Shown here: piece after piece, positions 1 through 64,000 of the stretch
Layout of the letters: each line of letters opens with the position of its first letter
Numbering within the stretch: position 1 is the first letter of the stretch
Assembly (NCBI GenBank): GCA_001767435.1
Contig: MEKT01000037.1
Coordinates: 25,840 to 89,839, forward strand
DNA: 64,000 bases
Direction of reading: 5' to 3'
DNA from: Acidobacteria bacterium RIFCSPLOWO2_02_FULL_65_29
GTDB lineage: Bacteria > Acidobacteriota > Vicinamibacteria > Vicinamibacterales > CAVVIG01
Notes under the pieces: generated by a model
Databases searched by the model: none
Seen by the model: the letters and a program-made list of their open reading frames with translations, nothing else
Told to the model about the DNA's origin: nothing
Program-made: the position numbers and the translations under genes

Positions 1-667
1 CTACATCTCCTACTACTCGCAGGGAGGCGCCATTGCACTGGCGCTGGACTTGACGCTTCGCGATCGGTCGAACGGCGCGACCACCCTGGACGATTTCATG
101 CGCGCCATGTGGCGCGCGCACGGCAAGCCAGGCGGCACGCGCGAGGGGTACGTGGATCGGCCGTATTCCATCGCCGACGCCGAGGCGCGGCTGGCCGAGG
201 TCAGCGACGCGTCGTTCGCGCGGCAGTTCTTCGCCCGCTACATTCAAGGCCGGGAGGTCGCCGACTACCGGCCGCTGCTCTTGCGCGCGGGGGTCGTACT
301 GCGCCGGCCCAACGAGGGGCGCGGGTGGTGGGGCGACGTCCGCCTCGAGCTTCGGAACGGCGAGGTGCGCCTCGCCGAGGCGCCGGCGCTGGACACGCCG
401 GTGTACACGGCGGGCCTCGACGTCGGCGACCATCTGCGCCAATTGGGTGGTGGCAGGGTTGCAACGCCCGAGGACGTAGCGGTTGTCATGCGCCGCCACA
501 AGCCCGGAGACGCGATCGCAATCACGTTCGTCGATCGCTCTGGGGCGGAGAGGAAGGCCATCGTGACGCTTCGCGAGGATCCGCGGCTCGAGCTCGTGAC
601 CCTCGAATCCACGGGCGCGCCGCTCACCGCGGCGCAAAAGACGTTTCGACAGAGCTGGTTGAATTAG
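1..667 (+). CDS. M61-type (glycyl aminopeptidase-like) peptidase, C-terminal fragment with PDZ-like module; 5' end outside window
   Basis: The frame is open from the window edge to TAG at 665-667. The translation ends in a PDZ-like segment (GDHLRQLGGGRVATPEDVAVVMRRHKPGDAIAITFVDRSG). Family call is from memory. Confidence 0.55.
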   Translation, partial: YISYYSQGGAIALALDLTLRDRSNGATTLDDFMRAMWRAHGKPGGTREGYVDRPYSIADAEARLAEVSDASFARQFFARYIQGREVADYRPLLLRAGVVLRRPNEGRGWWGDVRLELRNGEVRLAEAPALDTPVYTAGLDVGDHLRQLGGGRVATPEDVAVVMRRHKPGDAIAITFVDRSGAERKAIVTLREDPRLELVTLESTGAPLTAAQKTFRQSWLN

Positions 668-693
668 ATCGGCTCTCAGCTTTCAGCCCGTGA

Positions 694-753
694 GTCAACA
701 GTTCACAGTTGACAGTTCACAGCAGCGACAACTGTCAACTGTCGACTGTGAAC
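694..753. terminator. Imperfect long palindrome between convergent genes (candidate bidirectional terminator)
   Basis: gttcacagttgacagttcacag (701-722) is complementary to ctgtcaactgtcgactgtgaac (732-753) at 20 of 22 positions. It lies between the stop at 665-667 (+) and the stop at 785-787 (-). Confidence 0.4.
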
Positions 754-784
754 TAGACGTGAGACCTGAGCCTGTGAAGTGTGC

Positions 785-2398
785 TTACCGGCCAAACAGC
801 ACCCCCGGCGCCATCTTCCACTCGGGATCGATCGCGCGCTTGACCCGGCGCATCTCTTCGATGCCAGCCTCGCCGTACATCATCCGCAGCAGCTCCTGCT
901 TCACCAGGTTTCTGCCGACGCCGTGCTCGGCGAGCGGCGCGCCGCCGAGCCGCAGCACCTCGCGGCCGCAGGCCAGGATCGCCTCTTTGCCGGCTTCCAC
1001 ATCGGCCAACGAGCGTGGAATGACGTTGGGGTGCAGGTTGCCGTCGGAGAGGTGCCCCCAGACGGCGGTATCGAGGCCGCGCCGCGCGAACTCACGGTCG
1101 ACGATCGTCAGCAGCTCGTCGAGCCTGTCGAAGGGCACGATCAGGTCGGCCGCCGTCTTTTCGATGCGCGCGTCACCGGCCCGCTTCGCGCGGCCCACGC
1201 GCTCGTTGACCGCGAATGGCACGGCCTCGCGCACAGCGAGGAGCTGATCGGCGCGGGCGCGATCGCCGGGCACCGCAATCTCGACCTCGTCGAGCACCCC
1301 GGCGTCGGCGAGGGCCGAGCAGAACCGTACGAGCGCAGTGTCGGGCGGATGCGGATCGCGCGAACGGCCGATTTCGTCGAACGCCTGGTCGGAGCGCGTG
1401 TCCGGCGGCAGCTCGAGCGTCACGAGCAACGCGATCTCCGTGCCAGAGGGAACGCGGACCCCTTGCGCGCGGTCGACGCCATCTTCCATGATGAGCGCCA
1501 GGCTTCGCGCGTCCATGTGTTCTATTGCCGCCACGTCCACCCCGCGCGGGTCGCGGCTTCGCCTCGTCTCGTGTGCGACATCCCGGAGCCGACGCGCAAG
1601 CTCGAGCGCCGCGCGGCGCGTCGCGAACGGCACGAACGCCAAGCACACGGCCGGCCGCACCGGCAGCACACGCAGTGTCGCGGCCGTGACGACGCCGAGC
1701 GTGCCCTCCGATCCGATGAAGAGGTCGATGAGGTCCATGCCGCTCGCGGCGAAATAGCCGGCCGACAGCTTCGGCACTGGCGGCATCCGGTACGTGGGCA
1801 CGTTCACCCGGATCGGGCCGCTCGCGAGAGCCAGGTCCAGCTCGAAGTAGCCGTCCGCATGCGCCAGCGTGGCGCCTCTCTCGATGTCGAGCACGTCGCC
1901 GCCCGGCAGAACGACCGTGAGCGCCTCGACCCACGTCCGCGTGCTTCCGTACTTGAACGTGGCCGCCCCGGCCGCGTTCGTCGCGATGGTCCCGCCGACG
2001 AACGCCCCCGCGAAGGTCGGCCCCGGCGGGTAGTAGCGTCCGGCGCGTTCGAGCGCGCGATCGAGCTCGGCGATGCTCACGCCGGCCTGTACGCGCACGC
2101 AACCTGCGCCGATCGACTCGATGCGATTCAATCGGGCCGTGCTGAGCAAGCGTTCGCCCATTGGCGTGGCCCCGCCCGTGAGCGACGACTGTGCGCCGAT
2201 GGGAAGCACCGATGTGGAACGGCGCAGAAGGTCGGCGACCTGGGCCTCCGACGCCGGCAAGGCCAGCTCCCTGGCGTGGCCGCCCGGGAAGTGCGCGGCG
2301 TCCTCGAGGCGGGCGCCGACCAGGTCGGGGTCGCGTTCAATCCGCACCGATCCGGGATCGCCTTCGGGCCTTCTGGCGCGGAGCGCATGGGCAGCCAC
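785..2398 (-). CDS. FAD-linked oxidase (GlcD / D-lactate dehydrogenase family)
   Basis: 537-aa ORF. FAD_binding_4-like N-half (PIGAQSSLTGGATP, GGTIATNAAGAATFKYG) and C-terminal oxidase half (HLSDGNLHPNV, PLAEHGVGR). Confidence 0.85.
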   Translation of the reverse strand: MAAHALRARRPEGDPGSVRIERDPDLVGARLEDAAHFPGGHARELALPASEAQVADLLRRSTSVLPIGAQSSLTGGATPMGERLLSTARLNRIESIGAGCVRVQAGVSIAELDRALERAGRYYPPGPTFAGAFVGGTIATNAAGAATFKYGSTRTWVEALTVVLPGGDVLDIERGATLAHADGYFELDLALASGPIRVNVPTYRMPPVPKLSAGYFAASGMDLIDLFIGSEGTLGVVTAATLRVLPVRPAVCLAFVPFATRRAALELARRLRDVAHETRRSRDPRGVDVAAIEHMDARSLALIMEDGVDRAQGVRVPSGTEIALLVTLELPPDTRSDQAFDEIGRSRDPHPPDTALVRFCSALADAGVLDEVEIAVPGDRARADQLLAVREAVPFAVNERVGRAKRAGDARIEKTAADLIVPFDRLDELLTIVDREFARRGLDTAVWGHLSDGNLHPNVIPRSLADVEAGKEAILACGREVLRLGGAPLAEHGVGRNLVKQELLRMMYGEAGIEEMRRVKRAIDPEWKMAPGVLFGR

Positions 2399-2474
2399 GG
2401 CGGTCTATTATGATTGGCTGCGGTTCATTTTCGTGGCGCCGGCTCAGGTTGTTGAGGCCCAGGGGAGTACAACA

Positions 2475-2627
2475 ATGGGACCACGGGGACTCGGAGACGT
2501 TGCGGAGGCGGAGCATCGAGAGGTCAGCGCGCTCGACCACCCGCTGAACAGCTCGTACGTCCGCGTGCTGATCATCGAGGTGGTCCTCGTCGTGCTGCTC
2601 TTCCTCCTCGGACGGATGTTCCGGTGA
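2475..2627 (+). CDS. Possible 50-aa single-pass membrane peptide upstream of the symporter
   Basis: ATG at 2475 preceded by aggggag (2461-2467). The C-terminal half is hydrophobic (VLIIEVVLVVLLFLLG). It ends 22 nt before the symporter start. No family recognised. Confidence 0.3.
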   Translation: MGPRGLGDVAEAEHREVSALDHPLNSSYVRVLIIEVVLVVLLFLLGRMFR

Positions 2628-2649
2628 GCGGCCGCCGACCGTCGTAAAG

Positions 2650-4299
2650 ATGCATCCCATCGACTGGCTGATCGTTGTCGTGTATTTCGTATGGGTCGTG
2701 ACCGACGGCCTTCGGCGGACGAAGAATCGAGACCGGATCGAAGGCTATTTTCTAGCGAGCCGATCGCTCCCGTGGTGGGTGGCGGGCCTCTCGGTGATGG
2801 CGACGCAGCTGAGTGCGATTACGCTCGTCGGCACCACCGGCCAGGGCTACGCCACGGGCCTGCGGTTCATCCAGTTCTATTTCGGCCTGCCGCTGGCGAT
2901 GATCCTTCTGTCGCTGACGCTCGTCCCGTTTTTTCATCGCGCCAAGGTGTACACCGCCTACGAGTACCTCGAGCGCCGCTTCGACGCGCGGACGCGATCG
3001 CTCACGAGCTTCCTGTTTCTGATGAGCCGGGCGTTCTCGCTGGGCGTCGTGATCGCCGCGCCGGCGGTCGTGATTTCGGCGATGCTCGGCTGGGGCATTC
3101 CGATGACCGTCGCGTTGTTGAGCGTGCCCATGGTGTTCTACACCGCCTTCGGCGGCGTGCAGGCCGTGGCGTGGACCGACGTCAAACAGATGGTGCTGAT
3201 CGTGTTCGGCGTCGTTGCGGCGGTCGTCGTTCTCTTCGTTGCGTTGCCCGAGGGCTTCGGCCTCCGACAGGTGCTCGCGCTGGCCGGATCGACCGGGCGG
3301 CTCGAGGCGCTCGACTTCCGGTTCGACGTCCGCGAGACCTACACGTTCTGGTCGGGGATGATCGGCGGGCTGTTCTTGATGCTCTCGTACTTCGGGTGCG
3401 ATCAGAGCCAGGTGCAGCGGTACCTGACGGCGAAATCGGTCGACGAAGCGCGCCGGTCGCTGCTCATGAGCGCGTACGTGAAGATTCCGCTGCAGCTGCT
3501 CATTCTCGGTACCGGCGTGCTGGTCTTCGTGTTCTACGTCTTTGTGACTCCGCCGATGCTGTTCAATCGCGTGCACGACCGACAGGTTGCCGCGGGTCCG
3601 CGCGCGGCGGAGTACGCCGCGCTCCAGCGCGAGTTTGACGACGCGATCGGGGAACGACGGGAGGCCGCGCGATTGGGAAACCGGAACGTCTTTCTCGCTG
3701 CCGATTCACGTGTGCGCGACATTCGTTCGCGCGCGACGGACATCGTCAAGGCGGCTACCGGCGACGACCGCTACACGGACGTCAACTACGTCTTCCCGAC
3801 GTTTATCACCACCCAGTTGCCCGTGGGCCTGGTGGGCCTGATGATCGCCGCAATTTTTGCCGCGGCCATGTCCACGGCGGCCGGGGAACTGAGCGCGCTG
3901 TCGAGTGCGACCGTCATCGATTTCTACCGCCGACATCTTGTGCAGAATGCCACCGATCGACATTACTTATCGGTGTCCAAGGTGGCAACGGCCGCGTGGG
4001 GAGTGTTCGCCTGCATCGTCGCGCTCTACGCCGCCGACCAAGGCTCGCTGATCGAGGTCGTCAACCGGTACGGGTCGCTCTTCTACGGCTCGATCCTGGG
4101 CGTCTTCCTGCTGGCGGTTCTGACGCGGCGGGCCACTGCGACGGGCGCTTTCTGGGGTCTGATCTCGGGGATGGCGGTGGTCGTGCTCGTGGCGTTCTGG
4201 ACGCCGGTCGCGTTTCTCTGGCACAACCTGATCGGCGCGGTGACGGTCGTGGTGATCGGACTGTCGATCGCGGCGTTTTCCAAGACAGGGGGATCGTAA
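2650..4299 (+). CDS. Sodium:solute symporter family (SSF) transporter
   Basis: 549-aa polytopic ORF with an SSF-type N-terminus (YFLASRSLPWWVAGLSVMATQLSAITLVGTTGQGY). Confidence 0.9.
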   Translation: MHPIDWLIVVVYFVWVVTDGLRRTKNRDRIEGYFLASRSLPWWVAGLSVMATQLSAITLVGTTGQGYATGLRFIQFYFGLPLAMILLSLTLVPFFHRAKVYTAYEYLERRFDARTRSLTSFLFLMSRAFSLGVVIAAPAVVISAMLGWGIPMTVALLSVPMVFYTAFGGVQAVAWTDVKQMVLIVFGVVAAVVVLFVALPEGFGLRQVLALAGSTGRLEALDFRFDVRETYTFWSGMIGGLFLMLSYFGCDQSQVQRYLTAKSVDEARRSLLMSAYVKIPLQLLILGTGVLVFVFYVFVTPPMLFNRVHDRQVAAGPRAAEYAALQREFDDAIGERREAARLGNRNVFLAADSRVRDIRSRATDIVKAATGDDRYTDVNYVFPTFITTQLPVGLVGLMIAAIFAAAMSTAAGELSALSSATVIDFYRRHLVQNATDRHYLSVSKVATAAWGVFACIVALYAADQGSLIEVVNRYGSLFYGSILGVFLLAVLTRRATATGAFWGLISGMAVVVLVAFWTPVAFLWHNLIGAVTVVVIGLSIAAFSKTGGS

Positions 4300-4500
4300 C
4301 GGCTGTCAGCCGTTAGAGCGCTTTTCATGCGCGTGTAGCGCGGGACTTCAGTCCCGCCTAGCGCTCGCCTAGCGCTCGCCTAGCGCCGGCCTATTGCAGG
4401 TCTAAAGACCTGCGCTACACGGAATCGAAAACGGCTCTAGCTGAGCTCTAGCTGTCAGCTTCGGACGCTGAAGGCTGATAGCTGATGGCGAGAGCTGCAA
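4298..4500. repeat. Cluster of hairpins and tandem words between convergent genes (REP-like)
   Basis: aacggc-tgtca-gccgtt (4298-4314); gcgggac-ttca-gtcccgc (4338-4355); three tandem ctagcgc(t/c)cgc units (about 4357-4391); gcaggtc-taaa-gacctgc (4396-4413); then gctctagctga / gctgatagctga words. Confidence 0.6.
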
Positions 4501-4506
4501 TTCAAA

Positions 4507-6006
4507 TTAGTATTTCTTCCAGCTGAACGAGCTCAACACCTGATTGCCCGCCACCCACATCTTTCTCTGCAGCTGGATGTCGTAGTGGACTGAGGCGCCA
4601 CCTGTGGCGGTGAGCTGCTTCAGAATCACAGCGCCATACCAATCCGCGCCGCCCGCGAAGCTTCCCGTGGCATTGGGCGCATACAACAGCGACGCCGTTT
4701 CGGCGCCGCCGGCCAGCGTGAGGTTGCCGGTCCCGCCGTAAATGAATTGCAGATTCTGTGGGTCGTAGGTCGGGTTGCTGATGCCCTGACCTGTCAGGGT
4801 GAGCGGGCTGGCGAGCTCTCCTCCCGCGCCATCCAACCCGGCGATCTTGAAAATGACAGGACCAGAATCGATGATGAGCTTCGAGTTGCCCATCTGCGAC
4901 AGGCTGTTGATGATGTAAGTCCCGGCCTTGAGATGGACCTCCGAGTTGCCGTTCGTCGTGATGTTGCCGAGCGACATGGTGCCGGGCGTCGCCGTGAGCG
5001 CGGGGTCGAGGGTCGCGCCGTTCGCGCTGGGCACGCACCACGGGGCGACAAGGCCCCCCGGACAACCGCCGCCCTGCGTGAAGCTGATGTTGTTGGTCGG
5101 CGGCAGCGGATCGGGTAGCGGCGGGACTGGAAAATCGATCGGCTGCGCGAGCTGCGTGAGCCCGTCGGTGATCGCCGCGTCGGCGGTGTCTTCCGCCGTC
5201 ACGTTGTTGGCCGTGCACGCGCCGACGCCGGACCGCGGCGTCGACAACGAGCCGTTGATGGTCGTCGTGTTGCCGACGTCGGTCAGGTTGCCGTTGGTGC
5301 CGACGTTGCCGCCGCCTTCGATGAGCACCGGCTCACCGCCGACGAGCGGGGATGCCGAGTTGTAGCTGTCGGTGGTCGCGCCGCCGGCGAACGACAGCGC
5401 CGCACAGCCGTTGAACGTGGCAAACGCCGCGTAACTGAAGGCGGGCACTTTCGTGTGCTCCAGATTCGCCGAGACCTCGGTCTCGGCGCTCCGGGCGCCG
5501 TCGATGCCGCCGATGCCGGTGATCTCCCACGTCACCAGCGTGACCGGCGTGGTGCTGTAGGCTGGGGTAATCTGCTGCATCGACAGCATCCGGGCCGTCG
5601 CGCGATACCTGGCGCTGCCATTGTCGTTCGCCAGCGTGCCCCTCGAATTTGCGATGAACGCGTCGCGCACGGCGTCCACCGGGTAGTTCGACGCCGCACC
5701 TTCAACGCTGGTCACGAAGACCGCGGCGCCGCCCGCTCTGATGACCGGCGCCTTCGTCATGTCGTATCCCACGAGCGGATCGGCGGCGTTGGTCCCAGGG
5801 GGCACGTAGGCGAACATCAGGTGGTTGGCGGCGGCATGCACGCCCGACTCGGCGGCGTAGCGTGCCTGCGACATCATCTTGTAGTTCTGGCTCGACCAGG
5901 TCTCGGTCTGCGAGACGAACATCAGCGAGACGCTGATCGTCGACAGCACGAGCACCATGAACATGGCCAGAATCAGCGCAATCCCCTGTTCGTTCGAGCG
6001 AGTCAT
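4507..6006 (-). CDS. PilX-like type IV pilus minor pilin / pilus assembly protein
   Basis: Start moved to ATG at 6006 (MTRSNEQGIALILAMFMVLVLSTISVSLMF), 11 nt after the upstream stop. It has a PilX-type hydrophobic N-terminus and a long Gly/Thr/Asn-rich beta-like C-terminal region. Confidence 0.7.
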   Translation of the reverse strand: MTRSNEQGIALILAMFMVLVLSTISVSLMFVSQTETWSSQNYKMMSQARYAAESGVHAAANHLMFAYVPPGTNAADPLVGYDMTKAPVIRAGGAAVFVTSVEGAASNYPVDAVRDAFIANSRGTLANDNGSARYRATARMLSMQQITPAYSTTPVTLVTWEITGIGGIDGARSAETEVSANLEHTKVPAFSYAAFATFNGCAALSFAGGATTDSYNSASPLVGGEPVLIEGGGNVGTNGNLTDVGNTTTINGSLSTPRSGVGACTANNVTAEDTADAAITDGLTQLAQPIDFPVPPLPDPLPPTNNISFTQGGGCPGGLVAPWCVPSANGATLDPALTATPGTMSLGNITTNGNSEVHLKAGTYIINSLSQMGNSKLIIDSGPVIFKIAGLDGAGGELASPLTLTGQGISNPTYDPQNLQFIYGGTGNLTLAGGAETASLLYAPNATGSFAGGADWYGAVILKQLTATGGASVHYDIQLQRKMWVAGNQVLSSFSWKKY

Positions 6007-6017
6007 GGAAGCGTTCC

Positions 6018-6971
6018 TCAAGGCAGCAGCGCGGTCACGCTGGCCGGCATCGGCTGCAAACGGCTGTTGATGTTCAGGCTGGCCATCTGCCAGACCTGAA
6101 ACACGTTCCGGGGTGATACGTTCAAGAGCGCCTTGGTTTCCATCTGAAACAAGCCCGTGACCGGATCGCGCCGTTCGGTCTGAACCGTCAGCGTCACGGC
6201 CACGTCGGTCACGTACGTCGTACCGGACACCGATACCTGCTGGTAGATGAAGCACGCCGCGCCGTCGGGGTTCGGCTGGACGTTGTTCAACAGCACTTGA
6301 GCCACCGTCGGCGGGTTCTTGACGCCCGCGGTGAAGGGCATCGAATTGCGATACAGGTTATTGGTGACGAGGGCATCGCAGGTGTACTCGACGTATACCA
6401 TGTTGCCGTCGCTGTTGATGTCCCCGAAAATCTTCAGCACCGTGTCGGTCGAGCCGTTCACCGTGCCGCTTGCCGCGGTTGGCACGACGCCCGAGGTAAA
6501 CCCGCCCTGCACGTCGACCGGCGTGTTCACGAGGTGATCGTTGACAAACACCCCGGAGATGATGAGACCGGCGATGGCTGTGATCTCCACGGTTTCCTGG
6601 CTGAGGCCCGCGTCGACGAGCACCTGCTCGCCGACGAAGAGACCCGTGACGTCGTTGACCGCCACCGGCTGTACGGCCACCCCAGTCGGATCCCCCACCA
6701 CGGGCGCCATCAACCACACGGCCTGCGGAAGGGCGATCCGGCCAGCCTGACCGATCTCCTGCTGCAGAAGCTCGGTCGCGTTCCGCACGCCGGCGTGCAT
6801 CTCCGAACGGTTGTGCACCGTTGCGCTGACCTGGGTGAGCTGCTGCACGCCGTTGAACACCGATGCCGACACAATCATCAGCACGGCCACCGCGATCATC
6901 AACTCGATCAGCGTGTAGCCTGTCTCCGAGCAGGCCCCTTGCAAACGTTTGCACCGCACCGAATACGTCAC
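6018..6971 (-). CDS. PilW-like minor pilin with prepilin N-terminal cleavage/methylation motif
   Basis: N-terminus ...SETG|YTLIELMIAVAVLMIV matches the type IV prepilin motif. Confidence 0.7.
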   Translation of the reverse strand: MTYSVRCKRLQGACSETGYTLIELMIAVAVLMIVSASVFNGVQQLTQVSATVHNRSEMHAGVRNATELLQQEIGQAGRIALPQAVWLMAPVVGDPTGVAVQPVAVNDVTGLFVGEQVLVDAGLSQETVEITAIAGLIISGVFVNDHLVNTPVDVQGGFTSGVVPTAASGTVNGSTDTVLKIFGDINSDGNMVYVEYTCDALVTNNLYRNSMPFTAGVKNPPTVAQVLLNNVQPNPDGAACFIYQQVSVSGTTYVTDVAVTLTVQTERRDPVTGLFQMETKALLNVSPRNVFQVWQMASLNINSRLQPMPASVTALLP

Positions 6972-6992
6972 AGGTCGTCCTCTTGGAAACGC

Positions 6993-7496
6993 TTAGAAAG
7001 GCGAAGTCTTCAGCGTGACGACGGTCGATCGCGGGAGTCGGCCGAGCGCGCCCACCTGCGTCCGGACAATCGCCGTCACCGTGATCCGTTTGAGCGTGGC
7101 CGTGACAGTCTCGATCCGCCAGGCACGCTCGTAGAACCAGTTCGCCGGGGGCGCGCCGCCGGCACCGGCGACCAGCGTCCCGTTGATGTCCAGGTAATCG
7201 ACGTAGAGGTCGACTGGCGCGGCCGGATCCGAGCTCCCACCGACCGTCAGTCCACTTCCGCCCGCCGCAGCCGCCGGGAACACCCGGGTATCTGAAATCG
7301 AATCGCTGAACGCGAGCGCCATGAGCTGCTCGAGCTTGTCCTGCGCGTACTCGGTCACGCGGGCCGAGAGGTGGCCCTGATTTTCCGTCTGTGACGTGGC
7401 GAGCACGCCGAGTGGCACCAGGCCGAGCGCCACGATCAGCAGAATGCTGAGCGCGAACACCACTTCGATGAGAGAGAAACCGCGCTGAGCTGTCAT
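6993..7496 (-). CDS. PilV-like minor pilin
   Basis: MTAQRG|FSLIEVVFALSILLIV prepilin motif. The ATG at 7496 overlaps the upstream stop (ATGA). An alternative ATG lies at 7508. Confidence 0.7.
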   Translation of the reverse strand: MTAQRGFSLIEVVFALSILLIVALGLVPLGVLATSQTENQGHLSARVTEYAQDKLEQLMALAFSDSISDTRVFPAAAAGGSGLTVGGSSDPAAPVDLYVDYLDINGTLVAGAGGAPPANWFYERAWRIETVTATLKRITVTAIVRTQVGALGRLPRSTVVTLKTSPF

Positions 7497-8083
7497 TGCC
7501 TGATCCATGCCACGGCGTTGGCGGGCGACCACCAGAGCCGCACAAGCGGCGTTGCGGTCAACGTCGTGGCGAAGACGCCGATACCGTTCGTGAGATAGAT
7601 CGCGTTGTCCCCAACGGGCGCACCGACCCCGTCCACGGGAATACCGCGCGAGTTGAACATGATGCACGCGCTGTTGCCGATGGCGACGCCGCCGTCATCG
7701 GTACAGGCCGCGGACTGCGCGATGGCCACCTGGGTGTCCGGTGGAGGAGTATCGAGGGTGCCGAATCCGAACTGCACGCCTTGCGAGAGCTGCGTGGGAC
7801 CGCCCTCGGTCACCCAGGTGTTGGCGGTCCTGTCCCAGAACTGCGTGAAGTAGGTGTTGTCGTCGAGCGTCACGAACAGGCGCGCACGGCTGAACTTCGA
7901 GGCCGCTCGCATTTTGACCACGCCGACCATCTGGGCGATCGCCCTCCCGTCGTTTCGCAGGCGCAAATCCTCGCTCGTCCGGAAAACACTCGGGAGAGCG
8001 AAAATCGCGATGATGCCCATCACGGCGACCACCGTCAACAGCTCAATCATCGAGAACCCGCCCTCGCCCTTCCTCTGGCGCAT
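7493..8083 (-). CDS. FimT/GspH-like minor pilin
   Basis: MRQRKGEGG|FSMIELLTVVAVMGIIAI prepilin motif. An alternative upstream ATG lies at 8140. Confidence 0.7.
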   Translation of the reverse strand: MRQRKGEGGFSMIELLTVVAVMGIIAIFALPSVFRTSEDLRLRNDGRAIAQMVGVVKMRAASKFSRARLFVTLDDNTYFTQFWDRTANTWVTEGGPTQLSQGVQFGFGTLDTPPPDTQVAIAQSAACTDDGGVAIGNSACIMFNSRGIPVDGVGAPVGDNAIYLTNGIGVFATTLTATPLVRLWWSPANAVAWIRQ

Positions 8084-8264
8084 ACGCCTCGGAACTGCAA
8101 AGCATGGTCCGATGCCAAAAAGTGACTTAACAAATTTCATTTGAATACTTTACAACCAAGATTCAGGACATGGTGGCGCCGAATCTATTGTGCCGTTTTA
8201 GAACACTGAATTACGATTCTGTCCTGACTCCCGAGTCCCTAGTCCCGAGTCCCTAGCCCCCGAT

Positions 8265-9185
8265 CTAGTTCACCGTTGCGCAGATGGCGTAGACGACGAG
8301 GTTCACCGAGCCCAGCGAAAAGGTCAGGTTGTTTCGCACCTCGGCCGACCAACTCCCTTGGGTATCGGGGTAAGACGAGGTCACCGTCGGGCCTGAAGCC
8401 AGTTGCGTGGTCTGCTGTACACCGCCGCCGAGCACGCGCGTTCCGGCCGGACACACCGCGCGCGCGCTCAGCTGTGCACCAGCGGCCAGGTTGCCGCTGT
8501 TGGCGGATCCCGTAAGGATCTGGTAGCCGCTGACGCCCGGTGCCCCTTGCGGTCCTGTCGGTCCGGTCGAGCCAATTGGCCCTTGCGCCCCAGTCGGACC
8601 CGTCGGACCAACGGGCCCCTGCGGCCCGGTCGCGCCAACTGCGCCTGTCGCTCCCGTCGGTCCGGCAGGTCCTTGTGGGCCGGTCGGTCCTGCAGGTCCC
8701 TGCGGTCCTGCCGGCCCTGCAGGTCCCTCGGGCCCTATCGGTCCGGCAGGTCCCTCTGGCCCGGCCGGTCCCGCTAGCGTCGAGGATCCCTCGATGGCAT
8801 CATGCTCGTACACGACGACCGCAAACGACGCTGACTCGTTCCGGCCGTGGCCGCGCGAGACCGTCAGCAGATACGTTCCTTCGGGCTGACTCCCCGAAAG
8901 GAAGGCGACGACTTGAAACTTGTCGGCCGACAAGACCGTCAGCGGCTCGAGATCCAGAGTGACATGCGGCGGTGGCACTGGCGACGAGGCGCCCCTCGGA
9001 GGCGGCCAGGCAAAGTTCACGCCTTTGATCACGAGGCGGTTGTTGGCGGGATCGAATTGCGTGCTTGTGATCACCAACTGCGGCACCGACTGGGGCGCCG
9101 CAAGTGCGGACACCGTCCCAAAGACGACGAGCCCGCCCGCCGCCAAGAGGTTGACCAAGGTTGGTTTCAGCGTCTTCATAGTCAC
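8265..9185 (-). CDS. Secreted collagen-like triple-helix-repeat protein
   Basis: Signal-peptide-like N-terminus ([17 protein letters not shown]). About 27 uninterrupted Gly-X-Y triplets (aa 139-219, nt about 8529-8771). The C-terminal globular domain is bracketed by Cys (AVCPAG...YAICATVN). Confidence 0.85.
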
Positions 9186-9369
9186 ATTCCTCGAATAGCT
9201 GAGCCAAAGAGCAAGTTGCTCGCCAAGTCGATCCGGATCAGGTTAAGTCTATTGTTTGTCCGGCGATACGGTACGGCCCAACGTCCGAGCGGCGGCGAGG
9301 GCTCGCTCGGCGGGACCTCACGGAATTCGAGGGTGCGGTTACACAATTGAGCCAGAGCCGTCCTGCCGC

Positions 9370-10815
9370 TCACCGACCCTGCTGGCCAAAAACGTCATCG
9401 ACCTTCAGCTCCACGATTGCGCCCAAATTCAGCGCGCGGATGCCGGGCTCGACCGTTTTCCTGTCGCCCACGACGACGACGGCGAACTTGTCGGGCGAGA
9501 GGTATTGTTGGGCGACGCGTTGCACATCGGCGGCGGTCACGGCCTGGATGCTCTGCACGTAGCGCGAATAGTAATCGTCGGGCAGCTTGAAGACGAGCAT
9601 GTCCTCGAGCCGCCGCGAGATGTCGCTTGTCGCCTCGAGGCTCGACGGGAAGCGCAGCGCGACGTAGTTTTTCGCGCGCGCCAGCTCGTCGGCGGGCACG
9701 GGTTTCAGCATCGCGTTGAGCTCGTTGAAGAATTCAGTCAGCGACTCCGAGGTCTTGTCCGTCTGCACGCCGGCCGCCGAGGTGAACGGGCCGGCGGTGA
9801 CCCGCATGTCGAAGTTCGATGTCGCGCCGTAGGTGTAGCCGTGTTTCTCGCGAAGGTTCAGGTTCAGCCTCGAGCTGAACGCGCCGCCGAGAACGGTGTT
9901 CATCACGAGAATCGGAAAGTAATCGGGGGTGGAACGGGGCACGCCAATCCAGCCGATCCGGATTTGCGACTGTGGCGCGTTCGGCTTGTCCACGATGTAG
10001 ACCACGCGCGTGACGGGCTGGCCGGTCGTGGTCGACCCCGCGCGGCCCCCCGCCGCCCCCGGCGGTTGCCATTTCCCGAAATTCGCCTCGAGCTGCGGCA
10101 GGACCTTGTCGGCGACGATGTCGCCGACGACGATGAGCGCGCCGTTCTCGGGCCGGAACAGGGTCGCGTAGAAGGACCGGAGATCCTCGGCCGTGAAGCT
10201 CTTGATGGTCTCTGCCGTTCCCATGGTCGCCGTGCCAAACCGGTGATCGCCTCCGTACAGGACCTTCGAGAACGCCAGCGACGCGATCGTCGAGGCGTCG
10301 TCTCTCGCCTGCAAGAGCGAGGTCAGTCGCTGCTGTCGGAGGCGTTCGAGCTCGCTCGGGGGAAACGTCGGCCGGAGCGCGACGTCGGCCATGATCGGCA
10401 GCGCGTCGGCCAATCGCGCGACGGGGACGTGCAGGCGGACGCCGATCGAGTTGATGGCGCTGGCCGCCGAGAGATCGGCGCCGAGAAAGTCGATGGCGTC
10501 CGCGATCTCGAGCGAGGATCGAGAGGCCGCGCCCTCGGCAAGCATGCTCGCCATCAGGCTCGCCACGCCGTATTTCCTGGCCGGGTCGTCGGCGCTCCCG
10601 CCAAGCACCAGCAGGTTCACCTGGACGACGGGCACCTCGTGGAGCTCGACCATCCACACGGGCAGGCCATTGGTCAGCTGCCGCTTCTGAATCGCGGGAA
10701 GCTTCAGCGCGGGTGCGGCGCCAGACGCCGGCGGCTTGCTACGGTCTGGCGCTTGCGCCGACACCCCGGCTGTCCCGGCAAGGAGTAGAACGAACGCGAA
10801 CACGGTGAGTTTCAT
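9370..10815 (-). CDS. M16 (pitrilysin) family peptidase, probably the non-catalytic partner
   Basis: 481-aa ORF with a signal peptide and M16-like architecture. No HxxEH motif seen. Confidence 0.8.
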   Translation of the reverse strand: MKLTVFAFVLLLAGTAGVSAQAPDRSKPPASGAAPALKLPAIQKRQLTNGLPVWMVELHEVPVVQVNLLVLGGSADDPARKYGVASLMASMLAEGAASRSSLEIADAIDFLGADLSAASAINSIGVRLHVPVARLADALPIMADVALRPTFPPSELERLRQQRLTSLLQARDDASTIASLAFSKVLYGGDHRFGTATMGTAETIKSFTAEDLRSFYATLFRPENGALIVVGDIVADKVLPQLEANFGKWQPPGAAGGRAGSTTTGQPVTRVVYIVDKPNAPQSQIRIGWIGVPRSTPDYFPILVMNTVLGGAFSSRLNLNLREKHGYTYGATSNFDMRVTAGPFTSAAGVQTDKTSESLTEFFNELNAMLKPVPADELARAKNYVALRFPSSLEATSDISRRLEDMLVFKLPDDYYSRYVQSIQAVTAADVQRVAQQYLSPDKFAVVVVGDRKTVEPGIRALNLGAIVELKVDDVFGQQGR

Positions 10816-10900
10816 ATCGGGGAACCTGTCTTACATCTCTTCTTCGTGTCTTGGTGGCCTGCCCGGTGGTCTGTTTCGTGCTGTCGTGTTTTCGTGGCTC

Positions 10901-12253
10901 TTATCGCCGTTGCCCCGGGTTTCCCTCGGGCACCACCGTCAGCTCCACGCGCCGATCCTTCGGCAGAAACTGCGCGGCGGCGGCGCGCACGTCGGTCGGC
11001 GACAACGAGCGGTACCGAGCCAGATCCTCGTTGAACCAGTCCGGGTTGCCGGTGTTGGTGTAGTACGCGTTCAGCTGATCGGCCTTGCCGCCGAAGCCGC
11101 CGACCCGTTCCATCCGACTGTAAAACGACGCCTCGTACTGGTTGAGCGCGCGTTCGACCTCACGGGTTGCCGGCGCCTCCGTCTGGAGCCGGGCGATCTC
11201 TTCGTCGATGATCGTCTGCAGCTCTCCGATCGTGTGTCCCGGTCGCGGCGTCGCCTCGATCACGAATGTGGACGCGAGCGCCATCGAGCCTTGAAACGCC
11301 TGGACACTCTGGGCGATCTGCAGGTCGTACACGAGCCGCTTGTAGAGTCGCGAGTTCTTGCCGCTGGTCAGGATCGACGAGACCACGTCGAGCGCGGCGT
11401 CGCCCGGCGCGTACAGCGCGGGCGTGAGCCACGCCAGGTAAAGACGCGGCAGCTGCACGCGGTCGGTGATCGTCTGTTTCTTCACGCTGGAGAGCGCCGC
11501 GCCCGGAATGGCCATCGGGTCGGGACGCGCGCCCGGCTTCACGTCGCCAAACCACTTTTCGACCAGCCTGCGCGCCGTCGCCGTGTCGATGTCGCCCGCC
11601 ACCGCGAGGCTTGCGTTGGATGGCGCGTAATACGTCTTGAAGAACGCCACCACGTCGTCGTAGCTCGCGGCCGTCAGATCCGGCATGTACCCGATGACGG
11701 GCCAGTGGTACGGATGGCCTTCGGGAAAGAGCATCTCGTTCAGCACGACGTCGGCCATGCCGTAGGGCTCGTTTTCGACGCGCTGGCGCCGCTCGTTTTT
11801 CACCACGTCGCGCTGGGCGTCCACGGTCTTGAGCGACATCGTGTCGAGCAGATAGCCCATCCGATCCGACTCGAGGAACAGCGCGAGCTCGAGCGCGTTC
11901 GAGGGGACGTTGATCCAGTAGTTGGTGCGGTCGTTGGACGTCGAGCCGTTGTTGTTGCCGCCGGCGCCTTCGAGCCACGAGTCGAACTCGCCCGGCGGCA
12001 CGTGGCCCGAGCCCATGAACATCAGGTGCTCGAACAGGTGCGCGAAGCCGGTGCGGCCCGTCTTTTCGCGCGCCGAGCCGACGTGGTACCAGACGTTCAC
12101 GCTCACGAGCGGCACGCTGTGGTCCTCGTGGAGAATCACCCGCAGGCCGTTCGGCAGCGTGAACTGCGTGTAGTCGAGTTGGATGGGCGCCGGCGTCTGA
12201 GCGGCGGCGGGCGCCGCCAGCGCCAAAGCGAGCATGCATGCGAAGCGTTTCAT
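10901..12253 (-). CDS. M16 (pitrilysin) family zinc peptidase
   Basis: Signal peptide; inverted zinc motif HLFEH (HxxEH) in GFAHLFEHLMFMGS. Confidence 0.9.
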   Translation of the reverse strand: MKRFACMLALALAAPAAAQTPAPIQLDYTQFTLPNGLRVILHEDHSVPLVSVNVWYHVGSAREKTGRTGFAHLFEHLMFMGSGHVPPGEFDSWLEGAGGNNNGSTSNDRTNYWINVPSNALELALFLESDRMGYLLDTMSLKTVDAQRDVVKNERRQRVENEPYGMADVVLNEMLFPEGHPYHWPVIGYMPDLTAASYDDVVAFFKTYYAPSNASLAVAGDIDTATARRLVEKWFGDVKPGARPDPMAIPGAALSSVKKQTITDRVQLPRLYLAWLTPALYAPGDAALDVVSSILTSGKNSRLYKRLVYDLQIAQSVQAFQGSMALASTFVIEATPRPGHTIGELQTIIDEEIARLQTEAPATREVERALNQYEASFYSRMERVGGFGGKADQLNAYYTNTGNPDWFNEDLARYRSLSPTDVRAAAAQFLPKDRRVELTVVPEGNPGQRR

Positions 12254-12342
12254 AGAGCCGATTCTACCTTGGGTGCAAGGGTGCGAGGGTGCCGGGGTAC
12301 GAGGGGGGCACGGGACTGTCGAATCTATGGTGAAATACGTTC

Positions 12343-12831
12343 ATGTCCGACACGCCCGTGCTGGTGGGCATCGTCATGGGAAGCCAATCCGATTGGGACA
12401 CGATGCGACAGGCCCACGAGATGCTGACGCGGTTCGGGGTAGCGCACGAGAACAGCGTGATGTCGGCCCACCGGTCGCCCGAGCTGACGGCGGGCTACGC
12501 CAAGACGGCGGCGAGCCGTGGCCTGGAAGTGCTCATCGCCGGTGCAGGCGGCGCGGCGCACCTGGCCGGCGTGGTCGCGGCGCACACGGTGCTGCCGGTG
12601 ATCGGTGTGCCGATGCCGAGCGGCTTGAACGGCCTGGACTCGCTGCTGTCCACGGTGCAGATGCCCATGGGCGTGCCGGTCGCCACCGTGGCCATCGGGC
12701 CGTCGGGCGCGGCGAACGCCGGCTTGCTTGCCGTCGCAATCCTCGCGACCTCGCGCCCCGCGTTGCGGGCCGCGTTGCAGGCGTATCGAGACGAGATGGC
12801 GGCCGAAGTCGGCCGCGCCACGATCTTGTAG
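12343..12831 (+). CDS. purE: 5-(carboxyamino)imidazole ribonucleotide mutase
   Basis: Diagnostic PurE sequence: [14 protein letters not shown] ... SAHRSPE ... [18 protein letters not shown] ... PVIGVP. Confidence 0.95.
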
Positions 12832-12957
12832 ACCCGTGAGGCTCGGGGCTCAAGTCCTCAAATCTTCGGGTCTCTTCGTGGCTCTCTTTTTCGTGCTTTC
12901 GTGTTTTCGTGGCTCTTCTTCGTGCCTTCGTGTCTTCGTGGCCTATAATCCGCCAAC

Positions 12958-14163
12958 ATGACGACCAACCGCTGGCACCCCGTGATCGGTGGCGTCCTCA
13001 TGAACCTGGCGCTCGGGTCACTCTACGCTTGGAGCGTCTTTGTCGCCCCGCTCGAAAAAGAGTTCGGGTGGACGCGTACACAAACCTCGCGCACCTTCAC
13101 GATAGCCGTCGTCTGCTTCGCGCTGACGTTCATCTTCGCCGGACGTCTTCAGGACAGGAGGGGGCCGCGCCTCTGTGCCCTCCTCGGCAGCATTCTCGTC
13201 AGCGCGGGATTCGTGCTCACGAGCTTCACGAGCTCGCTCACCGCGCTCTATGTCCTCTTCGGCGTGATCGTCGGCATCGGCAACGGGTTCGGCTACTCGG
13301 CGCCGACGCCGGTGGGATCCAAGTGGTTTCCCGACAAGCGAGGCCTCGTCGTCGGGCTGATGGTCGGCGGGTATGGCGGCGGCCAGGCCATCTTCGGCTC
13401 GCTGGCCAACTACTGGCTCATCCCGACGTTCGGCTGGCGCGCGACGTTTCAGATTCTCGCGGCCGTGTTCATGGTGATGACCCTCGCCGGCACGGCGCTT
13501 CTGAAGAATCCTCCGCAGGGTTATCGGCCGCCGAACTGGACGCCGCCCGGCGGCGCCGCCTCGAGCGGCGCGGATTTCACGACACGCGAGATGCTCGCGA
13601 CGCCGACGTTCTACGCCTTGTGGATCGCCTATTGTCTGGGCGCGACGGCCGGCCTGATGACGATCAGCCAGCTCGTGCCGTTTGCCAACAGCGTGGGACT
13701 CGGCGCCAACGTGGCCACGATCGCCCTTGTTGTGAGCGCGGTCGGGAACGCGGGCGGACGGATTCTTTCGGGCGCCATGTCCGACAGGTTCGGACGCGTC
13801 GTCACGCTCAGGATCATGGTGCTCGCGTCGGCCATCGCGATGCCCTCGCTGTTTCTCTGGCGCGAGCAGGCCGTGCTGTTCTGGGGGCTCGTCGTGCTCG
13901 TCTACTGGTGCTACGGGACGCAGCTCTCGGTGTTCGCGTCGACGACGGCGGATTTTTTCGGGACGAAGAATTTCGGGATGAACTACGGCGTGCTGTTCAC
14001 CGCCTGGGGGGCGGCCGGCATCCTGGGCCCGCAGATCGCCGGCCGCGTCTACGACACGTTCGGCGACTACCGGTACGCGTTCTTTGCCACAGCCGGCCTC
14101 GCGCTCGTCGCGCTCGCGGCCCTGATGGCCGCCCGCACCCCGACTCGCGCGGCTGCGGCGTAG
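12958..14163 (+). CDS. MFS transporter (oxalate/formate antiporter-like family)
   Basis: 401-aa ORF with about 12 hydrophobic segments and an OFA-like N-terminus (GGVLMNLALGSLYAWSVFVAPLEKEFGW). Confidence 0.85.
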   Translation: MTTNRWHPVIGGVLMNLALGSLYAWSVFVAPLEKEFGWTRTQTSRTFTIAVVCFALTFIFAGRLQDRRGPRLCALLGSILVSAGFVLTSFTSSLTALYVLFGVIVGIGNGFGYSAPTPVGSKWFPDKRGLVVGLMVGGYGGGQAIFGSLANYWLIPTFGWRATFQILAAVFMVMTLAGTALLKNPPQGYRPPNWTPPGGAASSGADFTTREMLATPTFYALWIAYCLGATAGLMTISQLVPFANSVGLGANVATIALVVSAVGNAGGRILSGAMSDRFGRVVTLRIMVLASAIAMPSLFLWREQAVLFWGLVVLVYWCYGTQLSVFASTTADFFGTKNFGMNYGVLFTAWGAAGILGPQIAGRVYDTFGDYRYAFFATAGLALVALAALMAARTPTRAAAA

Positions 14164-14311
14164 AACGAGAACAGCGGTCGCACACTCCTTGAACGGAAAA
14201 GCCCAAGGGCTCGCTTACAGTCTTGTTCATCACTGTGCTATTTGCTAACAGCAGGGCAGCTCGGGCCGAACGAGGGCAAACGGGAGGCCATGCGCAATCA
14301 AATGTCGCAGA

Positions 14312-14815
14312 ATGCACATCAAGTCACCAGGTCGTGTTGGCACAACGCTTGATGAGTTGACCGCCTTGAGTCATCCGACTGTTCATGCCGTGCCGATGAG
14401 CGCTCTCGTACCTCACATTCGCGTCCGCGATGGCGATCGAGCTTCCACCGGCAAGGCAAGCGGTTCGGACGCCGAGTCGGTGCGAGCGGAGCTGAAAGCG
14501 ATGCTGGCGATCATCGACGCCTTCGTGAGCGTCCCGGACGAACGAATCCGCGCGAGGATGCTGGCCTGGACGTGCGAACGTTTTGGGGGAAGTTCAGGAA
14601 CGACGCCACGAGGCGCCACTGAATCGCCGTACGCACAAACTGCGCCGGTTGCCTCTCGGCCCGGTACGCAAGCGAAGCAGGAGCAGATATCAGTCGAGGG
14701 CCTCGAAGCTCTGTTCCACGAAGGCCGGCCGGGTCCAGGGCGATTTCCGCCGCCCACGTACCGGCGCCGGCGTCTTAGACCGACGCTGATGCTCCGATTC
14801 CGGTGGTGGACGTGA
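14312..14815 (+). CDS. Hypothetical protein (weak)
   Basis: Only the ORF supports it. Locally lower GC, no recognisable motif. Internal starts are possible (for example MSALVPH). Confidence 0.3.
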   Translation: MHIKSPGRVGTTLDELTALSHPTVHAVPMSALVPHIRVRDGDRASTGKASGSDAESVRAELKAMLAIIDAFVSVPDERIRARMLAWTCERFGGSSGTTPRGATESPYAQTAPVASRPGTQAKQEQISVEGLEALFHEGRPGPGRFPPPTYRRRRLRPTLMLRFRWWT

Positions 14816-14908
14816 GGGTCAGGCGACCTAGGCCTGTCCCACGAGCCAGATTCGGCCGATAACTTGCTGCGGGTTGAGTTCTAGTCTGCACCGCCTCCGC
14901 TCACGACG

Positions 14909-17161
14909 ATGAGCAGCCTCTGTCGTGATTCCACTCCCGACCTGGTGGGCCGCGCGGGCCAGGCCCGCGGACCGCTTTCGACGCACGCCGTCCACAAGGA
15001 CGTACACATTCTCGATCTCCTGGCGGTCATCTATCGGTACCGGCGCATGGCCTTCTCGGTCTTCATCTTGACCACGATCGCCCTGATGATCCAGGGCTAC
15101 TCGGGCGTCCGGTTGTACCAGGCTAAAGCGCAGCTCCTGATCGAAGACGAGCGCTCGACGGCGATGCCGGGCATTGCGACCGGCCAGTACTACGAGGATC
15201 CTGTCCCCTACTACAACACGCAGCACCGTATCTTGCGAAGCCGCGAGCTCGCGCGGCGGGTCGTGAGGCGCCTGCAGCTCGGAACACATCCCGAGTTCAA
15301 TGGCACCGCGACGCCTCCCGTCACACTCGTGACGGCGGTACGAGCGGCGGCCGCGCGGGCGCTGCGGGGCCTGACCTTGTTGTCCGCGGCTGTCGAAGAG
15401 GAAGCGCCCACACCCGACGAGACCCCCGCTGAAGCGGCGCTCGTGGGCAACTTCCTCTCCCGGGTCGTCGTCACACCGGTCCCTGACAGCAAGCTGGTGG
15501 ACGTGTTCTTCACGGCGGCGGACCCCGCGGTGACGGCTCTGGCGGCCACCACGCTCGCCGAGGAGTACGTCGCGCAGAATCTCGAACTGAAGCAGCAGAG
15601 CACGCAGAACATGCTCGAGTGGCTCGAGAACGAAGTGGCGGCCCAGCAGACGAAGGTCGAGCAGAGCGAGCGCGATCTCGCGGAATATCGCGAGATGGAA
15701 AACGCGATGTCGCTCGACGACAAGAACAACATCGTCGTGTCGCGTCTCAACGCACTCAACGAAGCGAGCATTAGGGCTCGCACGGTTCGGATCGAGAAGG
15801 AATCGGTCAACAACCAACTCAAGGCCATCCGCGACACAAGGTCGGTAGACGCCATTCCGGTCATCACACAGAATTTGCAGATTCAGGCGCTCAGGAATCA
15901 ACTCGGTGATTTACAGCGCCAGAAAGCCAATCTCACCGAGCGCTATGGCGACAAGCACCCCGAGATGGTGAAAGTCAACGCCCAGCTTGCCGACGGGCAG
16001 CGTCAGCTCGACGTGGGGACCGCGAAGGCGCTCGAGTCGGTCAGGAACGAATACGAACGTGCGCTGATCGAGGAGCGGACACTCGCCGCCCATCTGGAGG
16101 AAGCCAAGCGAGACGCGCAGGATCTGAGCCGTAAGAGCGTCGGCTACAACGTGTTGGAACGCGAGGCGAAAAGCCATCGCACGGTCTACGAGTCGCTCCT
16201 GCAGCGCACCAACGAGTTGCGCGTGTCGAGCAACAGCCGGGCGAACAACGTTCGGCTTGTCGAGCGGGGTGAAGTGCCGGGAAGTCCTGTGACCCCGTCG
16301 GGCCGGCGCACCTGGGGCCTGTCTGTCGTGGTGGGGTTGTTCGCCGCCATCGCCGTCGCCTATGGCCTCGATTACATGAACGACACCGTCAAGACGCCCG
16401 AGGACGTCACGCGGTTTCTGAAAATGACCTTCCTCGGTCTCGTGCCGTCGGTCCGCGGCGACAAGCATCCGCTGATGGCCTCGTGGGACACACCGAAGCA
16501 CTTCGGCGAAGCGTTCCGAAACCTGCGCACAGCGATCATCGCGCTGTATCCGGGCGACGGGCCGAAGACCATGGCCGTGACGAGCGCGCAGCCGCTCGAA
16601 GGCAAGACGACGACCGCGTGCAATATCGCGTTGGCGTTGGCCTACGGCGGAATGCGAGTCCTCTTGATCGACGCCGATCTACGCCGGCCCGGTCTACACC
16701 TGTCGCTCCGTCTGACAAACGAACGGGGGCTGTCGCACGTCCTGGGCGGGCGGGCTCGTCTACGCGACGTCATCCAGCGCACTGTCGATCTGAACCTATT
16801 TGCGATCACCGCCGGTCCCACACCGTCCGAGCCGTCGGAGCTGCTGGCTTCGGAGCGGATGAAGATGCTCCTGAGCAGTCTGGCGCAGGGGCCATTCGAC
16901 TGGATCATCATCGATACCCCTCCGGTGCTCGGGGTGAGTGACGCCGTCGTCCTTACACCCTTGGTTACCGGCGTCACGTTCGTGGTCGGTGCCGAAATGA
17001 CGCGACGGCAGGTGGCTGAGCACGCAATCGAAACCATTCTGTCGAGCCGGCCAAAGCTGCTTGGCGTCGTGCTCAACAAGGTCGACTTCGCTCGGAACAA
17101 GTACTACTATTCACGCTACTACGGCCGGCAGTACGAGAACCACTACGCTGAAGCGGTCTAG
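14909..17161 (+). CDS. Polysaccharide co-polymerase / bacterial tyrosine autokinase (Wzc/GumC-type)
   Basis: Wzz-like N-terminal TM segment, a long coiled-coil periplasmic region and a second TM segment. Walker A SAQPLEGKTTTACNIA; C-terminal Tyr cluster NKYYYSRYYGRQYENHY. Confidence 0.85.
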   Translation: MSSLCRDSTPDLVGRAGQARGPLSTHAVHKDVHILDLLAVIYRYRRMAFSVFILTTIALMIQGYSGVRLYQAKAQLLIEDERSTAMPGIATGQYYEDPVPYYNTQHRILRSRELARRVVRRLQLGTHPEFNGTATPPVTLVTAVRAAAARALRGLTLLSAAVEEEAPTPDETPAEAALVGNFLSRVVVTPVPDSKLVDVFFTAADPAVTALAATTLAEEYVAQNLELKQQSTQNMLEWLENEVAAQQTKVEQSERDLAEYREMENAMSLDDKNNIVVSRLNALNEASIRARTVRIEKESVNNQLKAIRDTRSVDAIPVITQNLQIQALRNQLGDLQRQKANLTERYGDKHPEMVKVNAQLADGQRQLDVGTAKALESVRNEYERALIEERTLAAHLEEAKRDAQDLSRKSVGYNVLEREAKSHRTVYESLLQRTNELRVSSNSRANNVRLVERGEVPGSPVTPSGRRTWGLSVVVGLFAAIAVAYGLDYMNDTVKTPEDVTRFLKMTFLGLVPSVRGDKHPLMASWDTPKHFGEAFRNLRTAIIALYPGDGPKTMAVTSAQPLEGKTTTACNIALALAYGGMRVLLIDADLRRPGLHLSLRLTNERGLSHVLGGRARLRDVIQRTVDLNLFAITAGPTPSEPSELLASERMKMLLSSLAQGPFDWIIIDTPPVLGVSDAVVLTPLVTGVTFVVGAEMTRRQVAEHAIETILSSRPKLLGVVLNKVDFARNKYYYSRYYGRQYENHYAEAV

Positions 17162-17190
17162 AAGATCGCCTCCCACCGCGTATCGGGGCC

Positions 17191-17354
17191 TAGCAGCCCG
17201 TGGTGAAAGTCTGGCTGCATTCGACGGGCGATGCATCCTCGCCGGCTGCGTTGCTCCTCGCTCACATACTCCCGGTATGCTCGGTCGTCGCGCCTTGCCG
17301 GCGAGGCGCCTCGCCCGTCTCGGTGCGACGCCAGACTTTCGCCACAGGCTGCTA
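17191..17354. mobile_element. MITE-like palindromic element, copy 1 (160 bp flanked by TA)
   Basis: Terminal inverted repeats gcagcccgtggtgaaagtctggc / gccagactttcgccacaggctgc, with internal arms also complementary. About 150 of 160 nt are identical to the copy at 22917-23076. Confidence 0.6.
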
Positions 17355-17404
17355 ATGGCAGACGTCTCGCCCGCCCGTGTCATGGCTCGCGACAGGAACG
17401 CTCG

Positions 17405-17433
17405 TTGACACGGCGCGCCGCCGGCTCTATATT
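17405..17433 (+). promoter_or_regulatory. Near-consensus sigma70-type promoter for the radical SAM operon
   Basis: TTGACA (17405-17410), exactly 17-nt spacer, TATATT (17428-17433). It lies about 110 nt upstream of the first operon ATG. Confidence 0.5.
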
Positions 17434-17544
17434 CAGCGCCCTGGTGATTTCTCGACACCCGTGGTCATCGTTGTGTTTCGGCGACACGGACGAGTGACAA
17501 GACGCGCGCAGTGACGCGGGACGAGATCCCGAGGTGGGCACAGG

Positions 17545-18522
17545 ATGAGCGTCCGATCCGTTCCGGGCGACGCGCTGGACACGATGCGCCGCACTGCGAT
17601 GACTCGCTCGCTGTTGGGACGGTTTCCATGGGCCGGCCAGTGGGAGCTGACATGCCGCTGCAACCTCAGATGTGTGATGTGCTACACGGACTGCTTCAAT
17701 ACGTCCGCACACGTCAGGCAGGAGCTCGCCACCGAGGACATCGTTCGTATTCTCGATGAACTGCAGGAAGCCGGATGCGTCGAGCTGACGTTCACCGGAG
17801 GCGAGCCGTTGTCGCGGCCCGATTTTCTGACAATTTACGGAGCCGCACACGAGCGCGGGTTTGTCCTCACCGTCTTCACCAACGGTACGTTGATTACGCC
17901 GGCCGTTGCCGACTGCTGGGCGCTCGCCCGGCCCAGGAGCGTCGAGATTTCTGTCCACGGTGTGTCGGCCCGGGTCTTCGACGGTGTGACTCGAGTTCCT
18001 GGATCGCTCGAGCGCTGCTTGGCGGGCATCGAGCTGGTGATGAGGCGGCGGATTCCAGTCGTTTTGAAAACGGTGGGGCTGATTTCGAATTGGCACGAGA
18101 TTCTGGCGATCAAACAGTTCGTCGACTCGCTCGGCGGCGCGACGTGGCGGTTCGGCCAGTACTTGCGTGACGACCTCGCTGGCACGAGTGCTCCGTTTCA
18201 GTTTCAGCTTCCCGAGGCGAGACTGCGGACGCTCGAGCAGCAGGACCGCGAGCTCTGGGAAGCCAAGTGCGGCGAGATCGCCTGGTCCGAGTCGATCGCG
18301 CACAAGACCTGCGGTGGCGGGCAGCTGACCTTTCACATCGACGCCTACGGCCAGCTTCAGCTGTGTTCGAACAATAGGCGAGGTGGCTACGACCTGCGCG
18401 CCGGCTCATTCCGTGCCGGCTTCGACGAGGTCCTGCCAACCTTGCCCTGTCAAGGCCGAACCAGGACTCATCCGGAGACCATGCCCCTGCACGTCACGCG
18501 GCCGCGGCGGACGGCGTCGTGA
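17545..18522 (+). CDS. Radical SAM protein A (C-terminal auxiliary-cluster region reduced or disrupted)
   Basis: CX3CX2C in ELTCRCNLRCVMCY and a GGEPL SAM-binding motif. Paralog of the ORFs at 20201 and 22218. Only CGGG...C...C remains in the C-terminal region. Confidence 0.85.
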   Translation: MSVRSVPGDALDTMRRTAMTRSLLGRFPWAGQWELTCRCNLRCVMCYTDCFNTSAHVRQELATEDIVRILDELQEAGCVELTFTGGEPLSRPDFLTIYGAAHERGFVLTVFTNGTLITPAVADCWALARPRSVEISVHGVSARVFDGVTRVPGSLERCLAGIELVMRRRIPVVLKTVGLISNWHEILAIKQFVDSLGGATWRFGQYLRDDLAGTSAPFQFQLPEARLRTLEQQDRELWEAKCGEIAWSESIAHKTCGGGQLTFHIDAYGQLQLCSNNRRGGYDLRAGSFRAGFDEVLPTLPCQGRTRTHPETMPLHVTRPRRTAS

Positions 18523-18537
18523 ACTCGAGGATTCTGA

Positions 18538-20220
18538 GTGCCAACATCGGACGAGTCTCAAAGCAGGATAGCTCGCGTAGGTGTTGAACCCGTGCAGGAT
18601 ATCCGAACGGTCGAAAACCACGATGCGGCGTATGACATCTGGAAGGCCGCTGGCGCTCGAAACCGAGTTCTGGTTCATGTCGACGGGCACGTCGACTTCG
18701 AGTGGATGAACGATCACGTTGCCGATGAGCTTCTGGCCGCGCGCAGCTCAGTGGAGATCCAGCGGCTGCTTGCCGAGACGAGCGCCTGGCATTTCGACGA
18801 ACGGCCGTTGCGCGAACGGGTCACCCCCGCGAATTTCATCTATCCGGCGATAAAGGAGGGTCTCGTTCGCGAGTTCATCTGGATCATGCCCGATGCCTTC
18901 TGGGCAAGCCCCGCAGCACGTCGCGTGATTCGCGATGGTTTGGAGCAGACACTGCGCCGGGGCTCGCCAGAGGCCGGCCCCCTACGCGTGTCCAACGGCG
19001 GCATCCGTTTTCGTCTGCTGGGGTGTCCTGTGACCGCGTGTACGCTCGCCACTTTGCCTCGCATCACCGAGCCGGTGCTGCTCGATATCGACGTCGATTA
19101 TCTCCTCACCACGAATCCGGCGGGGCCGGCCCCGTACTTCCAGCGCGAGCCGGCCGAGCCGTGGCTGTGGCCCAGCGCGTTCTTCCGGCGCCTCAGGTCG
19201 ACGCGTCTGAAGACGGACCTGCTGACCATCGCGTACTCCGTGGACGACGGTTTCACGCTGCTTCGCTACAAGTACTTTGGCGATCTGCTGCGACGCGCGC
19301 TCGGCGAGGCGTCCGAACGCGTGAGCGACGCCCCGGTTTCCGGGAGCGCTGCCGAGGCGTTCGATCACGTGAGCCGAAGCCTCTCCGCTCACGACATGCT
19401 CTCGACCGGTCGCTGGTGGCGAGAAATGGTGCGTCGAGATCCTTCCTATCGCTCGGTCTACGCGATCCCTGGATGGCGGGAAGAATGCGCTGGACGCTGG
19501 GACGCCGCGCTCGACATCTACCAGCGAATGATTGAGATCGATCCGGAATGGCACGTGCCGCATCTGGGAAGGGGTCGCGCGCTCTGGCAATTTGGCCGAT
19601 ATGCGGAGGCGGAAACGGCTTTCGAAGCGGCAGCCTCGCGGAGCTCCCGAGCGACGTCAGCCACGTACTGGCTGGGTCTTTGCCGATTTCGCCGCCAAGA
19701 TCTCGAAGGGGCCTCACGCGCCTGGACCGACGCGGTTCGAGCCGACCCACGCGATGGCTCGAGCCTGCATGGTTTGGCCTGCGTGGAGGCTCAACAAGGG
19801 CAGGCGAGAGCTGGCGGCGCCCGGATTGCTCGAGGAGAACGCCGGCAGTGGAACCGGAGACGAAAGGGACTATCTCACATGACGGACCTCCACGATCCGC
19901 TCGGCACGCGCTATGAGCATGAGCCAAGCATCGTGACCCGCCGCGTCGCCGGCGAGGTCATCCTCGTGCCGACGCGCCAGATGAGCGGAGACGCTGCCCT
20001 TTTCACACTGGACGAAGTGGCAGCTTTTCTCTGGGAACGGTTGGACGGGCAGAGGACCGGCAAGGACCTCGTCGCGGCTCTGGAGTCGTCATATGCCGCT
20101 GAACCGGAACAGGCCGCCGCTGATGTGCGCACCTTTCTGGAGCAGCTCGAATCAATTGACGCAGTGCGGCGCGTGTCGGAGTCCCGCCGGGCGACGAATC
20201 ATGGCCCGGCCTCTCGCTGA
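18538..20220 (+). CDS. Multidomain ORF: UPF0489/arginase-deacetylase-like N-domain, TPR repeats and a C-terminal PqqD-type (RRE) domain
   Basis: Uninterrupted 560-codon frame. N-terminus VENHDAAYDIW...LVHVDGHVDF resembles the UPF0489 signature. TPR-like helices span aa about 290-420. The last 113 aa (from ATG 19879, preceded by aaaggga) are PqqD-like (VAGEVILVP...LFTLDEVAAFLWERLDGQRTGKDLVAAL). Confidence 0.7.
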   Translation: MPTSDESQSRIARVGVEPVQDIRTVENHDAAYDIWKAAGARNRVLVHVDGHVDFEWMNDHVADELLAARSSVEIQRLLAETSAWHFDERPLRERVTPANFIYPAIKEGLVREFIWIMPDAFWASPAARRVIRDGLEQTLRRGSPEAGPLRVSNGGIRFRLLGCPVTACTLATLPRITEPVLLDIDVDYLLTTNPAGPAPYFQREPAEPWLWPSAFFRRLRSTRLKTDLLTIAYSVDDGFTLLRYKYFGDLLRRALGEASERVSDAPVSGSAAEAFDHVSRSLSAHDMLSTGRWWREMVRRDPSYRSVYAIPGWREECAGRWDAALDIYQRMIEIDPEWHVPHLGRGRALWQFGRYAEAETAFEAAASRSSRATSATYWLGLCRFRRQDLEGASRAWTDAVRADPRDGSSLHGLACVEAQQGQARAGGARIARGERRQWNRRRKGLSHMTDLHDPLGTRYEHEPSIVTRRVAGEVILVPTRQMSGDAALFTLDEVAAFLWERLDGQRTGKDLVAALESSYAAEPEQAAADVRTFLEQLESIDAVRRVSESRRATNHGPASR

Positions 20221-21298
20221 AGAGCAGTACGGTCAGTTCAGCGCCCGCGTCTGCAGTCGCACCATCGCCGACGCGCAACCGACTCGTGTCCAGTTCGAGC
20301 TGACCTACAGGTGCAATATCCATTGCGTGCACTGCTACACCGACCCCTTCAACACCCTGGACGCTGTCGGGCGTGAGCTCGATCTGCACGAGATCTCGAG
20401 GATCTTTGACGAGCTGGCTGATGCGGGTGTGCTGTGGATGACGATGACAGGCGGTGAAGCCCTCGTGCATCCTCAGTTCCGGCGGATCTATCAGGAAGCC
20501 AAACGCCGGGGATTCATCATCAGCCTCTATTCGAACGGGACGACGGTTTCCGAGAGCCTCGCGGACTTCCTTGCCGCGGACCCGCCGTTCACGATTGACG
20601 TGAGCTGCCACGCGGCCACGAGCGGAACCTTCGACAGGATCACCCAAGTCTCCGGTTCCTTCAATCTGTTTCAGCAGGGCGTTGGTCGGCTGATGGCGAG
20701 AGCGTTGCCGCTCACGATCAAGACGAAGGCGATGACGACAAACCGGCACGAGCTCTCGCGGATCAAGACGCTGGTGGAAGACCTCGGGCTCGACTTCCAT
20801 GTCTTCACGACGATTCATCCACGTCTGAACGGGGACCTGACGTCCACCCACTACCGGCTGACACCGCGAGAGATCATCGATCTCGAGGTGGGAGAGACAG
20901 CCGATGGCTGTGAAGGTGTGTGCGGCTCGCGCGATCGGGCCGGTGCCAACACCCTGACAGAGCCTCCCTCCGATGATCGGTTGTTTCGCTGCGGGTGCGG
21001 GACCAACACCTGCACGATCAATCCCTACGGGGTTCTGCGAGCCTGCACCCATACCACCTGGCCTTCGATCGACCTGAACACCACGCCATTTGCGCAGGCG
21101 TTCGCGCGCCTTGTCAACCAAGTGCGGAATGCCCGATACACAGGCGCGTCGCCGTGCGCGGCGTGTACGGCCCATGTCTTCTGCCACAAGAACCCGGCAA
21201 TGGCCGTGCACGAAGCGGGTGCGATGGAGGCGCCGGTGACCCATTACTGTGAAGTGGCCTTTGGCAAAGCCGCGCGGCTTGGGCAGACGTGCAAATGA
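20201..21298 (+). CDS. Radical SAM/SPASM protein B
   Basis: ELTYRCNIHCVHCY cluster motif. Cys-rich tail FRCGCGTNTC...C...CAACTAHVFC...C. The start at 20201 (MARPLAEE) overlaps the previous ORF by 20 nt. Confidence 0.85.
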   Translation: MARPLAEEQYGQFSARVCSRTIADAQPTRVQFELTYRCNIHCVHCYTDPFNTLDAVGRELDLHEISRIFDELADAGVLWMTMTGGEALVHPQFRRIYQEAKRRGFIISLYSNGTTVSESLADFLAADPPFTIDVSCHAATSGTFDRITQVSGSFNLFQQGVGRLMARALPLTIKTKAMTTNRHELSRIKTLVEDLGLDFHVFTTIHPRLNGDLTSTHYRLTPREIIDLEVGETADGCEGVCGSRDRAGANTLTEPPSDDRLFRCGCGTNTCTINPYGVLRACTHTTWPSIDLNTTPFAQAFARLVNQVRNARYTGASPCAACTAHVFCHKNPAMAVHEAGAMEAPVTHYCEVAFGKAARLGQTCK

Positions 21299-22221
21299 CG
21301 GTTCGATTCCAGTTCGGACCGGCGACGATCGATCTTGTCGCTGACCGCTGGCCCGAGGATGTGACGGCCGGGCACTACGGGCCGTTCGTGTCCAACCCGG
21401 AGGGCCCCGCCGACCTCACCATCCACGTCCATCGCGATCGAGCGCCCAGTTGCGGCCGGGTTTCGCCCGCCGCGCAACTACCGACCAACTGGGCCCTGTA
21501 CCGGTGCCGATCGGGCTATCGCCTGGAAATCCTGGAGCAAGTCACATTCGCACCACGGCAGATAGTCTTGCTGGATCGATCATTGAGCCGCGCTGACGTC
21601 TACGCGGCGTCGGGAGCTGGGCTCCCAGGGTATCCGCCGGGGAGCTGGTGTCTGGCTCTGGTGATGAATCCGTTCGTGCAGTGGTGGCTCACGGCCTTCC
21701 TCGCGCTTCGAGCGCGGGGCGTGTTGCTGCATGCTTCCGCGGCGGCCTTCAATGGGGCGGGCCTTGCGTTTGCCGGACCTTCCGGCGCGGGCAAGACGAC
21801 GACCGTTCGGAGGTGTCGAGATCGCGCCGGGGCGGTCGTGCTCAACGACGAGCGGATCATCGTGTGGCGAACCGCGGAGGGGGTCAAGGTGGCTGGCACG
21901 CCCTGGCACGGGGAACTCCCCGAGGTTGCCGCCTTGGTCGTACCTCTGGTCGGGCTCTTCATGCTGACCAAGAACGCAACGAACCGCTATCTCCCGTGGC
22001 CGCCGCCACGTATGGTGGCGGGCATCATGTCGGAAGCGTTTCTCCCTATCTGGAGCGTCGAGGCCATGGCGGGCCTGCTCGAAGCGGCGGAGCACATCGT
22101 ACGCGCGGTTCCGAGCGGCGAGCTGCAGCTCGCGAACGACCGCGACGTCGCGGACTACCTGCGGCGCTTCGTGGATGTCGGGCCCAGCACGCCGTGGGCG
22201 GTCGCCGTGGGGTCGCCATGA
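21295..22221 (+). CDS. HPr-kinase-like P-loop protein (HprK-related, ScmC-like)
   Basis: LLHASAAAFNGAGLAFAGPSGAGKTTT matches the HprK C-terminal-domain P-loop context. ATGA overlap with the upstream stop; GTG alternative at 21289. Confidence 0.75.
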   Translation: MTVRFQFGPATIDLVADRWPEDVTAGHYGPFVSNPEGPADLTIHVHRDRAPSCGRVSPAAQLPTNWALYRCRSGYRLEILEQVTFAPRQIVLLDRSLSRADVYAASGAGLPGYPPGSWCLALVMNPFVQWWLTAFLALRARGVLLHASAAAFNGAGLAFAGPSGAGKTTTVRRCRDRAGAVVLNDERIIVWRTAEGVKVAGTPWHGELPEVAALVVPLVGLFMLTKNATNRYLPWPPPRMVAGIMSEAFLPIWSVEAMAGLLEAAEHIVRAVPSGELQLANDRDVADYLRRFVDVGPSTPWAVAVGSP

Positions 22222-23468
22222 ACGAGATATCGTTCGAGCGCCTGGTCTTTGGCGTGGACGACGAAGCCCGGGCCGCCCCGCATCTCGTGCAGGCGATGGT
22301 GGAGCTCACCTATGGCTGCAACCTGCGGTGTGTTCACTGCTACAACCCGACGCACGACGCGCAAGACGAGCTGCGGACCGAGGCTGTCCTGCGGATCCTA
22401 GACGAGCTGGCCCACGAGGGATGCCTCCGCGTCGGCTTTACCGGCGGCGAGCTCTTCGTTCGTCGCGATACCTTCGACATCCTGCGTCACGCAAAACGGC
22501 TCGGGATGATCCTCACGATTCTCACCAATGCGACGATGATCACATCGAAGATCGCGGATCGTCTTGCCGCGCTCGATCCCCACCAGGTCGACGTCTCGGT
22601 CTACGGCGCAAGCGCCGAGACGTATGAAACCGTCACGAGAGTCCCCGGCTCCTTCCTCCGATTTTTGAGCGGTCTGGATCGGCTCGTCGAGCGGCATGTT
22701 CGCGTGTTGCTCAAGCTCGTCCTGCTCACCGTGAACGTCCACGAGCGCCGCCAGATGCAAGAGCTTGCGATGAGCCGAAATCTTCGTTACCAGATGGCGA
22801 CCGACGTGCACCCGAGGGTTGACGGATCGATCGAGCCGCTGGCCTATCGTCTCTCGCCAGCGCAAGCGTTCGAAGTCTGGCGCGAGTCTGCCGAGCCGAT
22901 CCCGTCAGCGAGCCTAACAGCCCGTGGTGAAAGTCTGGCTGCATTCGACGGGCGATGCATCCCCGCCGGCGGCGTTGCTCCTCCCTCAAATACTCCCGGT
23001 ATTCTCGGTCGTCGCGCCTTGCCGGCGGGGCGCCTCGCCCGTCTCGGTGCGACGCCAGACGTTCACCACGGGCTGCTAACGTCTGGCGGTTCCCAGATGC
23101 GGGGGGCTTCCCGTGCGAAAGCAGAGGAACCCTCCTGTGGATTCGATGGGCGGGTGTTTCACTGTCGTTGCGGAAAATCGAATGTGGCCGTGACGCCCCA
23201 CGGCAGGCTCAATCTGTGCCTCTCGGTTTATCACCCACGATACGACCTCACACGCGGCAGCCTGAAAGACGGTTGGAAGCAGCTCGTGGATCTGGTTGCG
23301 TCGGCCAGACCAGGACCGGCCTACGAGTGCAATCGGTGCTCCCTCACCGAGCATTGCTCGCGCGGCGTGGGCGATAGCTGGCTCGCGACCGGCCAATTCG
23401 ACAATCCATGTATGCCGCACTACCGGGAGCTGGCCGAGCGCAAGGCAAGTTTCCTCAGGGAGCGGTAA
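22218..23468 (+). CDS. Radical SAM/SPASM protein C carrying an in-frame MITE-derived 54-codon insert
   Basis: ELTYGCNLRCVHCY cluster motif. SPASM-like tail HCRCG...C...ECNRCSLTEHC...C. ATGA overlap with the upstream stop. The insert lies at 22915-23078, in the linker between the core and the SPASM region. Confidence 0.85.
   Translation: MNEISFERLVFGVDDEARAAPHLVQAMVELTYGCNLRCVHCYNPTHDAQDELRTEAVLRILDELAHEGCLRVGFTGGELFVRRDTFDILRHAKRLGMILTILTNATMITSKIADRLAALDPHQVDVSVYGASAETYETVTRVPGSFLRFLSGLDRLVERHVRVLLKLVLLTVNVHERRQMQELAMSRNLRYQMATDVHPRVDGSIEPLAYRLSPAQAFEVWRESAEPIPSASLTARGESLAAFDGRCIPAGGVAPPSNTPGILGRRALPAGRLARLGATPDVHHGLLTSGGSQMRGASRAKAEEPSCGFDGRVFHCRCGKSNVAVTPHGRLNLCLSVYHPRYDLTRGSLKDGWKQLVDLVASARPGPAYECNRCSLTEHCSRGVGDSWLATGQFDNPCMPHYRELAERKASFLRER
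22915..23078. mobile_element. MITE-like palindromic element, copy 2, inside a coding region
   Basis: Same 160-bp element as 17193-17352, flanked by TA. Element plus one TA is 162 bp (54 codons), with no stop in the host frame. Confidence 0.6.
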
Positions 23469-23482
23469 CCGGAGGTCTTCTC

Positions 23483-23701
23483 ATGGAGCACGAACGCGCG
23501 CGGAAAAAGTACCACCCACCGACGATCACTCGGGTCGTCTTGCGGCCCGAGCAGGCCATTCTGAGCCAGTGCAGCACGATGGGGATGTCCGCTCGAGACC
23601 TCGGCAGCCCGAGCGTGATGACGTGTGCGTTCGGACCCGACAATTGCCGCGCGTGGGCCGGCACCGGCAGGTTTGTCGACAGCGGGTATCGCCCCTCGTA
23701 A
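23483..23701 (+). CDS. Candidate RiPP precursor peptide (72 aa)
   Basis: GGAGG at 23471-23475, 7 nt before the ATG. Peptide: MEHERARKKYHPPTITRVVLRPEQAILSQCSTMGMSARDLGSPSVMTCAFGPDNCRAWAGTGRFVDSGYRPS. It has a YxxPxI leader-like motif, 3 Cys and a C-terminal Ser. Confidence 0.55.
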   Translation: MEHERARKKYHPPTITRVVLRPEQAILSQCSTMGMSARDLGSPSVMTCAFGPDNCRAWAGTGRFVDSGYRPS

Positions 23702-23703
23702 GG

Positions 23704-24180
23704 ATGAGAGGGCTCCTGACGCGGCCGCGGCATCCAAGCGGGATTCCTGAACGGACGGGACGAATCTCCGACTATCTCGAGGTGGCGGATCTTCTCGTTT
23801 GCCAGCGAAGATTGCGCTTCCGAGTCTCGTCGGACAGCATGGTGCCCAGTCTGCGACCGGGGGATCTCGTGCGGCTCCGCCCTGTGTTCGACCGGCTCGC
23901 CGCGGGCGATCTCGTCGCGATGCGCCTGGGGGACCGCATCATCTGTCATCGCGTCACGCGCTGCTACCCTGACGAAGACGGCCGACAGTGGGTGGTGACG
24001 AAAGGCGATCGGAGCGCTGCCGAGGATTTCCCCAGTTCCGCAGCCCTGATCGTCGGTCGGGTCACCGAGGTGATTCGACCGCCGGTCTGGAATCGCCTCA
24101 TGTGGCGCACGCGCGGCTTCCTGTGCGCGCTGTTGGCGCGCCGCCGCAAAGCGTCTGAACGTCAGAGGTCACCGTCTTGA
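23704..24180 (+). CDS. S26B-type (SipW/Sec11-like) serine peptidase, candidate leader peptidase
   Basis: Motif series SDSMVPSLRPGD ... GDLVAM ... CHRV ... TKGDRSAAED parallels the archaeal/SipW-type signal peptidase boxes. It starts 2 nt after the precursor stop. Confidence 0.65.
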   Translation: MRGLLTRPRHPSGIPERTGRISDYLEVADLLVCQRRLRFRVSSDSMVPSLRPGDLVRLRPVFDRLAAGDLVAMRLGDRIICHRVTRCYPDEDGRQWVVTKGDRSAAEDFPSSAALIVGRVTEVIRPPVWNRLMWRTRGFLCALLARRRKASERQRSPS

Positions 24181-25052
24181 AATCGCCGAGCGAGCCTCGC
24201 CCAGCTCAGGCCGCTGCCGAACCCACCGAATGGGCGCGACCCTGGCGCCTTGAAGCCACAAGGCGACTGCTACTTGCCGCGCGGGGGTTGGAGTTTTTCA
24301 GCCTCGCGATCCCGCGTCCGGACGATTTGATCGGATCGGCGCACCGGTTCTACGCCAAGCCGGAAGTGGTCACCGGCATGGCGGAGAGTGCCGATGCCGA
24401 CCTGTATCCGCACGAGAAGGCCGCTCTGGAACGATTCGCTCCTCACCCGACCGATGCGCTCGTGCTGGGTTGCGGCGCGGGGCGGGAAGCGATCGCGTTG
24501 GTGAAGCGGGGCTGGAGCGTCGTGGGCCTGGACGCCGGGCCCGCGCTGATTGAGGCCGCGAAGCTGAACGCCGCTCGAGCCGACGTCCGCATCGACTTCC
24601 GCTGCCACGACATCACGCGGCCATTTCATGTCGATGTCGATCGCGTGTTCGACCTCGTCTGCATCTTCGGCGTCGTTTACAGCCTGATCCCGAGTCGTCC
24701 GCTGCGGGTGGCCACTCTCCGCACCTGTCGCACGCATCTGGCGCCTGATGGCGTGTGCGTCTTGGACTTTGCGGCCCGCGAGAACCCGACGAGCCCGCGC
24801 GAGCTTTGGGCCCACCGCTGGCGCCAGCGACTTGCTTGGGCGACCCGCGGAAATCGAGACTGTCAGATCGGTGACCACTGGTTCGCTGGCGTCCTCTGCA
24901 TGCACGCATTTGCCCATCCCGACGAAGTGTCGAAAGAGGCCGAGGAGGCCGGTTTCCATACTGAGATGTTGCGGGACCCTGGCTACCCGCCGGTCGCGGT
25001 GTTGACACACCGCCCTCACCCTCACGAAATGTCGTCTCGAGACGCCGACTGA
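24177..25052 (+). CDS. Class I SAM-dependent methyltransferase
   Basis: Motif I VLGCGAGREA and post-I VVGLD. TTGA overlap with the upstream stop. An internal ATG (MAESAD) is an alternative start. Confidence 0.8.
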   Translation: MKSPSEPRPAQAAAEPTEWARPWRLEATRRLLLAARGLEFFSLAIPRPDDLIGSAHRFYAKPEVVTGMAESADADLYPHEKAALERFAPHPTDALVLGCGAGREAIALVKRGWSVVGLDAGPALIEAAKLNAARADVRIDFRCHDITRPFHVDVDRVFDLVCIFGVVYSLIPSRPLRVATLRTCRTHLAPDGVCVLDFAARENPTSPRELWAHRWRQRLAWATRGNRDCQIGDHWFAGVLCMHAFAHPDEVSKEAEEAGFHTEMLRDPGYPPVAVLTHRPHPHEMSSRDAD

Positions 25053-25092
25053 CCGGCTCCCACACGTCGCGTCACCGGTCACGGTTCCGGCT

Positions 25093-26244
25093 TCAGAAGA
25101 TGTCGAGAGGCGAGCGACGGCGAAGCCACTTCCCCACGCCGCGGACGATTCGACGGGCGTACAGCAGTGGGAGAAGCACGGCGATTGAGGTGTTGTTGGA
25201 ACGCAGGACGTATTCCGCGGAAGGAAAAAGATGCTGGTAAACGAGTCGAAGTCTGTCTGGCCACCTGGGAAGGGCCCGCAGGTCGGAGATGAACACATCC
25301 GCCTTGCGCCGGCCATTCTTCAAGAATGCCGCCGATCGCTCGACCTCGCCGAATGGTGTCTTCGCGATGAGATCGCTGAGCACAAACGAAGGGACCGGCG
25401 CGCCGCATGAGCGCTGGGCAGCCCGCAGCCCGCTCGCGCAGATCGCCCGGACGCGCCTCTGGCCGGCCAACTCCATGAAACGGTTCCACTGCTGTTCGGA
25501 CATGCCGGCGGCGAGTAGATGGATGTCGTACAGCCAGATCAGCCGGCGCGTGTTGTTGTGGTGGGCAACCCGATGAACGCATGCGAGCAACAGGGCGTGG
25601 ACCGCCGACAGGCCCCGCGCGCCCGCGCCGAGATAGGCGACCTGCACGGCCTCACAGGCGAGGTCGTCAAAGCTCGCCAGCTGTGCAAACGTTTGCGGCT
25701 CGGCGAGGCGCCAATGAATGTCGAACTCATACTTGAGGCCAAGGCGAGCGTCGCGCTGATAGAGAGTCTGATAGGTGACGAGTTCGCCGCTGACGCGTAC
25801 GCCAGGGCAGTAACCGAGATCGTTCATGAGACGACCGGCCGGCTGGCGATCGGATTCTCTGATCAGCAGATCGACGTCCGAGCAGGGCCTCAGGCAGGGA
25901 CTGGGATAATGAGTGTACGCCAGGTGCGTACCCTTGAGCAGCAGCGGATGGACTCCGCCCTCGAACAGCGCGCGTAGCACCCGCCTCAGTTCGACAAAGC
26001 GAAGCGACTCGGAGAACACCTGTGCGCGCGTCTCGGCCGCGAGGATCGTCCGCACGCGGTCGGGCCATTCTTGGCCCTCGCCGCGGTGGTAAAGCAGATG
26101 AGCCAGCAATGACTGGATGCCGTGCGCCCTGGCAGCCTGGATGAAACGCTCCTCCATGTCGCCGTTCCAGCTGGCGGGCCACCGTACAGGGTTGCCGCGC
26201 AGCGCTGCGGCGAGCAGAGCCTCGATCACGATGGGCCTTGTCAA
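25093..26244 (-). CDS. Uncharacterised nucleotidyltransferase family protein (PF14907-like)
   Basis: 383-aa ORF with LLLKGTHLAYTHYPSPCLRPCSDVDLLI and a later DIHW motif, typical of that family (from memory). Convergent with the operon. Confidence 0.65.
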   Translation of the reverse strand: MTRPIVIEALLAAALRGNPVRWPASWNGDMEERFIQAARAHGIQSLLAHLLYHRGEGQEWPDRVRTILAAETRAQVFSESLRFVELRRVLRALFEGGVHPLLLKGTHLAYTHYPSPCLRPCSDVDLLIRESDRQPAGRLMNDLGYCPGVRVSGELVTYQTLYQRDARLGLKYEFDIHWRLAEPQTFAQLASFDDLACEAVQVAYLGAGARGLSAVHALLLACVHRVAHHNNTRRLIWLYDIHLLAAGMSEQQWNRFMELAGQRRVRAICASGLRAAQRSCGAPVPSFVLSDLIAKTPFGEVERSAAFLKNGRRKADVFISDLRALPRWPDRLRLVYQHLFPSAEYVLRSNNTSIAVLLPLLYARRIVRGVGKWLRRRSPLDIF

Positions 26245-26429
26245 CTCAGCGTATTCAAGATGCGCGTCGAATCACTCAGCGTAACCGGCGTCAAGAGCAT
26301 ACGATTGTTTGGGCCGATGAGCACTCATGCTTGATCTACACCCGCGGGCTACTGGGTTTTTCCCGCGGGCTGCTAAGATAGGATTCGACCAAGATCGCAG
26401 TGATCGTCTATTCAGGGAGGATGACCATC

Positions 26430-26879
26430 ATGATGCTGCGTCAGATCGTGCCGCTTGCCGGTGTGCTCGCCCTTTCCGTGGCCGTGTTCGCCCAGGGCCC
26501 GCGGCGCGACGGCAGGTGGGAAGTGACCACACAAATGGAAATGGCCGGGATGCCGGGCGGACGCGGCATGCCCGCGATGACCGCCACTCAGTGCATCACC
26601 AAGGAGCAGGCCGACGACCCGCAGAGGATGACGCCGCAGCCGCCGCAGCGCGGGGGCGGCCAGAACGACTGCAAGGTGTCGGACTACAAGATCGTCGGCA
26701 ACAAGGCCACGTGGACGATGAAGTGCACCACGCCGCAGGAGATCGACGGCACGGGCGACGTGACGTACGGCAACGACACGTACGAAGGCACCATGACGAT
26801 GAACATGGCGCGCGGCGGCCAGGCCATGCAAATGACGATGAAGATGAACGGCAAGCGGCTTGGAGACTGTACGCAGTAG
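26430..26879 (+). CDS. DUF3617-like secreted/lipoprotein-type protein
   Basis: GGGAGG at 26415-26420. Signal peptide MMLRQIVPLAGVLALSVAVFAQG. Conserved Cys spacing and a C-terminal KRLGDC. Confidence 0.7.
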   Translation: MMLRQIVPLAGVLALSVAVFAQGPRRDGRWEVTTQMEMAGMPGGRGMPAMTATQCITKEQADDPQRMTPQPPQRGGGQNDCKVSDYKIVGNKATWTMKCTTPQEIDGTGDVTYGNDTYEGTMTMNMARGGQAMQMTMKMNGKRLGDCTQ

Positions 26880-26975
26880 GGCGTTCGTCGTTCTTCGTGC
26901 GGCGTTCGTCGTTCTATTCGTTCGACGTTCGACGTTTTCCGAACGACAGCACGTCGCACGGAGAACGCCGCACGG
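26880..26975. terminator. Long imperfect hairpin between convergent genes
   Basis: cgtgcggcgttc pairs with gaacgccgcacg, and further arms are built from the words cgttcg / acgtcg / cgcacg. Confidence 0.45.
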
Positions 26976-26977
26976 TT

Positions 26978-28216
26978 TCACCGCGCGACATGTGCCACTG
27001 TCTTTTCTACGAGGCGCAGGTACGCGCGGATCGTTTTCTCGAGATGCGGTTCGGGCGTGTCCTCTTCCTTGCAGTGCGACAACCCGTTCGACGAGTACGC
27101 GAACATCATCACGACCGGCATGAGCGGCACCATCTCGGCCGCGTCGTGCAGGGGTCCCGAGGGTAGTCTCGGCGCGTCGCCGGTTTCCTCGTGAACCGAC
27201 TCCTCGCACAACCGGACCAGGTTTCCATCGAACAATCGAGGTTCGATGCGCCACAGCCGCTTCCATTCCACCGTGACGTTGTTCTCGAGCGCTGATCGAG
27301 CGGCGACGCCGCGCGCGTCGAGCAGCATCGCGGCCAGCACGCTCGCGTCGAGCGCGCGCTGATCGAGCGAGATCTCGCAGACGCCTGGCACCGCAGTCAC
27401 GATTTTCGGCTCCACGTTCACGATGCCCACGGTGCAGACGACGCCGGCGCCCGGGGCCGAGTGGCGCCTGGCGATCTCGCGGCATCCGAGCGACGTCTGA
27501 GCCGCGGCGAGAAACGCGTCGCGGCGCATGGGAATCGGCGTCGATCCAGCGTGCGCGGCCTGCCCGGTGAAGCGCAGCATGTGGCGCTCGACGCCGAAGG
27601 TGCCGAGCACGACGCCCGTCGGCTTCCCCAGCGACTCCAGAACGGGCCCTTGCTCGATGTGCAGCTCCAGGTACGCGCGCGCGTCGATCGCCTGCAGCTC
27701 CTGGTGCGCGTCCCGCATGCGTTCCACCGACACACCGTTCTCTGCGAGCGCGTCGGGGAGCGTCGTGCCCTGCCGATCCTTCAGTCCGCGCACATCGTCG
27801 AGGTCGAGGCTGCCGGAGGCGGCCGACGATCCGAGCAGGCTCCGTCCGAATCGCGCACCCTCCTCGTCGGCCCAGTCGACGAGTTTCAGCGTGACGGGCG
27901 GCGTCGCGCCCGCGTGCATGCGCAGCGCCTCGATCGAAGCGGCCACGCCGAGCGCGCCGTCCAGCCAGCCGCCGTTCGGCACCGAGTCGAGGTGCGAGCC
28001 GACGATGACGGATTTTTGTGAGGCGCCGCGAATGGTGACCCAGTTGTTACCGGCCGAGTCGGTCGTGACGGGAAGCCCGAGCGGCGCGACCTTGCGTGTG
28101 AACCAGGCGCGCGCGTCGCGCCACACGGGACCCCACGCGAGGCGCTGGGCGCCGTCGGAGGTCGAGGTGAGCGCAGCCAGCTCGCGCAGATCTGAAATCA
28201 CTCGTGACGCGTCCAT
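26978..28216 (-). CDS. M20 family amidohydrolase (allantoate amidohydrolase / N-carbamoyl-amino-acid hydrolase type)
   Basis: 412-aa ORF. N-terminus ISDLRELAALTS...AGNNWVTIRG...VIVGSHLDSVPNGGWLDGALGV is typical of this family. Confidence 0.85.
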   Translation of the reverse strand: MDASRVISDLRELAALTSTSDGAQRLAWGPVWRDARAWFTRKVAPLGLPVTTDSAGNNWVTIRGASQKSVIVGSHLDSVPNGGWLDGALGVAASIEALRMHAGATPPVTLKLVDWADEEGARFGRSLLGSSAASGSLDLDDVRGLKDRQGTTLPDALAENGVSVERMRDAHQELQAIDARAYLELHIEQGPVLESLGKPTGVVLGTFGVERHMLRFTGQAAHAGSTPIPMRRDAFLAAAQTSLGCREIARRHSAPGAGVVCTVGIVNVEPKIVTAVPGVCEISLDQRALDASVLAAMLLDARGVAARSALENNVTVEWKRLWRIEPRLFDGNLVRLCEESVHEETGDAPRLPSGPLHDAAEMVPLMPVVMMFAYSSNGLSHCKEEDTPEPHLEKTIRAYLRLVEKTVAHVAR

Positions 28217-28253
28217 AGCGGCCTCATGTTAACAGCAGTGTTAGGATCGTGCG

Positions 28254-29381
28254 ATGCGTCCTCTCATGCTCGCGTGCGCTGTGGCGACCGGCCTCGCGCT
28301 CGCGGCGCCTTCGGCCCAGCAAGCGCCCGAACCGCCGCGGCCGATCGACCCCGGCGGCGTGGCGTTGCCACCTGAAGCCGAGTCAGAAGCCCAGACGCGG
28401 TTCTCGTTCATCGCCTACGGCGACACGCGCGGCCAGGCCGACGGCTCCGCGCTGCAGATCGACCATGGGAAGGTTGTGGACGCGATGATCGCCACGATCA
28501 AAGCGCGCGCGTCGGGCCCGTTCCCGGTGCGGTTCATCGTGCAGTCGGGCGACGGTGTCACGGCCGGATCCAACGCCGCGCAGTGGAACGTGAGCTACAC
28601 ACCGCTCGTCGAGCGGCTGCTGGGCGAGGGCGGCGTGCCGTACTTCCTGGCGGTCGGCAATCACGACGTGACCGCGCGACCGATCGACGACCCGCAGCGC
28701 CAGCCGGGGCTGCGCAACACCCTTGCGGTGATGTCGAAGATCTATCCGCCCGACGGATCTCCCCGGCGCCTGGACGGCTACCCAACGTTCGCCTTCGGCT
28801 ACGGCAACGTGTTCGTGCTATGCCTGGACTCGAACATCGCGGTCGACCGGCCGCAGCTCGAGTGGGTCGACAGGCAGCTCGACGGACTCGACCGCGCGCG
28901 CTACCGGCACGTGATTGCCGTGGTTCATCACCCCGTGCTGTCTTCCGGCCCGCATGGCGGTCCGATCGTCGAAAGCCAGACAGCGACTCTCCGTCAGCTG
29001 TACATGCCGCTGTTTCGCCGGCATCACCTGCGCCTGGTGATCGCGGGACACGATCATCTGTTCGAGCATTGGGTCGAGCGGTACACGGACGCCACCGGAC
29101 GCCATCGCCTCGACGAGGTCGTGACGGGCGGTGGAGGGGCCCCGATCTACACGTATCGCGGCGAGCCAGATCTTGCCGACTACCTGTCGGCCGGCGCGGC
29201 ACAACAGGTCAGCGTCGAGCATCTCGTCAAGCCGGGCCCGACCGTCGACGACAACCCGCATCACTTCGTCGTCGTGCAGGTGGACGGCGACTCGCTGTCG
29301 CTCGAGGTCGTCGGCATCGGACCGGCGCCGTTCCTGCCGTACGGGCGGCACGTCATCGAGCTGGCCGACCCTTCCCAATGA
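28254..29381 (+). CDS. Secreted metallophosphoesterase (calcineurin-like)
   Basis: Signal peptide plus the motifs FIAYGDTRG, QSGDG, AVGNHD and GHDH. Confidence 0.8.
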   Translation: MRPLMLACAVATGLALAAPSAQQAPEPPRPIDPGGVALPPEAESEAQTRFSFIAYGDTRGQADGSALQIDHGKVVDAMIATIKARASGPFPVRFIVQSGDGVTAGSNAAQWNVSYTPLVERLLGEGGVPYFLAVGNHDVTARPIDDPQRQPGLRNTLAVMSKIYPPDGSPRRLDGYPTFAFGYGNVFVLCLDSNIAVDRPQLEWVDRQLDGLDRARYRHVIAVVHHPVLSSGPHGGPIVESQTATLRQLYMPLFRRHHLRLVIAGHDHLFEHWVERYTDATGRHRLDEVVTGGGGAPIYTYRGEPDLADYLSAGAAQQVSVEHLVKPGPTVDDNPHHFVVVQVDGDSLSLEVVGIGPAPFLPYGRHVIELADPSQ

Positions 29382-29445
29382 GTGTTTGAATTTCGGAGTT
29401 CAGACTCTGAACTCTGAAGTTCCAGCCCGGTCCTTGTTAGTCGGT

Positions 29446-29919
29446 ATGGAGGCACGAATGGGCAAAGACGTGATGGTCATGGATCGGAGCGCCGGCGATT
29501 CGAGCATCAACGTGGGCCGTGTCATTGCCGGCGGACTTTTGGCCGGACTGGTGATCAACATCAGCGAGGCCATCCTCAACCTGTTCGTCGTCGCGGCCGA
29601 CATGGAGGCCGTACTCAAGGAGCGCAACCTCCCGCCGCTCGGCATGACGCCGATCGTCGGGTTCATCGTGTTCGGGTTCCTGCTCGGCATCGGCACCATC
29701 TGGCTGTACGCGGCGATGCGCCCGCGGCTGGGGCCAGGCGTCAAGACGGCGGTGATCACCGCTGTCGTCGTGTGGTTGCTGGCCTATGTCTATGCGGGTC
29801 TGGGCATGAGCTTGATGGGGCTGTTTCCCATGGGATTGATGACCTTTACGCTCGTGTGGGGCCTGGTCGAGGTCGTCGCCGGCGCGGTCGCCGGCGCATG
29901 GGTGTATCGCGAATCGTAG
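29446..29919 (+). CDS. Integral membrane protein, unknown function
   Basis: Four hydrophobic segments after MEARMGKDVMVMDRS. Start chosen after the intergenic hairpin; nearby ATGs are alternatives. Confidence 0.6.
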   Translation: MEARMGKDVMVMDRSAGDSSINVGRVIAGGLLAGLVINISEAILNLFVVAADMEAVLKERNLPPLGMTPIVGFIVFGFLLGIGTIWLYAAMRPRLGPGVKTAVITAVVVWLLAYVYAGLGMSLMGLFPMGLMTFTLVWGLVEVVAGAVAGAWVYRES

Positions 29920-30089
29920 CGTCTCACCGGGCCATATCCGACGCGATCGTGGACCGATGGATGACAGCCGAGTGGTCGACGATGGACTTTCTACGCCTTG
30001 GTCTCGTGACGTATCACGATACGGACGTTCGAGCGAGCACGTTCGGCGCGACGTTCAGTTGGATTCGTTCGGGCAGTGAGCGTTCGGGA

Positions 30090-33000
30090 ATGCCTCTGCT
30101 GGCGATGGCTTCGGTGACACTGCTCTTTGGGGCATTACTGTGTGCCGACCCGGCGTCGGCACAAGTCGTGGCCAGCGGCAAGTCGCTGACGGTGACCACC
30201 GCGAACGCCGTCGCGACGTTCAACGGACCCGACCTGGTCGGGTTCGTGAACTCCCTCACCAACGAAACCTACTTGAAGAACCCGAGCGCCGGCGAACTGG
30301 CGCAGGTCGACACCATCGCGTCCACAGGACAGGCCTTGCAGTCGTCGAACTGGACGATCGGATCGGAACCCGGGACGGGCCTTCCGCTCGCCACCATCAC
30401 CAGCAGCGATTCGGTCCGCACATTCACGTTGACCGTCAAGATCGATCCGGCCAGCCAGGAAATCGTCCTCCGCTGTGGCGCGAGCGTGTCGACGGCGGGA
30501 CTGCGCGGTGCCTCCTGGAGCATCGCGGGCCTGGATTTTACATCTGGCCGGCTGATCATCCCGGCGAACGGCGGTCGGATATTCGACCGGGCCCATCCGG
30601 ACATCGGCACGTCCATGGAATATCCGAACAACTGGCACGCGCAGATGGCGGTGTACGAATCCGCGCTCGGCAGCTTTGTGATGTATTCCACCGACGCGCA
30701 GATGTTTTTCAAGCGGCTGCGCCTGTCGAGCCGCGGCGATTCGACCGTGGACGTCGCCGTGGCCACCGAAGCGGTGGCGCCGTTCCCCTCGGCCACGACC
30801 GTTCCGGCCGTGGAGTGGCGGCTCAAAGCATTCGCCGGCGACTGGCGCGTATCGGCGCGGCTGTATCGAGACTGGCTGCTGGCCAATCGTCCGCCCGTGT
30901 CGAACGCCGCGCATCCGTGGGTCTCGGATATCCGTGCCGTCGTGGGCGTTTACCGGACGGATGCGAGCCTTCTCACGCCGCTGGCCGCCCTGCTCGTTCC
31001 GTCGCAGACGCTGCTGTACTTGGTCGATTGGCGACAGGATTCCTACGACATCAATTACCCCGACTACACGCCGCGCGCCGGCGTTGCGAGCTTCGTCTCG
31101 AGCGCTCACGCCCTGGGCTTCAAGGTCATGCTTCACACGGACCTGATAGGCGTGTCGCCTGGGAACGCCGATTACGCGGCCATGCAGCCGTATCAACTAC
31201 GGACACCGGAAACACTCGACTTGATGGGCTGGCAATGGGACCGTCTCTCGGATCCACAGCGCTTTGCCTTCATCGACCCGGCGGCGCCTTCATTCAGAGC
31301 TTTGTGGATTTCCAGGATGGGCGCGGCCATCGCCGCGGTCGCTCCGGACGCGTTGCACCTGGATATTTCCGGGTACACGTTCAACGACGGGAACGGACCC
31401 ATTGCGGGCCTCACATATCCGCAGGGCACGGATCAATTCCGCAAGGACATCATCGCGGCGTTTCCCAGTGTCGCTCTCGGGGGCGAAGGCGAAAACGACA
31501 TCTCGTATCGCTACGAGTCGTTCGCCCAGATCGATTGGAACGCTCCAAACAACCCAGGGCATCCGATTGCGACGTTCCTTTTCAGTCCGCAGGTCCGGTA
31601 CTACGGGTACCTCGGTCAGCACTTGGCACAGGACCCCGGCTTCAAACGTGATCTCCTCGAGTACGAGCGCCGCGCCATTCTGCCGCAGTTGCCAATCGGT
31701 TCGGCAAGCGATCTGGACATGAGCAATGCGGACAACGCGCGCCTCATTGGCCTGATCCAAAGCTGGCAGACTCACGCGTTTCAACCGGCGTGGACGGCCG
31801 ACTGGACGGGCGCGTTGGTGCGCTACGAGGGTCTGGCGGGGTCGACGGCGACGCTCACCGACTCCGGAGGACTGACGACGCTGACGGCGGCGGGCTCGAC
31901 GCTGTTTCAGCTCGCGCACGACGTGAACCAGGTGACGAGCGGATCGTTCCTCAACGCCTGGCCGGCCTTCGACAACACGACGCTGTACGGGTTGAACCCG
32001 ACGAGGCTGTACTTTCTCGATCCTGTGCCGCGGCCCGGGACGACCCATGCGACGTCGCTGCCGGCCGGCGTTCAGATCGGTTCGGGCACGGTCACCAGCA
32101 CGTCGTTCGCTCACATCGAGGTCGCGCCGGCCTCAGTGCCGCTATTCGATTTCATCGGAGGCCTGATTCAGGCGCACAGCGGTGTCCGGTTTCAGGGTGT
32201 CGACACGCCGCTCGGCAACGGCGCGAATGCATCGCCGGGTACGATCACCGCGGGAGGCGTGACACGCTCTGGGCTCCTGCTCCAGCCCCCCTTCCAGAGT
32301 CAGGTCGGCGGGGAGTCCTTTGTCGAGTATTCCGTGCCGGTGCCGACCAACGCCACGATGCAGTTCTCCGTTGGCGTCGACGACGGCGGTACGTGCACGG
32401 ATGGCGTGACGTTCCGCATCACGGCCAACGGGTCTGAGCTCTGGCACCAGCACGTGAACCGCGGCGGGTGGCAGGACATCCTCCTGAACGTCGCGGCCTG
32501 GAGCGGAACGACGGTCGCGCTGCGTCTGATCAGCAACCCCGGGCCGGCCGGCAACCCGCACTGCGACCGGTCGTTGTGGAGCCAACTCACCCTCGCCGTT
32601 CCACCGACCGAGTCCATCGCCGTGCCGTTGGCTCTCGCAACCGGTTCCGTCATCGCTGGCTTCGACGGAGATGGGACGCTGTCATCTGCTGTGCCGCTCT
32701 CAGCCACGGTCAGCAACGTACGGGTGCCGGGGGCCTTTACCGTCTTTACTCAAGTGGGCGCCGCGGTGTCCGCCGGAACGAACCTCGCCAGCCTGCCGTT
32801 CGAGGTTTGGGGATCGTCACATGGGGAGAGGGCCATACCGGGCGGCATTTTTGGATCAGGCTCGATCGGAACCGCCACCTCGGGTGGCGTGTCGAAATCG
32901 CAAACGATCTGGGCCCATCCCCCGAACGGCGGAACGACGATTCTGTCCTGGGTGCTTCAGTTGCCGGTCGGCCCGCTGCGCCTTGGCTTGAGCGTCGGTT

Positions 33001-35372
33001 TGGGCGACGGCGGAACGAGCGCCGATGGCGTCGATTTCCGGATCAGAGTCAACGGCGTGCCGTACTGGCAGTTGACGACACAGGCCAACCAATGGATTCC
33101 GGGCGCACTTGATCTCACGCGTTGGAAGGGACAGAACGTTCTCATGGAGTTGGTTACCGACTCCCGCGTGAACTACAACACCGACTGGGCGTATTGGGCC
33201 GACCTGGTCCTGAGCACCAGCACCGTCACCTGTTCGTACAGCGTGCCGTCGTCGGCGTCGATTGGGGCAATCGGCGGATCGTTGGCGGTGAACGTCACCG
33301 CGACCGCGACGTGTCCGTGGTCGACGGTGAGCAACGCGCCCTGGTTGACGATCTCGTCCGGTTCGGGGAGCGGCGACGGCACGGCGAATTACGTTGCGGG
33401 ACCCAATCCCGACACTGCGATTCGCACGGGAACAGTGACCATCGCCGGCCAGGTGCTGACCGTCACTCAGGCCGGAAGAGCCGGCCCCGCCAACTTGGGT
33501 CCCACGGCGTTGAGCTTCGGGGCCACGAAAACCGCGGCGTCTGCCACGCTGACCCATGTCACTCCTCCACAGGACGTGACGGTGACGTTTGCCGGCGCGG
33601 CGAGCGCGTGGACGGCGAGCGCCGATCAGCCATGGGTGCAGATCACGAACGCGTCCGGCGCCACGAGCGGCCAGTTCACGGTAGCGATTGTCAACGCCAA
33701 CAACGTGATCGGCGCCAGCACCTCGATGAGCGCGACGATCACGGTCACGGCGCCGACGGCGAGCAACTCGCCGGTCACGATCCCGGTCACGCTCACGGTG
33801 AGCCCGCCCGGATCGACCGCCGCGCCGTTCGGGTCGTTCGACACGCCCGCCGCCGGTGCGGTGCAGGGATCGATCGCCGTCACCGGCTGGGCTCTCGATG
33901 ACATCGCAGTGGATCGCGTCGAGATCTGGCGCGATCTGGCGGCCGGGGAAACGACGGTGCCGTTCAACGCGCCGGGGCATCCCGGGCATGGGAAGGTGTT
34001 CATCGCGACGCCACTGTTCGTCACCGGATCGCGGCCCGATGTGGAAGCCGCCTTCTCGACCCAGCCGCTCGCGCACCGCGCGGGATGGGGCTACCTGCTG
34101 CTGACGTGGGGTTTGTGGAATCAGGGGAATGGACCGTTCACGTTGTATGCGTTCGCGTTCGATCAAGAAGGGAACACGGTGACGCTGGGGACGAAAACCG
34201 TGACGGCGGACAACGCCGGCGCGATCAAACCCTTCGGGGCGCTGGACACGCCGACCTACGGGCAGACGGTGTCGGGCGCGTTCTGGAATTACGGCTGGGC
34301 GCTGACGCCGAGCCCGAACGCGGTGGACACCCGCACGTGCGCGATCACGAACGGGAACGTGTTCATGGGCATCGACTCGGGTTCTCTGACGCCCGTGAAC
34401 TATGCGGATCTGCGCACGGACATCGCGGGGTTCTTCCCCGGGTTCAGCAACGGCGCGGGCGCGGGCGGCGCGTACTACCTCGACACGACGACGCTGACCA
34501 ACGGGACGCACCAGATCGGCTGGTTCGTCGTGGACAACTGCGGCCGGGCGGACGGCATCGGCAGCCGGTTCTTCACGGTGCTGAACGGGGGTAGCGTGAC
34601 AGTGGACGGTCCGCCTACAGGCGGACACGATATCCATCAGGACGATCAGGTGCCCGCCACCGTCGATCGCGGGGTCCGTCTTCAGCCGGACCTGCAGGAC
34701 GGCGTCGTCCTTCGCGTGCGCCGGTTGAATGGCGAATGGACCGACGTTCCCGCGAACGCGGCGGGTGTCCACGTCGTCGAGATCGGCCAGAGCGAGCGCG
34801 TGGAAGTGCAGCTCCCGGTTGCCGACGGGGCGACGTATACGGGTGCGCAGATGGTCAACAGCGAGCGGCGCGCGCTGCCGATCGGCTCATCGCTCGATGC
34901 GGAGAAGGGGATCTTCTACTGGCAGCCGGCGGCCGGCTTCCTCGGCCGCTTCGACCTGATGTTCGCGTCCGAGGGCGGTGAGCAGACTCCTGTGCGGATC
35001 ATCGTCGGGCCACCGGTGCGCATGACGATCGATACTCCGCAGGCGGGCGTCGCTGTGGACCAGCCGTTCGCGATCGCCGGCTGGGCGATCGATCTCGCCG
35101 CCGACGAGGGATCGGGGATCGACACGGTGCACGTGTGGGCGTACCCAGCGGCGGGCGGCGAGCCGATCTTCCTCGGCGTGGCCGACATCGGCGATGCGCG
35201 TCCGGATGTGGCGGCGATCTACGGTGAGCAGTTCGAGCGATCGTCGTACAGCTTGATCGCGAAACCGCTGGCTCGGGGAACCTATGACGTCGTCTTCTAT
35301 CCTCACCGCGCCGCAACCGGCATGTTCGACGGCGCGCAGGTCGTGAGGGTGACCGTGCGGGCCGGCGCCTAA
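30090..35372 (+). CDS. Giant (about 1760 aa) secreted multidomain protein, probably carbohydrate-active or carbohydrate-binding
   Basis: Signal peptide MPLLAMASVTLLFGALLCADPASA and an N-terminal TIM-barrel-like region. Two NPCBM-like modules (DGVTFRITANG..., DGVDFRIRVNG...). Two BACON-like modules (CSYSV...CPWSTVSNAPWLTI...VTQAG). Three Ig-like C-terminal repeats (FDTP...GWALD). Confidence 0.8.
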   Translation: MPLLAMASVTLLFGALLCADPASAQVVASGKSLTVTTANAVATFNGPDLVGFVNSLTNETYLKNPSAGELAQVDTIASTGQALQSSNWTIGSEPGTGLPLATITSSDSVRTFTLTVKIDPASQEIVLRCGASVSTAGLRGASWSIAGLDFTSGRLIIPANGGRIFDRAHPDIGTSMEYPNNWHAQMAVYESALGSFVMYSTDAQMFFKRLRLSSRGDSTVDVAVATEAVAPFPSATTVPAVEWRLKAFAGDWRVSARLYRDWLLANRPPVSNAAHPWVSDIRAVVGVYRTDASLLTPLAALLVPSQTLLYLVDWRQDSYDINYPDYTPRAGVASFVSSAHALGFKVMLHTDLIGVSPGNADYAAMQPYQLRTPETLDLMGWQWDRLSDPQRFAFIDPAAPSFRALWISRMGAAIAAVAPDALHLDISGYTFNDGNGPIAGLTYPQGTDQFRKDIIAAFPSVALGGEGENDISYRYESFAQIDWNAPNNPGHPIATFLFSPQVRYYGYLGQHLAQDPGFKRDLLEYERRAILPQLPIGSASDLDMSNADNARLIGLIQSWQTHAFQPAWTADWTGALVRYEGLAGSTATLTDSGGLTTLTAAGSTLFQLAHDVNQVTSGSFLNAWPAFDNTTLYGLNPTRLYFLDPVPRPGTTHATSLPAGVQIGSGTVTSTSFAHIEVAPASVPLFDFIGGLIQAHSGVRFQGVDTPLGNGANASPGTITAGGVTRSGLLLQPPFQSQVGGESFVEYSVPVPTNATMQFSVGVDDGGTCTDGVTFRITANGSELWHQHVNRGGWQDILLNVAAWSGTTVALRLISNPGPAGNPHCDRSLWSQLTLAVPPTESIAVPLALATGSVIAGFDGDGTLSSAVPLSATVSNVRVPGAFTVFTQVGAAVSAGTNLASLPFEVWGSSHGERAIPGGIFGSGSIGTATSGGVSKSQTIWAHPPNGGTTILSWVLQLPVGPLRLGLSVGLGDGGTSADGVDFRIRVNGVPYWQLTTQANQWIPGALDLTRWKGQNVLMELVTDSRVNYNTDWAYWADLVLSTSTVTCSYSVPSSASIGAIGGSLAVNVTATATCPWSTVSNAPWLTISSGSGSGDGTANYVAGPNPDTAIRTGTVTIAGQVLTVTQAGRAGPANLGPTALSFGATKTAASATLTHVTPPQDVTVTFAGAASAWTASADQPWVQITNASGATSGQFTVAIVNANNVIGASTSMSATITVTAPTASNSPVTIPVTLTVSPPGSTAAPFGSFDTPAAGAVQGSIAVTGWALDDIAVDRVEIWRDLAAGETTVPFNAPGHPGHGKVFIATPLFVTGSRPDVEAAFSTQPLAHRAGWGYLLLTWGLWNQGNGPFTLYAFAFDQEGNTVTLGTKTVTADNAGAIKPFGALDTPTYGQTVSGAFWNYGWALTPSPNAVDTRTCAITNGNVFMGIDSGSLTPVNYADLRTDIAGFFPGFSNGAGAGGAYYLDTTTLTNGTHQIGWFVVDNCGRADGIGSRFFTVLNGGSVTVDGPPTGGHDIHQDDQVPATVDRGVRLQPDLQDGVVLRVRRLNGEWTDVPANAAGVHVVEIGQSERVEVQLPVADGATYTGAQMVNSERRALPIGSSLDAEKGIFYWQPAAGFLGRFDLMFASEGGEQTPVRIIVGPPVRMTIDTPQAGVAVDQPFAIAGWAIDLAADEGSGIDTVHVWAYPAAGGEPIFLGVADIGDARPDVAAIYGEQFERSSYSLIAKPLARGTYDVVFYPHRAATGMFDGAQVVRVTVRAGA

Positions 35373-35593
35373 TAGCCCGCGCGGACGAGCCACCACAGGG
35401 CCGCTCCGAGCGCAACGCCAACGAGCACGAGCATGGTGCTGCTCTCGGTGAAGAACGGATAGACCGTGAAGAGCGCGCCGAAGAGCACATGAATCCAGCG
35501 CTCCCGCTTCTTGCCGTAGACGATCAGGACGAACCCGGCCCCGCCGGGAAAGAGCGACAGAAAGAGCCACGTCGGATCGAGGTTGAGGCCCAC
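35369..35593 (-). CDS. Small (74 aa) membrane protein
   Basis: Two to three hydrophobic helices and good GC3 bias. Its stop overlaps the stop of the giant ORF (convergent). Confidence 0.45.
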   Translation of the reverse strand: MGLNLDPTWLFLSLFPGGAGFVLIVYGKKRERWIHVLFGALFTVYPFFTESSTMLVLVGVALGAALWWLVRAGY

Positions 35594-35672
35594 CGGCTGG
35601 ATGATACTCTCCGGGGTCTTTCAACCCTTCCTCCAGCCAGCCCGTCCAAAGTTACTGACCTGAGGAGGAGCC

Positions 35673-36503
35673 ATGCGACGAGTGTTGACGGCAGTTGCCT
35701 TTCTTTCGATCATCATCGCCGGGGACGCCGCTCGTGCGGGCGCGCAGACGGCGGACGACTTCCGCTGGAGCGGGCCGATCGCCCTCGGCAAGTCGATTGA
35801 AATCAAAGGTGTGAACGGGGATGTCGAGGCCGTCCTGGCCTCTGGCAGCCAGGTCGAGGTCGTCGCCCGCAAGCGCGCTCGGCGCAGCGACGCCGCCGAT
35901 GTGCGGGTGGAGGTTCTCGAACACGACGGCCACGTCACGATCTGCGCGGTCTATCCGACGCCGGCGCGTTACTCGAGTCGCAACCGACCGGGCCGTCGTG
36001 ACCAGGGTCCGAATGAGTGCCGACCCGGCGACGAGGGCCGGATGAACACCGACAACAACGACGTCCAGGTGGACTTCACCGTGCGCGTGCCGGCCGGCGT
36101 CCGTTTCGTCGGCCGCACGGTCAACGGACGCGTGGATGCCACCTCGCTTCAGAGCGACGTCGACGTCTACACCGTCAACGGGCGCATCATGGTGTCGACA
36201 TCGGGGACCGCGTCGGCCGAAACGGTGAACGGATCGATCGATGCGGCGATCGGCGACGCGAAGTGGGCCAGGCCCCTGGACTTCCACACGGTCAACGGGA
36301 GCATCACGCTCGACCTGCCGAAGAACGCCGCCGCCGAGCTTCGCGCCGAGGTGATGAACGGCGACATCACGTCCGACCTGCCGCTGACGATCCAGAGCAG
36401 CCGCAACCGCGGCCGGCGCATCACCGGCTCGATAGGATCGGGCGGCCAGATGCTCTACCTCAGCACCACCAATGGGAGCATTCGCCTCAGAGCGGCGAGG
36501 TGA
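35673..36503 (+). CDS. DUF4097-like beta-helical putative adhesin
   Basis: Signal peptide plus repeated VNGxI/VNGSI strands (VNGDVEA, VNGRVDA, VNGRIMV, VNGSIDA, VNGSITL, MNGDITS, TNGSIRL). Confidence 0.75.
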   Translation: MRRVLTAVAFLSIIIAGDAARAGAQTADDFRWSGPIALGKSIEIKGVNGDVEAVLASGSQVEVVARKRARRSDAADVRVEVLEHDGHVTICAVYPTPARYSSRNRPGRRDQGPNECRPGDEGRMNTDNNDVQVDFTVRVPAGVRFVGRTVNGRVDATSLQSDVDVYTVNGRIMVSTSGTASAETVNGSIDAAIGDAKWARPLDFHTVNGSITLDLPKNAAAELRAEVMNGDITSDLPLTIQSSRNRGRRITGSIGSGGQMLYLSTTNGSIRLRAAR

Positions 36504-36554
36504 CGCGCGTGTTTTCTCTTGCTGCAATTCTGCGATTCTGCAATCCTGCCACGT

Positions 36555-38450
36555 ATGAATCTGCCCCTGAGGAAGCGGACGCCGGTTGTCGCTCTGGCCC
36601 TCGCCGCGCTCACATTGACCGGCCTGGCGCAGGAACGCGACCGCGCGAAAATCCCGGACCAGTACACGTGGAACCTCGCGGACATCTACGCGACAGACGT
36701 CGCGTGGCGAGCCTCGAAGGACAGGCTGCAGGCCGCGCTGCCCGAGCTCGGCCAGTTCAAGGGTCGGCTGGCCTCGTCGGCATCGACACTGGCTGACGCG
36801 CTCGACAAGCTCTACGCGTTCGACAAGGAGCTCTCGCGTCAATTCGTCTACGCGAGCATGCTCGCCGACCAGGACACACGCGACGCGACGCACCAGGGCA
36901 TGCGGCAGGAGATGACGCAGCTGGCGGCGGCGTTCTCGGCTCGAGTGTCGTATGTCGAGCCCGAAGTGCTGCGGTTTCCCGCCGGGACGGTCGCCAGGTT
37001 CGTGTCCTCGGAGCCGCGACTGAGGAACTACCGTTTCTACCTCGAGGACATCGCGCGGCGCGCGGCGCACACGCTCACCGAAGGCGAAGAGAAGATTCTG
37101 GCCGACGCTGGGCCGCTGGCCGGCTCGCCGTCGAACACGTTCAACATTCTGTCGAACGCCGACTTCCCGTATCCCACGGTCCAGCTGAGCGACGGCCGCT
37201 CGGTGAAAATCGATCAGGCCGCCTTCGCCCCTCTTCGCGGGCTGCCCAACCGCACCGATCGACAGAACGTGATGTCGTCGTTCTTCACCGCGCTCGGCGG
37301 CTTCGGCCGCACCTTCGGCACGACGATGAACAGCGAAGTGCAGAAGGTGCTGTTCTTCTCGAATGCGCGAAAGTACTCTTCAGCGCTCGAGGCACAGCTC
37401 GACGGCCCGAACATCCCCGCCTCGGTTTACACGCGTTTGATCGAGGGCGTTGGCCGGGAGCTGCCCACCTTTCATCGCTATCTGAAGCTTCGCAAGCGAA
37501 TGATGGGTCTCGACGAGCTGCATTACTACGACCTGTACGCGCCGCTCGTGGGCTCCGTGCGGCTCGATTACACGCCGGAGGAGGCGCAGAAGCTCGTGCT
37601 GGCCGCCGTCGCGCCTCTCGGTTCGGAATACCAGTCCGTCATTCAGCGCGCGTTCAACGAGCGATGGATCGACTTGTTTCCGACGCCCGGCAAGCGCTCG
37701 GGCGCCTACTCGAACGGCGGCGCCTACGACGTGCACCCCTACATGCTCATCAACTACAACGGGCATTACGACGACGTGAGCACGCTGGCGCACGAGCTCG
37801 GGCACACGATGCAAAGCTATTTCTCGAACCGGACCCAGCCGTACGCGCTCGCGAACTATCCAATCTTCGTCGCGGAAGTGGCGTCGACGTTCAACGAGGC
37901 TCTCCTCATCGATTACATGCTCAAGGCGATCAAGGACCCCGACGCCCGGCTGTCGCTCCTCGGCAACTACCTCGAGAACATCAAAGGCACGGTGTTCCGC
38001 CAGACGCAGTTCGCCGAGTTCGAGCTGCGCATGCACGAGATGGCTCAGAAGGGCCAGCCGCTCACAGGCGACGCGCTGTCAAAGCTGTACATGGACATCA
38101 CGAAGCGTTACTACGGCCACGACCAGGGTGTATGCGTCGTGGACGATTACATTGCCAACGAGTGGAGCTACATTCCGCACTTCTACCGCGACTTCTACGT
38201 GTTTCAGTACGCCACCTCGTTCACCGCGTCGGCGGCGCTGGCCGAGAAGGTGAAGGCCGGCGATCCGGACGCGCGGAGACGCTATCTGGCCTTTCTCGCC
38301 GCGGGCGGCTCCAAGTACCCGATCGACCTCCTGAAGGACGCGGGCGTGGACATGACAACCGACGAGCCGCTCACCCTGACGATGCGGGAGATGAACCGGG
38401 TGATGGACGAGATGGAGAAGCTGCTGGCGTCGCGCCCTGGAAAGAAGTAA
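36555..38450 (+). CDS. pepF: Oligoendopeptidase F (M3B family)
   Basis: HELGHTM zinc motif, typical PepF length and flanking sequence, and a signal-like N-terminus. Confidence 0.9.
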   Translation: MNLPLRKRTPVVALALAALTLTGLAQERDRAKIPDQYTWNLADIYATDVAWRASKDRLQAALPELGQFKGRLASSASTLADALDKLYAFDKELSRQFVYASMLADQDTRDATHQGMRQEMTQLAAAFSARVSYVEPEVLRFPAGTVARFVSSEPRLRNYRFYLEDIARRAAHTLTEGEEKILADAGPLAGSPSNTFNILSNADFPYPTVQLSDGRSVKIDQAAFAPLRGLPNRTDRQNVMSSFFTALGGFGRTFGTTMNSEVQKVLFFSNARKYSSALEAQLDGPNIPASVYTRLIEGVGRELPTFHRYLKLRKRMMGLDELHYYDLYAPLVGSVRLDYTPEEAQKLVLAAVAPLGSEYQSVIQRAFNERWIDLFPTPGKRSGAYSNGGAYDVHPYMLINYNGHYDDVSTLAHELGHTMQSYFSNRTQPYALANYPIFVAEVASTFNEALLIDYMLKAIKDPDARLSLLGNYLENIKGTVFRQTQFAEFELRMHEMAQKGQPLTGDALSKLYMDITKRYYGHDQGVCVVDDYIANEWSYIPHFYRDFYVFQYATSFTASAALAEKVKAGDPDARRRYLAFLAAGGSKYPIDLLKDAGVDMTTDEPLTLTMREMNRVMDEMEKLLASRPGKK

Positions 38451-38522
38451 GAAGTGAGAACTTAGAAGTTAGAATAAGTTAGAAGTCAGAAGTTAGAAGG
38501 AAGAAATGAGCATTCCGCGCAT

Positions 38523-39707
38523 ATGACGACGGCCACGATCGACCAGGCACTACCTGCTGGAATGGCGAAGCCGTCGTTCAACCCGGCCCCGATCGTGGTG
38601 GCGTTGGCGGTGATCGCCGCGGGGACGTGGTACCTGGGATCGACGTTCGCGTGGCGGCAGGGCGCGCTGTTTCTGGTCGGTGTCGGCGCGGGCGTGGTGC
38701 TCTATCACGCGGCGTTCGGCTTCACGTCGGCGTGGCGCGTGATGATCACCGAAGGGCAGGGCGACGGCCTGCGCGCGCAGATGCTGATGCTGGCCGTGAC
38801 GTGCGCCGTGTTCTTCCCGGTGCTGGCCCAGGGCGAGATCTTCGGCCGCGCGGTTCGAGGGTCGGTGTCGCCGGTCGGCGTGTCGGTCGTGGTCGGCGCC
38901 TTTCTTTTCGGCCTTGGCATGCAGCTCGGCGGCGGCTGTGCGTCCGGCACGCTGTACACGGCCGGCGGCGGCAGCGTGCGCATGCTCGTCACGCTGGCCG
39001 CGTTCATTGTCGGATCAGTCGTCGGCGTGATTCACCAGCCGCTTTGGGACCAAGCGCCCCGCATCGCGCCGATCTCGATGGTCTCGAGTCTTGGCGTTGT
39101 CCCCGCGCTCGGCCTCAACCTCGCGATCTTCGGGGCGATTGCGCTCGTCTCTCTTGTCATCGAACGTCGCACGTCGCGCGTCGCACGTCGCACGGCCTTT
39201 GCGTGGCTGCGAGGCCCGTGGCCCCTGGCGGCGGGCGCGATTGGTCTCGCTGCGGTCAACATCGCGACGCTCGCCCTCGCCGGCCGCCCATGGGGCGTCA
39301 CGTCGGCGTTTGCCCTGTGGGGATCGAAGATCGTCGCCGCCACGGGCGTCGACGTGGCCGCGTGGCCCTACTGGCAGTCGCGCGCCGCCGAGTTGCGCGG
39401 GACCGTATTGAGCGATGTGACGTCGGTGATGAATGTCGGGATTATCCTCGGCGCGCTCACCGCGTCCGGTCTGGCCGGCCGTTTCGCGCCAACCTTCCGC
39501 GTACCCGCCCGGTCGCTCGCCGCCGCCCTCCTCGGCGGTCTCATGCTCGGCTACGGCGCGCGCATCGCCTACGGCTGCAACATCGGCGCCTACTTCGGCG
39601 GCATTGCTTCGTCGAGCGTGCACGGATGGCTCTGGTTCGCCGCCGCGTTCGCCGGCAGCGCACTCGGCACGCGGCTCCGGCCCTTCTTCGGCCTGCGGGT
39701 GGAGTAG
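38523..39707 (+). CDS. YeeE/YedE family sulfur-compound (thiosulfate-type) transporter
   Basis: Polytopic ORF with duplicated conserved Cys motifs GGGCASGTLY and YGCNIGAYFGG. Confidence 0.85.
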   Translation: MTTATIDQALPAGMAKPSFNPAPIVVALAVIAAGTWYLGSTFAWRQGALFLVGVGAGVVLYHAAFGFTSAWRVMITEGQGDGLRAQMLMLAVTCAVFFPVLAQGEIFGRAVRGSVSPVGVSVVVGAFLFGLGMQLGGGCASGTLYTAGGGSVRMLVTLAAFIVGSVVGVIHQPLWDQAPRIAPISMVSSLGVVPALGLNLAIFGAIALVSLVIERRTSRVARRTAFAWLRGPWPLAAGAIGLAAVNIATLALAGRPWGVTSAFALWGSKIVAATGVDVAAWPYWQSRAAELRGTVLSDVTSVMNVGIILGALTASGLAGRFAPTFRVPARSLAAALLGGLMLGYGARIAYGCNIGAYFGGIASSSVHGWLWFAAAFAGSALGTRLRPFFGLRVE

Positions 39708-39718
39708 CGAGCCGCTCC

Positions 39719-40240
39719 GTGCGCCTTTCGCTTCGCACCTGCGAGGTCCGCTCTTGGGAGACGGCCGACGTGGTGTCGCTCGTGGCCCAGGCCAACAATC
39801 GGAACATCTGGATCAATCTGCGCGACCGCTTCCCTCATCCCTACACGAAGAGCGACGGCCAGACGTTCATTCGCGAGTCTCGCAAGATGCAACCGGAGAC
39901 CAACTTCGCCATTGCCGTCGAGGGTCTCGCCGTGGGTGGCGCAGGATTCCTGCTGCAGTCGGACGTCGACCGGGTGTCGGCCGAGATCGGCTACTGGCTG
40001 GGCGAGCCGTACTGGGGAAGGGGTATTGCCACCGAGGCGCTGGTCGCGCTGACCCGGCACGCGATCGACACGCACGGGCTGACGCGCATCTTCGCGCTGC
40101 CGTTTGCGCACAACCCCGCCTCGTGCCGCGTTCTCGAGAAGACCGGCTACGTTCTCGAGGCCAGGCTGCGCAGGAGCGCCATCAAGGACGGCCGGATCGT
40201 CGACCAGATGCAGTATGCCTACATAGTCGCTAGTCGATAG
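39719..40240 (+). CDS. GNAT family N-acetyltransferase (RimJ/RimL-like)
   Basis: GTG start. Motif YWLGEPYWGRGIATEAL...HNPASCRVLEKTGY. Confidence 0.8.
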   Translation: MRLSLRTCEVRSWETADVVSLVAQANNRNIWINLRDRFPHPYTKSDGQTFIRESRKMQPETNFAIAVEGLAVGGAGFLLQSDVDRVSAEIGYWLGEPYWGRGIATEALVALTRHAIDTHGLTRIFALPFAHNPASCRVLEKTGYVLEARLRRSAIKDGRIVDQMQYAYIVASR

Positions 40241-40256
40241 TCGTTAGTCCTGCCAA

Positions 40257-40350
40257 GTCCTCAAATCCTGAAATCCTGAAATCCTCAAATCCTCAAATCC
40301 TCAAATCCTCAAATCCTCAAATCCTCAAATCCTCAGATTCCTAGATTCTT
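40257..40350. repeat. Tandem octamer array (AAATCCTC-type, about 11-12 units)
   Basis: gtcctcaa atcctgaa atcctgaa then six perfect atcctcaa units, decaying to attcctag attcttta. Confidence 0.9.
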
Positions 40351-40420
40351 TAGATCATTAACCCGCGCATGAGTGCGGCTATACTGCAGCATGACGAAAA
40401 GGCGCGCACAGCGCGCCTGC

Positions 40421-40548
40421 GTCCCTCGACGATGCTCGGGACGCCCTGAGCCATTGTCGTCCCTCGACTGGGCTCGGGACGACCCTGAGCCAGTCGAAGG
40501 GTCGAAGGGCGAGGGAGCGGGGCGCCCTGAGCGGGGAGTCGAAGGGCG
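40421..40548. repeat. REP-like composite repeat (CCCTCGAC..GCTCGGGA..CCCTGAGC..GTCGAAGGG units), left copy
   Basis: Two and a half units. Roughly 85% identical (by eye) to 41926-42010, in the same orientation. Confidence 0.6.
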
Positions 40549-40597
40549 CGACCGAGCCGGGTGTGGGGCGGAGCCCCACGTGAGTAAGGAGCCCCAG

Positions 40598-41839
40598 ATG
40601 AAACGCATGATCGCCGCGCTTGCCTCGGGAGTCGTCTTCGCGCTGGCCCTGGCTTCCCTCGTTTCGGCCGAGCAGCGGACGCCTGCTGCTCAGACGCCCA
40701 CTGCCCAAAGCGCGCGGCCGCAGGCTGCGCCGTACTTTCCCGATCGGTTCGATTGGCAGCACAAGCGGCCTGAAGAAGTCGGCATGAACCCAGCGCTCGT
40801 GGCGGAGGCCGTGAAGGCCGCCACGGACCGCGAAATCACCGCGAACCGCGATCTGAACCTCGAGCAGGCGACGAGCTTCGGCAGAAACGAGCCGTACGAC
40901 ACCGTGATCGGACCGCTCAAGCCAAGGGGTCCCGCAAGCGGCCTCATCGTCCGCAACGGCTACATCGTGGCGGAGTGGGGCGAGCCGATTCGCGTGGACG
41001 TGACCAACAGCGTCACGAAGACGTTTCTGACGACGGTCATCGGGTTGGCGTGGCAGCGCGGTCTCATTCGCGACATCGACGACTACGCCCGCGACTACAT
41101 GCCGCCGGGCGTGGATCTGTTCGAAGCCGAGCACAACCAGAAGATCAAATGGGAGCATCTGTTGCGTCAGACCAGCGACTGGCAGGGCACGCTGTGGGGC
41201 AAACCCGACTGGGCGGACCGGCCCGAGGGTAAGACCTCTGCCGACTGGCCGAACCGGCCGCTGCGCGAGCCCGGGACCCACTTCAAGTACAACGACGTGC
41301 GAGTGAACGCGATGTCGCTCGCGGCGCTGCAGGTGTGGCGGCGTCCGTTGCCGCAGGTGCTGAACGAAGAGCTGATGGAGCCGATCGGCGCCTCGTCGAC
41401 GTGGCGCTGGTACGGCTACGACAATTCGTGGGTGGACATCGATGGGCAGAAGATCCAGTCCGTGTCTGGCGGCGGCCACTGGGGCGGGGGCATGTTCATC
41501 AACGCGTACGACATGGCGCGCTTCGGGTATCTCTTCCTGCGCAACGGCAAGTGGAAGGACGAGCCGATCGTCTCCGAGAAGTGGATTCAGATGGCGCGAA
41601 CGCCGGGGCCGGCCAACCACAACTACGGGTTCGCCAACTGGTATCTGAACACGGACGGGAAGCAGGTGGCGGCGGCCCCAGTCACCGCCGTGCGCTTTGT
41701 CGGCAACGGCAACAACATCATCTACATCGACTGGCAGAACGATCTGGTGATCGTCACGCGCTGGTCGAGCGGGCTCAACGATCTCGTCGGCAAGACCATC
41801 GCGTCGCTCAAGCCGGCGTCGACCACTGCGTCGCGATAA
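40598..41839 (+). CDS. Secreted serine hydrolase (beta-lactamase/transpeptidase-like)
   Basis: AAGGA RBS and signal peptide MKRMIAALASGVVFALALASLVSA. SxxK motif in NSVTKTF. Confidence 0.75.
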   Translation: MKRMIAALASGVVFALALASLVSAEQRTPAAQTPTAQSARPQAAPYFPDRFDWQHKRPEEVGMNPALVAEAVKAATDREITANRDLNLEQATSFGRNEPYDTVIGPLKPRGPASGLIVRNGYIVAEWGEPIRVDVTNSVTKTFLTTVIGLAWQRGLIRDIDDYARDYMPPGVDLFEAEHNQKIKWEHLLRQTSDWQGTLWGKPDWADRPEGKTSADWPNRPLREPGTHFKYNDVRVNAMSLAALQVWRRPLPQVLNEELMEPIGASSTWRWYGYDNSWVDIDGQKIQSVSGGGHWGGGMFINAYDMARFGYLFLRNGKWKDEPIVSEKWIQMARTPGPANHNYGFANWYLNTDGKQVAAAPVTAVRFVGNGNNIIYIDWQNDLVIVTRWSSGLNDLVGKTIASLKPASTTASR

Positions 41840-41925
41840 GCCTGAGCCACGAAGGCACGAAAACACGAAGAAGAATATTTTTTCGTGACGACGCGTCCTC
41901 GTGGCCGCCTAGGACGATCACCGCA

Positions 41926-42010
41926 TCCCTCGACAGGCTCGGGATGCCCTGAGCTAGTCGCCCCTCGACGGTGCTCGGGACCACCCTGAGCCAGTCGAAG
42001 GGTCGAAGGG
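41926..42010. repeat. REP-like composite repeat, right copy
   Basis: tccctcgacaggctcgggatgccctgagc...ccctcgacggtgctcgggaccaccctgagccagtcgaagggtcgaaggg. Confidence 0.6.
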
Positions 42011-42145
42011 CAGAGCGCGCAGAGATCGCAGAAAAAGAGCCTGGTTTCTGCTTCAGCCACGAAGGCGCGAAGGGATCGTGTTTTCGTGGCCTACAGTTCG
42101 ACCGCAAGCCGCGGATAGCCGCGCACGGTCGCCGCCGGCGATAGT

Positions 42146-43225
42146 GTGTGCATGCTTCAGATACAGCAAGAGCCGTCCGACTCGGACCGCCAGACGATGT
42201 GGCGCGCGGTGCTCGCGCGCGACAGAGACGCCGACGGCCGGTTCGTGTACGCCGTCCGCTCAACGGGTATCTACTGCCGGCCGTCGTGCCCGAGCCGCAA
42301 ACCACACCGGGATCGCGTGGAGTTCTTCGAAACACCCGCGGACGCGGAGCGGGCCGGCTATCGGGCCTGCCGGCGATGCCGTCCGCTCGAGGCCATGCAG
42401 GCGGATCCGTGGCTCGAGAGAATTCGCCGCGCCTGCGTGTATCTGTCGAACGTCGACGGTCATCCGACGCTCGCGACGCTGGCCGCGCGGATCGGTGGCA
42501 GTCCGTATCACCTGCAGCGCAACTTCAAGCGGATCGTCGGCCTGACGCCGCGAGAGTATGCAGACGCCTGCCGTCTGCGAACCGTGAAGCGACGGCTGCG
42601 GGCCGGCCGCGACGTGACCGGCGCCATGCTCGAGGCCGGCTACGGGTCGAGCAGCCGGTTCTACGAACGTGCCGCGCCCTTGCTCGGCATGCCGCCGAAG
42701 ACCTATCAACGCGGCGGCGCCGGCATGGACGTACGCTACACCATTGTGACGTCACCGCTCGGCCGGCTGCTGGTGGCGGCGACGCCGCGCGGCGTGTGCG
42801 CGGTCGCGATGGGCGAGTCGGACCAGAGGCTCGAGCGCGCGCTTCACGCCGAGTACCCGGCGGCCGCCATCCAACCGGACCTGGGATCGCTTGCCGGCTG
42901 GACCCGGCGGATTCTGGCGCACCTCGCCGGCCGCGTCCCGCGTCTCGACTTGCCGCTCGACGTGCAGGCGACCGCGTTTCAATGGCAGGTGTGGACCGCG
43001 CTCGCGGCGATCCCCCGCGGCGAGACGCGCTCGTACGCCGACGTGGCGTCCGCGATTGGCCGTCCGCGCGCGGCGCGGGCCGTCGCGCGCGCCTGCGCCA
43101 CAAATCCGGTGGCGCTGGCCATCCCCTGCCACCGCGTCGTGCCCGCCGCGGGCGGTGTCGGCGGCTATCGCTGGGGGCCTGCCAGAAAGCGCGCCCTTCT
43201 CGCCCGCGAACGCCTCCGCGGGTAG
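42146..43225 (+). CDS. ada: Bifunctional Ada: methylphosphotriester-DNA methyltransferase / AraC-type regulator / O6-methylguanine-DNA methyltransferase
   Basis: N-terminal Zn site (YCRPSCPSR...CRRCRP), a central HTH_AraC region, and the C-terminal active site IPCHRVV. Confidence 0.9.
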   Translation: MCMLQIQQEPSDSDRQTMWRAVLARDRDADGRFVYAVRSTGIYCRPSCPSRKPHRDRVEFFETPADAERAGYRACRRCRPLEAMQADPWLERIRRACVYLSNVDGHPTLATLAARIGGSPYHLQRNFKRIVGLTPREYADACRLRTVKRRLRAGRDVTGAMLEAGYGSSSRFYERAAPLLGMPPKTYQRGGAGMDVRYTIVTSPLGRLLVAATPRGVCAVAMGESDQRLERALHAEYPAAAIQPDLGSLAGWTRRILAHLAGRVPRLDLPLDVQATAFQWQVWTALAAIPRGETRSYADVASAIGRPRAARAVARACATNPVALAIPCHRVVPAAGGVGGYRWGPARKRALLARERLRG

Positions 43226-43428
43226 AATGCCCAATCGCCCGGCGGTCTAACGATGGTGGGCCCCCGCGCCCGACAGCCCGAGGCCGAGAGTCTACGCTCG
43301 AGGCCGAGGGACAAACGAAAGAACGTGCCAGCGAGTGGCAGCCTTGAGCCGTCGCGAGGCGCGAAGACGCGACAGTGTCGGGGCCCCGGCACGACTCAAC
43401 GATGGTCGGGCCCCACGAGAATAAGAGA

Positions 43429-44661
43429 ATGACCAGATACGGCAGATCCCCGTGGATCGAGAACTGTCCCGAGTCTCTCGTTCCCGCCTGTCCCAAGCAG
43501 CGCGGATCCCTTCAGACGGACGTCGTCATCGTCGGCGGCGGCCTTGCTGGCTGCATGACGGCTTACGCGTTTGCGGCTGCCGGCATCCGAGTCGCGCTCG
43601 TCGAAGAGGGACAGATCGGGCGGGGCAGCAGCGGATGCTCGTCTGGATGGATTTCGGACGATCCGGGCGTCGGTTTTCAGGACGTCGAACGCGCCCTTGG
43701 CGTGCGGGCGGCGCGCCACGGCTGGCGGTCGTGGCGTCGAGCGGCGCTCGATTTCATCGCTCTCGTGAGGCGGCTGAAGCTGGCGTGCCGCTTCGATCAG
43801 CGCGGTGCGCTGCTCGTGGCGAATACGCCCGAGCAGGCGCTCCGCTTGAAAAAGGAGCAGAAAGTCCGGCGCGACGCCGGGCTCGACGCGCCCCTCGTCA
43901 ACGCCCGCGCGATTGCCGTCGAGGCGGCGGTGTCGGCCATCTCCGCCATCAAGACCCGAGACGGCGCCACGGTCGATCCCTATCGGGCGGCGATTGGGCT
44001 GGCCGGCGCCGCGGCGGACCGGGGCGCGAAGCTGTTCGAGCGCTCACCTGCGCGCCGCATCACGTTCGCGCGTAAGTTTGTCGACGTCGGGACGCCGCAC
44101 GGCACGATTCGCGCCGACCGGGTGGTCGTGGCGACGGGCACGCCGACGCCGTTGTTCAAAACGCTTGCGCGCCATTTCTGGTATCGGAGCTCCTTTCTGG
44201 TGCTCACCGAGCGAGTGCCTGCAAGAATCCGCCAGCAGCTCGGCCGCCGCGGCGCCGTTGTCCGCGATTCCGCCGCGCCGCCACATGTCATCCGCTGGGT
44301 CGAGGACGAGCGGCTGCTTGTTTCGGGCGCCGACTGTAACACCGGCCCAGACCGCCAACGCGGGACGATCCTGGTCCAGCGGACCGGCCAGCTGATGTAC
44401 GAGCTATCCACGATTTATCCTGACATCTCCGGCCTGCAGCCCGAGTACGGCTGGGACGCGGGTTACGGGCGAACAGCGGACGGCCTGCCGTATCTCGGTC
44501 CGCACCGCAATTACCCGCGCCACCTTTTTGCACTTGGCGACGCCAGCCACAGCGTGACAGGGGCGTATCTAGCCAGCCGCGTGCTGCTGCGCCATTTCCT
44601 CGACGAAGCCGAAGAGGCCGACGAGGTGTTCGGGTTCCACAGGCTGCCACGCTCCGGCTAG
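43429..44661 (+). CDS. FAD-dependent oxidoreductase (DAO family)
   Basis: Dinucleotide fold DVVIVGGGLAGCMTAYAFAAAGIRVALVE. Upstream alternative starts reach back to 43375. Confidence 0.8.
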   Translation: MTRYGRSPWIENCPESLVPACPKQRGSLQTDVVIVGGGLAGCMTAYAFAAAGIRVALVEEGQIGRGSSGCSSGWISDDPGVGFQDVERALGVRAARHGWRSWRRAALDFIALVRRLKLACRFDQRGALLVANTPEQALRLKKEQKVRRDAGLDAPLVNARAIAVEAAVSAISAIKTRDGATVDPYRAAIGLAGAAADRGAKLFERSPARRITFARKFVDVGTPHGTIRADRVVVATGTPTPLFKTLARHFWYRSSFLVLTERVPARIRQQLGRRGAVVRDSAAPPHVIRWVEDERLLVSGADCNTGPDRQRGTILVQRTGQLMYELSTIYPDISGLQPEYGWDAGYGRTADGLPYLGPHRNYPRHLFALGDASHSVTGAYLASRVLLRHFLDEAEEADEVFGFHRLPRSG

Positions 44662-44677
44662 GGCAGAAAGGGGCGCG

Positions 44678-45460
44678 TTGTCGAGCGGGGGTGGGGCCCC
44701 GCGAGCAGTGAAAAAGTCGGGCGGGAAGGCCAGGAAGGGCGGCCCGCCTTACACTTATCTGGTGCCGGTGGATCTGCTCGTGTTCGGACCACATCCCGAC
44801 GACATCGAGATCGGCCTCGGCGGGACCGTTGCACGACACGCCTCGCTCGGTTCGATCGTCGGGCTCTGCGATCTCACGGCTGGCGAGATGGGCAGCAACG
44901 GCACGCCCGACGAGCGGCTCGTCGAGGCTGAGAACGCGCGCGTCGTGCTCGGCGCCGCCTGGCGCGAGAACCTGCGGTGGCCCGATCGGCGCATCGGGAA
45001 GGATCCGAACCATCTGGAGCATGCCGCCTCGTTCATTCGGCGCCATCAGCCGCGCGTGGTGGCGGCACCGTACTGGTCCGACCGCCATCCGGACCACACG
45101 GCGTCCAGCCAGCTTCTGACCGAAGCCGTCTTCAACGCCGGTCTGCGCCGCTATCGTGCGGAAGGCGAGCCGTGGAAAACCGATTGGATCTGCTATTACT
45201 TCATCAACGATCAGGCGTCGCCGACCTTTGTCATCGACGTTTCGGCGACCTACGACAAGAAACGCGCGGCGCTCGACTGCCACAGGACGCAGTTCGAACC
45301 GGCGGCGCCCGGCGCGGCCGACACTCGGCTGAACACGCCCCTCTTCCGCCAGCTCATCGAAAGCCGCGACGCGCAGTTCGGCGCGCTTGCCGGTGTCCGA
45401 TGGGCCGAGGGGTTCGTGGTGCGGGAGCCCATCCTGCGCACGAGCTTGCTCAAGGGCTAG
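44678..45460 (+). CDS. bshB1: PIG-L/LmbE family deacetylase, BshB1-like
   Basis: VFGPHPDDIEIGLGGT ... DLTAGEMGSNGT ... DRHPDH, located directly upstream of bshA. Confidence 0.75.
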   Translation: MSSGGGAPRAVKKSGGKARKGGPPYTYLVPVDLLVFGPHPDDIEIGLGGTVARHASLGSIVGLCDLTAGEMGSNGTPDERLVEAENARVVLGAAWRENLRWPDRRIGKDPNHLEHAASFIRRHQPRVVAAPYWSDRHPDHTASSQLLTEAVFNAGLRRYRAEGEPWKTDWICYYFINDQASPTFVIDVSATYDKKRAALDCHRTQFEPAAPGAADTRLNTPLFRQLIESRDAQFGALAGVRWAEGFVVREPILRTSLLKG

Positions 45461-45472
45461 AGGCTAGAGGCT

Positions 45473-46606
45473 ATGAACATTGGCATCGTCTGTTACGCGT
45501 CGGTCGGCGGGAGCGGGATCATCGCGACCGAATTGGGCAAAGTGCTGGCGTCGCGCGGCCACCACGTCCACATCCTGAGCAGCGAGATGCCGGTCCGGCT
45601 GGGCGTGTTTCAGCCAGGGCTGGCCTTTCATCGCGTCGAGACGCCGAGCTATCCCGTGTTCCGCGAGCCGCAGTATCTGCTGTCGCTCGCCAACAAGATC
45701 GTGGAGGTCTCGCGCGAAGAAAAGCTCGACGTGGTGCACGCTCACTACGCCGTGCCCCACGCGACAGCGGCGTATCTGGCGCGTCAGATTCTCGCGTCGG
45801 CGGGCCAGGCTCGTGTGCCACGCGTGATTACGACCCTGCACGGCACCGACATTACCCTTCTCGGCACCGATCGGTCGTATTCCGAGACGGTGGCGTTCTG
45901 CATTCAGCAATCCGACGGGGTGACGGCCGTCTCCGAGAGTCTGAAGCGCGACACGATCCGCGAGCTGGGCGTGACGCGCGAGATTCGCGTGATCCCAAAT
46001 TTTGTCGACTGCGCGACCCACAAGCGCCATCCGGTGCCCGAGCTGCAGGAACGGTTCGCGCCGCGCGGCGAGAAGCTGCTCATCCACGTCTCCAATTTCC
46101 GTCCGGTCAAGCGCACGAAATCCGTGGTCGAGGTCTTCGCGCGCGTGCGCCGGCAGACGCCGGCTCGGCTGCTCATGGTTGGCGACGGCCCGGACTTCCA
46201 CGACGCGATGTGCCTCGCCCGCTCGCTCGGCGTGGGCGACGATGTGGAGTTTCTGGGAGAGCAGGATCAGGTGGTGCCGCTGCTCTCGGCGGCCGATGTG
46301 TTTCTGGTGCCGTCCGTGAAGGAGAGCTTCGGTCTGGCGGCGCTCGAGGCCATGGCGTGCGAAGTGCCCGTCGTGGCGTCGGCGATCGGCGGCCTGCCCG
46401 AGCTCGTCGAGGACGGCGTCAACGGCTTCCTCCATGATCCGGACGATCTGGACGGCATGGCCGGCTCGACGATCCGGCTGCTCACCGACGCGACCTTGCA
46501 CCGCCGGGCGGCCGAGGCAGCTCGCCGGACGGCCGAAGACCGCTACTGCGACTCCAAGATCGTTCCGATGTATGAGGCCTATTACGCGGAAATGGTCAAC
46601 CGCTAA
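45473..46606 (+). CDS. bshA: N-acetyl-alpha-D-glucosaminyl L-malate synthase (GT4), BshA-like
   Basis: N-terminus [34 protein letters not shown] is very BshA-like. GT4 C-terminal motif [18 protein letters not shown]. Confidence 0.8.
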
Positions 46607-46688
46607 CAAACCGGGCGCGAATCGCTCCACCACGGAGGACAGAGGAAGGGCGTCCAAATCTATAGGATTTGACCGCTCCGGAGGCATA

Positions 46689-49628
46689 ATGGGCCTCTTG
46701 CGGACAGGAGTCCGTGTGACGTGGGCCATGCGCTATAAGCTCTCGCGTGTCGCGTTGTGCTGCTGCCTGGCGTCGGCCGCCATGTTGCTGCCGCGCGCGC
46801 AGATGCGCATCGCGCCGCTCGACGAGGAGCAGGGTCATGTCGCCCTCGGTCTGGCCCTTCGCCACCTCGGCAACACGGGCATCTTCATGGACGTCACCGC
46901 CCATCCCGACGATGAAAACAACGGGCTGCTGGTGATGCTCAACCGGGGGCAGGGCTACCGCACGGCCCTCGCTACGGCCACGCGAGGCAACGGCGGGCAG
47001 AACGAGATAGGCCCCGAGATTTTCGAGGCGCTTGGCGTGCTGCGCACCGAGGAACTCGCCGCCATCCACCGGTTCGACGGGGCGGAGCAGTACTTCGCGC
47101 GCGCCGTCGACTTCGGCTACTCGTTCAGCATCGAGGAGACGTTCGAGAAATGGGGCCGGAGTGAAATTGTCGGCGACTTCGTCCGCCTCATCCGCCTGAT
47201 TCGTCCCGATGTGATGCTCAGCCTGCCGCCAGAGGGCGACGGCGGCGGGCAGCACCATCAGGCGTCGGCGGTGATCGCCCGCGAGGCCTACCTGGCCGCG
47301 GCCGATCCCGCGAAGTACCCCGAGCACCTGAAGGACGGCTTGCGGCCGTGGCAGCCGAAGAAGTTCTATGCGGCGAGCGGACGCGGAGGCGGGCCCGGCG
47401 GTGCCGAGCTGGCGTCGCCGCCGGCCCGGACGGTCACGGTCAACCTGTCGGCGTACGATCCGCTCCTCGGTCGGACCTACAGCGAGATCGGCGCCGAAGC
47501 GCGGAGCATGCACAAGTGCCAGGGTTTTCCGCAGCTGTTGGCCTTGCCCGGGCCGTCGGCCAGCACGTTCCGGCTCGTGGAATCGTCGATGTCCGGACAG
47601 CTGCAGCGGGACGAGCGCACGCTTTTCGACAACGTCGATACGAGCCTTGCCGGTCTTGCGCAGTTTGTGGGGGCCCGTCCGCCCAGGGATCTCATCGAGG
47701 CGCTGTCGGCGATTTCGTCGGCCGTCGCTTCCGCGCAGGAAGCATTCACCGAAGAAGGCGACGCGGCGACGCTCGTGCCGCTTCTGAACGGTCTGCGCGC
47801 CGTGCGATCGGCGCGTGCCCGGCTGCGCGGCCTCGTGGCCGACGAAGGCGGCCGCTTCGAGATCGAGTTCCGCCTTCGCCAGAAGGAACGGGAGTTCCAG
47901 CAAGCCATTCTCCTGGCCAACGCCGTTCGTATTGAAGCGCTGGCCGACGATGGATTGGTCGTGCCTGGACAGTCCGTACAGGTGTCCGTGCACGTCGCCA
48001 ATCGCGGCAGGTCGGACGTGACAGTCAAGCAGGTGAAGTTCGACGGGTTCGAGAGCGGCGCCGCATGCACGCTGACCGCGGTCGAGGGCGGCGGCGGCTC
48101 CGGACCGGGCGGCGGCGGCCGCGCGGTCGGTGGCCGTGGCGGTGTCACCGGAGGGCGGGGCCGTGGCGCCGCGGCGACTTCGCCTGTGCCAGTTTCCACG
48201 CTTCGGCCCGACCAGGTCGGGCGCTGTGATCCTGAGTTGCGTGTCCGCGCCGGCGAGCGCGTGTCGGAGCCGTACTGGCATCGCGACGGCCAGGCTGGCC
48301 GCTATACGTTCGACGCGGACGCGCCGTTCGGACTCCCGAACCGGCCGACGCCGTTCTACGTTCAGGTCACGCTCGGGTTCGCGGGTGGGGAAGATGTGAT
48401 CGGCGGCTTGCCCGTCCAGTACAGGTACTCGGACGTCCTCAGCGGTGAAAAACGGTCGGACTTGCACGTGGTGCCAGCGCTGTCGGTGCGCGCCTCACCG
48501 GAAGTGGCGATCCTTTCCGTCTCTACGCCCGGCGCGCCAAGCGTTTCGGCGGCGCCGGCGCGTGGCAGCGGTGTGCCGGCCGGGCCCGCCCGCGGCGCGC
48601 GTGGCCGCGGTGGCGCGACGCCTGCGGCGCGAGGTCGGGGCACCCCCTCCGAACCCGTGCCTGCTCCGCCGTCGGCCCGAGAAATCCGAGTCACCGTCGT
48701 CAACGATACGAAGGGACCGGCTGAAGCGGGCGTGACGCTCACGTTGCCTCCAGGATGGGGGGCGACGCCCGCGGAACACGCCTTGGCGTTCACACGCGAG
48801 GACGAAGCGCAAACCGTCAGATTCCAGGTGCGCCCGGCCGCGTCGGTGCGGACAGGCGAATTCCGGGTTGGCGCGGTGGCCACCACGGCCGGGCAGCAAT
48901 TCCGTCGTGGTTTCCAGGTCATCGAGTACCCGCACATCCGCCGGCGGCACCTGTACCACGAGGCAGACTCAACGCTGAAGATTCTGGACGTCAAGACGAA
49001 GCCGAACCTGACGGTCGGTTACGTCATGGGCGTCGGCGACGAAGTGCCACAGGCGATTGCGGAGCTCGGCATCAAAGTGGACCTGATCGGCGCCGAAGAT
49101 CTCGCGTGGGGCGATCTGTCGCGCTTCCACACGATCGTCACGGGCGTGCGAGCCTACGAGCGGCGCGCCGATCTGCGAGCGAACAACGGCCGCCTGATCG
49201 AATACGTCCGCAACGGCGGCACGCTCATCGTGCAGTACAACAAATTCGAGTTCAACGACGCGCAGTACGGACCGTACCCAGCCGTCGTGAGCGACAACCG
49301 GGTCACCGACGAGCGCGCCCCCGTGAACATCGTCGCGCGCGGGCATCCGGTTTTCACGACTCCCAACGAAACGAGCGATACCACGTGGGGTGGCTGGGTG
49401 CAGGAGCGCGGGTTGTATTTTCTCGGTGAGAGAGATTCGAGGTACCGGGATCTCGTGAGCCTGGCCGATCCGTTTCCGGGCAACCCGGGCGTCAAAGACG
49501 GAGCCCTTGTCGAGGCGACCTTCGGCAAGGGGCGATGGGTGTATGTCGGCCTCGGTCTGTGGCGCCAGCTGCAGGCCGGCGTTCCCGGTGCGTATCAGCT
49601 GCTGGCCAATCTGATTAGCCTCAAATGA
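46689..49628 (+). CDS. Large secreted LmbE/PIG-L-domain protein with a C-terminal amidotransferase/ThuA-like region
   Basis: GGAGG 5 nt before ATG 46689. Motif AHPDDENNG. Two Gly/Arg/Ala-rich low-complexity linkers. Confidence 0.7.
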   Translation: MGLLRTGVRVTWAMRYKLSRVALCCCLASAAMLLPRAQMRIAPLDEEQGHVALGLALRHLGNTGIFMDVTAHPDDENNGLLVMLNRGQGYRTALATATRGNGGQNEIGPEIFEALGVLRTEELAAIHRFDGAEQYFARAVDFGYSFSIEETFEKWGRSEIVGDFVRLIRLIRPDVMLSLPPEGDGGGQHHQASAVIAREAYLAAADPAKYPEHLKDGLRPWQPKKFYAASGRGGGPGGAELASPPARTVTVNLSAYDPLLGRTYSEIGAEARSMHKCQGFPQLLALPGPSASTFRLVESSMSGQLQRDERTLFDNVDTSLAGLAQFVGARPPRDLIEALSAISSAVASAQEAFTEEGDAATLVPLLNGLRAVRSARARLRGLVADEGGRFEIEFRLRQKEREFQQAILLANAVRIEALADDGLVVPGQSVQVSVHVANRGRSDVTVKQVKFDGFESGAACTLTAVEGGGGSGPGGGGRAVGGRGGVTGGRGRGAAATSPVPVSTLRPDQVGRCDPELRVRAGERVSEPYWHRDGQAGRYTFDADAPFGLPNRPTPFYVQVTLGFAGGEDVIGGLPVQYRYSDVLSGEKRSDLHVVPALSVRASPEVAILSVSTPGAPSVSAAPARGSGVPAGPARGARGRGGATPAARGRGTPSEPVPAPPSAREIRVTVVNDTKGPAEAGVTLTLPPGWGATPAEHALAFTREDEAQTVRFQVRPAASVRTGEFRVGAVATTAGQQFRRGFQVIEYPHIRRRHLYHEADSTLKILDVKTKPNLTVGYVMGVGDEVPQAIAELGIKVDLIGAEDLAWGDLSRFHTIVTGVRAYERRADLRANNGRLIEYVRNGGTLIVQYNKFEFNDAQYGPYPAVVSDNRVTDERAPVNIVARGHPVFTTPNETSDTTWGGWVQERGLYFLGERDSRYRDLVSLADPFPGNPGVKDGALVEATFGKGRWVYVGLGLWRQLQAGVPGAYQLLANLISLK

Positions 49629-49696
49629 GATTGCAGATTTAAGAGTTCAGATTTCAGACTTCATTTCGACTTCATTCAGACTTCGGAACTGCAGAT

Positions 49697-51013
49697 TTGA
49701 AAGGCGCTGACAAATCTGTCCTTGTGGTAGGCGCCGGACCCGCGGGTGCCACGGCCGCGCGGGCGCTCGCTCGAGCTGGAGTAACCGTCCGGCTGCTCGA
49801 CCGGTCTAATTTCCCAAGAAACAAGGCGTGTGGCGGCGGCATCAGCCTTCGGGTGCTGAAGCGGTTTCCGTATCTCGAAGCCGAGCTGGGACGGATCGCC
49901 ACCCACACGGTCGGCCGGCTCCACCTCGAAGGCCCGGGCGGCGACTCGACCGTCGTCGACGCGCGGGAGCCGGCGGCGTTGCTCGTCCGCCGCCTCGAAT
50001 TCGACCAGCTGCTGGTCTCGCTCGCCGTCGACGCGGGCGCAGAGCTGGTCACCGGCGCGGACATCGTTCAGGCTTCGATGGACGCTGCCCGCGTCGTGCT
50101 GGTGACGCGAGATGGCCGGCGCTTCGAGTCGCCGTTCGTGATTGCCGCCGACGGCGTCTACAGCGTCGTCGGGCGGCGGTTAGGTGTGAACCCTGGCTGG
50201 CCGGCGCGCGCGGTGGCGCTGGACATGATGGAGGAGACGCCCCGCGACAGGCTCCGGGACGTCGATCCATCGGCGCTCTGGGTCGCGTACGGTTTTGAAC
50301 GAGACGGCCACTCGTGCGCGCATGGAGACAAGGGTCGGGCAGCTGAAGGATATGCGTACATCTTCCCAAAACGGGATCATGTCAACATCGGCGTCGGCTA
50401 CGTGCTCCAACACTTTCGCGACAGGATCGATGAGTCGCCTTACGACCTCCAGCGAGGGTTCGTGGAGCACGTGCGGAGTCGCGGCGTGGTCGAGGGCGAA
50501 TCGGTGCGCGCCAATTTCACGCCGTTTCAGATTCCCGTCGGTGGGCCGATCGGGCGCCCGGGCCGGGGCCGCGTGTTGCTGGCCGGCGATGCTGGGGGCT
50601 TCGTCAACGCCGTCACGGCCGAGGGCATCTATTACGCGATGGTCTCGGGCGATCTGGCAGCCCGGTCGCTGGTCGAGACCACGCCTTTGTCGGAACGGAG
50701 CCTTGCGGCGCGCTATCGTCGGGCCTGCGATCACGAAATTGGTCGTGAGCTGAAGGATTCGGTGCTCATTCAGCAGTATCTCTTTGGAGATCGGCGCAGA
50801 ATTGGGCGACTGATTGACGGCGCGACTCGTGCTCCGGCGATCACGGAGCTGATTTCGGATTTTGTCATCGGCCGGGTGAGCTATCCTGTACTGCGTCGGC
50901 GGCTGCTGTCGGCGGCGCCGCATTTGGCGGGGCGGATGATCTGGGAGCGGCTCAGGGGGCTGGGAGCCTCGCGCGACGCGCTGGATACCTACGCCAAAGG
51001 GGCCGGGCGTTAG
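49697..51013 (+). CDS. Geranylgeranyl-reductase-family FAD-dependent oxidoreductase
   Basis: VLVVGAGPAGATAARALARAGVTVRLLDR ... KACGGGIS ... LLAGDAGGFVNAVTAEGIYYAM. Confidence 0.8.
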   Translation: MKGADKSVLVVGAGPAGATAARALARAGVTVRLLDRSNFPRNKACGGGISLRVLKRFPYLEAELGRIATHTVGRLHLEGPGGDSTVVDAREPAALLVRRLEFDQLLVSLAVDAGAELVTGADIVQASMDAARVVLVTRDGRRFESPFVIAADGVYSVVGRRLGVNPGWPARAVALDMMEETPRDRLRDVDPSALWVAYGFERDGHSCAHGDKGRAAEGYAYIFPKRDHVNIGVGYVLQHFRDRIDESPYDLQRGFVEHVRSRGVVEGESVRANFTPFQIPVGGPIGRPGRGRVLLAGDAGGFVNAVTAEGIYYAMVSGDLAARSLVETTPLSERSLAARYRRACDHEIGRELKDSVLIQQYLFGDRRRIGRLIDGATRAPAITELISDFVIGRVSYPVLRRRLLSAAPHLAGRMIWERLRGLGASRDALDTYAKGAGR

Positions 51014-51029
51014 CGCCAGGGGCTTCAGG

Positions 51030-52502
51030 GTGCGAACGATGGCGACAGTCTACGATCCGCAATTCGAGCATCTCCTTCGCCGGGCGGGCTTCGGCGCGCG
51101 GCCCGACGAGATGGACACGTTTCGCACGCTCTCGTTCAACGGCGCCATCGATCGACTGATCAACTACGAGAGGATTCCAGACGAGGTCGACTCGAAGATT
51201 TTTCAGGCGGGCTACGCTGGTGTGACGACCCGCGGCGGGCCGCTCGCTCCCCAATCCAGCATTGTCGACGCGCGGCAGCGATGGCTGTTCCGGATGGTGC
51301 ATTCGGACCGCCCGCTCCAAGAGAAGATGACGCTCTTCTGGCACAACCATTTCGCGACCGCCTACACGAAGGTGGCCGGGACGCTTGGCGCCACTGAAGG
51401 CGCGCGTTACATGGCGGCGAAGGCGTCGGAAGACCCGGGCGGCGTTCGCGGCCAGCTCGAAATGCTGCGCGACAACGCGCTCGGCAACTTCAAGGACATC
51501 CTCGTCAATATCGCGAAAGACACGGCGATGCTCGTCTGGCTCGACGGACGAACCAACACGAGGGCCAGACCGCAGGAGAACTTCGGCCGCGAGATCATGG
51601 AGCTCTTCACGATGGGCGTCGGCAACTACACGGAAGCCGACGTGTATGCCGCCGCGCGGGTGTTCACCGGGTGGAATCTGACGCGTCCCGGCGCGGCGAC
51701 CGACGGCTCTCGGCGTTATGCGTTCTTCTACAACGCCAACCAGCACGAGACCACGGCCAAGACATTCAGCTTTGCGATTTATCCCGACGGGGGCACGACC
51801 ATTCCGGCGCGCTCTACGGCCGACGGTATGCAGGACGGGCTCGATTTCATCGAGGGGCTGGCCGCGCATCCGAGCACCGCGCGCTATCTCGCGAAAAAGC
51901 TGTACCGCTTCTTCGTCTCCGAGTTTGGCGACGTCAGTGAGAGCTTCGTCAGCCGAATCGCGAACGTGTACCTGCAAAGCCGGTACGACATGAAGAGCGT
52001 GATGCGCGAGGTGCTGTTGTCTCCCGAGTTCTGGGACTCGTCGAGCTACTTCGCCCGCTACGCCTGGCCGGTCGAGTTCGTCGTTCGCGCGGTCAAGGAT
52101 GTCGGCTGGAGGGGGTACTCGGTCAACGACGCGCTCGCGCCGCTGTCGAACATGGGCCAGATTCTCTACGACCCGCCCGACGTGGCGGGTTGGGACTACG
52201 GCCAGTCGTGGTTCTCGACTGGGGCGATGCTGTCGCGGATGAATTTCGCGTCCGCGCTGGCGGGGAACCAGCGGTTCAATCTGGCGACCGCGGCCGCGCC
52301 GTATGCCAAGAGCCCCGACGAAGTGCTGTCGTTCGTGCTCGACTCGATGCGCACCGCGCCGCTCGACGCCAACGTGGTCGCCGAGCTGTCGAACTACCTG
52401 CACGCGACCACTGCGTGGACCGGCAATGCGGCCCAGCTGCAAGCGAAGGTTCCCGGTCTCGTGCACCTCGTGGGTGCCACCGCGGAGTACCAGTTCGTAT
52501 GA
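51030..52502 (+). CDS. DUF1800 domain protein
   Basis: FEHLLRRAGFGARPDE N-terminus plus the length are characteristic. Paired with DUF1501. Confidence 0.8.
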   Translation: MRTMATVYDPQFEHLLRRAGFGARPDEMDTFRTLSFNGAIDRLINYERIPDEVDSKIFQAGYAGVTTRGGPLAPQSSIVDARQRWLFRMVHSDRPLQEKMTLFWHNHFATAYTKVAGTLGATEGARYMAAKASEDPGGVRGQLEMLRDNALGNFKDILVNIAKDTAMLVWLDGRTNTRARPQENFGREIMELFTMGVGNYTEADVYAAARVFTGWNLTRPGAATDGSRRYAFFYNANQHETTAKTFSFAIYPDGGTTIPARSTADGMQDGLDFIEGLAAHPSTARYLAKKLYRFFVSEFGDVSESFVSRIANVYLQSRYDMKSVMREVLLSPEFWDSSSYFARYAWPVEFVVRAVKDVGWRGYSVNDALAPLSNMGQILYDPPDVAGWDYGQSWFSTGAMLSRMNFASALAGNQRFNLATAAAPYAKSPDEVLSFVLDSMRTAPLDANVVAELSNYLHATTAWTGNAAQLQAKVPGLVHLVGATAEYQFV

Positions 52503-53764
52503 ACATCACAAGACGACAATTCGTCAGGGGCGGCGTTGCGGCGTTCTCGGTGACGTTTGCCGCTCCGGAATTCCTCTCCGATCTTGCGCGGGCGCAAGGC
52601 GCGCGCGCCAGAAACCTCGTCGTGCTGTTCCTCGGGGGCGGCAACGACGCGCTGAGCACGCTCATTCCCTACAACGACGCGTTCTATTACAGCCGCCGGC
52701 CGACGCTCGCCGTGCCGGCCGCCAACGTGCTCCAGGTGGGCCGCGACAGGTCGAACGTGGCGCTCGGGCTTCATCCCAGGCTCACCGGGCTCAGGCAGAT
52801 CTTCGACGCCGGCCGACTCGCGCTCGTTCAGCGGACGGGCTACGCGAACCAGAGCCGCTCACATTTTCAGGGCACCGATATCTGGGCCACGGCGAATCCA
52901 GAGAGCTCGGCGGGCTACGGCTGGGTGGGCCGTTATCTCGATTCGCTGCCGTCGCCCCTCGACGCGCTCGTCGGTTGGAACACGACGCGCGAGCTGCCGC
53001 GCGTGCTGCAGGCCAGCCGGGTGTCTGTGCCGGCCATCCCGAACGCGGCGCAGTACGCCTTTGCGAGCCCGAACGGGGGCGTCGAGGCGGCGGCCGAGCG
53101 AAACGCCGCCGTTCGCATCAACTCGCACGTAGCGGTCGACCGCCCCGAGCTCGCGTTCGTGTACAGCAGTGCGCAGGCCGCGCTCGCGACGCTCGATCGG
53201 GTTGCCACGGTCGGCACCTATACCGGGACGACGGCGTATCCAAACTCCGGGCTGGGGCAGGCGCTTCGCGCGGTCGCGGGCGCCATGGTGCGTGGCATCG
53301 GCACGAGAGTCTTCTACGTGACCACCGGCGGGTTCGATACGCATTCGCAACAGAACACGAACGCCACCAACGGCGCGTATTACAACCTGATGGGCACGCT
53401 CAACGATGCGCTGCTCGCGTTCTACAACGATTTGAGGAACCAGGCGCTGCTGGAGGATACGCTCGTCCTCGGCTGGTCCGAATTCGGACGTCGAATCACC
53501 GAGAACGGAAGCACCGGGACCGACCATGGCGCCGGCGCGCTGATGATGGCAATGGGCGGCCGCGTGAACGGCGGCCTTTATGGATCGGCGGCCTCTCTCA
53601 ACCCGGATCCCGCGAATCCCACGCTCGAGAACAGCGGCGCCGACGTGCGCTACGAGACCGATTTCCGGTCGGTGTACGCACAGGTCATCGACAACTGGCT
53701 TGGCGCCGACTCCACCTCAATACTCGGCGGCAACTTCCGAGCTTCGGGGATCAGTTTCATCTGA
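52499..53764 (+). CDS. DUF1501 domain protein (sulfatase-like, Tat signal)
   Basis: ATGA overlap with the DUF1800 gene. Tat-like MNITRRQFVRGG; C-terminal motif TDHG. Confidence 0.8.
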   Translation: MNITRRQFVRGGVAAFSVTFAAPEFLSDLARAQGARARNLVVLFLGGGNDALSTLIPYNDAFYYSRRPTLAVPAANVLQVGRDRSNVALGLHPRLTGLRQIFDAGRLALVQRTGYANQSRSHFQGTDIWATANPESSAGYGWVGRYLDSLPSPLDALVGWNTTRELPRVLQASRVSVPAIPNAAQYAFASPNGGVEAAAERNAAVRINSHVAVDRPELAFVYSSAQAALATLDRVATVGTYTGTTAYPNSGLGQALRAVAGAMVRGIGTRVFYVTTGGFDTHSQQNTNATNGAYYNLMGTLNDALLAFYNDLRNQALLEDTLVLGWSEFGRRITENGSTGTDHGAGALMMAMGGRVNGGLYGSAASLNPDPANPTLENSGADVRYETDFRSVYAQVIDNWLGADSTSILGGNFRASGISFI

Positions 53765-53869
53765 AGCGTTCGGCGTTCTGCGTGTGACGTGCGATGGTGT
53801 GGCGTGCTGCGTGCGACGTCCGGCGAACGAGAGAACGTCGCACGTCGAACAAAGCACGCCGCACGGTAG

Positions 53870-54442
53870 TTATCTCTTCGGGATCGTCCAGTAGAACACT
53901 CGTCGCCCTTCGACTTCGAGCGTCTGCTCGGGCACCCAGTCGCCCATGTCGAACGCGTGCGACACGATGCGCGTGCCTGGCTTGAGCTCTTTCATCAGCT
54001 TCGGCATCAGCTTCAGGTTGAGGCTCGGCAGCAAGTACAGCGTGACGACCGTCGCTTCGCTGATGTTGGTCTCGAAGAGATCCTGGTTCAGGAACCGGAC
54101 GCGATCGCCGACGCCGGACTTCTGCAGGTTGGCATTGGCTTCCTTGATGCGCTGCGGGTCGATGTCGATGCCGGTGGCCCGCGCGGCGCCGAAATCCTTG
54201 ACCGCGGCGATCGGGATGCGGCCATCGCCCGAACCGAGATCGAACACGATGTCGCCCTTGCCGACCTTGGCGACCTTCAACATCGCGGCGACGACCTCCG
54301 GCGGCGTCGGGACGAAGATGACGTCGGGCGATCGGAGTGTGCCCTGAGCGGCCTGGCCAGCCAGGGCCGGCGCGGCTGGGACCGCCAGCGACAGGATGAG
54401 AGCGAGGTCACAGAGAGCGTTCGAGCGCAGCATCAGACTCAT
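53870..54442 (-). CDS. Secreted class I SAM-dependent methyltransferase
   Basis: Start trimmed to MSLMLRS (signal-like). Motif I VFDLGSGDGRI. Confidence 0.75.
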   Translation of the reverse strand: MSLMLRSNALCDLALILSLAVPAAPALAGQAAQGTLRSPDVIFVPTPPEVVAAMLKVAKVGKGDIVFDLGSGDGRIPIAAVKDFGAARATGIDIDPQRIKEANANLQKSGVGDRVRFLNQDLFETNISEATVVTLYLLPSLNLKLMPKLMKELKPGTRIVSHAFDMGDWVPEQTLEVEGRRVFYWTIPKR

Positions 54443-54546
54443 CGGACAGATCCTCCTCGGGTCCGGCGAACAACGAACGTCGAACCCAGCACGACAAACC
54501 CCGCACGAAGAACGACGCACGTCCAGTAGGCCGTCACTATAACGCG

Positions 54547-55452
54547 TCATTGGGCGAAGATGGAACGCAAAGCCGAGTCGACGTCTTTGAAGGCAAAGGT
54601 GAAGCCCAGCCGTTCCGCCCTCGCGGGAACCACCCGCTGACCCGAAAGCAGGAGCGCTCCGGCCATTTCGCCCAGCAATAGCTTCAACGCAAACGCGGGC
54701 GCCGGCATGAACGCCGGCCGGTGGAGTGCCCGGCCCAGGGCGCGCGCGAAGTCGCGATTGGTCACCGGGTTGGGCGCCGACGCGTTGAGCGGGCCGGACA
54801 AGGTGGGCGTTCGAATCGCAAAGCAGACCAGTCCGATCCAGTCGCGCAGGTGAATCCACGGCCAGTACTGGCGGCCCGATCCAACCGGCCCGCCGGCGCC
54901 GGCCCAGAACGGCGGCAGCATCTTTGGCAGCGCGCCGCCGCCGCGCTCGAGCACAAGTCCCGTGCGGACGCACACGACGCGCGTGCGGGACCCGGCGGCG
55001 CGCATGGCTTCGGCCTCCCATTGCACACAGACGTTCGCGAGAAAGTCCTGGCCCGGCACGTGGTCTTCCGTGACCGCCTCGTCGCCGAGCGGGCCGTAAT
55101 AGCCGACCGCCGAGCCGCTGATGAACACCGCCGGCGGCGAAGGGGCCAGACCGATCGCCGCGACGAGGCTGCGAGTCGCCTGCAGACGGCTATCGAGGAT
55201 GCGCTTTTTCTGCTCCATGGTCCAACGCCGTGCGGCAATCGACTCGCCGGCCAGATTGATGACCGCGTCGGCACCGCCGAGCGCCGACGCCCACGCGCCG
55301 GCCGTGCCGTCGGGCGTCCACTGCACGACACGCGCGCGGCCCGCCACGGCGGCTGACTGCCTGGACAGTACGACCACATCGGCGTCGAGCGCGTCGATGA
55401 GGGAGCGTCCGAGAAACCCCGACCCCCCGGCAATGACAACTCGTGACACCAA
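54547..55452 (-). CDS. TIGR01777/YfcH-type epimerase-family SDR (DUF1731 C-terminus)
   Basis: VVIAGGSGFLGRSL Rossmann motif and a typical YfcH-like tail. The start may be GTG 55449, preceded by GAGGA. Confidence 0.85.
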   Translation of the reverse strand: MVSRVVIAGGSGFLGRSLIDALDADVVVLSRQSAAVAGRARVVQWTPDGTAGAWASALGGADAVINLAGESIAARRWTMEQKKRILDSRLQATRSLVAAIGLAPSPPAVFISGSAVGYYGPLGDEAVTEDHVPGQDFLANVCVQWEAEAMRAAGSRTRVVCVRTGLVLERGGGALPKMLPPFWAGAGGPVGSGRQYWPWIHLRDWIGLVCFAIRTPTLSGPLNASAPNPVTNRDFARALGRALHRPAFMPAPAFALKLLLGEMAGALLLSGQRVVPARAERLGFTFAFKDVDSALRSIFAQ

Positions 55453-55508
55453 ATCCTCAGATTCTCAAATCCTCAAATCCTCAAATCCTCAAATCCTCAA
55501 ATCCTCAG
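55451..55508. repeat. Tandem octamer array (AAATCCTC, about 7 units)
   Basis: aaatcctcag attctc aaatcctc x5 ag. Same word and same strand as the array at 40257-40350. Confidence 0.9.
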
Positions 55509-56677
55509 TAGGTTCGCCTCGCCACCCACTCCCTCAGCAGCGAATCGACCACCAGGTAGCGATCGCCTTCCCGGCTGATGACGTCTTCTCGAGTCAGCGC
55601 GGCCAGCGCCGCCTGCACCGTCGAGGGCCCGCCGAGACGCTGGCGCGTGCGCGCGTCGGCCGACAGCAGCTCGCGGCCCTCCTCGAGCACGACGGCGCGC
55701 AGCGCCGCGCGCTGCGCCAGGGTGAGACGCTGCCAGAGCGCCTCGAACATCATGTGCTGTTCGGCGAGCAGTCGTCGCAACGCGAGGTGCAGATCGTCGA
55801 GCGTGGCGCGGCGGCGGCCGGCGGCGCGGACCTCGTCCCACGTTTCATGGGCGAGCCGCTGCACGTCGTACGGCAGGTTGCCGCCGAGGTCGACGATCGC
55901 CGCCGCCAATCCGGCTTCGGGACGGATGCCCGATCGCGTGAACCGCGCGTCGATGGCTTCGGCAAACTCCTCGGCGGGAATCTTGTCGAGCCGCATGACC
56001 GGGCCGGCCTTGTAGAACGGCCGCCTCGGGCCCAGCATGCGCTCCATCAGGCTCGGTTCCGACCCGGCAAAGACGTAGCCCACGTCGCGCTGGTGTTGAA
56101 CGGCCGCCCTCAGCGCGTGTTCGACCGAGCCGCCATCGAACCCGCCGATGGCCTGGAACTCGTCGAGGGCGACGACGACCTTCCGCCGCCGCGCCTCAGC
56201 CAGCCTGGCGGGCAGCTCGAACACTTCCTGCGCGAGCCGCGACACGTCGCGCTCGGCGCGGACGGTCGGGAAGGCCACGGTCAGGCCTGGCGCGGCAATG
56301 GGCCGGGAGGAGGGGGTGCTCCGAGGGAACGACGGCTCGTAGCGAATCTCCGGACGTACGGTTCGTATGGACTCGAGCAGCCAGTGGCGCGCGCGATCCC
56401 ACTTGGTTTCGGCCGCCAGCAGCGCCCGCGCGTAGCCTTCGAGGAAGGCCACGTAGGAACTGAAGCTGCTGACGGTGACATCGACCGTCAGTGCCCCCCT
56501 CCGGTTCATCGCCGCGAGGGCCTGCCGGATGAGCGACGACTTGCCGTACCGGCGGGGCGAGATGAGGAACACCTTCTGGCCCGCGGCCAGGTCGCCGACG
56601 AGGCGGTCGAGCTCGGTCACGCGGTTCACGAAGGCCGCCGCCGGCACGACCTCGCCGTACACGAAGGGGTTGTCCAT
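55505..56677 (-). CDS. AAA/Arch_ATPase-type ATP-binding protein
   Basis: FVNRVTELDRL...VFLISPRRYGKSSL Walker A, a Walker B-like VVVALDEFQ, and a C-terminal winged-helix-like tail. Confidence 0.7.
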   Translation of the reverse strand: MDNPFVYGEVVPAAAFVNRVTELDRLVGDLAAGQKVFLISPRRYGKSSLIRQALAAMNRRGALTVDVTVSSFSSYVAFLEGYARALLAAETKWDRARHWLLESIRTVRPEIRYEPSFPRSTPSSRPIAAPGLTVAFPTVRAERDVSRLAQEVFELPARLAEARRRKVVVALDEFQAIGGFDGGSVEHALRAAVQHQRDVGYVFAGSEPSLMERMLGPRRPFYKAGPVMRLDKIPAEEFAEAIDARFTRSGIRPEAGLAAAIVDLGGNLPYDVQRLAHETWDEVRAAGRRRATLDDLHLALRRLLAEQHMMFEALWQRLTLAQRAALRAVVLEEGRELLSADARTRQRLGGPSTVQAALAALTREDVISREGDRYLVVDSLLREWVARRTY

Positions 56678-56854
56678 TACGTCTCCATGCGTAACGGTTA
56701 CGTTATATCACGTAATTCCGGCTCTTGGCGGTCTTCGAACGCGCGGTCCCGATAGGGGCGGGCGCGGCGCCGCGACCCCCCGGAGCAACTGGGTTCCGGT
56801 GTATATTGCCTCATCGTCGCCGAGGGTCCCGTCGCCAGCTTCCGACTACCCGTT

Positions 56855-57982
56855 ATGCCAGGTCAGAAAGAACGCGTCGGCCATCGTCTGGTGCTCTCGC
56901 CGCAGGAGCCCATTGTGGGCGGCGGCGCGGCCGAGGCCTTCGAAAAGCACTTGCAGCAGCTGTTTCGCAGCGGCTATCGGGATCTGGTTGTCAACATGGG
57001 CGGCGTGCCGTCTATCGACAGCGCCGGGGTGCGCGCGCTGGTCCGCGGCCACACCCACGCCCAGCACGTGGCCGGCAGCCTGCGCATCGCGGGCATGAAG
57101 CCCGCCGTCAAGCAAGTCATCGAGTTGTCGCATCTCGGCCGGGTGCTCGAGTTGTACGACACGGTCGACGCCGCGCGGTTCGCGTCGCTGCCGTGGCGCA
57201 CGATCCGGGTCTGGCTGTCGGTGGCCGGCGTCTCGGGCGTCTTGGTGGCGGCCGGCCTACGATGGCCCGCCGAGCTGGGCGGCGCCGCGGTCACCGAGGG
57301 TGTGGGCGCAATCCTGCCGGGCGCCGCGGGCGCGGCCGAGGCCGCGCCGACCCACCCCTTGCAGCCCTTCGTGGAGCTCCTGAAGCTCGTCGCGGCTGCG
57401 GCCATCGGGCTGCTCGTCACCGCGATCCATCGTCCGTCGCCGCGTGAGCGGCCGCTCGCGCGGTCGATGGAACAGGCGCAGACGCTGCTCTGCGTGTCGG
57501 GCGCGATGATCATGATCATCATCGGCAACTCGGTCGCGCGCGCCTTCGGCATCGCCGGCGCCGCCAGCATCATCCGATTCCGCACGCCGGTCGACGACCC
57601 GAAGGACGTGACGATCCTTTTCTTGCTGATGGCACTCGGCATGTCCGCGGGCCTCGGCGCGTTCGCGGTGGCGGGGCTGGGCACCGCATTCCTGTGCGTC
57701 GCGCTGCTGACGCTCGAGCGGTTCTCGGGGGTGACCACGCGGATGATGTCGGTCGAGATCGTCTCCCGCGGCCGGCAGTTCCCGACGAGCCACGTCGAGG
57801 CCGTGTTCGTCCACAACGAAGTGCTGTTCGAGCCGCGTGAGATTTCGCAGGCCGACGACGTGACGGTGAAATACCTGACGTGGCTCGACGAACAGGCCTC
57901 CCTCGACGACCTCAGCAGCCAGTTGATGGCCGAGGGGGCGGGTGTCGATTCGGTGTCCTGGTCGCACGCCAAACGCGCATGA
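56855..57982 (+). CDS. STAS domain fused to a DUF4956-like membrane domain
   Basis: STAS-like N-terminus (VVNMGGVPSIDSAGVRALV...LRIAGMKPAVKQVIEL). Membrane half with ARAFGIAGAASIIRFRTPVDDPKDVTILFLLMALGMSAG, which is DUF4956-like from memory. Confidence 0.65.
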   Translation: MPGQKERVGHRLVLSPQEPIVGGGAAEAFEKHLQQLFRSGYRDLVVNMGGVPSIDSAGVRALVRGHTHAQHVAGSLRIAGMKPAVKQVIELSHLGRVLELYDTVDAARFASLPWRTIRVWLSVAGVSGVLVAAGLRWPAELGGAAVTEGVGAILPGAAGAAEAAPTHPLQPFVELLKLVAAAAIGLLVTAIHRPSPRERPLARSMEQAQTLLCVSGAMIMIIIGNSVARAFGIAGAASIIRFRTPVDDPKDVTILFLLMALGMSAGLGAFAVAGLGTAFLCVALLTLERFSGVTTRMMSVEIVSRGRQFPTSHVEAVFVHNEVLFEPREISQADDVTVKYLTWLDEQASLDDLSSQLMAEGAGVDSVSWSHAKRA

Positions 57983-58866
57983 CGGATTCCCCGCGTCATC
58001 GGCCTCCCGATCGCGTCATCACGTCTCCCGGCGACCGCCGGGAGGCCGTGCTCGACGTCATCCGACACGCGCGCACGCGCATCGGACTGTCGCTCTTCCG
58101 CTGCAACGACAAGGAGATCTTCGCCGAGCTCCGGCGCGCGGTCGCCCGCGGCGTCGCGGTCGAGGTGCTGGTGACGTCGCGTGCCAAGGGCGGCAAGAAG
58201 AAGCTGAGGAAACTGTGGAGCGCGCTCGAGGCCACCGGCGCCGCCATTCATCCCTACACCGACTCAGTGGTCAAGTATCACGCGAAGTACCTCGTGGCCG
58301 ATGAGGGCCCCGCGCTCGTCTCCTCGCTCAATTTCACGCGCAAGTGCTTCAACAAGACGTGCGATGCCATCCTCATCACTCACGACCCGGATGTCGTGGC
58401 GGGGCTTCGCGATGTGATGGCGGCCGATTGTGAAGGACGGCCGGTGCCGGAGACCGTGTCGCCGAGGCTCATCATCGGGCCCGAACGCGCTCGTCGGCAG
58501 ATGACGGCGCTCCTCGAACAGGCGCGCTCGAGCATTCGGTTGATTGATGCGAAGCTGACCGACCCGGCCATGGTGGCGCTCCTCAACGCGCGCCGCGCGG
58601 CCGGAGTCACTGTGGAGATCTTCGGCGCCAAGCGGTACGCGGGCCTCGCGTCTCACGGCAAGATCATGATTGTCGACGGCCGCACGGCGGTCGTCGGCGG
58701 TCTGGCGCTGGCGGCGCTCAGCCTGGACTTCCGTCGCGAAGTGGCGGTCATCGTCGAGGAGCCAGCCGCGGTGGCCGAGGTCGCGGAGCTCGTGCGCTTC
58801 GTCTCGGCGGCCGCGGCGAGGGAAGGGAGTGTCGCGGCGAGCGCCGCGGGAGGCACAGCGTGTTGA
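57979..58866 (+). CDS. Phospholipase D-family protein (two HKD motifs)
   Basis: YHAKYLVAD and SHGKIMIVDG. ATGA overlap with the upstream stop. Confidence 0.8.
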   Translation: MTDSPRHRPPDRVITSPGDRREAVLDVIRHARTRIGLSLFRCNDKEIFAELRRAVARGVAVEVLVTSRAKGGKKKLRKLWSALEATGAAIHPYTDSVVKYHAKYLVADEGPALVSSLNFTRKCFNKTCDAILITHDPDVVAGLRDVMAADCEGRPVPETVSPRLIIGPERARRQMTALLEQARSSIRLIDAKLTDPAMVALLNARRAAGVTVEIFGAKRYAGLASHGKIMIVDGRTAVVGGLALAALSLDFRREVAVIVEEPAAVAEVAELVRFVSAAAAREGSVAASAAGGTAC

Positions 58867-60212
58867 AGTGGACGCCGGTGGCGGTGGCCGCTCTGATTCT
58901 CGGCGTGCCCGTTACGGGCGCGGGACAGACGTCAAGGACCCTGACGACAATCCCCACGCCGGAGCTCGTCCCGTTGCTCAGCAACCAAGGCGGCGGCCAG
59001 CAAGGAGGGCAGCAGGGGGCTGAGGGCGTGCGCTTCGTGTGGGCAGACAGTCCGTCGCTAAGGTTTGGCCGCGCGCTTCGCCTCGATTTCAAGTTCAGGC
59101 TCCAGGAGGATGCGCGCAAGCCCGGCGACGTTCCGATCGATTTCGAAACCTGGGAACTCCATCGATTGCGCGTTGGCGTCGATGGCGAGATATTCAACCG
59201 CCTCCAGTTCAGCATCGAGCGCGAGTTGTACGAGCGCGAGGTCGAGGACGCGGAGGAGGAGCTGCAGACGAGACAGACGCTGTGGAAGGACGTCTACGCT
59301 GATGTGAACTTCGCGGATTCGCTCCAGCTGCGGGCCGGCCAGTTCAAGATTCCTTTCGGCGGCGAAACACTCACCGGCGTCTCGAACCTCGACTTTGTGT
59401 ATCGAACGCTGGGGTCGCGGTACCTGACGCCGTCCCGAGACATCGGCTTGGCCGTGCATGGGCAACTCTTCGACGAGGGCATCAACTACTGGGTGGGCGG
59501 CTTCAAGCACGATGGCGACAACTCGAGATCTCGCAAGATCCAGGGCGGCGACGAGACCGTGGCCGCGCGCGTGACCGCGCAGCCATGGAACCAATCCGGC
59601 GGTCCTGGCATCCTCGAGATCAGCACGGCGTTCATGCGAAGCGCCGTCTCGGACGCCTCGATCCTTCCGAACGGGCTGCGCGGCCGAACGGTGATGTCGC
59701 AGTTCACGTTCTACGAGCCTGTTTTCGCCAAAGGGCATCGGACGCGCTTCGAGGCCGATGTAGACTTGATCGCAGGACCGTTCTCGAGCCGTGCCGAGTA
59801 CATCTGGATGAGCGACGAGCGCCTCGAGCAGGGTTTCGGATCAGACGATCTGCCGCAGGCGCGGGCCCGCGCGTGGTACGTGTCCGGTGCGATGGTCGTC
59901 ACGGGGGAGAGAAAAAATCGGCCGGTCGAACCGCGCCATTGGCTCGGTGCCCTGGAAGTGGTGGGTCGTCTCGAGCGGATTCGCTTCGCGGGAGTTCCCG
60001 GCGAGGACACACCGTTCAGGAACCCGCGCGCCGTCACGATTTTTCCAGTGACCGACGAAATGGTCACGCTGGGTGTCAACTGGTATGTGAACCGCTGGGT
60101 CAAGATGCAGGCCAACGCGATCAGGGAACACATCGATGATCCGGAACGTAGTCCAGCGCCGAATGGCGTCGCGTTCTGGAGCCAGATTGTCCGTCTCCAG
60201 CTCGCCTTGTAG
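58860..60212 (+). CDS. Phosphate-selective porin O/P-like outer-membrane protein
   Basis: Signal peptide, motif LRAGQFKIPFGGETL...RDIGLAVHG, and a beta-barrel-like alternating pattern. Confidence 0.65.
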   Translation: MLKWTPVAVAALILGVPVTGAGQTSRTLTTIPTPELVPLLSNQGGGQQGGQQGAEGVRFVWADSPSLRFGRALRLDFKFRLQEDARKPGDVPIDFETWELHRLRVGVDGEIFNRLQFSIERELYEREVEDAEEELQTRQTLWKDVYADVNFADSLQLRAGQFKIPFGGETLTGVSNLDFVYRTLGSRYLTPSRDIGLAVHGQLFDEGINYWVGGFKHDGDNSRSRKIQGGDETVAARVTAQPWNQSGGPGILEISTAFMRSAVSDASILPNGLRGRTVMSQFTFYEPVFAKGHRTRFEADVDLIAGPFSSRAEYIWMSDERLEQGFGSDDLPQARARAWYVSGAMVVTGERKNRPVEPRHWLGALEVVGRLERIRFAGVPGEDTPFRNPRAVTIFPVTDEMVTLGVNWYVNRWVKMQANAIREHIDDPERSPAPNGVAFWSQIVRLQLAL

Positions 60213-60225
60213 GGAGGAGGTCGTC

Positions 60226-61521
60226 ATGTCGACGCATCGCTCCGGGCCTTTCGTCTTTTTCTGTGCGATCGCACTGGCCGCCCTGTTCGGCGCACGCCAG
60301 GCCGTCGCGCAGACAACGCCGCCGCCCGCGCCCGATCCGTCGGACGCCTTCTTCGACGATACCGTCGTCCACGAGATCCGGCTGGCCATCAACTCGAGAG
60401 ACTGGGTGACGCTCAAGTCCAACTACCTGGCCAACGACTACTACCCGTGCGACCTCAAGTGGGGCACGCAGACGGTCAGGAACGTCGGTATCCGCTCGCG
60501 CGGCAACGGGAGCCGGAGCGGCGTGAAGCCCGGCCTGCGCGTGGACTTCGATCGCTATACGAGCAGCCAGAAATTCCTCGGCCTGAAGTCGTTCGTGCTG
60601 CGCAACAACACGCAGGACCAGACGAACATGCACGAGCGCGTCGCCATGTTGTTCTTCAAGCGGCAGGGCATGCTGGCGTCGCGCGAAGCGCACGCGAGGC
60701 TCTACATCAACAACGCGTACTCGGGGCTGTACACGATCGTCGAGGCCGTGGACAAGTTGTTCCTCGAGAAGAACCTGGGCGAAGACAGCGGGACGCTCTA
60801 CAAGTACGATTACCCTCCCACCGACCAGCCCTACTACCTCGAATACAAGGGTCCGGATTCCGCGTTGTACGTGCCCTTGCCGTTCAAGCCGGAAACGAAC
60901 GAAACCGATCCGCAGCCGGCGCCCCTCGTGGACATGATTCGGACCATCGCGGAGACGTCGGGAGCGTTGTTCCGCCAGCAGATGGCGCAGTTCCTCGATC
61001 TCTCCAAGTTCGTCAAGCACGTGGCCGTCGAGGTGTTTCTGGCCGACAGCGACGGCTTCCTGGGCGACTGGGGGATGAACAACTTCTACCTCTATCGCCC
61101 AACCGACCGGAACCTCTTCACAATCCTTCCGTGGGACAAGAGCGAGGCGTTCAAGGACGGCCCGACCTACGAGATCTTCCGCAACATCGACGACGTGGCG
61201 GAGGCGAACCGCAATCGGCTGATGACGCGCGTGCTGGCCGATCCCGAATTGAAGAACCTGTTTCTCGACACGCTGCTCGAGCTGGCACGCTCGGCGTCGG
61301 AGCCGCTGGTCGTCGCACCGGAGATGACGCCCACCGACACGAGGGGATGGCTCGAGCGCGAGACCGAGCGCGAGTACTCGCAAGTCAGGGACGCCGTGCT
61401 GGCGGACCCCGAGAAGGCGTACACGAACGATGAGTTCGAGGCAGCGGTCGAGGCGATGCGGGTGTTTGCCCGCCAGCGCGGCGATTTCGTGAAGGCCGCG
61501 GTCGCCAGAGCACGGCCGTAG
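60226..61521 (+). CDS. CotH kinase-family protein (secreted)
   Basis: GGGAGGAGG RBS and a signal peptide. CotH-like VRNVGIRSRGNGS...LKSFVLRNN...NNFYLY. Confidence 0.8.
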   Translation: MSTHRSGPFVFFCAIALAALFGARQAVAQTTPPPAPDPSDAFFDDTVVHEIRLAINSRDWVTLKSNYLANDYYPCDLKWGTQTVRNVGIRSRGNGSRSGVKPGLRVDFDRYTSSQKFLGLKSFVLRNNTQDQTNMHERVAMLFFKRQGMLASREAHARLYINNAYSGLYTIVEAVDKLFLEKNLGEDSGTLYKYDYPPTDQPYYLEYKGPDSALYVPLPFKPETNETDPQPAPLVDMIRTIAETSGALFRQQMAQFLDLSKFVKHVAVEVFLADSDGFLGDWGMNNFYLYRPTDRNLFTILPWDKSEAFKDGPTYEIFRNIDDVAEANRNRLMTRVLADPELKNLFLDTLLELARSASEPLVVAPEMTPTDTRGWLERETEREYSQVRDAVLADPEKAYTNDEFEAAVEAMRVFARQRGDFVKAAVARARP

Positions 61522-61524
61522 CGC

Positions 61525-62070
61525 TCAGCGAGCTCGGCGGTGGGCGTCGTGACGCTTTTTCAGGAAGGCCGTCGCGCGTTCCAACAAGCGCTGCCGGTCG
61601 AGGCCCGCCCGGCCGTAGGCCACGCGATCGCATCCAAACTCGACGAATCCCACATGACCCGCCGCGTGCGCCGGCGGTTGAATCCGGCATGATTCCGCAG
61701 CCGCGGGCGCAAAGCCGAACAGGTGGGTCAGCCAGCTGGCGCGCAGACCCGCGGCGCGCCCGAATGCGATGGCCGTGTCGACGTATGGCGCCGCGATCAC
61801 CGCGCGGCCTTCAGCCAGCGCGGGCCGGATGTCCCACCGCAGGCGAAACGCGAGGTCCGTCGCATAGAGCAGCAGCAGCACGCGCGCCGACGGCGCGCCC
61901 TCCTCGTCGCGGTCGCCGAGATCACCGAAAATGCCCGACGCGTCCCATGTGCTGATGCTTGCGACTCGGTGGCCGCCCATCCGCCATTCACGCGCGGCAG
62001 CCTGCAGCGCCGGGCCGCTGACCCCGTCGATGGCGATCAGGCGGCCGGGGGACGTCGACGTCGACGTCAT
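61525..62070 (-). CDS. Thymidylate-kinase-like protein with degenerate P-loop
   Basis: Start MTSTSTSPGRLIAIDGVSGPALQAA. The P-loop GK(S/T) is replaced by GPA. ATGA overlap with the upstream Tmk-like gene. Confidence 0.5.
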   Translation of the reverse strand: MTSTSTSPGRLIAIDGVSGPALQAAAREWRMGGHRVASISTWDASGIFGDLGDRDEEGAPSARVLLLLYATDLAFRLRWDIRPALAEGRAVIAAPYVDTAIAFGRAAGLRASWLTHLFGFAPAAAESCRIQPPAHAAGHVGFVEFGCDRVAYGRAGLDRQRLLERATAFLKKRHDAHRRAR

Positions 62071-62813
62071 CGGTGGGCCCCGATCGACACGAGCCAGTCG
62101 GCGACTGCGTCGAGGTTCCACTCGGACCACGCGCGCCGCTCGCTCTCACGAAAGATTCGCCGAATCTCCAAATGCTGGTCGCCAATCGACTGCTCGGCGT
62201 CCACCGTCATGAAATTGAAAATGATTGCGAGCGACTCGTACTCCCGAATGATGCGTTGGATGAACTGCTTGTAGCTCTCGACCGGATCGATCTTCTCGGT
62301 CACGTCCTGGCCGGCCTCGTAGAACCCTGGCGTGCGCGTCGTCGTCACGCGCTGTCTGGACGTGTCCGCCGTCACCGCAAAGTAGAAGACGATGTCGGGC
62401 CAGAGGAGCGGCTGATAGAGCCGCAGCACCCAGTCCAGATCGAGTCCGCGCGCCACGTCGCGCGCCAGGCCCGTGAACAGAAAGCGGTCGGCGATGACGA
62501 GCTTGCCCTCCCAGAGGGCGGGAAGCATCACGCGCTCGACACGGTGGCGGAAGTCGGCCGCGTGCAGCAGGGAGAATTCCTCGGGCCCGAGGGACCTCGC
62601 GGATTTCCTCGCCTTGATGATTGGTTTGATGAGCGTCGACGAGTTCCATTTCGTGGTCACGACGTCGTAGCCTTCGGTTTCCAGCCACTTCTTGAACAGC
62701 TTCCGCTGCGTCGTCTTGCCAGAGCCGTCTGGACCCTCGAAGGCCACGAGCAAGCCCCGGCGGCGCCCGGGATCGCCGAAGCGCGCGCGCGCGCGCTGCC
62801 GGACGTTGCTCAT
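62067..62813 (-). CDS. Thymidylate-kinase-family P-loop protein
   Basis: LLVAFEGPDGSGKTTQ P-loop and the ADRF (DRY-like) motif. Start trimmed to MSNVRQR. Confidence 0.7.
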   Translation of the reverse strand: MSNVRQRARARFGDPGRRRGLLVAFEGPDGSGKTTQRKLFKKWLETEGYDVVTTKWNSSTLIKPIIKARKSARSLGPEEFSLLHAADFRHRVERVMLPALWEGKLVIADRFLFTGLARDVARGLDLDWVLRLYQPLLWPDIVFYFAVTADTSRQRVTTTRTPGFYEAGQDVTEKIDPVESYKQFIQRIIREYESLAIIFNFMTVDAEQSIGDQHLEIRRIFRESERRAWSEWNLDAVADWLVSIGAHR

Positions 62814-62901
62814 GGCGCTAGGGTGGCTTTCATCGACGTCGACGACCTGTCGACTGTGAACTGTCAACTGTCGACTTCGCTACGAGGAAGTGCAAAGCGA
62901 T

Positions 62902-63990
62902 TTAATAGTAGTACACCGGCAGGTCCACGATGACGCGCCGGCGAATGAGCTCGTCGAGGGCCGGCGGCCGCCCGCCGGCCTCGAGGGCCTGCAACAGGGA
63001 GGCGTCCACGGTGGTCTCCTCGGGCAGGTAGTGGCGGCACCCGCCGTACTCGGCCTCGTAATCCTCCGACGGGAATCGGAGGCGCAGCTGCAGCCGGCCG
63101 CCCGCGCGCGTCGTTTCGTACAACGGGTTGATGCGGTACGTGCCGCGCAGCGCGCGGGGGTGATCCACCGTATGGGGTTCGAACACGCCGGGATGCCGGG
63201 TGGCGATGATCGTCAAGCCCGGGTCGGCGTCGAGTGCCTGTTCCGGGTCGCGTCTGGCGAGATCGACGACGCCGCGCGAGACCACGTCCGAGAAGAGGCC
63301 CGCGGCACCAAACAGACGCGGTTGAAGCGTCTCGAACAAGTCGCGATACCCAGAGGGCGGCAACGGCTGCCCCTGCGAGGGGCTCCACGCCTGGGCGTTC
63401 CGCGTATGGTTGATGGCCACCGCGCCGTTTCCCCGATCGCCGTCGATGGCGCGAATCAGTTCGCCGACGAACTGGCGCTTGGTCCAGATGTACTGAAACG
63501 CGTCGGCGCACATCGCAAACCCGAAGGCCCCGCGCACGAACGGCAGCGGCGCATTGGCGTCGCAGCAGACCGGTTCGCACCCCGGCGCCGTGAACCGGCG
63601 CGCCAGCCAGACCTTCACGAAATAGAGGTCGGCCAGGACGGGAGGTCCGGACGACAAATCGAGGAGCGATCGGGTGAGGTGGCCCGATCCGCCGCAGACG
63701 TCGAGCGCGCGGCGCCCGTCCAGTACCGTTCGCGCGACCGCGCGCACCACGGCATCTGCCACGACGTAGGTCGGGTCCGAGAAGCGGTAGAGAAAGTAGC
63801 CGCCTTCGAACCCCTCGCCGAGCGACTCGGCGAGGTCTCGATACGTGGCCGTGGCACAGGAGGCGACGGCCTCGAATCTGGCCGCGGCAGCCTCGTCGTC
63901 GAGCCCGATCATCGCGCGAAGCGCCAGGGCCGGCCGTCCGGCTTCGAGGTGCGCGCGCGCGGCGATGGCCGCCGGCTGCAGATGGAGCAC
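62902..63990 (-). CDS. Class I SAM-dependent methyltransferase-like protein (N-terminus may extend past the window end)
   Basis: Motif I ALDVCGGSGHLT. 362-aa ORF reaching within 10 nt of the window edge. Confidence 0.65.
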   Translation of the reverse strand: MLHLQPAAIAARAHLEAGRPALALRAMIGLDDEAAAARFEAVASCATATYRDLAESLGEGFEGGYFLYRFSDPTYVVADAVVRAVARTVLDGRRALDVCGGSGHLTRSLLDLSSGPPVLADLYFVKVWLARRFTAPGCEPVCCDANAPLPFVRGAFGFAMCADAFQYIWTKRQFVGELIRAIDGDRGNGAVAINHTRNAQAWSPSQGQPLPPSGYRDLFETLQPRLFGAAGLFSDVVSRGVVDLARRDPEQALDADPGLTIIATRHPGVFEPHTVDHPRALRGTYRINPLYETTRAGGRLQLRLRFPSEDYEAEYGGCRHYLPEETTVDASLLQALEAGGRPPALDELIRRRVIVDLPVYYY

Positions 63991-64000
63991 CGGAATGCCG

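Follow-up and report, generated by a model that had tools for sequence, protein, structure and literature searches.

In lasso peptide systems, HprK homologues add a phosphate to the C-terminal Ser of the precursor, and a nucleotidyltransferase, which is sometimes fused to the leader peptidase, puts a hexose on the phospho-Ser (PMC6993621, PMC8498205). In this study, we analyzed a 64,000-nt stretch of DNA (the window) from Acidobacteria bacterium RIFCSPLOWO2_02_FULL_65_29 and found one cassette, composed of eight ORFs in one direction (17545-25052) and a nucleotidyltransferase gene convergent with them (25093-26244), that is not described by any curated family or searchable paper. It shares a discrete PqqD domain and PqqE/MftC-like radical SAM (rSAM)/SPASM enzymes with PQQ and mycofactocin systems but is without PqqB/C and MftD/E/F. 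As the sequence-only reading had stated, no lasso cyclase, YcaO, Lan, PqqB/C, or MftD/F enzyme was found by domain and model searches. That reading had also noted a resemblance to SynChlorMet. All four Scm models were matched, but distantly, at 20-87 bits versus cut-offs of 100-400. Since all four equivalog models scored so far below their cut-offs, the cassette is a relative and not a member of SynChlorMet. We assign a probability of about 0.78 to the reading that it is a RiPP biosynthetic gene cluster of a large undescribed family, built from PqqD, rSAM/SPASM enzymes, a small peptide, and an ScmC-family kinase-like protein.

The eight forward ORFs had been described as a single translationally coupled unit packed with overlaps or tiny gaps, and the ORFs and all junctions were found again. 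The rSAM1 gene ends at 18522 and is followed by a 15-nt gap and the GTG start of a fusion protein at 18538. The stop of this 560-aa protein at 20220 gives a 20-nt overlap with the ATG of rSAM2 at 20201; the rSAM2 frame is open from 20093, yet orthologues align from 20201. ATGA overlaps join rSAM2 to the ScmC-family gene (21295-21298) and the latter to rSAM3 (22218-22221). A 14-nt gap carrying GGAGG precedes the ATG of a 72-aa ORF at 23483, the peptidase ATG at 23704 lies 2 nt beyond this ORF, and the peptidase and methyltransferase genes share a TTGA overlap (24177-24180). The promoter claimed at 17405 exists as a sigma-70-like candidate, TTGACA-17-TATATT (17405-17433, forward strand; 11/12 match), and it is the sole site of its kind in 14000-28500. 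However, it is not significant alone because shuffles yield 1.7 +/- 1.3 such sites. No Rfam element was found in the leader. Upstream on the same strand (14909-17161) lies a gene for a Wzc-like polysaccharide co-polymerase/BY-kinase with GNVR and AAA_31/CbiA/ParA domains. This gene is a recurrent neighbour, and its membership in the cassette is uncertain.

The 72-aa ORF (23483-23701, forward strand) has a GGAGG ribosome-binding site upstream and 11 homologues with 50-75% identity, among which the N-terminal half is far more conserved. It matched no Pfam or NCBIfam model. A peptide profile searched against 1.84 billion proteins recovered 139 family representatives (cluster representatives), and 134 of these carry a fixed 24-residue leader motif, (K/R)PYxxPx(I/L)x(R/K)VxLxxEQA(V/I)LSxCS. 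In the window, the corresponding recognition module is K8-S31, KKYHPPTITRVVLRPEQAILSQCS (23504-23575). Its Y, P, L, Q, A, L, and C residues are each 92-100% conserved, and the spacing from Tyr to Cys1 is 20 residues in 120/123 family members. The core is variable and Ser/Thr/Gly-rich with two further Cys, and the stretch between the Cys residues is hypervariable. Exactly three Cys were found in 114/139 representatives. Cys3 is directly followed by R/K in 93/112 members, with Lys often in place of Arg. The C-terminal tail, (G)DS(A/G)xxS, is conserved, and the final residue is Ser in 128/139 representatives; in the hand-translated loci, the peptide ends in Ser in all but L018 (Thr). Ser72 (codon 23696-23698) is the predicted phosphorylation site. 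These comparisons show that the 72-aa ORF is a conserved precursor with an N-terminal recognition module, a variable core, and a C-terminal Ser.

A neighbourhood check had been proposed for whether the small ORF travels with the enzymes, and a conserved small Cys ORF was found to accompany them. The peptide lies beside the same enzyme orthologues in all of the approximately 30 related loci in which cassette genes could be seen. These loci belong to Acidobacteriota, Nitrospiraceae, Omnitrophota, Elusimicrobiota, and Deltaproteobacteria MAGs, and this combination of peptide and enzymes is found again in five or more further bacterial groups. Searches baited only with the peptide recovered 7 GTDB loci and 17 metagenome loci, and rSAM and/or ScmC orthologues were adjacent in all but L015, whose peptide is located at the end of a contig. 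rSAM1, rSAM2, ScmC, and rSAM3 are all present in every locus long enough to show them. The recurrence of this gene-set arrangement with the same small ORF across phyla is far beyond chance. The RiPP logic seen in the sequence-only reading is thus supported by a conserved peptide family in synteny with the enzymes. Relatives with a single rSAM also exist. Their peptides likewise carry three Cys, so the number of rSAMs does not track the number of Cys.

The 560-aa protein had been described as a PqqD-domain protein. This was correct for its C-terminus, where a PqqD-type RiPP recognition element (RRE; aa 474-539, 19957-20154, gene end 20220, forward strand) matched PF05402 at 60 bits and shares 76% identity with the PqqD that L001 encodes in a stand-alone gene. 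However, an N-terminal domain (18538-19302) had been overlooked. A profile of six orthologues of this domain gave a single PDB match, 8brp_A, the OspR peptide arginase (E 2.2e-11), and direct matches to PF12640/UPF0489 (21.3 bits) and NF052474 (28.8 bits) were weak. E26, H28, D49, H51, D53, D183, and D185 are invariant, and the invariant residues align with the Mn ligands of OspR, all six of which are kept (PMC10028609; PMC12703449). A TPR region (19384-19863, aa 283-442; TPR_2/16/19/14 matches) lies between the two domains. From these matches, the protein is identified as a fusion of peptide-arginase, TPR, and PqqD, so the earlier reading overlooked a known RiPP tailoring enzyme. No arginase-TPR gene was found in L011-L014. 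Together with the frequent replacement of Arg by Lys after Cys3, this indicates that ornithine formation is not universal in the family.

All three rSAMs matched PF04055 (rSAM1, 80 bits; rSAM2, 53; rSAM3, 84) and carry the ELT(C/Y)xCN(L/I)xCVxCY context described before. Their claimed paralogy also held: they are old paralogues, each with its own orthologue in distant loci, sharing 53-68% identity with that orthologue versus 30-38% between paralogues. rSAM1 (17545-18522, forward strand), whose orthologues in the loci covering it are 47-68% identical, has CX3CX2C plus just three conserved downstream Cys (C256, C274, and C302) in a short twitch-like auxiliary-cluster tail. The SPASM-type tails claimed for the other two, rSAM2 (20201-21298) and rSAM3 (22218-23468), are borne out by 7-8 conserved tail Cys in each, but PF13186 was unmatched at E<=0.01. 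None of the three has its own N-terminal RRE, and none meets any curated family cut-off (best 80-102 bits versus cut-offs of 265-850). rSAM2 aligns full-length with the MftC, PapB, and TIGR04133 models without reaching any of their cut-offs. Among solved structures, PqqE, SkfB, and BlsE come closest, with scores of only 30-48 bits. In the wider family the core enzyme is rSAM2, and the sole rSAM of the one-rSAM ScmC cassettes is nearest to it.

The protein claimed to be HprK-like (21295-22221, forward strand) did not match PF07475 (Hpr_kinase_C) at E<=0.01, but PF27840 and a fold search place it as an ScmC-family P-loop phosphotransferase with the HprK/PEPCK fold. A precomputed PF27840 (ScmC) match exists for a protein of 99% identity, and nearly all homologues carry one. 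The AF2 model has a pLDDT of 91.7, and every one of its 50 best Foldseek matches is a PEPCK or an HprK/P. H146, the Walker A GxSGxGK(T/S), D185, and T-P-W are invariant. Matches to the HprK_rel_B and ScmC models were weak, and the kinship between ScmC and HprK is distant (E about 3e-5 over 60 residues). The claimed Ser peptidase (23704-24180, forward strand) matched Peptidase_S24 (PF00717, 28.9 bits versus a cut-off of 23.3) and TIGR02228 (35.6 bits). It is a soluble S24/S26 enzyme of the SipW/archaeal signal-peptidase-like type and a candidate leader peptidase. Among ten aligned sequences, SM-x-P and the H-R pair were found in 10/10, and CHR and GD in 9/10 each. The methyltransferase (24177-25052, forward strand) is a class I SAM-dependent enzyme (Methyltransf_25/11/12), as claimed. 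Its TTG start is doubtful because the alignment with orthologues, which are present in L005, L006, and L017, does not begin until residue ~24; in the same place, L001 carries a PRMT-type methyltransferase that is not an orthologue. The nucleotidyltransferase (25093-26244, reverse strand) was confirmed as NTP_transf_5 (PF14907, 141.7 bits). It also occurs in L001, L006, L009, L011-L013, L017, L035, and L036 and in one-rSAM cassettes. In L009 and L011 it is fused to the S24/S26 peptidase.

We considered other readings of the product. In a PQQ- or mycofactocin-style pathway, the peptide would be a sacrificial scaffold whose conserved C-terminal residues are cross-linked, excised, and decorated by the kinase, nucleotidyltransferase, and methyltransferase into a small intracellular redox cofactor. 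The PqqD and PqqE/MftC-like components, the presence of MftC and PqqE among the best model matches and of PqqE as nearest solved structure, the conserved (G)DS(A/G)xxS tail, and a dedicated peptidase are consistent with this. However, the MftC and PqqE scores are far below cut-off, neither the PQQ and mycofactocin partner genes nor partner dehydrogenases were found, and the inter-Cys core is hypervariable, as in secreted RiPPs. No exporter was found within 8-36 kb of the window, which speaks for a cofactor. The sequence-only reading had taken the lack of an exporter to leave an intracellular cofactor open; this argument is weak, as genes for ABC ATPases border the cassette in L010, L017, L026, and L033. 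One-rSAM relatives are also linked to giant, apparently secreted or surface-located Peptidase_C25 proteins with Big_1/Invasin_D3/CLIPPER-type domains. A cofactor is thus unlikely. That the modified peptide belongs to envelope polysaccharide machinery, with phospho-Ser as a glycan attachment or priming point built by NTP_transf_5 and handled by the Wzc-like protein, is more improbable still. PsmN-type enzymes put hexose on phospho-Ser (PMC6993621), the window and also L001, L006, and L013 have a Wzc-like gene beside the cassette, and the L001 cassette lies amid Wzy_C, Bac_transf, GT4, and carbamoyltransferase genes. However, the Wzc homologue was undetected in most longer loci (L009-L012, L014, L017, L033, L035, and L036), no glycosyltransferase lies within 19 kb in the window, and shared genomic islands may alone explain the association. 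The reading that the rSAMs act on tetrapyrroles or small molecules like NirJ/AhbD, with the small ORF incidental, is strongly disfavoured. The top NCBIfam matches of rSAM1 and rSAM2 include NirJ, NirJ2, and AhbD, but at 80-92 bits versus cut-offs of 500-650 and over the rSAM core only; PqqD/RRE domains are present, and the small ORF is conserved across phyla with a fixed motif adjacent to the enzymes.

The state of the pathway in this genome is a separate matter. Two copies of a 162-nt MITE-like element with 24-nt terminal inverted repeats form direct repeats of 92% identity. Copy 1 (17192-17353) is intergenic, folds as a hairpin (z = -6.9), and ends ~50 nt upstream of the -35 hexamer. Copy 2 (22916-23077), which the sequence-only reading had overlooked, adds 54 codons in frame to rSAM3, in the variable linker ahead of the SPASM Cys, giving 416 aa here versus 365-387 aa in orthologues. 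Because of this insertion, rSAM3 activity is possibly altered, and the pathway may be disabled in this strain. None of the 8 orthologues aligned has the insertion, and the window has one PqqD domain versus 2-3 in L001, L006, and L017, which could mean that one or two PqqD genes were lost (versus L001/L006) and that the cassette is decaying and non-functional or reduced. However, the insertion contains no stop codon and falls in a linker of variable length, the remaining genes are intact and tightly coupled with normal GC3, and the identical allele is present in an independent assembly from a second sample (L020). We therefore regard decay as possible but rather doubtful.

For the RiPP pathway, we infer every chemical step as follows. 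The PqqD domain, fused to arginase-TPR, would bind the leader and present the peptide. rSAM2, as the ancestral enzyme of the family, and the accessory paralogues rSAM1 and rSAM3 would introduce radical-mediated cross-links, most likely Cys-derived thioethers, and the peptide-arginase domain would hydrolyze one or more core Arg to ornithine. The C-terminal Ser72 may be phosphorylated and the phosphate then decorated by NTP_transf_5, by analogy with PadeK/PsmK and PsmN on lasso peptides. The methyltransferase would add a methyl group, and the soluble S24/S26 peptidase would remove the leader. The 72-residue peptide is most likely converted into a heavily modified natural product, and within a much larger family composed of PqqD, rSAM, peptide, and ScmC, the cassette is an elaborated version with three rSAMs.

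The ORF map placed eight genes on the plus strand, headed by rSAM1 (17545-18522), the first of three paralogous radical SAM enzymes. It is followed by a 560-aa protein (18538-20220), rSAM2 (20201-21298), an HprK-like, ScmC-family protein (21295-22221), rSAM3 (22218-23468), a 72-aa precursor peptide with GGAGG upstream (23483-23701), an S24/S26 peptidase (23704-24180), and a methyltransferase whose TTG start is doubtful (24177-25052). The rSAM2 ORF opens at 20093, and orthologue alignments begin at the ATG at 20201. An NTP_transf_5 nucleotidyltransferase gene on the minus strand (25093-26244) is convergent with this operon. The Pfam domains of the cassette were Radical_SAM in three proteins, TPR followed by PqqD, Peptidase_S24, class I methyltransferase, and NTP_transf_5 (141.7 bits). 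All gene junctions described in the sequence-only reading agreed with the ORF map and with the DNA at the junctions. A minus-strand ORF of 164 aa (23455-23949) overlaps the peptide and S24 genes; conservation of the plus-strand products across phyla led us to regard it as spurious. The promoter TTGACA-17-TATATT proposed at 17405 is present with an 11/12 match, but shuffles of the same region yielded 1.7 ± 1.3 such sites, and this site is therefore only a candidate promoter. The G+C content is about 65% over the whole window. A riboswitch or leader RNA for the cassette was ruled out, as positions 16800-26600 matched no Rfam family at E ≤ 0.1.

The 72-aa ORF equals a hypothetical protein of Acidobacteria bacterium RIFCSPLOWO2_02_FULL_65_29 (100% identity) and has eleven homologues with 50-75% identity, and in their alignment residues 10-31, the three Cys, and the terminal Ser are nearly invariant. 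A profile of the precursor was searched against 1.84 billion representatives, and 139 short proteins were found (representatives at 50% identity). The leader motif, (K/R)PYxxPx(I/L)x(R/K)VxLxxEQA(V/I)LSxCS, was present in 134/139 of them, a terminal Ser in 128/139, and exactly three Cys in 114/139. The distance between the Tyr and the first Cys (Cys1) was 20 residues in 120 of 123 members. Ser follows Cys1 in about 80% of precursors, Arg or Lys follows the third Cys (Cys3) in 83%, and the tail is frequently (G)DS(A/G)xxS. None of the Pfam and NCBIfam models matched the precursor or its family peptides. Tandem precursor genes were observed in locus L011 (9720-9974 and 10001-10237), where each encodes a longer variant that has five Cys and QGVRPS at its end, and duplication in tandem was also observed by tblastn in L035 (9001-9424) and L036 (5770-6193).

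Whether the small ORF travels with the enzymes had been raised in the sequence-only reading, and this was the case in the recovered loci. Contigs with homologous peptides or ScmC proteins (L001-L006) carry the same gene set as the window. With the peptide as the only bait, seven loci were recovered from the GTDB species collection, including Omnitrophota, Elusimicrobiota, three Nitrospiraceae, and a Deltaproteobacteria MAG, and seventeen were recovered from the metagenome collection. Cassette genes adjoin the peptide in all of these loci except L015, in which the peptide is at the contig end. Each sufficiently long locus contains rSAM1, rSAM2, ScmC, and rSAM3, mostly together with PqqD, S24, methyltransferase, and NTP_transf_5 genes, and the gene order is permuted among the loci. 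These results show a conserved small precursor gene beside modifying enzymes, as in a RiPP gene cluster. In L001-L004, a PRMT-type enzyme fills the methyltransferase slot (L001 10603-11646), and the window, L005, L006, and L017 have a Methyltransf_25 enzyme of class I there; the one is a non-orthologous replacement of the other at an unchanged position. The cassette of L017 combines three rSAMs, two methyltransferases, and an ABC exporter.

In more distant relatives (L007, L008, L016, L018, and L019), a minimal module was found, consisting of PqqD, one rSAM nearest to window rSAM2, a small peptide, and ScmC. The peptides of these modules share the leader motif and the three Cys, and they end in Ser (once in Thr). 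Downstream of the modules, giant Peptidase_C25 proteins and NTP_transf_5 are often found, or else an S24 peptidase; the very large, gingipain-like Peptidase_C25 proteins follow the minimal cassettes of L007, L008, L016, and L018. In the peptides of these same four loci, Cys1 is followed by Lys or Arg, not Ser, which hints at a different leader-cleavage logic.

The proposal of three radical SAM proteins was borne out by PF04055 scores of 80.1, 52.6, and 83.7 bits against a Pfam cut-off of 29.5 and by a CX3CX2C motif that is invariant among orthologues. In the orthologue alignment, 7-8 downstream Cys are conserved in rSAM2 and 7-8 in rSAM3 (SPASM-like), and three in rSAM1 (twitch-like); the SPASM model PF13186 was unmatched at E ≤ 0.01 in all three. 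The NCBIfam matches of the three enzymes were ScmE/F, MftC, PqqE, NirJ, AhbD, StsB, AlbA, and PapB, and rSAM2 was aligned over its full length to the MftC and PapB models. Because all of these scores were 50-102 bits against cut-offs of 265-850, no rSAM is assignable to a characterised family. The nearest solved structures were PqqE, SkfB, and BlsE, at 30-48 bits. The Radical_SAM domain begins at residue 28-34 in rSAM1, rSAM2, and rSAM3 (Pfam), and therefore none of them has a fused N-terminal RiPP recognition element (RRE). Each window rSAM has its own orthologue with 53-67% identity, whereas identity between paralogues is 30-38%, which indicates that the triplication is old.

Two copies of a 162-nt MITE-like element, bounded by 24-nt terminal inverted repeats and flanked by TA, are present in the window; the element folds into a long hairpin (z = -6.9). 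The first copy (17192-17353) is intergenic, just upstream of the candidate promoter. The second copy (22916-23077) lengthens rSAM3 by 54 in-frame codons, within a length-variable linker right before the SPASM Cys. The rSAM3 insertion is missing from 8/8 orthologues. The same insertion was found in an independent assembly (L020), which breaks within the MITE, and an artefact of a single assembly is thereby excluded.

The 560-aa protein had been described as a PqqD protein. The PqqD domain was confirmed at aa 474-539 (PF05402, 60 bits against a cut-off of 23.4), with TPR repeats ahead of it, but an N-terminal peptide-arginase domain had been overlooked. The window cassette thus contains a PqqD-like RRE. 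PF12640 is a peptide-arginase family (PMC12703449). The first 255 residues scored 21.3 bits against 27 with PF12640/UPF0489 and 28.8 against 350 with NF052474, the FlmR/OhkR peptide-arginase model, so that the protein is under the cut-offs of both family models. A profile of six orthologous arginase domains had OspR as its sole PDB match (8BRP, 8brp_A; E 2.2e-11). Residues E26, H28, D49, H51, D53, D183, and D185 are invariant in the orthologues; in the alignment with OspR they correspond to its Glu and to its six Mn-binding residues (His, Asp, His, Asp, Asp, Asp), as given in PMC10028609. The 560-aa protein is thus a predicted arginase, TPR, and RRE fusion, the arginase assignment resting on the OspR profile match. 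The arginase-TPR protein is present in the window, L001, L006, L009, L010, L017, L030, and L031 and was undetected in L011-L014, and it is therefore considered an accessory component. The number of PqqD units also differs among loci: the arginase-TPR fusion supplies the only PqqD domain of the window, while two units follow one another in both L001 (3919-5869) and L006 (5844-7895), and a further unit, on the minus strand, brings the total of L001 to three. In L001, the orthologue of the window PqqD is the second unit, a stand-alone protein (76%).

The Pfam family PF27840 'ScmC' is precomputed on P0013, a protein 99% identical to the window HprK-like protein, and on nearly all of the 689 profile hits. 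Against PDB sequences, the ScmC profile gave P-loop matches, the longest-range being HprK/P and PEPCK. An AlphaFold (AF2) model built from 26 homologues had a pLDDT of 91.7, and its 50 best Foldseek matches were all PEPCK or HprK/P (E 7e-7 to 5e-4). Conservation among the homologues is complete or almost complete at His146, Walker A, Asp185, and a T-P-W motif, the Walker A GxSGxGK(T/S) being invariant. The modelled fold and the Walker A motif place the protein among the HprK/PEPCK-fold P-loop phosphotransferases; it is a putative Ser kinase. Weak NCBIfam matches of the 26 homologues were to HprK_rel_B (22), ScmC (18), HprK_rel_A (8), and HPr(Ser) kinase (3), none near the cut-off, and these proteins are a distinct clade within the HprK-related superfamily. 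The next enzyme, a predicted S24/S26 serine peptidase, scored 28.9 bits with PF00717 against a cut-off of 23.3. It keeps the catalytic Ser and the general base: the SM-x-P Ser motif and an H-R pair were found in 10/10 aligned sequences, CHR in 9/10, and GD in 9/10. It is without an obvious N-terminal membrane anchor. The S24/S26 peptidase and NTP_transf_5 form one fusion protein in L009 (minus strand, ~3439-3786 and beyond) and in L011 (~12310-13545), which is a Rosetta-stone link between the two.

Fusions of this type parallel the nucleotidyltransferase-B2 protease fusions of lasso clusters. [quoted passage not shown] By analogy, the ScmC-family protein and NTP_transf_5 may act on the C-terminal Ser of the window precursor, with the near-universal Ser as the strongest single argument; the predicted phosphorylation site is Ser72. 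The likeness to phosphorylated and phosphoglycosylated lasso peptides (paeninodin PadeK; pseudomycoidin PsmK and PsmN) extends to the PqqD-type RRE, the HprK-homologous kinase, the precursor ending in Ser, the C-terminal tailoring logic (PMC6993621, PMC8498205), and an 'uncharacterised nucleotidyltransferase' that can be fused with the leader peptidase, as it is with S24 in L009 and L011. However, a lasso pathway was ruled out because Pfam and NCBIfam found no Asn-synthetase-like cyclase and no transglutaminase-like B2 protease domain in the nine proteins, and the ring-forming chemistry proposed for the window family is instead that of rSAM enzymes and three conserved Cys. Mycofactocin and PQQ pathways likewise combine a peptidase and a stand-alone PqqD chaperone with an rSAM/SPASM enzyme and a small peptide whose C-terminus is conserved. 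They were ruled out by scores of 77-91 against 265 bits for MftC (TIGR03962) and 59-74 against 381 for PqqE (TIGR02109), and no MftD/E/F or PqqB/C/F partner genes were found in the cassette or the window flanks. YcaO and lanthipeptide memberships were also ruled out on domain evidence (Pfam, NCBIfam). The domain searches are in agreement with the sequence-only reading, which had seen no class-defining enzyme of the lasso, YcaO, lanthipeptide, PQQ, or mycofactocin pathways. A defence system was ruled out as well, PADLOC giving only generic rSAM-core (pVip, 46-59 bits) and methyltransferase matches.

The maturases of sactipeptides and ranthipeptides (AlbA, SkfB, StsB, PapB, CteB) are also SPASM/twitch rSAMs acting on Cys-containing precursors, and models or structures of StsB, AlbA, SkfB, and PapB were among the rSAM matches, all below cut-off. 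Unlike these maturases, the window rSAMs use a discrete or fused PqqD in place of an N-terminal RRE, and each cassette carries three paralogues that are not redundant. Peptide arginases (OspR of landornamide; FlmR, OhkR) have the Mn-ligand His/Asp and the Glu in common with the window domain, but the latter is fused to TPR and RRE and belongs to an rSAM cassette, not to a proteusin or lanthipeptide pathway. SynChlorMet, named as the nearest relative in the sequence-only reading, is an orphan cassette (TIGR04248 ScmD, TIGR04249 ScmC, TIGR04250 ScmE, TIGR04251 ScmF) that shares with the window a core of PqqD homologue, HprK-related ScmC, and PqqE-like rSAM/SPASM enzymes. The resemblance was upheld, as all four models were matched and PF27840 applies, but equivalog membership was not, since all scores were below the cut-offs: ScmC 20.5 bits against 125, ScmD 34.4 against 100, and, for the three rSAMs, ScmE 75-87 against 400 and ScmF 66-69 against 400. 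Even the best TIGR04249 E-value among the 26 diverse ScmC homologues (2.6e-8) was far from the equivalog cut-off. The window cassette differs from SynChlorMet in its three rSAMs, in its genes for a peptide arginase, S24 peptidase, methyltransferase, and NTP_transf_5, and in that its precursor has been identified.

From the lack of an exporter, the sequence-only reading had considered an intracellular cofactor. No ABC gene was found in 8-36 kb of the window by tblastn, whereas ABC ATPase genes adjoin the cassette in L010, L017, L026, and L033. Therefore, the absence of an exporter is not a family trait, and the cofactor reading is weakened. Genes in the window flanks, such as those for M16 and M20 peptidases, PurE, a phosphoesterase, and an MFS transporter, have unrelated functions, except for a gene for a Wzc-like polysaccharide co-polymerase/tyrosine kinase (14909-17161), which adjoins the cassette. 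A Wzc-like gene was also observed beside the cassette in L001 (230-2458), L006 (14140-16401), and L013 (11701-12057), making four loci of different lineages, and an exopolysaccharide locus surrounds the cassette of L001. In the window, a very large ORF of 1866 aa (29772-35372) follows the cassette at a distance of about 3.5 kb. An 8-nt tandem repeat (AAATCCTC) forms two arrays about 15 kb apart (40231-40368 and 55427-55540). A 55-nt direct repeat with 93% identity, possibly another small repeat element, lies just within the 5' end of a beta-lactamase-like ORF at 40373-41839 (40456-40510) and just downstream of this ORF (41957-42011).

We regard as established the gene set, the precursor family with its invariant features, the HprK/PEPCK fold, and the arginase homology with intact ligands. 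The conserved co-travelling precursor, the RRE, and the modifying enzymes support the RiPP interpretation. Each chemical step, the order of the steps, and the nature of the final product are inferred. The cassette may be the substrate-resolved founder of a new cross-phylum RiPP class, to which we give a probability of roughly one in three. The precursor would be marked by a fixed leader, an invariant Ser at the C-terminus, and three Cys; up to three rSAMs would cross-link it, a leader-guided arginase would convert Arg to ornithine, and the HprK-fold kinase and nucleotidyltransferase would cap the Ser with a phospho-linked group. To our knowledge, such a combination of modifications occurs in no characterised natural product. 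The parts are singly familiar (RRE, rSAM/SPASM, HprK-like kinase, peptide arginase, leader peptidase), but their combination, like the precursor family, is absent from curated families, and the literature searched contained no description of the cassette.

The predictions offered are a defined precursor with a leader motif, phosphorylation of Ser72, Arg-to-Orn editing, and three separable rSAM steps. At 50% identity, the family comprises 139 precursor representatives; its ScmC-family proteins number more than 680, and it extends over several poorly cultured phyla. It may represent a second biosynthetic context, besides lasso peptides, for the C-terminal tailoring pair of HprK kinase and nucleotidyltransferase. 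These results supply a candidate substrate type for ScmC/SynChlorMet-type cassettes, which are orphans at the level of annotation, and, if the proposal is true, it would reveal the long-missing substrate type of ScmC-family cassettes.

Follow-up and report, generated by a model that had tools for sequence, protein, structure and literature searches.

An arginase-like domain joined to TPR repeats and a PqqD-type RRE within a RiPP-type operon of an Acidobacteriota genome

The window analyzed here, a stretch of 64,000 nucleotides from Acidobacteria bacterium RIFCSPLOWO2_02_FULL_65_29 (contig MEKT01000037.1), contains a tightly packed operon in which starts and stops overlap. Its genes, all on the + strand, encode in order a radical SAM enzyme (17545..18522), a 560-aa protein with an arginase-like domain, TPR repeats and a PqqD domain (18538..20220), a radical SAM/SPASM enzyme (20201..21298) whose start overlaps the end of the 560-aa ORF by 20 nt, a ScmC-family (HprK-like P-loop) protein (21289..22221), a third radical SAM enzyme, also with SPASM (22218..23468), a candidate precursor peptide of 72 aa (23483..23701), an S24/S26-type peptidase that is a candidate leader peptidase (23704..24180), and a SAM-dependent methyltransferase (24177..25052). 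The radical SAM, peptidase and methyltransferase genes were assigned by domain matches, and the first radical SAM gene is also a conserved neighbor. The ScmC assignment comes from NCBIfam and from the PF27840 match recorded for the equivalent gene on contigs that are 99.97–100% identical. The third radical SAM gene shares an ATGA overlap with the ScmC gene and carries a 177-nt repeat insert, for which an Rfam scan of positions 17000–23600 gave nothing relevant. On the − strand, a gene for an NTP_transf_5 nucleotidyltransferase-family protein (25093..26244), assigned by a domain match, follows as a neighbor that recurs in the loci of relatives.

The candidate precursor was recognized by its position and similarity, and combines a leader motif ending in ITRVVLRPEQAILSQC with a core containing Cys and Arg. 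Three related loci (L001, L002 and L007) have small ORFs in the corresponding place with 64–68% identity to it, and scans of Pfam and NCBIfam gave no family match for it. A core rich in Cys and Arg and the leader motif KPY..P.I.RV.LNxEQAVL..C recur in 57 related small ORFs across the loci; chance alone would place Arg in the core, and some members lack the Cys–Arg motif. The whole gene set is found again in L001, L002 and L004–L007. In more than half of 80 genome loci, spanning at least six phyla, the arginase-like/TPR gene has at least PqqD and radical SAM genes beside it, and a PqqD gene directly adjoins it in most of the 80. The operon type is present in Omnitrophota, Nitrospirota, Acidobacteriota, Elusimicrobiota and other phyla, and 18538..20220 is a genuine single gene of this conserved RiPP-type operon. 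The protein family comprises 677 clusters at 50% identity (E values up to 1e-3), at present annotated just as "TPR repeat protein" or "UPF0489 family protein."

The ORF begins with a GTG codon with GAGGA 7 nt upstream, and the aligned position is the start in homologs. The boundaries are those of the ORF list, and the translation of 560 codons contains no internal stop. We found 101 homologs of the protein, the best non-self match having an E value of 2.8e-161, and an identical fused junction in at least six independent assemblies, allelic variants included (P0139, P0141, P0143 and P0144). Because of these homologs and the shared junction, the ORF is genuine coding sequence and not a chance open frame in DNA of 66% GC. 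The same evidence bears on the suspicion that a stop is masked by an indel from sequencing or assembly, or that the TPR gene in truth terminates at a TGA of the +1 frame (19880–19882). That TGA overlaps the ATG at 19879 (ATGA), an open stretch of the +1 frame spans 19532–19882, gene callers chose this frame on four short contigs, and it bears a weak resemblance to the conserved tail motif. However, the four contigs are 99.9–100% identical to the window without gaps and simply start inside the ORF, and an HMM of the tail scored 69.5 bits in frame 1 (to about nt 19810) against 3.9 bits in the +1 frame, where the weak match overlaps that of frame 1. The GC3 frame plot is ambiguous across the TPR region, with a GC-high third position in the +1 frame; this position coincides with the first codon position of frame 1, which is rich in Ala, Arg, Gly and Glu, and the plot is therefore no evidence for a frameshift. 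The tail HMM and the gap-free, near-identical contigs rule out the +1-frame ORF at 19532–19882 as the true end of the TPR gene, and we regard an artifact of either kind as highly improbable given that the junction recurs in independent assemblies with allelic variants among them. The sequence-only reading had proposed a three-module protein with no stop between TPR and PqqD and had named an indel at 19800–19880 among the findings that would refute it; the open translation, the PqqD and TPR matches above Pfam cut-offs and the recurrent junction uphold the proposal.

The TPR region (19339..19806), delimited by Pfam matches, AF2 helices at aa 271–419 and the C-tail HMM, has ∼10 helices and is shorter than in unfused homologs. 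Pfam TPR models matched aa 318–405 above their cut-offs (TPR_2 at 42.7 bits vs. 27, TPR_16 at 39.5 vs. 32.7 and TPR_19 at 35.3 vs. 25), and AF2 predicted ten helices at aa 271–448, corresponding to about five TPR pairs. Of the 151 positions of the C-tail HMM, the window protein matched positions 1–67 and no further. The PqqD-type RRE module (19879..20220) contains a Pfam domain at 19957–20154 (PF05402, aa 474–539; 60 bits vs. a cut-off of 23.4), and the model of aa 458–539 shows with high confidence a β-sheet of four short strands and three helices, as in the PqqD fold. This part is 75–78% identical to the stand-alone PqqD2 proteins of L001 and L002, the latter aligning from residue 1, and sequence comparison thus identifies it as the ortholog of the stand-alone gene PqqD2.

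The N-terminal part (aa 20–262; 18595..19323) was assigned an arginase/ureohydrolase fold by profile, AF2 and Foldseek comparisons and is a distant relative of PF12640 (UPF0489). This is the peptide arginase family, whose members, among them OspR, BipC/PbsE, FlmR and OhkR, turn Arg into ornithine within RiPP precursors (PMC10028609, PMC12703449, PMC12707348); the earlier reading, which knew of no reported part for the fold in making RiPPs, is outdated on this point. The three motifs that mark peptide arginases and hold the six ligands of the binuclear Mn site (EEHxE, DxHxD and DIDLD) are all present. The first, ENHDAAY from E26 (18613..18633), resembles the EEH(N/H)EAF of peptide arginases (PMC12703449) and includes H28 as a predicted Mn ligand; the second, DGHVD from D49 (18682..18696), holds three predicted ligands, is invariant among 57 homologs and aligns with HVDEHSD of OspR; the third, DIDVD from D183 (19084..19098), follows the LDIDxDY pattern, is likewise invariant and aligns with LDIDIDY of OspR, D185 and D187 being the predicted ligands. 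In alignments of 57 and 150 homologs, H28, D49, H51, D53, D185 and D187 were invariant or nearly so, and they align with the OspR ligands H12, D39, H41, D43, D165 and D167 (PMC10028609). The signature first pointed out from the letters, VENHDAAYDIW...LVHVDGHVDF, holds as a motif, and its spacer is 9 residues long, not the 15 given.

As phmmer with the single sequence matched PDB entry 8BRP (OspR) with an E value of just 0.028, a family profile was required. A profile that kept the TPR region was swamped by TPR matches, and we instead used one made from 17 N-terminal domains; searched against the whole PDB, it had 8BRP as its sole match, with an E value of 9e-17 and covering nearly the full domain. 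The AF2 model of the domain had a pLDDT of 92.4, and its top three Foldseek matches were chains of 8BRP (E value 3e-5, TM-scores 0.43–0.46), followed by plant arginases and agmatinases; TM-scores overall reached only 0.35–0.46, and guanidinobutyrase was also among the matches. Profile and Foldseek searches agree on a ureohydrolase α/β/α fold with OspR nearest, as the arginase-type fold proposed earlier would have it. Its Pfam label fared less well: PF12640 matched aa 23–119 (model positions 2–83 of 167) below its cut-off of 27, the full protein scoring 21.3 bits and the N-terminal domain alone 24.0, and it is the family profile that carries the assignment. Several homologs have precomputed PF12640 hits, two being called "UPF0489 family protein" by NCBI, and NCBIfam NF052474 (peptide arginase, FlmR/OhkR family) gave a weak match of 28.8 bits, far below its cut-off of 350. 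From sequence and model, the domain is a predicted binuclear-metal hydrolase domain distantly related to the PF12640/UPF0489 peptide arginases.

The substrate of such a domain is a separate matter. It might not be a peptide arginase and instead hydrolyze another guanidino, ureido or amide group, on a modified residue or a nonpeptide substrate, or it might serve as a noncatalytic scaffold recruiting the radical SAM enzymes. The scores under the PF12640 and NF052474 cut-offs, the identity to OspR of 12–15% in the Foldseek alignments, and the several specificities of the ureohydrolase fold, agmatinase and guanidinobutyrase appearing among the matches, are all compatible with this, as is the presence of polysaccharide-export genes adjoining the operon. 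The residue preceding the ligand His points the same way: it is Asn27 in the window protein and Asp in most homologs, at the place of OspR Glu11, a residue with a proposed role in orienting the guanidinium group, and the substrate chemistry may therefore differ from that of OspR. On the other hand, all six metal ligands are more strongly conserved than would be expected of a dead scaffold, the nearest relative in structure and in sequence is specifically a peptide arginase, and the RRE, the precursor peptide and the radical SAM maturases encoded at the same locus indicate a peptide substrate. We consider a function other than that of a peptide arginase rather unlikely, and the likely function, read from the sequence and its neighborhood, is RRE-guided deguanidination of Arg in the candidate precursor.

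In most relatives, the closest included, the arginase-like/TPR protein and PqqD are encoded by separate adjacent genes with a stop between them. By running a local PqqD HMM on the family proteins, we found the fused arrangement in 8 of 238 (∼3%), involving two different PqqD paralogs. Among the PqqD2 matches listed, all 37 close homologs are free-standing, and covalent tethering is thus clearly not required. Since most orthologs are split and a minority fused, sequence comparison presents the fusion as a real but lineage-specific variant of a normally split pair; the single three-module chain of the sequence-only reading finds counterparts in that minority and not in the majority. Set against the closest relatives, the window lacks ∼85 residues at the C-terminal end of the TPR protein as well as the first of two PqqD genes, and as a result the TPR frame runs on into the second one. 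A tblastn search of the window found no remnant of PqqD1. An Arg-rich linker (aa 424–447; 19807..19878), to which the tail HMM assigns no counterpart in homologs and in which pLDDT falls below 50 (at aa 444–451), is the junction that remained once the TPR tail and the PqqD1 gene had been lost. The route may have led from a split ancestor resembling L001 or from a PqqD1 fusion resembling L002.

The translation signals of the PqqD gene survived the event. An internal in-frame ATG (19879..19881), which would give a product of 113 aa, falls within ∼3 residues of the start Met when aligned with 26 stand-alone PqqD orthologs and by this alignment is the ancestral start codon of PqqD2. Nine nucleotides upstream lies the Shine–Dalgarno-like aaaggga (19863..19869), with a duplex energy of −5.0 kcal/mol that is similar to those of the stand-alone PqqD2 starts in L001, L002 and L007 and unexceptional alone, as 25% of in-frame positions of the ORF score equally well. 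All six PqqD2-type fusions retain a Met 16–18 residues upstream of a VTRRVAGE motif, a purine-rich Shine–Dalgarno sequence is present in all four that were examined at the DNA level, and the linker shows no residue conservation; combining the four Shine–Dalgarno background fractions by Fisher's method gave a P value of ∼0.013. With the Shine–Dalgarno sequence and ATG of the PqqD gene still in place within the ORF, a free 113-aa PqqD is probably a second product of the locus, arising by internal initiation at the ATG noted as a possible second start in the sequence-only reading. The conserved Met could also be a relic of recent independent fusions.

The retained signals would also suit a fusion that is a neutral accident, a deletion having left the frame open, with the free 113-aa protein as the functional RRE and a tether that contributes nothing. 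The split closest relatives, the stand-alone PqqD2 homologs, the small share of fused proteins in the family and the Arg-rich linker, without homolog and modeled with low confidence, are in line with such an origin. However, fusions have arisen in lineages far apart and involve two different PqqD paralogs, and the conserved C-terminal TPR tail is wholly lost in five of the six fused proteins inspected (P0016 retains one extra helix pair), which suggests that the covalent link substitutes for whatever the tail does. In addition, the full-length protein must be made, as no stop codon intervenes, and its model is confident (pTM 0.78). That the tether is without function therefore strikes us as possible and not very probable.

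With the known peptide arginases (OspR of landornamide, PDB 8BRP; BipC/PbsE; FlmR/OhkR), the window protein has in common the fold, the three motifs and the six binuclear-Mn ligands, and the operon setting with a precursor peptide and radical SAM maturases; in the biphenomycin pathway, too, PF12640 arginases act alongside radical SAM enzymes (PMC12707348). Unlike OspR, to which it has the low identity given above with scores below curated cut-offs and Asn/Asp for Glu before the ligand His, it carries a C-terminal TPR array and an RRE, and its precursor family and operon type differ. OspR is described as a homodimer of ∼300 aa, and the reports that describe substrate recognition by peptide arginases as unresolved do not mention an RRE (PMC10028609, PMC12703449). 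The SynChlorMet (Scm) cassette (NCBIfam TIGR04248–04251, Pfam PF27840) is similar in having a PqqD-family protein (ScmD) with an HprK-like ScmC and several SPASM radical SAM enzymes (ScmE/ScmF). ScmD is the best NCBIfam match of the PqqD part, at 34.4 bits vs. an equivalog cut-off of 100, and for the other Scm equivalogs, too, the scores are far below the cut-offs (ScmC 20.5 vs. 125; ScmE 75–87 and ScmF 66–69 vs. 400). The window operon differs from the Scm cassette by adding the arginase-like/TPR gene, a defined precursor family, the S24 peptidase and the methyltransferase; a literature search on SynChlorMet, ScmC, ScmD and ScmE returned unrelated papers only. The enteropeptin pathway, with the radical SAM enzyme KgrC, the arginase KgrD and an Fe–S methyltransferase, combines a Cys–Arg thiomorpholine made by radical SAM chemistry with arginase action and N-methylation (PMC12703449). 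Its Cys–Arg cross-linking, Arg-to-Orn hydrolysis and methylation offer, by analogy only, a working model for the Cys–Arg motif of the window precursor, whereas KgrD is a PF00491 enzyme and not PF12640-like, and the pathway has another precursor and Firmicutes hosts.

Fusions of an RRE to a protease are found in proteobacterial lasso-peptide B proteins, and radical SAM maturases bearing an RRE are also known. As in these, a PqqD-type RRE is here covalently joined to a catalytic domain, and fused and split orthologs coexist. In view of the lasso-peptide proteins, the earlier suggestion that joining a hydrolase to an RRE would be architecturally new is too sweeping. In contrast to them, the window RRE lies at the C-terminus behind a TPR array, has an arginase-fold domain as its catalytic partner and keeps its own translation start. 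What is new is the joining of an arginase-family domain to TPR and an RRE, the enzyme family itself being already known from RiPP pathways; we found no description of this combination in the peptide-arginase literature (PMC10028609, PMC12703449, PMC12707348).

Taken together, we think it reasonably probable, from sequence and models, that 18538..20220 is a RiPP-operon gene whose peptide-arginase-family domain, TPR region and RRE act on the 72-aa precursor, with a free PqqD as a probable second product. The RRE would bind the leader of the precursor, the peptide or a partner enzyme would be held in the TPR groove, and the arginase-like domain would hydrolyze the guanidino group of a core Arg to give ornithine and urea, the recurrent Cys–Arg motif being the best candidate site. 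It would work together with the three radical SAM/SPASM enzymes, which probably introduce Cys cross-links, and with the methyltransferase and the S24 peptidase. A wider proposal, which is speculative and which we rate as unlikely to hold in full, is that one or more PqqD partners, the arginase-like/TPR protein, three SPASM radical SAM enzymes, ScmC and precursors with KPY..RV.LNxEQAVL..C define an uncharacterized RiPP class widespread in uncultured phyla. In that class, an RRE/TPR-guided arginase would convert Cys-adjacent Arg to ornithine, as in enteropeptin and on a large precursor, and the fused gene would be a two-product locus yielding the full-length enzyme and, from the conserved internal start, a free RRE.

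The arginase-fold domain always comes with TPR, almost always stands beside PqqD and is sometimes fused to it, and this provides gene-fusion evidence for leader-guided arginase action. The locus also offers a concrete enzyme–precursor pair from an operon type that crosses phyla and has no characterized product. Peptide arginases already serve as tools in peptide engineering, for which one that can be addressed through a leader could be useful.

The second gene of the operon is a single uninterrupted ORF (window 18538–20220, + strand; 560 codons and the stop), as the sequence-only reading had it, and starts from a GTG that is preceded by GAGGA and aligned with the start in homologs. With Pfam, PqqD is matched at aa 474–539 of the fused protein (60 bits) and several TPR models exceed their cut-offs at aa 318–405; a UPF0489 match at aa 23–119 is subthreshold (21–24 bits vs. 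a cut-off of 27). Chance does not explain the open frame: the ORF has 101 homologs, and the exact fused junction is seen again in at least six independent assemblies, allelic variants among them, which also speaks against the junction indel that had been put forward as a refutation. Four short contigs on which a 113-aa PqqD was called separately are 99.9–100% identical to the window, gapless, and begin inside the fused ORF. An overlapping open frame in +1 (19532–19882) ends in a TGA that has its ATGA in common with an internal ATG; gene callers choose this frame on short contigs starting within the fused ORF, so that some public records list the PqqD part as a gene of its own.

The UPF0489-like N terminus proposed earlier stays below the Pfam cut-off, but profile search and Foldseek both lead to the peptide arginase OspR (PDB 8BRP). 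In the whole PDB, a search with a profile of 17 such N-terminal domains matched only OspR (E 9e-17, nearly full domain). The AlphaFold model of the domain is confident (pLDDT 92.4), and Foldseek ranks the 8BRP chains first among its matches, followed by plant arginases and agmatinases, at modest TM-scores of 0.35–0.46. NCBIfam hints at an enzyme only through "peptide arginase, FlmR/OhkR family" at 28.8 bits, far under the cut-off. PF12640/UPF0489 is the peptide arginase family, with the motifs EEH(N/H)EAF, DxHxD, and LDIDLDYFSC and, in OspR, the ligands H12, D39, H41, D43, D165, and D167 (PMC12703449, PMC10028609, PMC12707348); the earlier view of a fold without a reported role in RiPP maturation is thus outdated. 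The fused protein has the counterparts VE-N-H28-DAAY, D49-G-H51-V-D53, and LLD-I-D185-V-D187-Y, and in sets of 57 and 150 homologs positions H28, D49/H51/D53, and D185/D187 vary little or not at all. In the motif as first quoted, the spacer between VENHDAAYDIW and LVHVDGHVDF has 9 residues rather than 15. The residue preceding the ligand His is Asn in the fused protein and Asp in most homologs, the OspR equivalent being Glu11, a proposed guanidinium contact. Taken together, the profile and structure matches and the conserved motifs identify the domain as a divergent peptide-arginase relative with a metal site predicted to be intact. Alternatively, the domain might hydrolyze a different substrate or have a scaffold role. 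Clustered at 50% identity (E up to 1e-3), the family of this domain falls into 677 groups; its members are mostly 450–560 aa long, the size of domain plus TPR.

Comparison of orthologs gave a mixed answer on the fused arrangement: the closest relatives are split, but 8 of 238 family proteins are fused. In the two closest relatives (loci L001 and L007), the arginase-like/TPR protein is an unfused 507 aa, and 3′ of its gene lie two more, each coding for a separate PqqD (89 aa and 101 aa); the PqqD segment in the window is 75–78% identical to the second of these types and only 28% to the first. A search with the 113-aa segment found 37 homologs (44–78% identity), all stand-alone and 89–119 aa long; the start Met of 26 aligned stand-alone PqqDs falls within ~3 residues of window Met448, and the stand-alone second PqqD of a further relative, L002, aligns from residue 1. 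An HMM built on the last 150 residues of TPR proteins without the fusion matched window frame 1 at positions 1–67 only, to about nt 19810, and the conserved TPR tail (...VHWLLAWAAWRxGQRRLxRREL.LW...) is absent from the window, as is the first PqqD. Nothing in homologs corresponds to the 24-residue Arg-rich linker before the PqqD part, and the model is of low confidence at aa 444–451. Split close relatives, the lost tail, and the lost first PqqD thus mark the window fusion, on comparative grounds, as a rearrangement specific to its lineage, after which the TPR frame runs on without a stop into the second PqqD gene, and as a minor evolutionary variant.

The eight in-frame fusions, identified by stop-to-stop analysis and a local PqqD HMM, involve two different PqqD paralogs in distant lineages, and at most other loci a PqqD gene directly adjoins the arginase-like/TPR gene. 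The fusion might be functionally neutral; persistent adjacency and recurrent fusion are nevertheless good grounds for taking the two proteins to act together. Of six fused proteins examined, five have lost the conserved tail entirely and P0016 retains one extra helix pair, which suggests that the tail mediates an interaction replaced by the covalent tether. In L002 (444–2102), the protein is fused to the first PqqD paralog, without an internal Met; the second PqqD is a separate gene after it and the first radical SAM (rSAM) gene now lies downstream, so the operon is rearranged between these close relatives. In P0021 (681 aa, on a JGI metagenome contig of 94,663 nt), a single called ORF takes in the upstream radical SAM protein, represented by its C-terminal two-thirds, together with the arginase-like domain, a TPR region reduced to a short remnant, and PqqD; if real, this is a four-module fusion.

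The 560-aa protein must be made, as there is no stop codon in frame, and a free PqqD is probably made from the locus as well. Both the ATG at 19879 inside the ORF and the aaaggga that precedes it (19863–19869) are present as first described. A Met is kept 16–18 residues ahead of the VTRRVAGE motif in 6/6 fusions to the second PqqD type, the linker residues before it being unconserved, and a purine-rich Shine–Dalgarno sequence (GGAGG, AGGAG, AAAGGA, or AAAGGGA) lies 6–9 nt 5′ of the ATG in all four fusions examined at the DNA level. Pairing energies with the anti-Shine–Dalgarno ranged from −5.0 to −9.5 kcal/mol; among in-frame background positions, the share scoring equally well was 0.25, 0.04, 0.13, and 0.04 (combined P ~0.013, Fisher), the window's own site being unremarkable. 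Across these fusions the pattern is suggestive of internal initiation, not conclusive, and the conserved Met could be a relic.

Genes around the fused ORF are tightly packed, with overlapping starts and stops: rSAM (17545–18522), the fused ORF, rSAM/SPASM (20201–21298), ScmC-family (21289–22221), rSAM/SPASM (22218–23468), a 72-aa ORF (23483–23701), S24 peptidase (23704–24180), and methyltransferase (24177–25052), with NTP_transf_5 on the opposite strand. The 72-aa ORF matched no Pfam or NCBIfam family. The window copy is 64–68% identical to those of L001, L002, and L007, and an iterated HMM found 57 relatives in related loci that have in common the leader motif KPY..P.I.RV.LNxEQAVL..C and a Cys/Ser/Thr/Arg-rich core, often with Cys-Arg, and a C-terminal Ser; we take it to be the candidate precursor peptide. 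The same gene set surrounds homologs of 40–58% identity (L001, L002, L004–L007), and at over half of 80 genome loci (Omnitrophota, Nitrospirota, Desulfobacterota-type MAGs, Acidobacteriota, Elusimicrobiota, and Planctomycetota) the arginase-like/TPR gene has at minimum PqqD and rSAM genes as neighbors.

Polysaccharide chain-length/export genes (Wzc-like tyrosine autokinase, Poly_export/GNVR) and NTP_transf_5 repeatedly adjoin the operon (window 14909–17161; L001 18297–20558; L006 11495–13038), which hints at a link of the peptide system to exopolysaccharide loci. A 177-nt direct repeat has 92% identical copies upstream of the first rSAM gene (17188–17364, intergenic) and in frame within the third (22912–23088), in a segment, shorter in the L001 ortholog, that separates the radical SAM core from the SPASM cysteines; L001 has a further, 75% identical copy (2941–3126, minus strand). 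The repeat has no match in Rfam; it may be a small element, mobile or repetitive, that is tolerated in a coding region. A 306-aa ORF at 8265–9185 (− strand) has a signal-peptide-like N terminus and a long collagen-like Gly-X-Y run.

In the mechanism that we propose, the RRE would bind the precursor leader and the TPR array would hold the peptide or partner enzymes, while the arginase-like domain would remove the guanidino group of a core Arg, giving ornithine and urea; three SPASM enzymes would put in cross-links at three conserved Cys, and the methyltransferase and S24 peptidase would finish the product. PF12640 arginases act with rSAM enzymes in biphenomycin biosynthesis (PMC12707348), and in the enteropeptin pathway a Cys-Arg thiomorpholine formed by an rSAM enzyme goes together with arginase action and N-methylation (PMC12703449). 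The operon is similar to the SynChlorMet cassette, yet under all equivalog cut-offs. By homology of its N-terminal domain the fused protein may be likened in action to peptide arginases, but it falls under their curated cut-offs, is without one proposed substrate-contact residue, and carries TPR and RRE modules undescribed for characterized members. The arginase-like/TPR family is important for the question of how peptide arginases recognize their substrates, since it supplies a testable set of enzyme, RRE, and precursor in a widespread, unstudied operon type.

Follow-up and report, generated by a model that had tools for sequence, protein, structure and literature searches.

What does a relative of HPr kinase do in a radical SAM RiPP gene cluster that has no lasso peptide cyclase? 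The question is raised by the ORF at 21295-22221 in the 64,000-nucleotide stretch of acidobacterial DNA analyzed here (the window). The original prediction recognized in this ORF the P-loop context of HprK, stated that in lasso peptide clusters such a kinase acts on the C-terminal Ser of the precursor and a nucleotidyltransferase decorates the phosphate, and proposed that this recognition and tailoring module had been recombined with radical SAM chemistry. This account agrees with published work. The C-terminal Ser is the residue that PadeK and PsmK phosphorylate, lasso HprK homologs are specific for that residue with little dependence on other peptide residues, and PsmN, a PF14907-type enzyme, adds hexose(s) to the phosphate of the C-terminal Ser (PMC6993621; PMC8498205). 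PsmK is inactivated by D158A/D159A at a site predicted to bind metal, and the D134/D136 pair of PsmN is essential (PMC6993621).

The explanation that best accounts for the observations as a whole, and that we consider probable, is that the ORF encodes a ScmC-family kinase forming an integral part of a conserved radical SAM RiPP operon, in which it acts as a tailoring enzyme.

Organization of the Gene Cluster

The ORF lies in an operon of about 9 kb (Table 1), in which the components named in the original prediction are all present: a precursor ending in GYRPS, a convergent PF14907-like gene, a PqqD domain and radical SAM enzymes. All three radical SAM proteins combine PF04055 with a CxxxCxxC motif and, with a PqqD/RRE domain and a Cys-containing precursor beside them, constitute a radical SAM RiPP cluster. 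The absence of a lasso cyclase and of a transglutaminase-like protease also holds, as neither Asn_synthase nor Transglut_core3 matches any ORF scanned across the window.

Table 1. Features of the cluster and its 5' flank (positions in the window).
Feature	Position	Strand	Remarks
Wzc-like polysaccharide co-polymerase / BY tyrosine autokinase	14909-17161	+	Directly 5' of the cluster
Sigma-70-like promoter candidate	17405-17433	+	TTGACA-17-TATATT, 11/12 matches; within the 384-bp gap that precedes the cluster genes
Radical SAM enzyme 1 (rSAM 1; CRCNLRCVMC)	17545-18522	+	PF04055, E 2.8e-22
Fusion of UPF0489/FlmR_OhkR_N (peptide-arginase-like), TPR and PqqD	18538-20220	+	PqqD at about 19957-20154
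Radical SAM enzyme 2 (rSAM 2; YRCNIHCVHC)	20198-21298	+	PF04055, E 7.8e-14; start approximate; SPASM-like C-terminal Cys-rich motifs
Predicted P-loop kinase, ScmC family (PF27840)	21295-22221	+	308 aa; PEPCK/HprK fold
Radical SAM enzyme 3 (rSAM 3; YGCNLRCVHC)	22218-23468	+	PF04055, E 2.1e-23; C-terminal CxxCx5C motif
Precursor	23483-23701	+	72 aa, MEHERARKKYHPPTITRVVLRPEQAILSQCS...CAFGPDNCRAW...DSGYRPS; GGAGG 7 nt upstream of ATG
S24/S26-type serine peptidase (SSDSMVPSL ... KGD)	23704-24180	+	PF00717, E 3.6e-6; candidate leader peptidase
Class I SAM-dependent methyltransferase	24177-25052	+	Methyltransf_25, E 5e-14; start codon uncertain
PF14907 (NTP_transf_5) nucleotidyltransferase-fold enzyme	25093-26244	-	E 4e-41, 141.7 bits (cutoff 31.2); convergent with the operon

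In the NCBIfam scan, no cluster protein attains a curated cutoff. The best matches of rSAM 1, which is kept in all related loci, are AhbD, NirJ and ScmE, all far under cutoff, and that of rSAM 3 is the sactipeptide maturase StsB (102 bits, cutoff 625). In the fusion protein, residues 474-539 form the PqqD domain (E 2.8e-16). This protein also matches TPR families and UPF0489 (E 4e-4) in Pfam and, below the respective NCBIfam cutoffs, ScmD (E 1.9e-8) and the peptide arginase model FlmR/OhkR (E 7.9e-7). The same arginase-like/TPR/PqqD fusion occurs in the related loci L004, L005 and L010, with invariant HD, HxDGHxD and DIDxDY motifs.

The peptidase, which matches signal peptidase I (TIGR02228) under cutoff (E 3.2e-8), is likewise placed in L001, L005 and L006 and is fused to a methyltransferase in L004. 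The methyltransferase is kept in L001, L004, L010 and L012, and its weak best NCBIfam match is a daptide-type RiPP methyltransferase (44 bits, cutoff 175). A daptide-like pathway, considered on the basis of this match, was rejected, the required oxidoreductase and aminotransferase being absent. The PF14907 enzyme has a Pol-beta-type KG...RPxSDxDLL motif, in which K104, G105, R119, D123 and D125 are invariant in eight loci, and its G-[GS]...D-x-D signature is intact.

The ORF and the Fold of its Product

ORF 21295-22221 is a real gene, because it has 28 full-length homologs (E 1e-54 to 1e-204) and its product is modeled by AlphaFold2 with a mean pLDDT of 91.5. The start proposed by the ORF finder is GTG 21289; the starts of the homologs match ATG 21295, and the TGA stop is at 22219-22221. 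GC3 in this frame is 0.78-0.79. ATGA overlaps join the gene to radical SAM genes on both sides, the stop of rSAM 2 overlapping the kinase ATG and the kinase stop overlapping the start of rSAM 3.

The modeled product has a PEPCK-like P-loop fold with a His, a Walker A motif (GxSGxGK[ST]) and an acidic pair. Foldseek matches the model to ATP-PEPCK (E 3e-7, probability 1.0) and to HprK/P (E 7e-5 to 1e-3, probability 1.0, target TM about 0.5); a search of PDB with a profile of the kinase alignment returns generic P-loop matches only. The HprK-like context that drew attention to the ORF, LLHASAAAFNGAGLAFAGPSGAGKTTT, is found at residues 146-172, and the likeness is confined to the level of fold and motif. 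H148, the P-loop GPSGAGKT (163-170) and D187-E188 align with the His, P-loop and Asp-Asp of Lactobacillus casei HprK/P, the second Asp of the HprK pair being Glu in the subfamily of the window kinase. H148, G163-T170 and D187 are invariant among the 28 close homologs, in which E188 and R189 are at least 90% conserved, and 117 distant homologs retain H148, G163, G168, K169 and D187 without exception. As part of the explanation favored above, the product is thus likely to be an ATP-dependent P-loop kinase of the PEPCK/HprK fold and the ScmC family, its activity being predicted from these features.

Placement of the Kinase among its Relatives

Pfam PF27840 (ScmC) is carried by a 99%-identical protein (P0001) and by 45 of 49 homologs, and the membership of the window kinase follows from this precomputed annotation of its relatives rather than from re-scoring of the model. 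The NCBIfam ScmC model (TIGR04249) matches the kinase over residues 141-205 only, with 20.5 bits (E 2.5e-4) against a cutoff of 125. Of the HprK-related kinase A/B models (TIGR04352/TIGR04355, cutoff 200 bits), HprK_rel_B gives 27.1 bits and matches only 5 of 117 next-tier relatives at E<=1e-10, and HprK_rel_A does not match the kinase in the NCBIfam scan. The ScmC/HprK-like family is large, with some 19,000 representatives at the 50% identity level (E<=1e-3).

Alignment by hhalign relates the kinase family to the kinases of a genuine lasso cluster (probability 97.9%, E 6e-13, 138 columns), the compared lasso kinases being ones whose context contains Asn_synthase, Transglut_core3 and PF14907, as at the lasso locus of P0048. 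This homology covers the C-terminal catalytic domain only, and the N-terminal 145 residues do not align. In a neighbor-joining tree, which is a crude one built on context-labeled metagenomic proteins only, lasso-type kinases lie on a different branch and the window kinase groups with ScmC-family proteins associated with radical SAM and PqqD genes. As far as sequence comparison can place it, the kinase is a distant cousin of the lasso kinases and not a member of their clade.

The original prediction, which the analysis otherwise supports, is qualified by this result: the kinase falls outside the lasso-kinase clade, among proteins of radical SAM/PqqD contexts. What had been called recombination is therefore an old and widespread partnership and not a recent swap.

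The Precursor Family and Related Loci

A profile search retrieves 99 precursor homologs with divergent cores, rich in Ser and Thr, and a conserved leader (consensus PYxPPxITRVVLRxEQAILS). Exactly three Cys are present in 93 of them. The window peptide has a 100%-identical counterpart in Acidobacteria bacterium RIFCSPLOWO2_02_FULL_65_29. Precursors lacking a C-terminal Ser/Thr in homologous clusters would have spoken against the proposed kinase target; instead, 97 of the 99 end in Ser, against a background of 12.9% Ser in the tails, and so do 38 of 40 tail-diverse representatives. The precursors of L004 and L014 have a terminal Ser despite the absence of PF14907 within the flanks of these loci. 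In L008, a distant ScmC/radical SAM locus, the precursor tail is ...TSA, and at the Terriglobales locus L009 no precursor was identified.

The gene set of the window recurs in ten other loci (L001, L002, L004, L005, L006, L010, L011, L012, L014 and L015), which belong to MAGs labeled Elusimicrobiota or Bacteriovoracaceae/Bdellovibrionota, or to unlabeled metagenomes. A profile search of genome contigs yielded 3 loci only, so that named genomes contribute little taxonomic breadth. The kinase gene is syntenic with RiPP genes in all 11 loci. PF14907 is found beside an HprK-like kinase in the window, L001, L002, L006, L009, L010, L011, L015 and the P0048 lasso locus. No lasso cyclase or protease is present in any related locus examined. 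ABC-2 transporters occur in most of the related loci and not in the window. Judged from these comparisons, the cluster represents a conserved, real and previously uncharacterized family of radical SAM RiPPs whose C-terminal tailoring pair is lasso-like.

Proposed Pathway

As the terminal Ser is retained in 97 of the 99 precursor relatives, the kinase most likely phosphorylates this residue, as its lasso cousins do. We infer the chemical steps, their order and the nature of the radical SAM cross-links as follows. The conserved leader would be bound by the PqqD domain, and the core would be modified by the three radical SAM enzymes, in the simplest case by a single cross-link at each invariant Cys. 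The kinase would then phosphorylate the invariant C-terminal Ser at its side-chain hydroxyl, and to this phosphate the PF14907 enzyme would add hexose(s) or a nucleotide in a PsmN-like manner. The leader would be removed by the S24/S26-type peptidase, the methyltransferase would contribute a methyl group, and the product would finally be exported.

Alternative Explanations

MftC, the mycofactocin maturase, targets the C-terminal residue of its own peptide, and rSAM 2 matches the model of this enzyme almost from end to end (positions 11-316 of 339, 90.8 bits). The terminal Ser might thus be the substrate of a radical SAM enzyme, for MftC-like oxidative decarboxylation or for a cross-link, and the kinase might act on an internal Ser/Thr, in which the cores are rich, or on another molecule. 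However, the score of rSAM 2 is far under the MftC cutoff of 265, three invariant Cys suit three radical SAM enzymes with no need of the terminal Ser, and the only characterized RiPP-associated relatives of the kinase fold act on a C-terminal Ser, so that this reading is rather unlikely. Phosphorylation might also be transient. In class II-IV lanthipeptides, phosphorylation followed by elimination is established, and cores with three invariant Cys and many Ser/Thr would accommodate such a route, in which dehydro-residues would react with the thiols of Cys or, alternatively, hydrolysis of a dehydroalanine at the C-terminus would leave a C-terminal amide. We regard it as improbable, because no phospho-lyase or LanC-like cyclase domain is found in the cluster, thioethers are already within reach of the three radical SAM enzymes, and the co-conserved PF14907 enzyme suggests that the phosphate persists and is built upon.

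Two further readings take the peptide away from the kinase altogether. The ScmC-like protein might bind ATP as a scaffold or chaperone of the radical SAM complex, or might phosphorylate an intermediate, sugar or lipid, in the neighboring Wza/Wzc polysaccharide pathway. PEPCK, which Foldseek ranks above HprK/P, is a small-molecule kinase, Wza and/or Wzc-like genes adjoin the cluster in five loci (the window, L001, L002, L010 and L011), and the NCBIfam name for ScmC denotes only a conserved hypothetical protein (SCM_chp_ScmC). Such roles are nevertheless doubtful: the gene always lies inside the RiPP operon between radical SAM genes, even where EPS genes are not nearby, no variation is seen in the catalytic His, Lys and Asp, and the constraint on the terminal Ser would be left unexplained. 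That the protein is a genuine HPr kinase/phosphorylase for carbon catabolite control, standing beside the RiPP cluster by chance, can be practically dismissed, and this identity was rejected on tests of family membership. The fold and P-loop context are common to both, but the kinase has no match to PF07475, PF02603 or TIGR00679 (E<=0.01 for PF07475 and TIGR00679), phmmer against HprK/P of PDB gives an E of 0.72, no Hpr_kinase_N or PTS-HPr Pfam match occurs among the ORFs scanned across the window, and synteny with RiPP genes extends to every one of the 11 loci. Phosphorylation of the peptide at its C-terminal Ser by the ScmC-family kinase remains the preferred explanation. Points that weigh against it are the distant relationship to lasso kinases, the Glu in place of the second Asp, the absence of PF14907 within the flanks of L004 and L014, the ...TSA tail at L008 and the lack of any curated NCBIfam match among the cluster proteins.

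Comparison with Known Systems

The window shares with the lasso PadeK and PsmK/PsmN systems an HprK-like P-loop catalytic domain, as reflected in the hhalign result, a precursor with a C-terminal Ser, a PF14907 partner and a PqqD-type recognition element. Unlike these systems, it has neither an Asn-synthetase-like cyclase nor a transglutaminase-like protease; three radical SAM enzymes would build the peptide scaffold, with an S24/S26-type enzyme as the candidate leader peptidase. The kinase itself differs from the lasso kinases in its unshared N-terminal domain, its separate clade and its Asp-Glu in place of Asp-Asp. With HprK/P and ATP-dependent PEPCK, it shares the fold, the Walker-A loop and the catalytic His and Asp, but not membership of a sequence family, and its N-terminal domain, genomic context and presumed substrate are different.

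HprK-like proteins paired with PqqD and radical SAM proteins already appear in catalogs, with no function attached, under the names SynChlorMet (SCM) cassette and Pfam ScmC. The SCM cassette (TIGR04248-04251, PF27840), as described from its NCBIfam model names, resembles the window in having an HprK-like ScmC, a PqqD homolog and multiple PqqE-like radical SAM proteins. To our knowledge, the cassette has no assigned function or precursor. The window reproduces its context of a PqqD homolog with PqqE-like radical SAM proteins, and the weak best matches of the window PqqD and radical SAM proteins include ScmD, ScmE and ScmF, but no window protein attains the cutoffs of these models; scores are far lower for ScmD (34 against 100) and ScmE (75-87 against 400), as they are for ScmC (see above). 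The window also differs in having three radical SAM enzymes rather than two, an extra arginase-like/TPR domain, an S24 peptidase, a methyltransferase, a PF14907 enzyme and a clearly identified precursor family. In the literature library searched, no relevant paper was found on ScmC-family members, SynChlorMet, PF14907 or HprK-related proteins, nor on HPr kinase together with radical SAM or RiPP.

Radical SAM/SPASM thioether RiPPs, i.e., sactipeptides and ranthipeptides, likewise have PqqD/RRE-dependent radical SAM maturases, a conserved leader and invariant Cys, and the best match of rSAM 3 is a sactipeptide maturase. The window stands apart from them in that no curated cutoff is reached and PF13186 (SPASM) has no match at E<=0.01, yet the C-termini of rSAM 2 and rSAM 3 do show CxxCx5C motifs. 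Three maturases for three Cys, the kinase/nucleotidyltransferase pair and the invariant terminal Ser are further differences.

If the proposed assignment is true, the kinase and PF14907 pair, known from a small number of Firmicute lasso peptides, would form a portable module for C-terminal tailoring that also serves radical SAM RiPPs of uncultured bacteria, among them Acidobacteria, Elusimicrobiota and Bdellovibrionota. The large, unannotated ScmC/HprK-like family would receive its first functional assignment, and a new RiPP family would be defined, with clear rules: a precursor with a conserved leader, three Cys and an invariant terminal Ser, accompanied by three radical SAM enzymes. With an operon of only about 9 kb and a peptide of only 72 aa, the prediction is cheap to test.

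The 5' Flank of the Cluster

The promoter candidate is the sole site of its kind in 17000-26500; as one such site is expected by chance, only its position is suggestive. Genes for Wza, Wzc and glycosyltransferases in the flanks raise a speculative idea, to which we give little credence: the phosphorylated C-terminal Ser might be the point at which a phosphodiester made by the PF14907 enzyme attaches a glycan or polysaccharide built and exported by these genes, so that the product would be a ribosomal peptide, cross-linked by radical SAM enzymes and covalently capped with, or anchored to, exopolysaccharide. The Wzc-like gene of the window lies outside the core and may be functionally linked to it. 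Its product exceeds the NCBIfam cutoff for eps_fam (164 bits against 108), also matches eps_transp_fam (E 1.2e-78) and carries the Pfam domains Wzz, GNVR and AAA_31.

Organization and recurrence of the cluster

The operon includes genes for three radical SAM (rSAM) enzymes, a PqqD fusion protein, an HprK-like kinase and a small precursor peptide, and a PF14907 gene lies convergently (Table). The peptide ending in GYRPS, the PF14907-like gene and the PqqD domain of the original prediction were all recovered, and neither Asn_synthase nor Transglut_core3 was detected when ORFs from the entire window were scanned with Pfam, in agreement with the predicted lack of a lasso cyclase and protease. CxxCx5C motifs are present in rSAM enzymes 2 and 3. 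The N-terminal domain of the PqqD fusion protein (window 18538-19300; also L005 2423-4126 and L011 3223-4743) is a peptide-arginase-like UPF0489/FlmR_OhkR_N domain, and its HD, HxDGHxD and DIDxDY motifs are invariant in eight loci.

Features of the peptide cluster and its flank (window positions unless a locus is named)
Feature	Position	Strand	Remark
Polysaccharide export flank	14909-17161; L001 13140-15401; L002 16548-end; L010 11495-14031; L011 11270-15281
Promoter-like site	17405-17433	+
rSAM enzyme 1	17545-18522	+
UPF0489/FlmR_OhkR_N + TPR + PqqD fusion	18538-20220	+	PqqD E 2.8e-16
rSAM enzyme 2	~20198-21298	+
Kinase	21295-22221	+
rSAM enzyme 3	22218-23468	+
Precursor	23483-23701	+	72 aa, ends GYRPS; GGAGG Shine-Dalgarno 7 nt upstream
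S24/S26-type peptidase	23704-24180	+
SAM methyltransferase	24177-25052	+
PF14907	25093-26244	-	E 4e-41

The same gene set recurs in nearly the same order in L001 (a 442-kb ENA contig), L002 and L005 (Elusimicrobiota), L006 (Bacteriovoracaceae), L004, L010, L011, L012, L014 and L015, and a tblastn matrix bears out the gene matches across the related loci. An ABC-2 transporter pair is an additional feature of most of these loci, though not of the window. PF14907 adjoins the cluster in seven loci, and the flanks of L004 and L014 do not contain it; in eight loci, the nucleotidyltransferase motif KG...RPxSDxDLL is intact in the PF14907 protein. L014 (11191-17810) contains a variant cluster in which the precursor is followed by two additional B12-binding rSAM enzymes and by GDSL-lipase-like genes; there is no PF14907 within 10 kb. 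In L004, a toxin-antitoxin-looking nucleotidyltransferase/HEPN pair (4774-5504) is inserted between rSAM enzyme 1 and the TPR-PqqD gene.

Terminal Ser of the precursor family

The near-invariant terminal Ser of the precursor family is the strongest new evidence of this analysis. 'Acidobacteria bacterium RIFCSPLOWO2_02_FULL_65_29' has a protein with 100% identity to the precursor of the window. A profile constructed from nine precursors retrieved 99 homologues of 59-84 aa. Ser is the last residue in 97 of these 99 sequences, which are not phylogenetically independent, against a background of 12.9% Ser in the 20 positions preceding the last residue; homologous precursors ending otherwise, which would have spoken against the original prediction, are limited to a truncated-looking sequence and one ending in Cys. 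Ser is also terminal in 38 of the 40 representatives that share <40% identity over their last 25 residues. The leader PYxPPxITRVVLRxEQAILSxC, including an invariant Arg, is conserved among the 99 homologues, exactly three Cys are present in 93/99, and K or R follows the last Cys in 90/98. Apart from the Cys, the K/R, the leader and the last residue, the cores are divergent.

In two more distant ScmC/PqqD/rSAM loci, the precursor ends in ...IGS (L013) and ...TSA (L008); the terminal-Ser rule is thus strong in the window precursor family but may not extend to the whole superfamily. The Myxococcales locus L008 (6046-11734) encodes PqqD, one rSAM enzyme, an ScmC-family protein, a 946-aa Peptidase_C25 and a 55-aa peptide with the similar leader YEPPQIEVIVL.

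Kinase gene, family and fold

The kinase ORF extends from ATG 21295 to TGA 22219-22221 (GC3, 0.78-0.79; window G+C, 63-70%); the ORF caller's start is GTG 21289, but homologues begin at the ATG position instead. The upstream rSAM stop codon overlaps the kinase ATG (caaATGAcg) and the kinase stop codon overlaps the downstream rSAM ATG (gccATGAac), so that the kinase and both flanking rSAM genes are translationally coupled. The HprK-like P-loop motif LLHASAAAFNGAGLAFAGPSGAGKTTT is present in the translation as predicted.

Sequence models match the kinase only weakly and locally: NCBIfam HprK_rel_B (27 bits; cutoff, 200) and ScmC (20.5 bits; cutoff, 125) cover residues ~140-206 only, the Pfam scan gave no match to Hpr_kinase_C, and phmmer against PDB HprK/P gave an E of 0.7, yet the His, P-loop and acidic pair align. 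Full-length relatives number 28 (E 1e-54 to 1e-204), and nearly all homologues bear the precomputed Pfam annotation PF27840 ('ScmC'). An exhaustive profile search retrieved 18,976 representatives at E<=1e-3, of which 846 remain at E<=1e-30; the tight subfamily has only ~23, and the next tier of relatives is essentially outside NCBIfam coverage.

An AlphaFold2 model built on the relatives of the kinase (mean pLDDT 91.5) matched ATP-dependent PEP carboxykinases (E 3e-7) and HprK/P (E 7e-5 to 1e-3) in Foldseek, all with probability 1.0; the predicted fold is the known PEPCK/HprK kinase fold. Five residues (H148, G163, G168, K169 and D187) do not vary among the 28 close and 117 more distant relatives, and the HprK 'DD' pair corresponds to D187-E188 in the window kinase subfamily. 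Membership tests exclude a genuine HprK/P.

Relation to lasso tailoring and SynChlorMet

The lasso precedent invoked in the original prediction, a C-terminal Ser kinase with a nucleotidyltransferase, agrees with published work: the lasso HprK-homologue kinases act on the precursor with little dependence on the remainder of the peptide, D158A/D159A abolishes PsmK, and PsmN, an 'uncharacterised nucleotidyltransferase' requiring D134 and D136, puts one or two hexoses on the phosphate (PMC6993621; PMC8498205). P0048, a distant match of the window kinase, belongs to a genuine lasso cluster with Asn_synthase, Transglut_core3 and PF14907. Profile-profile comparison relates its group to the window kinase (probability 97.9%, E 6e-13), the likeness being confined to the catalytic domain (residues 146-285). 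In a crude NJ distance tree of metagenomic proteins labelled by their context, the window kinase clade is monophyletic and lies beside rSAM/PqqD-associated ScmC-family proteins, whereas the lasso-type group is on a different branch.

The SynChlorMet cassette comprises ScmC, ScmD, ScmE and ScmF. An HprK-like protein alongside PqqD and rSAM is a combination already catalogued there and in Pfam ScmC, under model names with no function attached, and no paper on it was found in the literature searched. The larger cluster type with the kinase, the precursor family with invariant terminal Ser and the explicit link to lasso kinase/PF14907 chemistry appear to be new.

Proposed pathway and alternatives

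All reactions of the pathway are proposals. The PqqD domain would bind the precursor leader and the three rSAM enzymes would modify the core; the three invariant Cys suggest one cross-link per rSAM enzyme. The kinase would phosphorylate Ser72, and the PF14907 enzyme would extend the phosphate. The S24/S26-type peptidase would remove the leader; in L004 (10156-11346) it is fused with the methyltransferase in one 396-aa protein, suggesting that the two act in sequence. The arginase-like domain may turn Arg into Orn, a conversion that would fit its motifs, the leader Arg and the K/R after the last Cys.

Terminal Ser could alternatively be an rSAM target, and rSAM enzyme 2 resembles MftC (90.8 bits), although below the MftC cutoff. 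Phosphorylation itself could be a step towards elimination, as it is when lanthipeptides are made. The kinase protein could also have a scaffolding role, or its target could lie in the polysaccharide pathway encoded next to the cluster.

Surroundings of the cluster

In 5/11 loci, the peptide cluster directly adjoins polysaccharide export genes, namely Wza (Poly_export), Wzc-like (GNVR, CbiA, BY-kinase) and glycosyltransferase genes, which come immediately after PF14907 in L010 and L011; by this count, the proximity seems more frequent than chance. GC3 of the cluster genes (17545-26244) is ~0.71-0.79, compared with 0.84-0.88 in most flanking genes, which hints at horizontal acquisition. Just downstream of the cluster's flank, an ORF of ~1,866 aa (29772-35372) shows signs of repeated segments. 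Further away, a type IV pilin-like gene run with PilX_N, DUF7305 and N-terminal methylation motifs occupies 4507-8149 (- strand), and a PLD-like protein, a phosphate-selective porin O/P and a CotH kinase-family protein are encoded together at 57841-61521, beside a STAS/DUF4956 protein.
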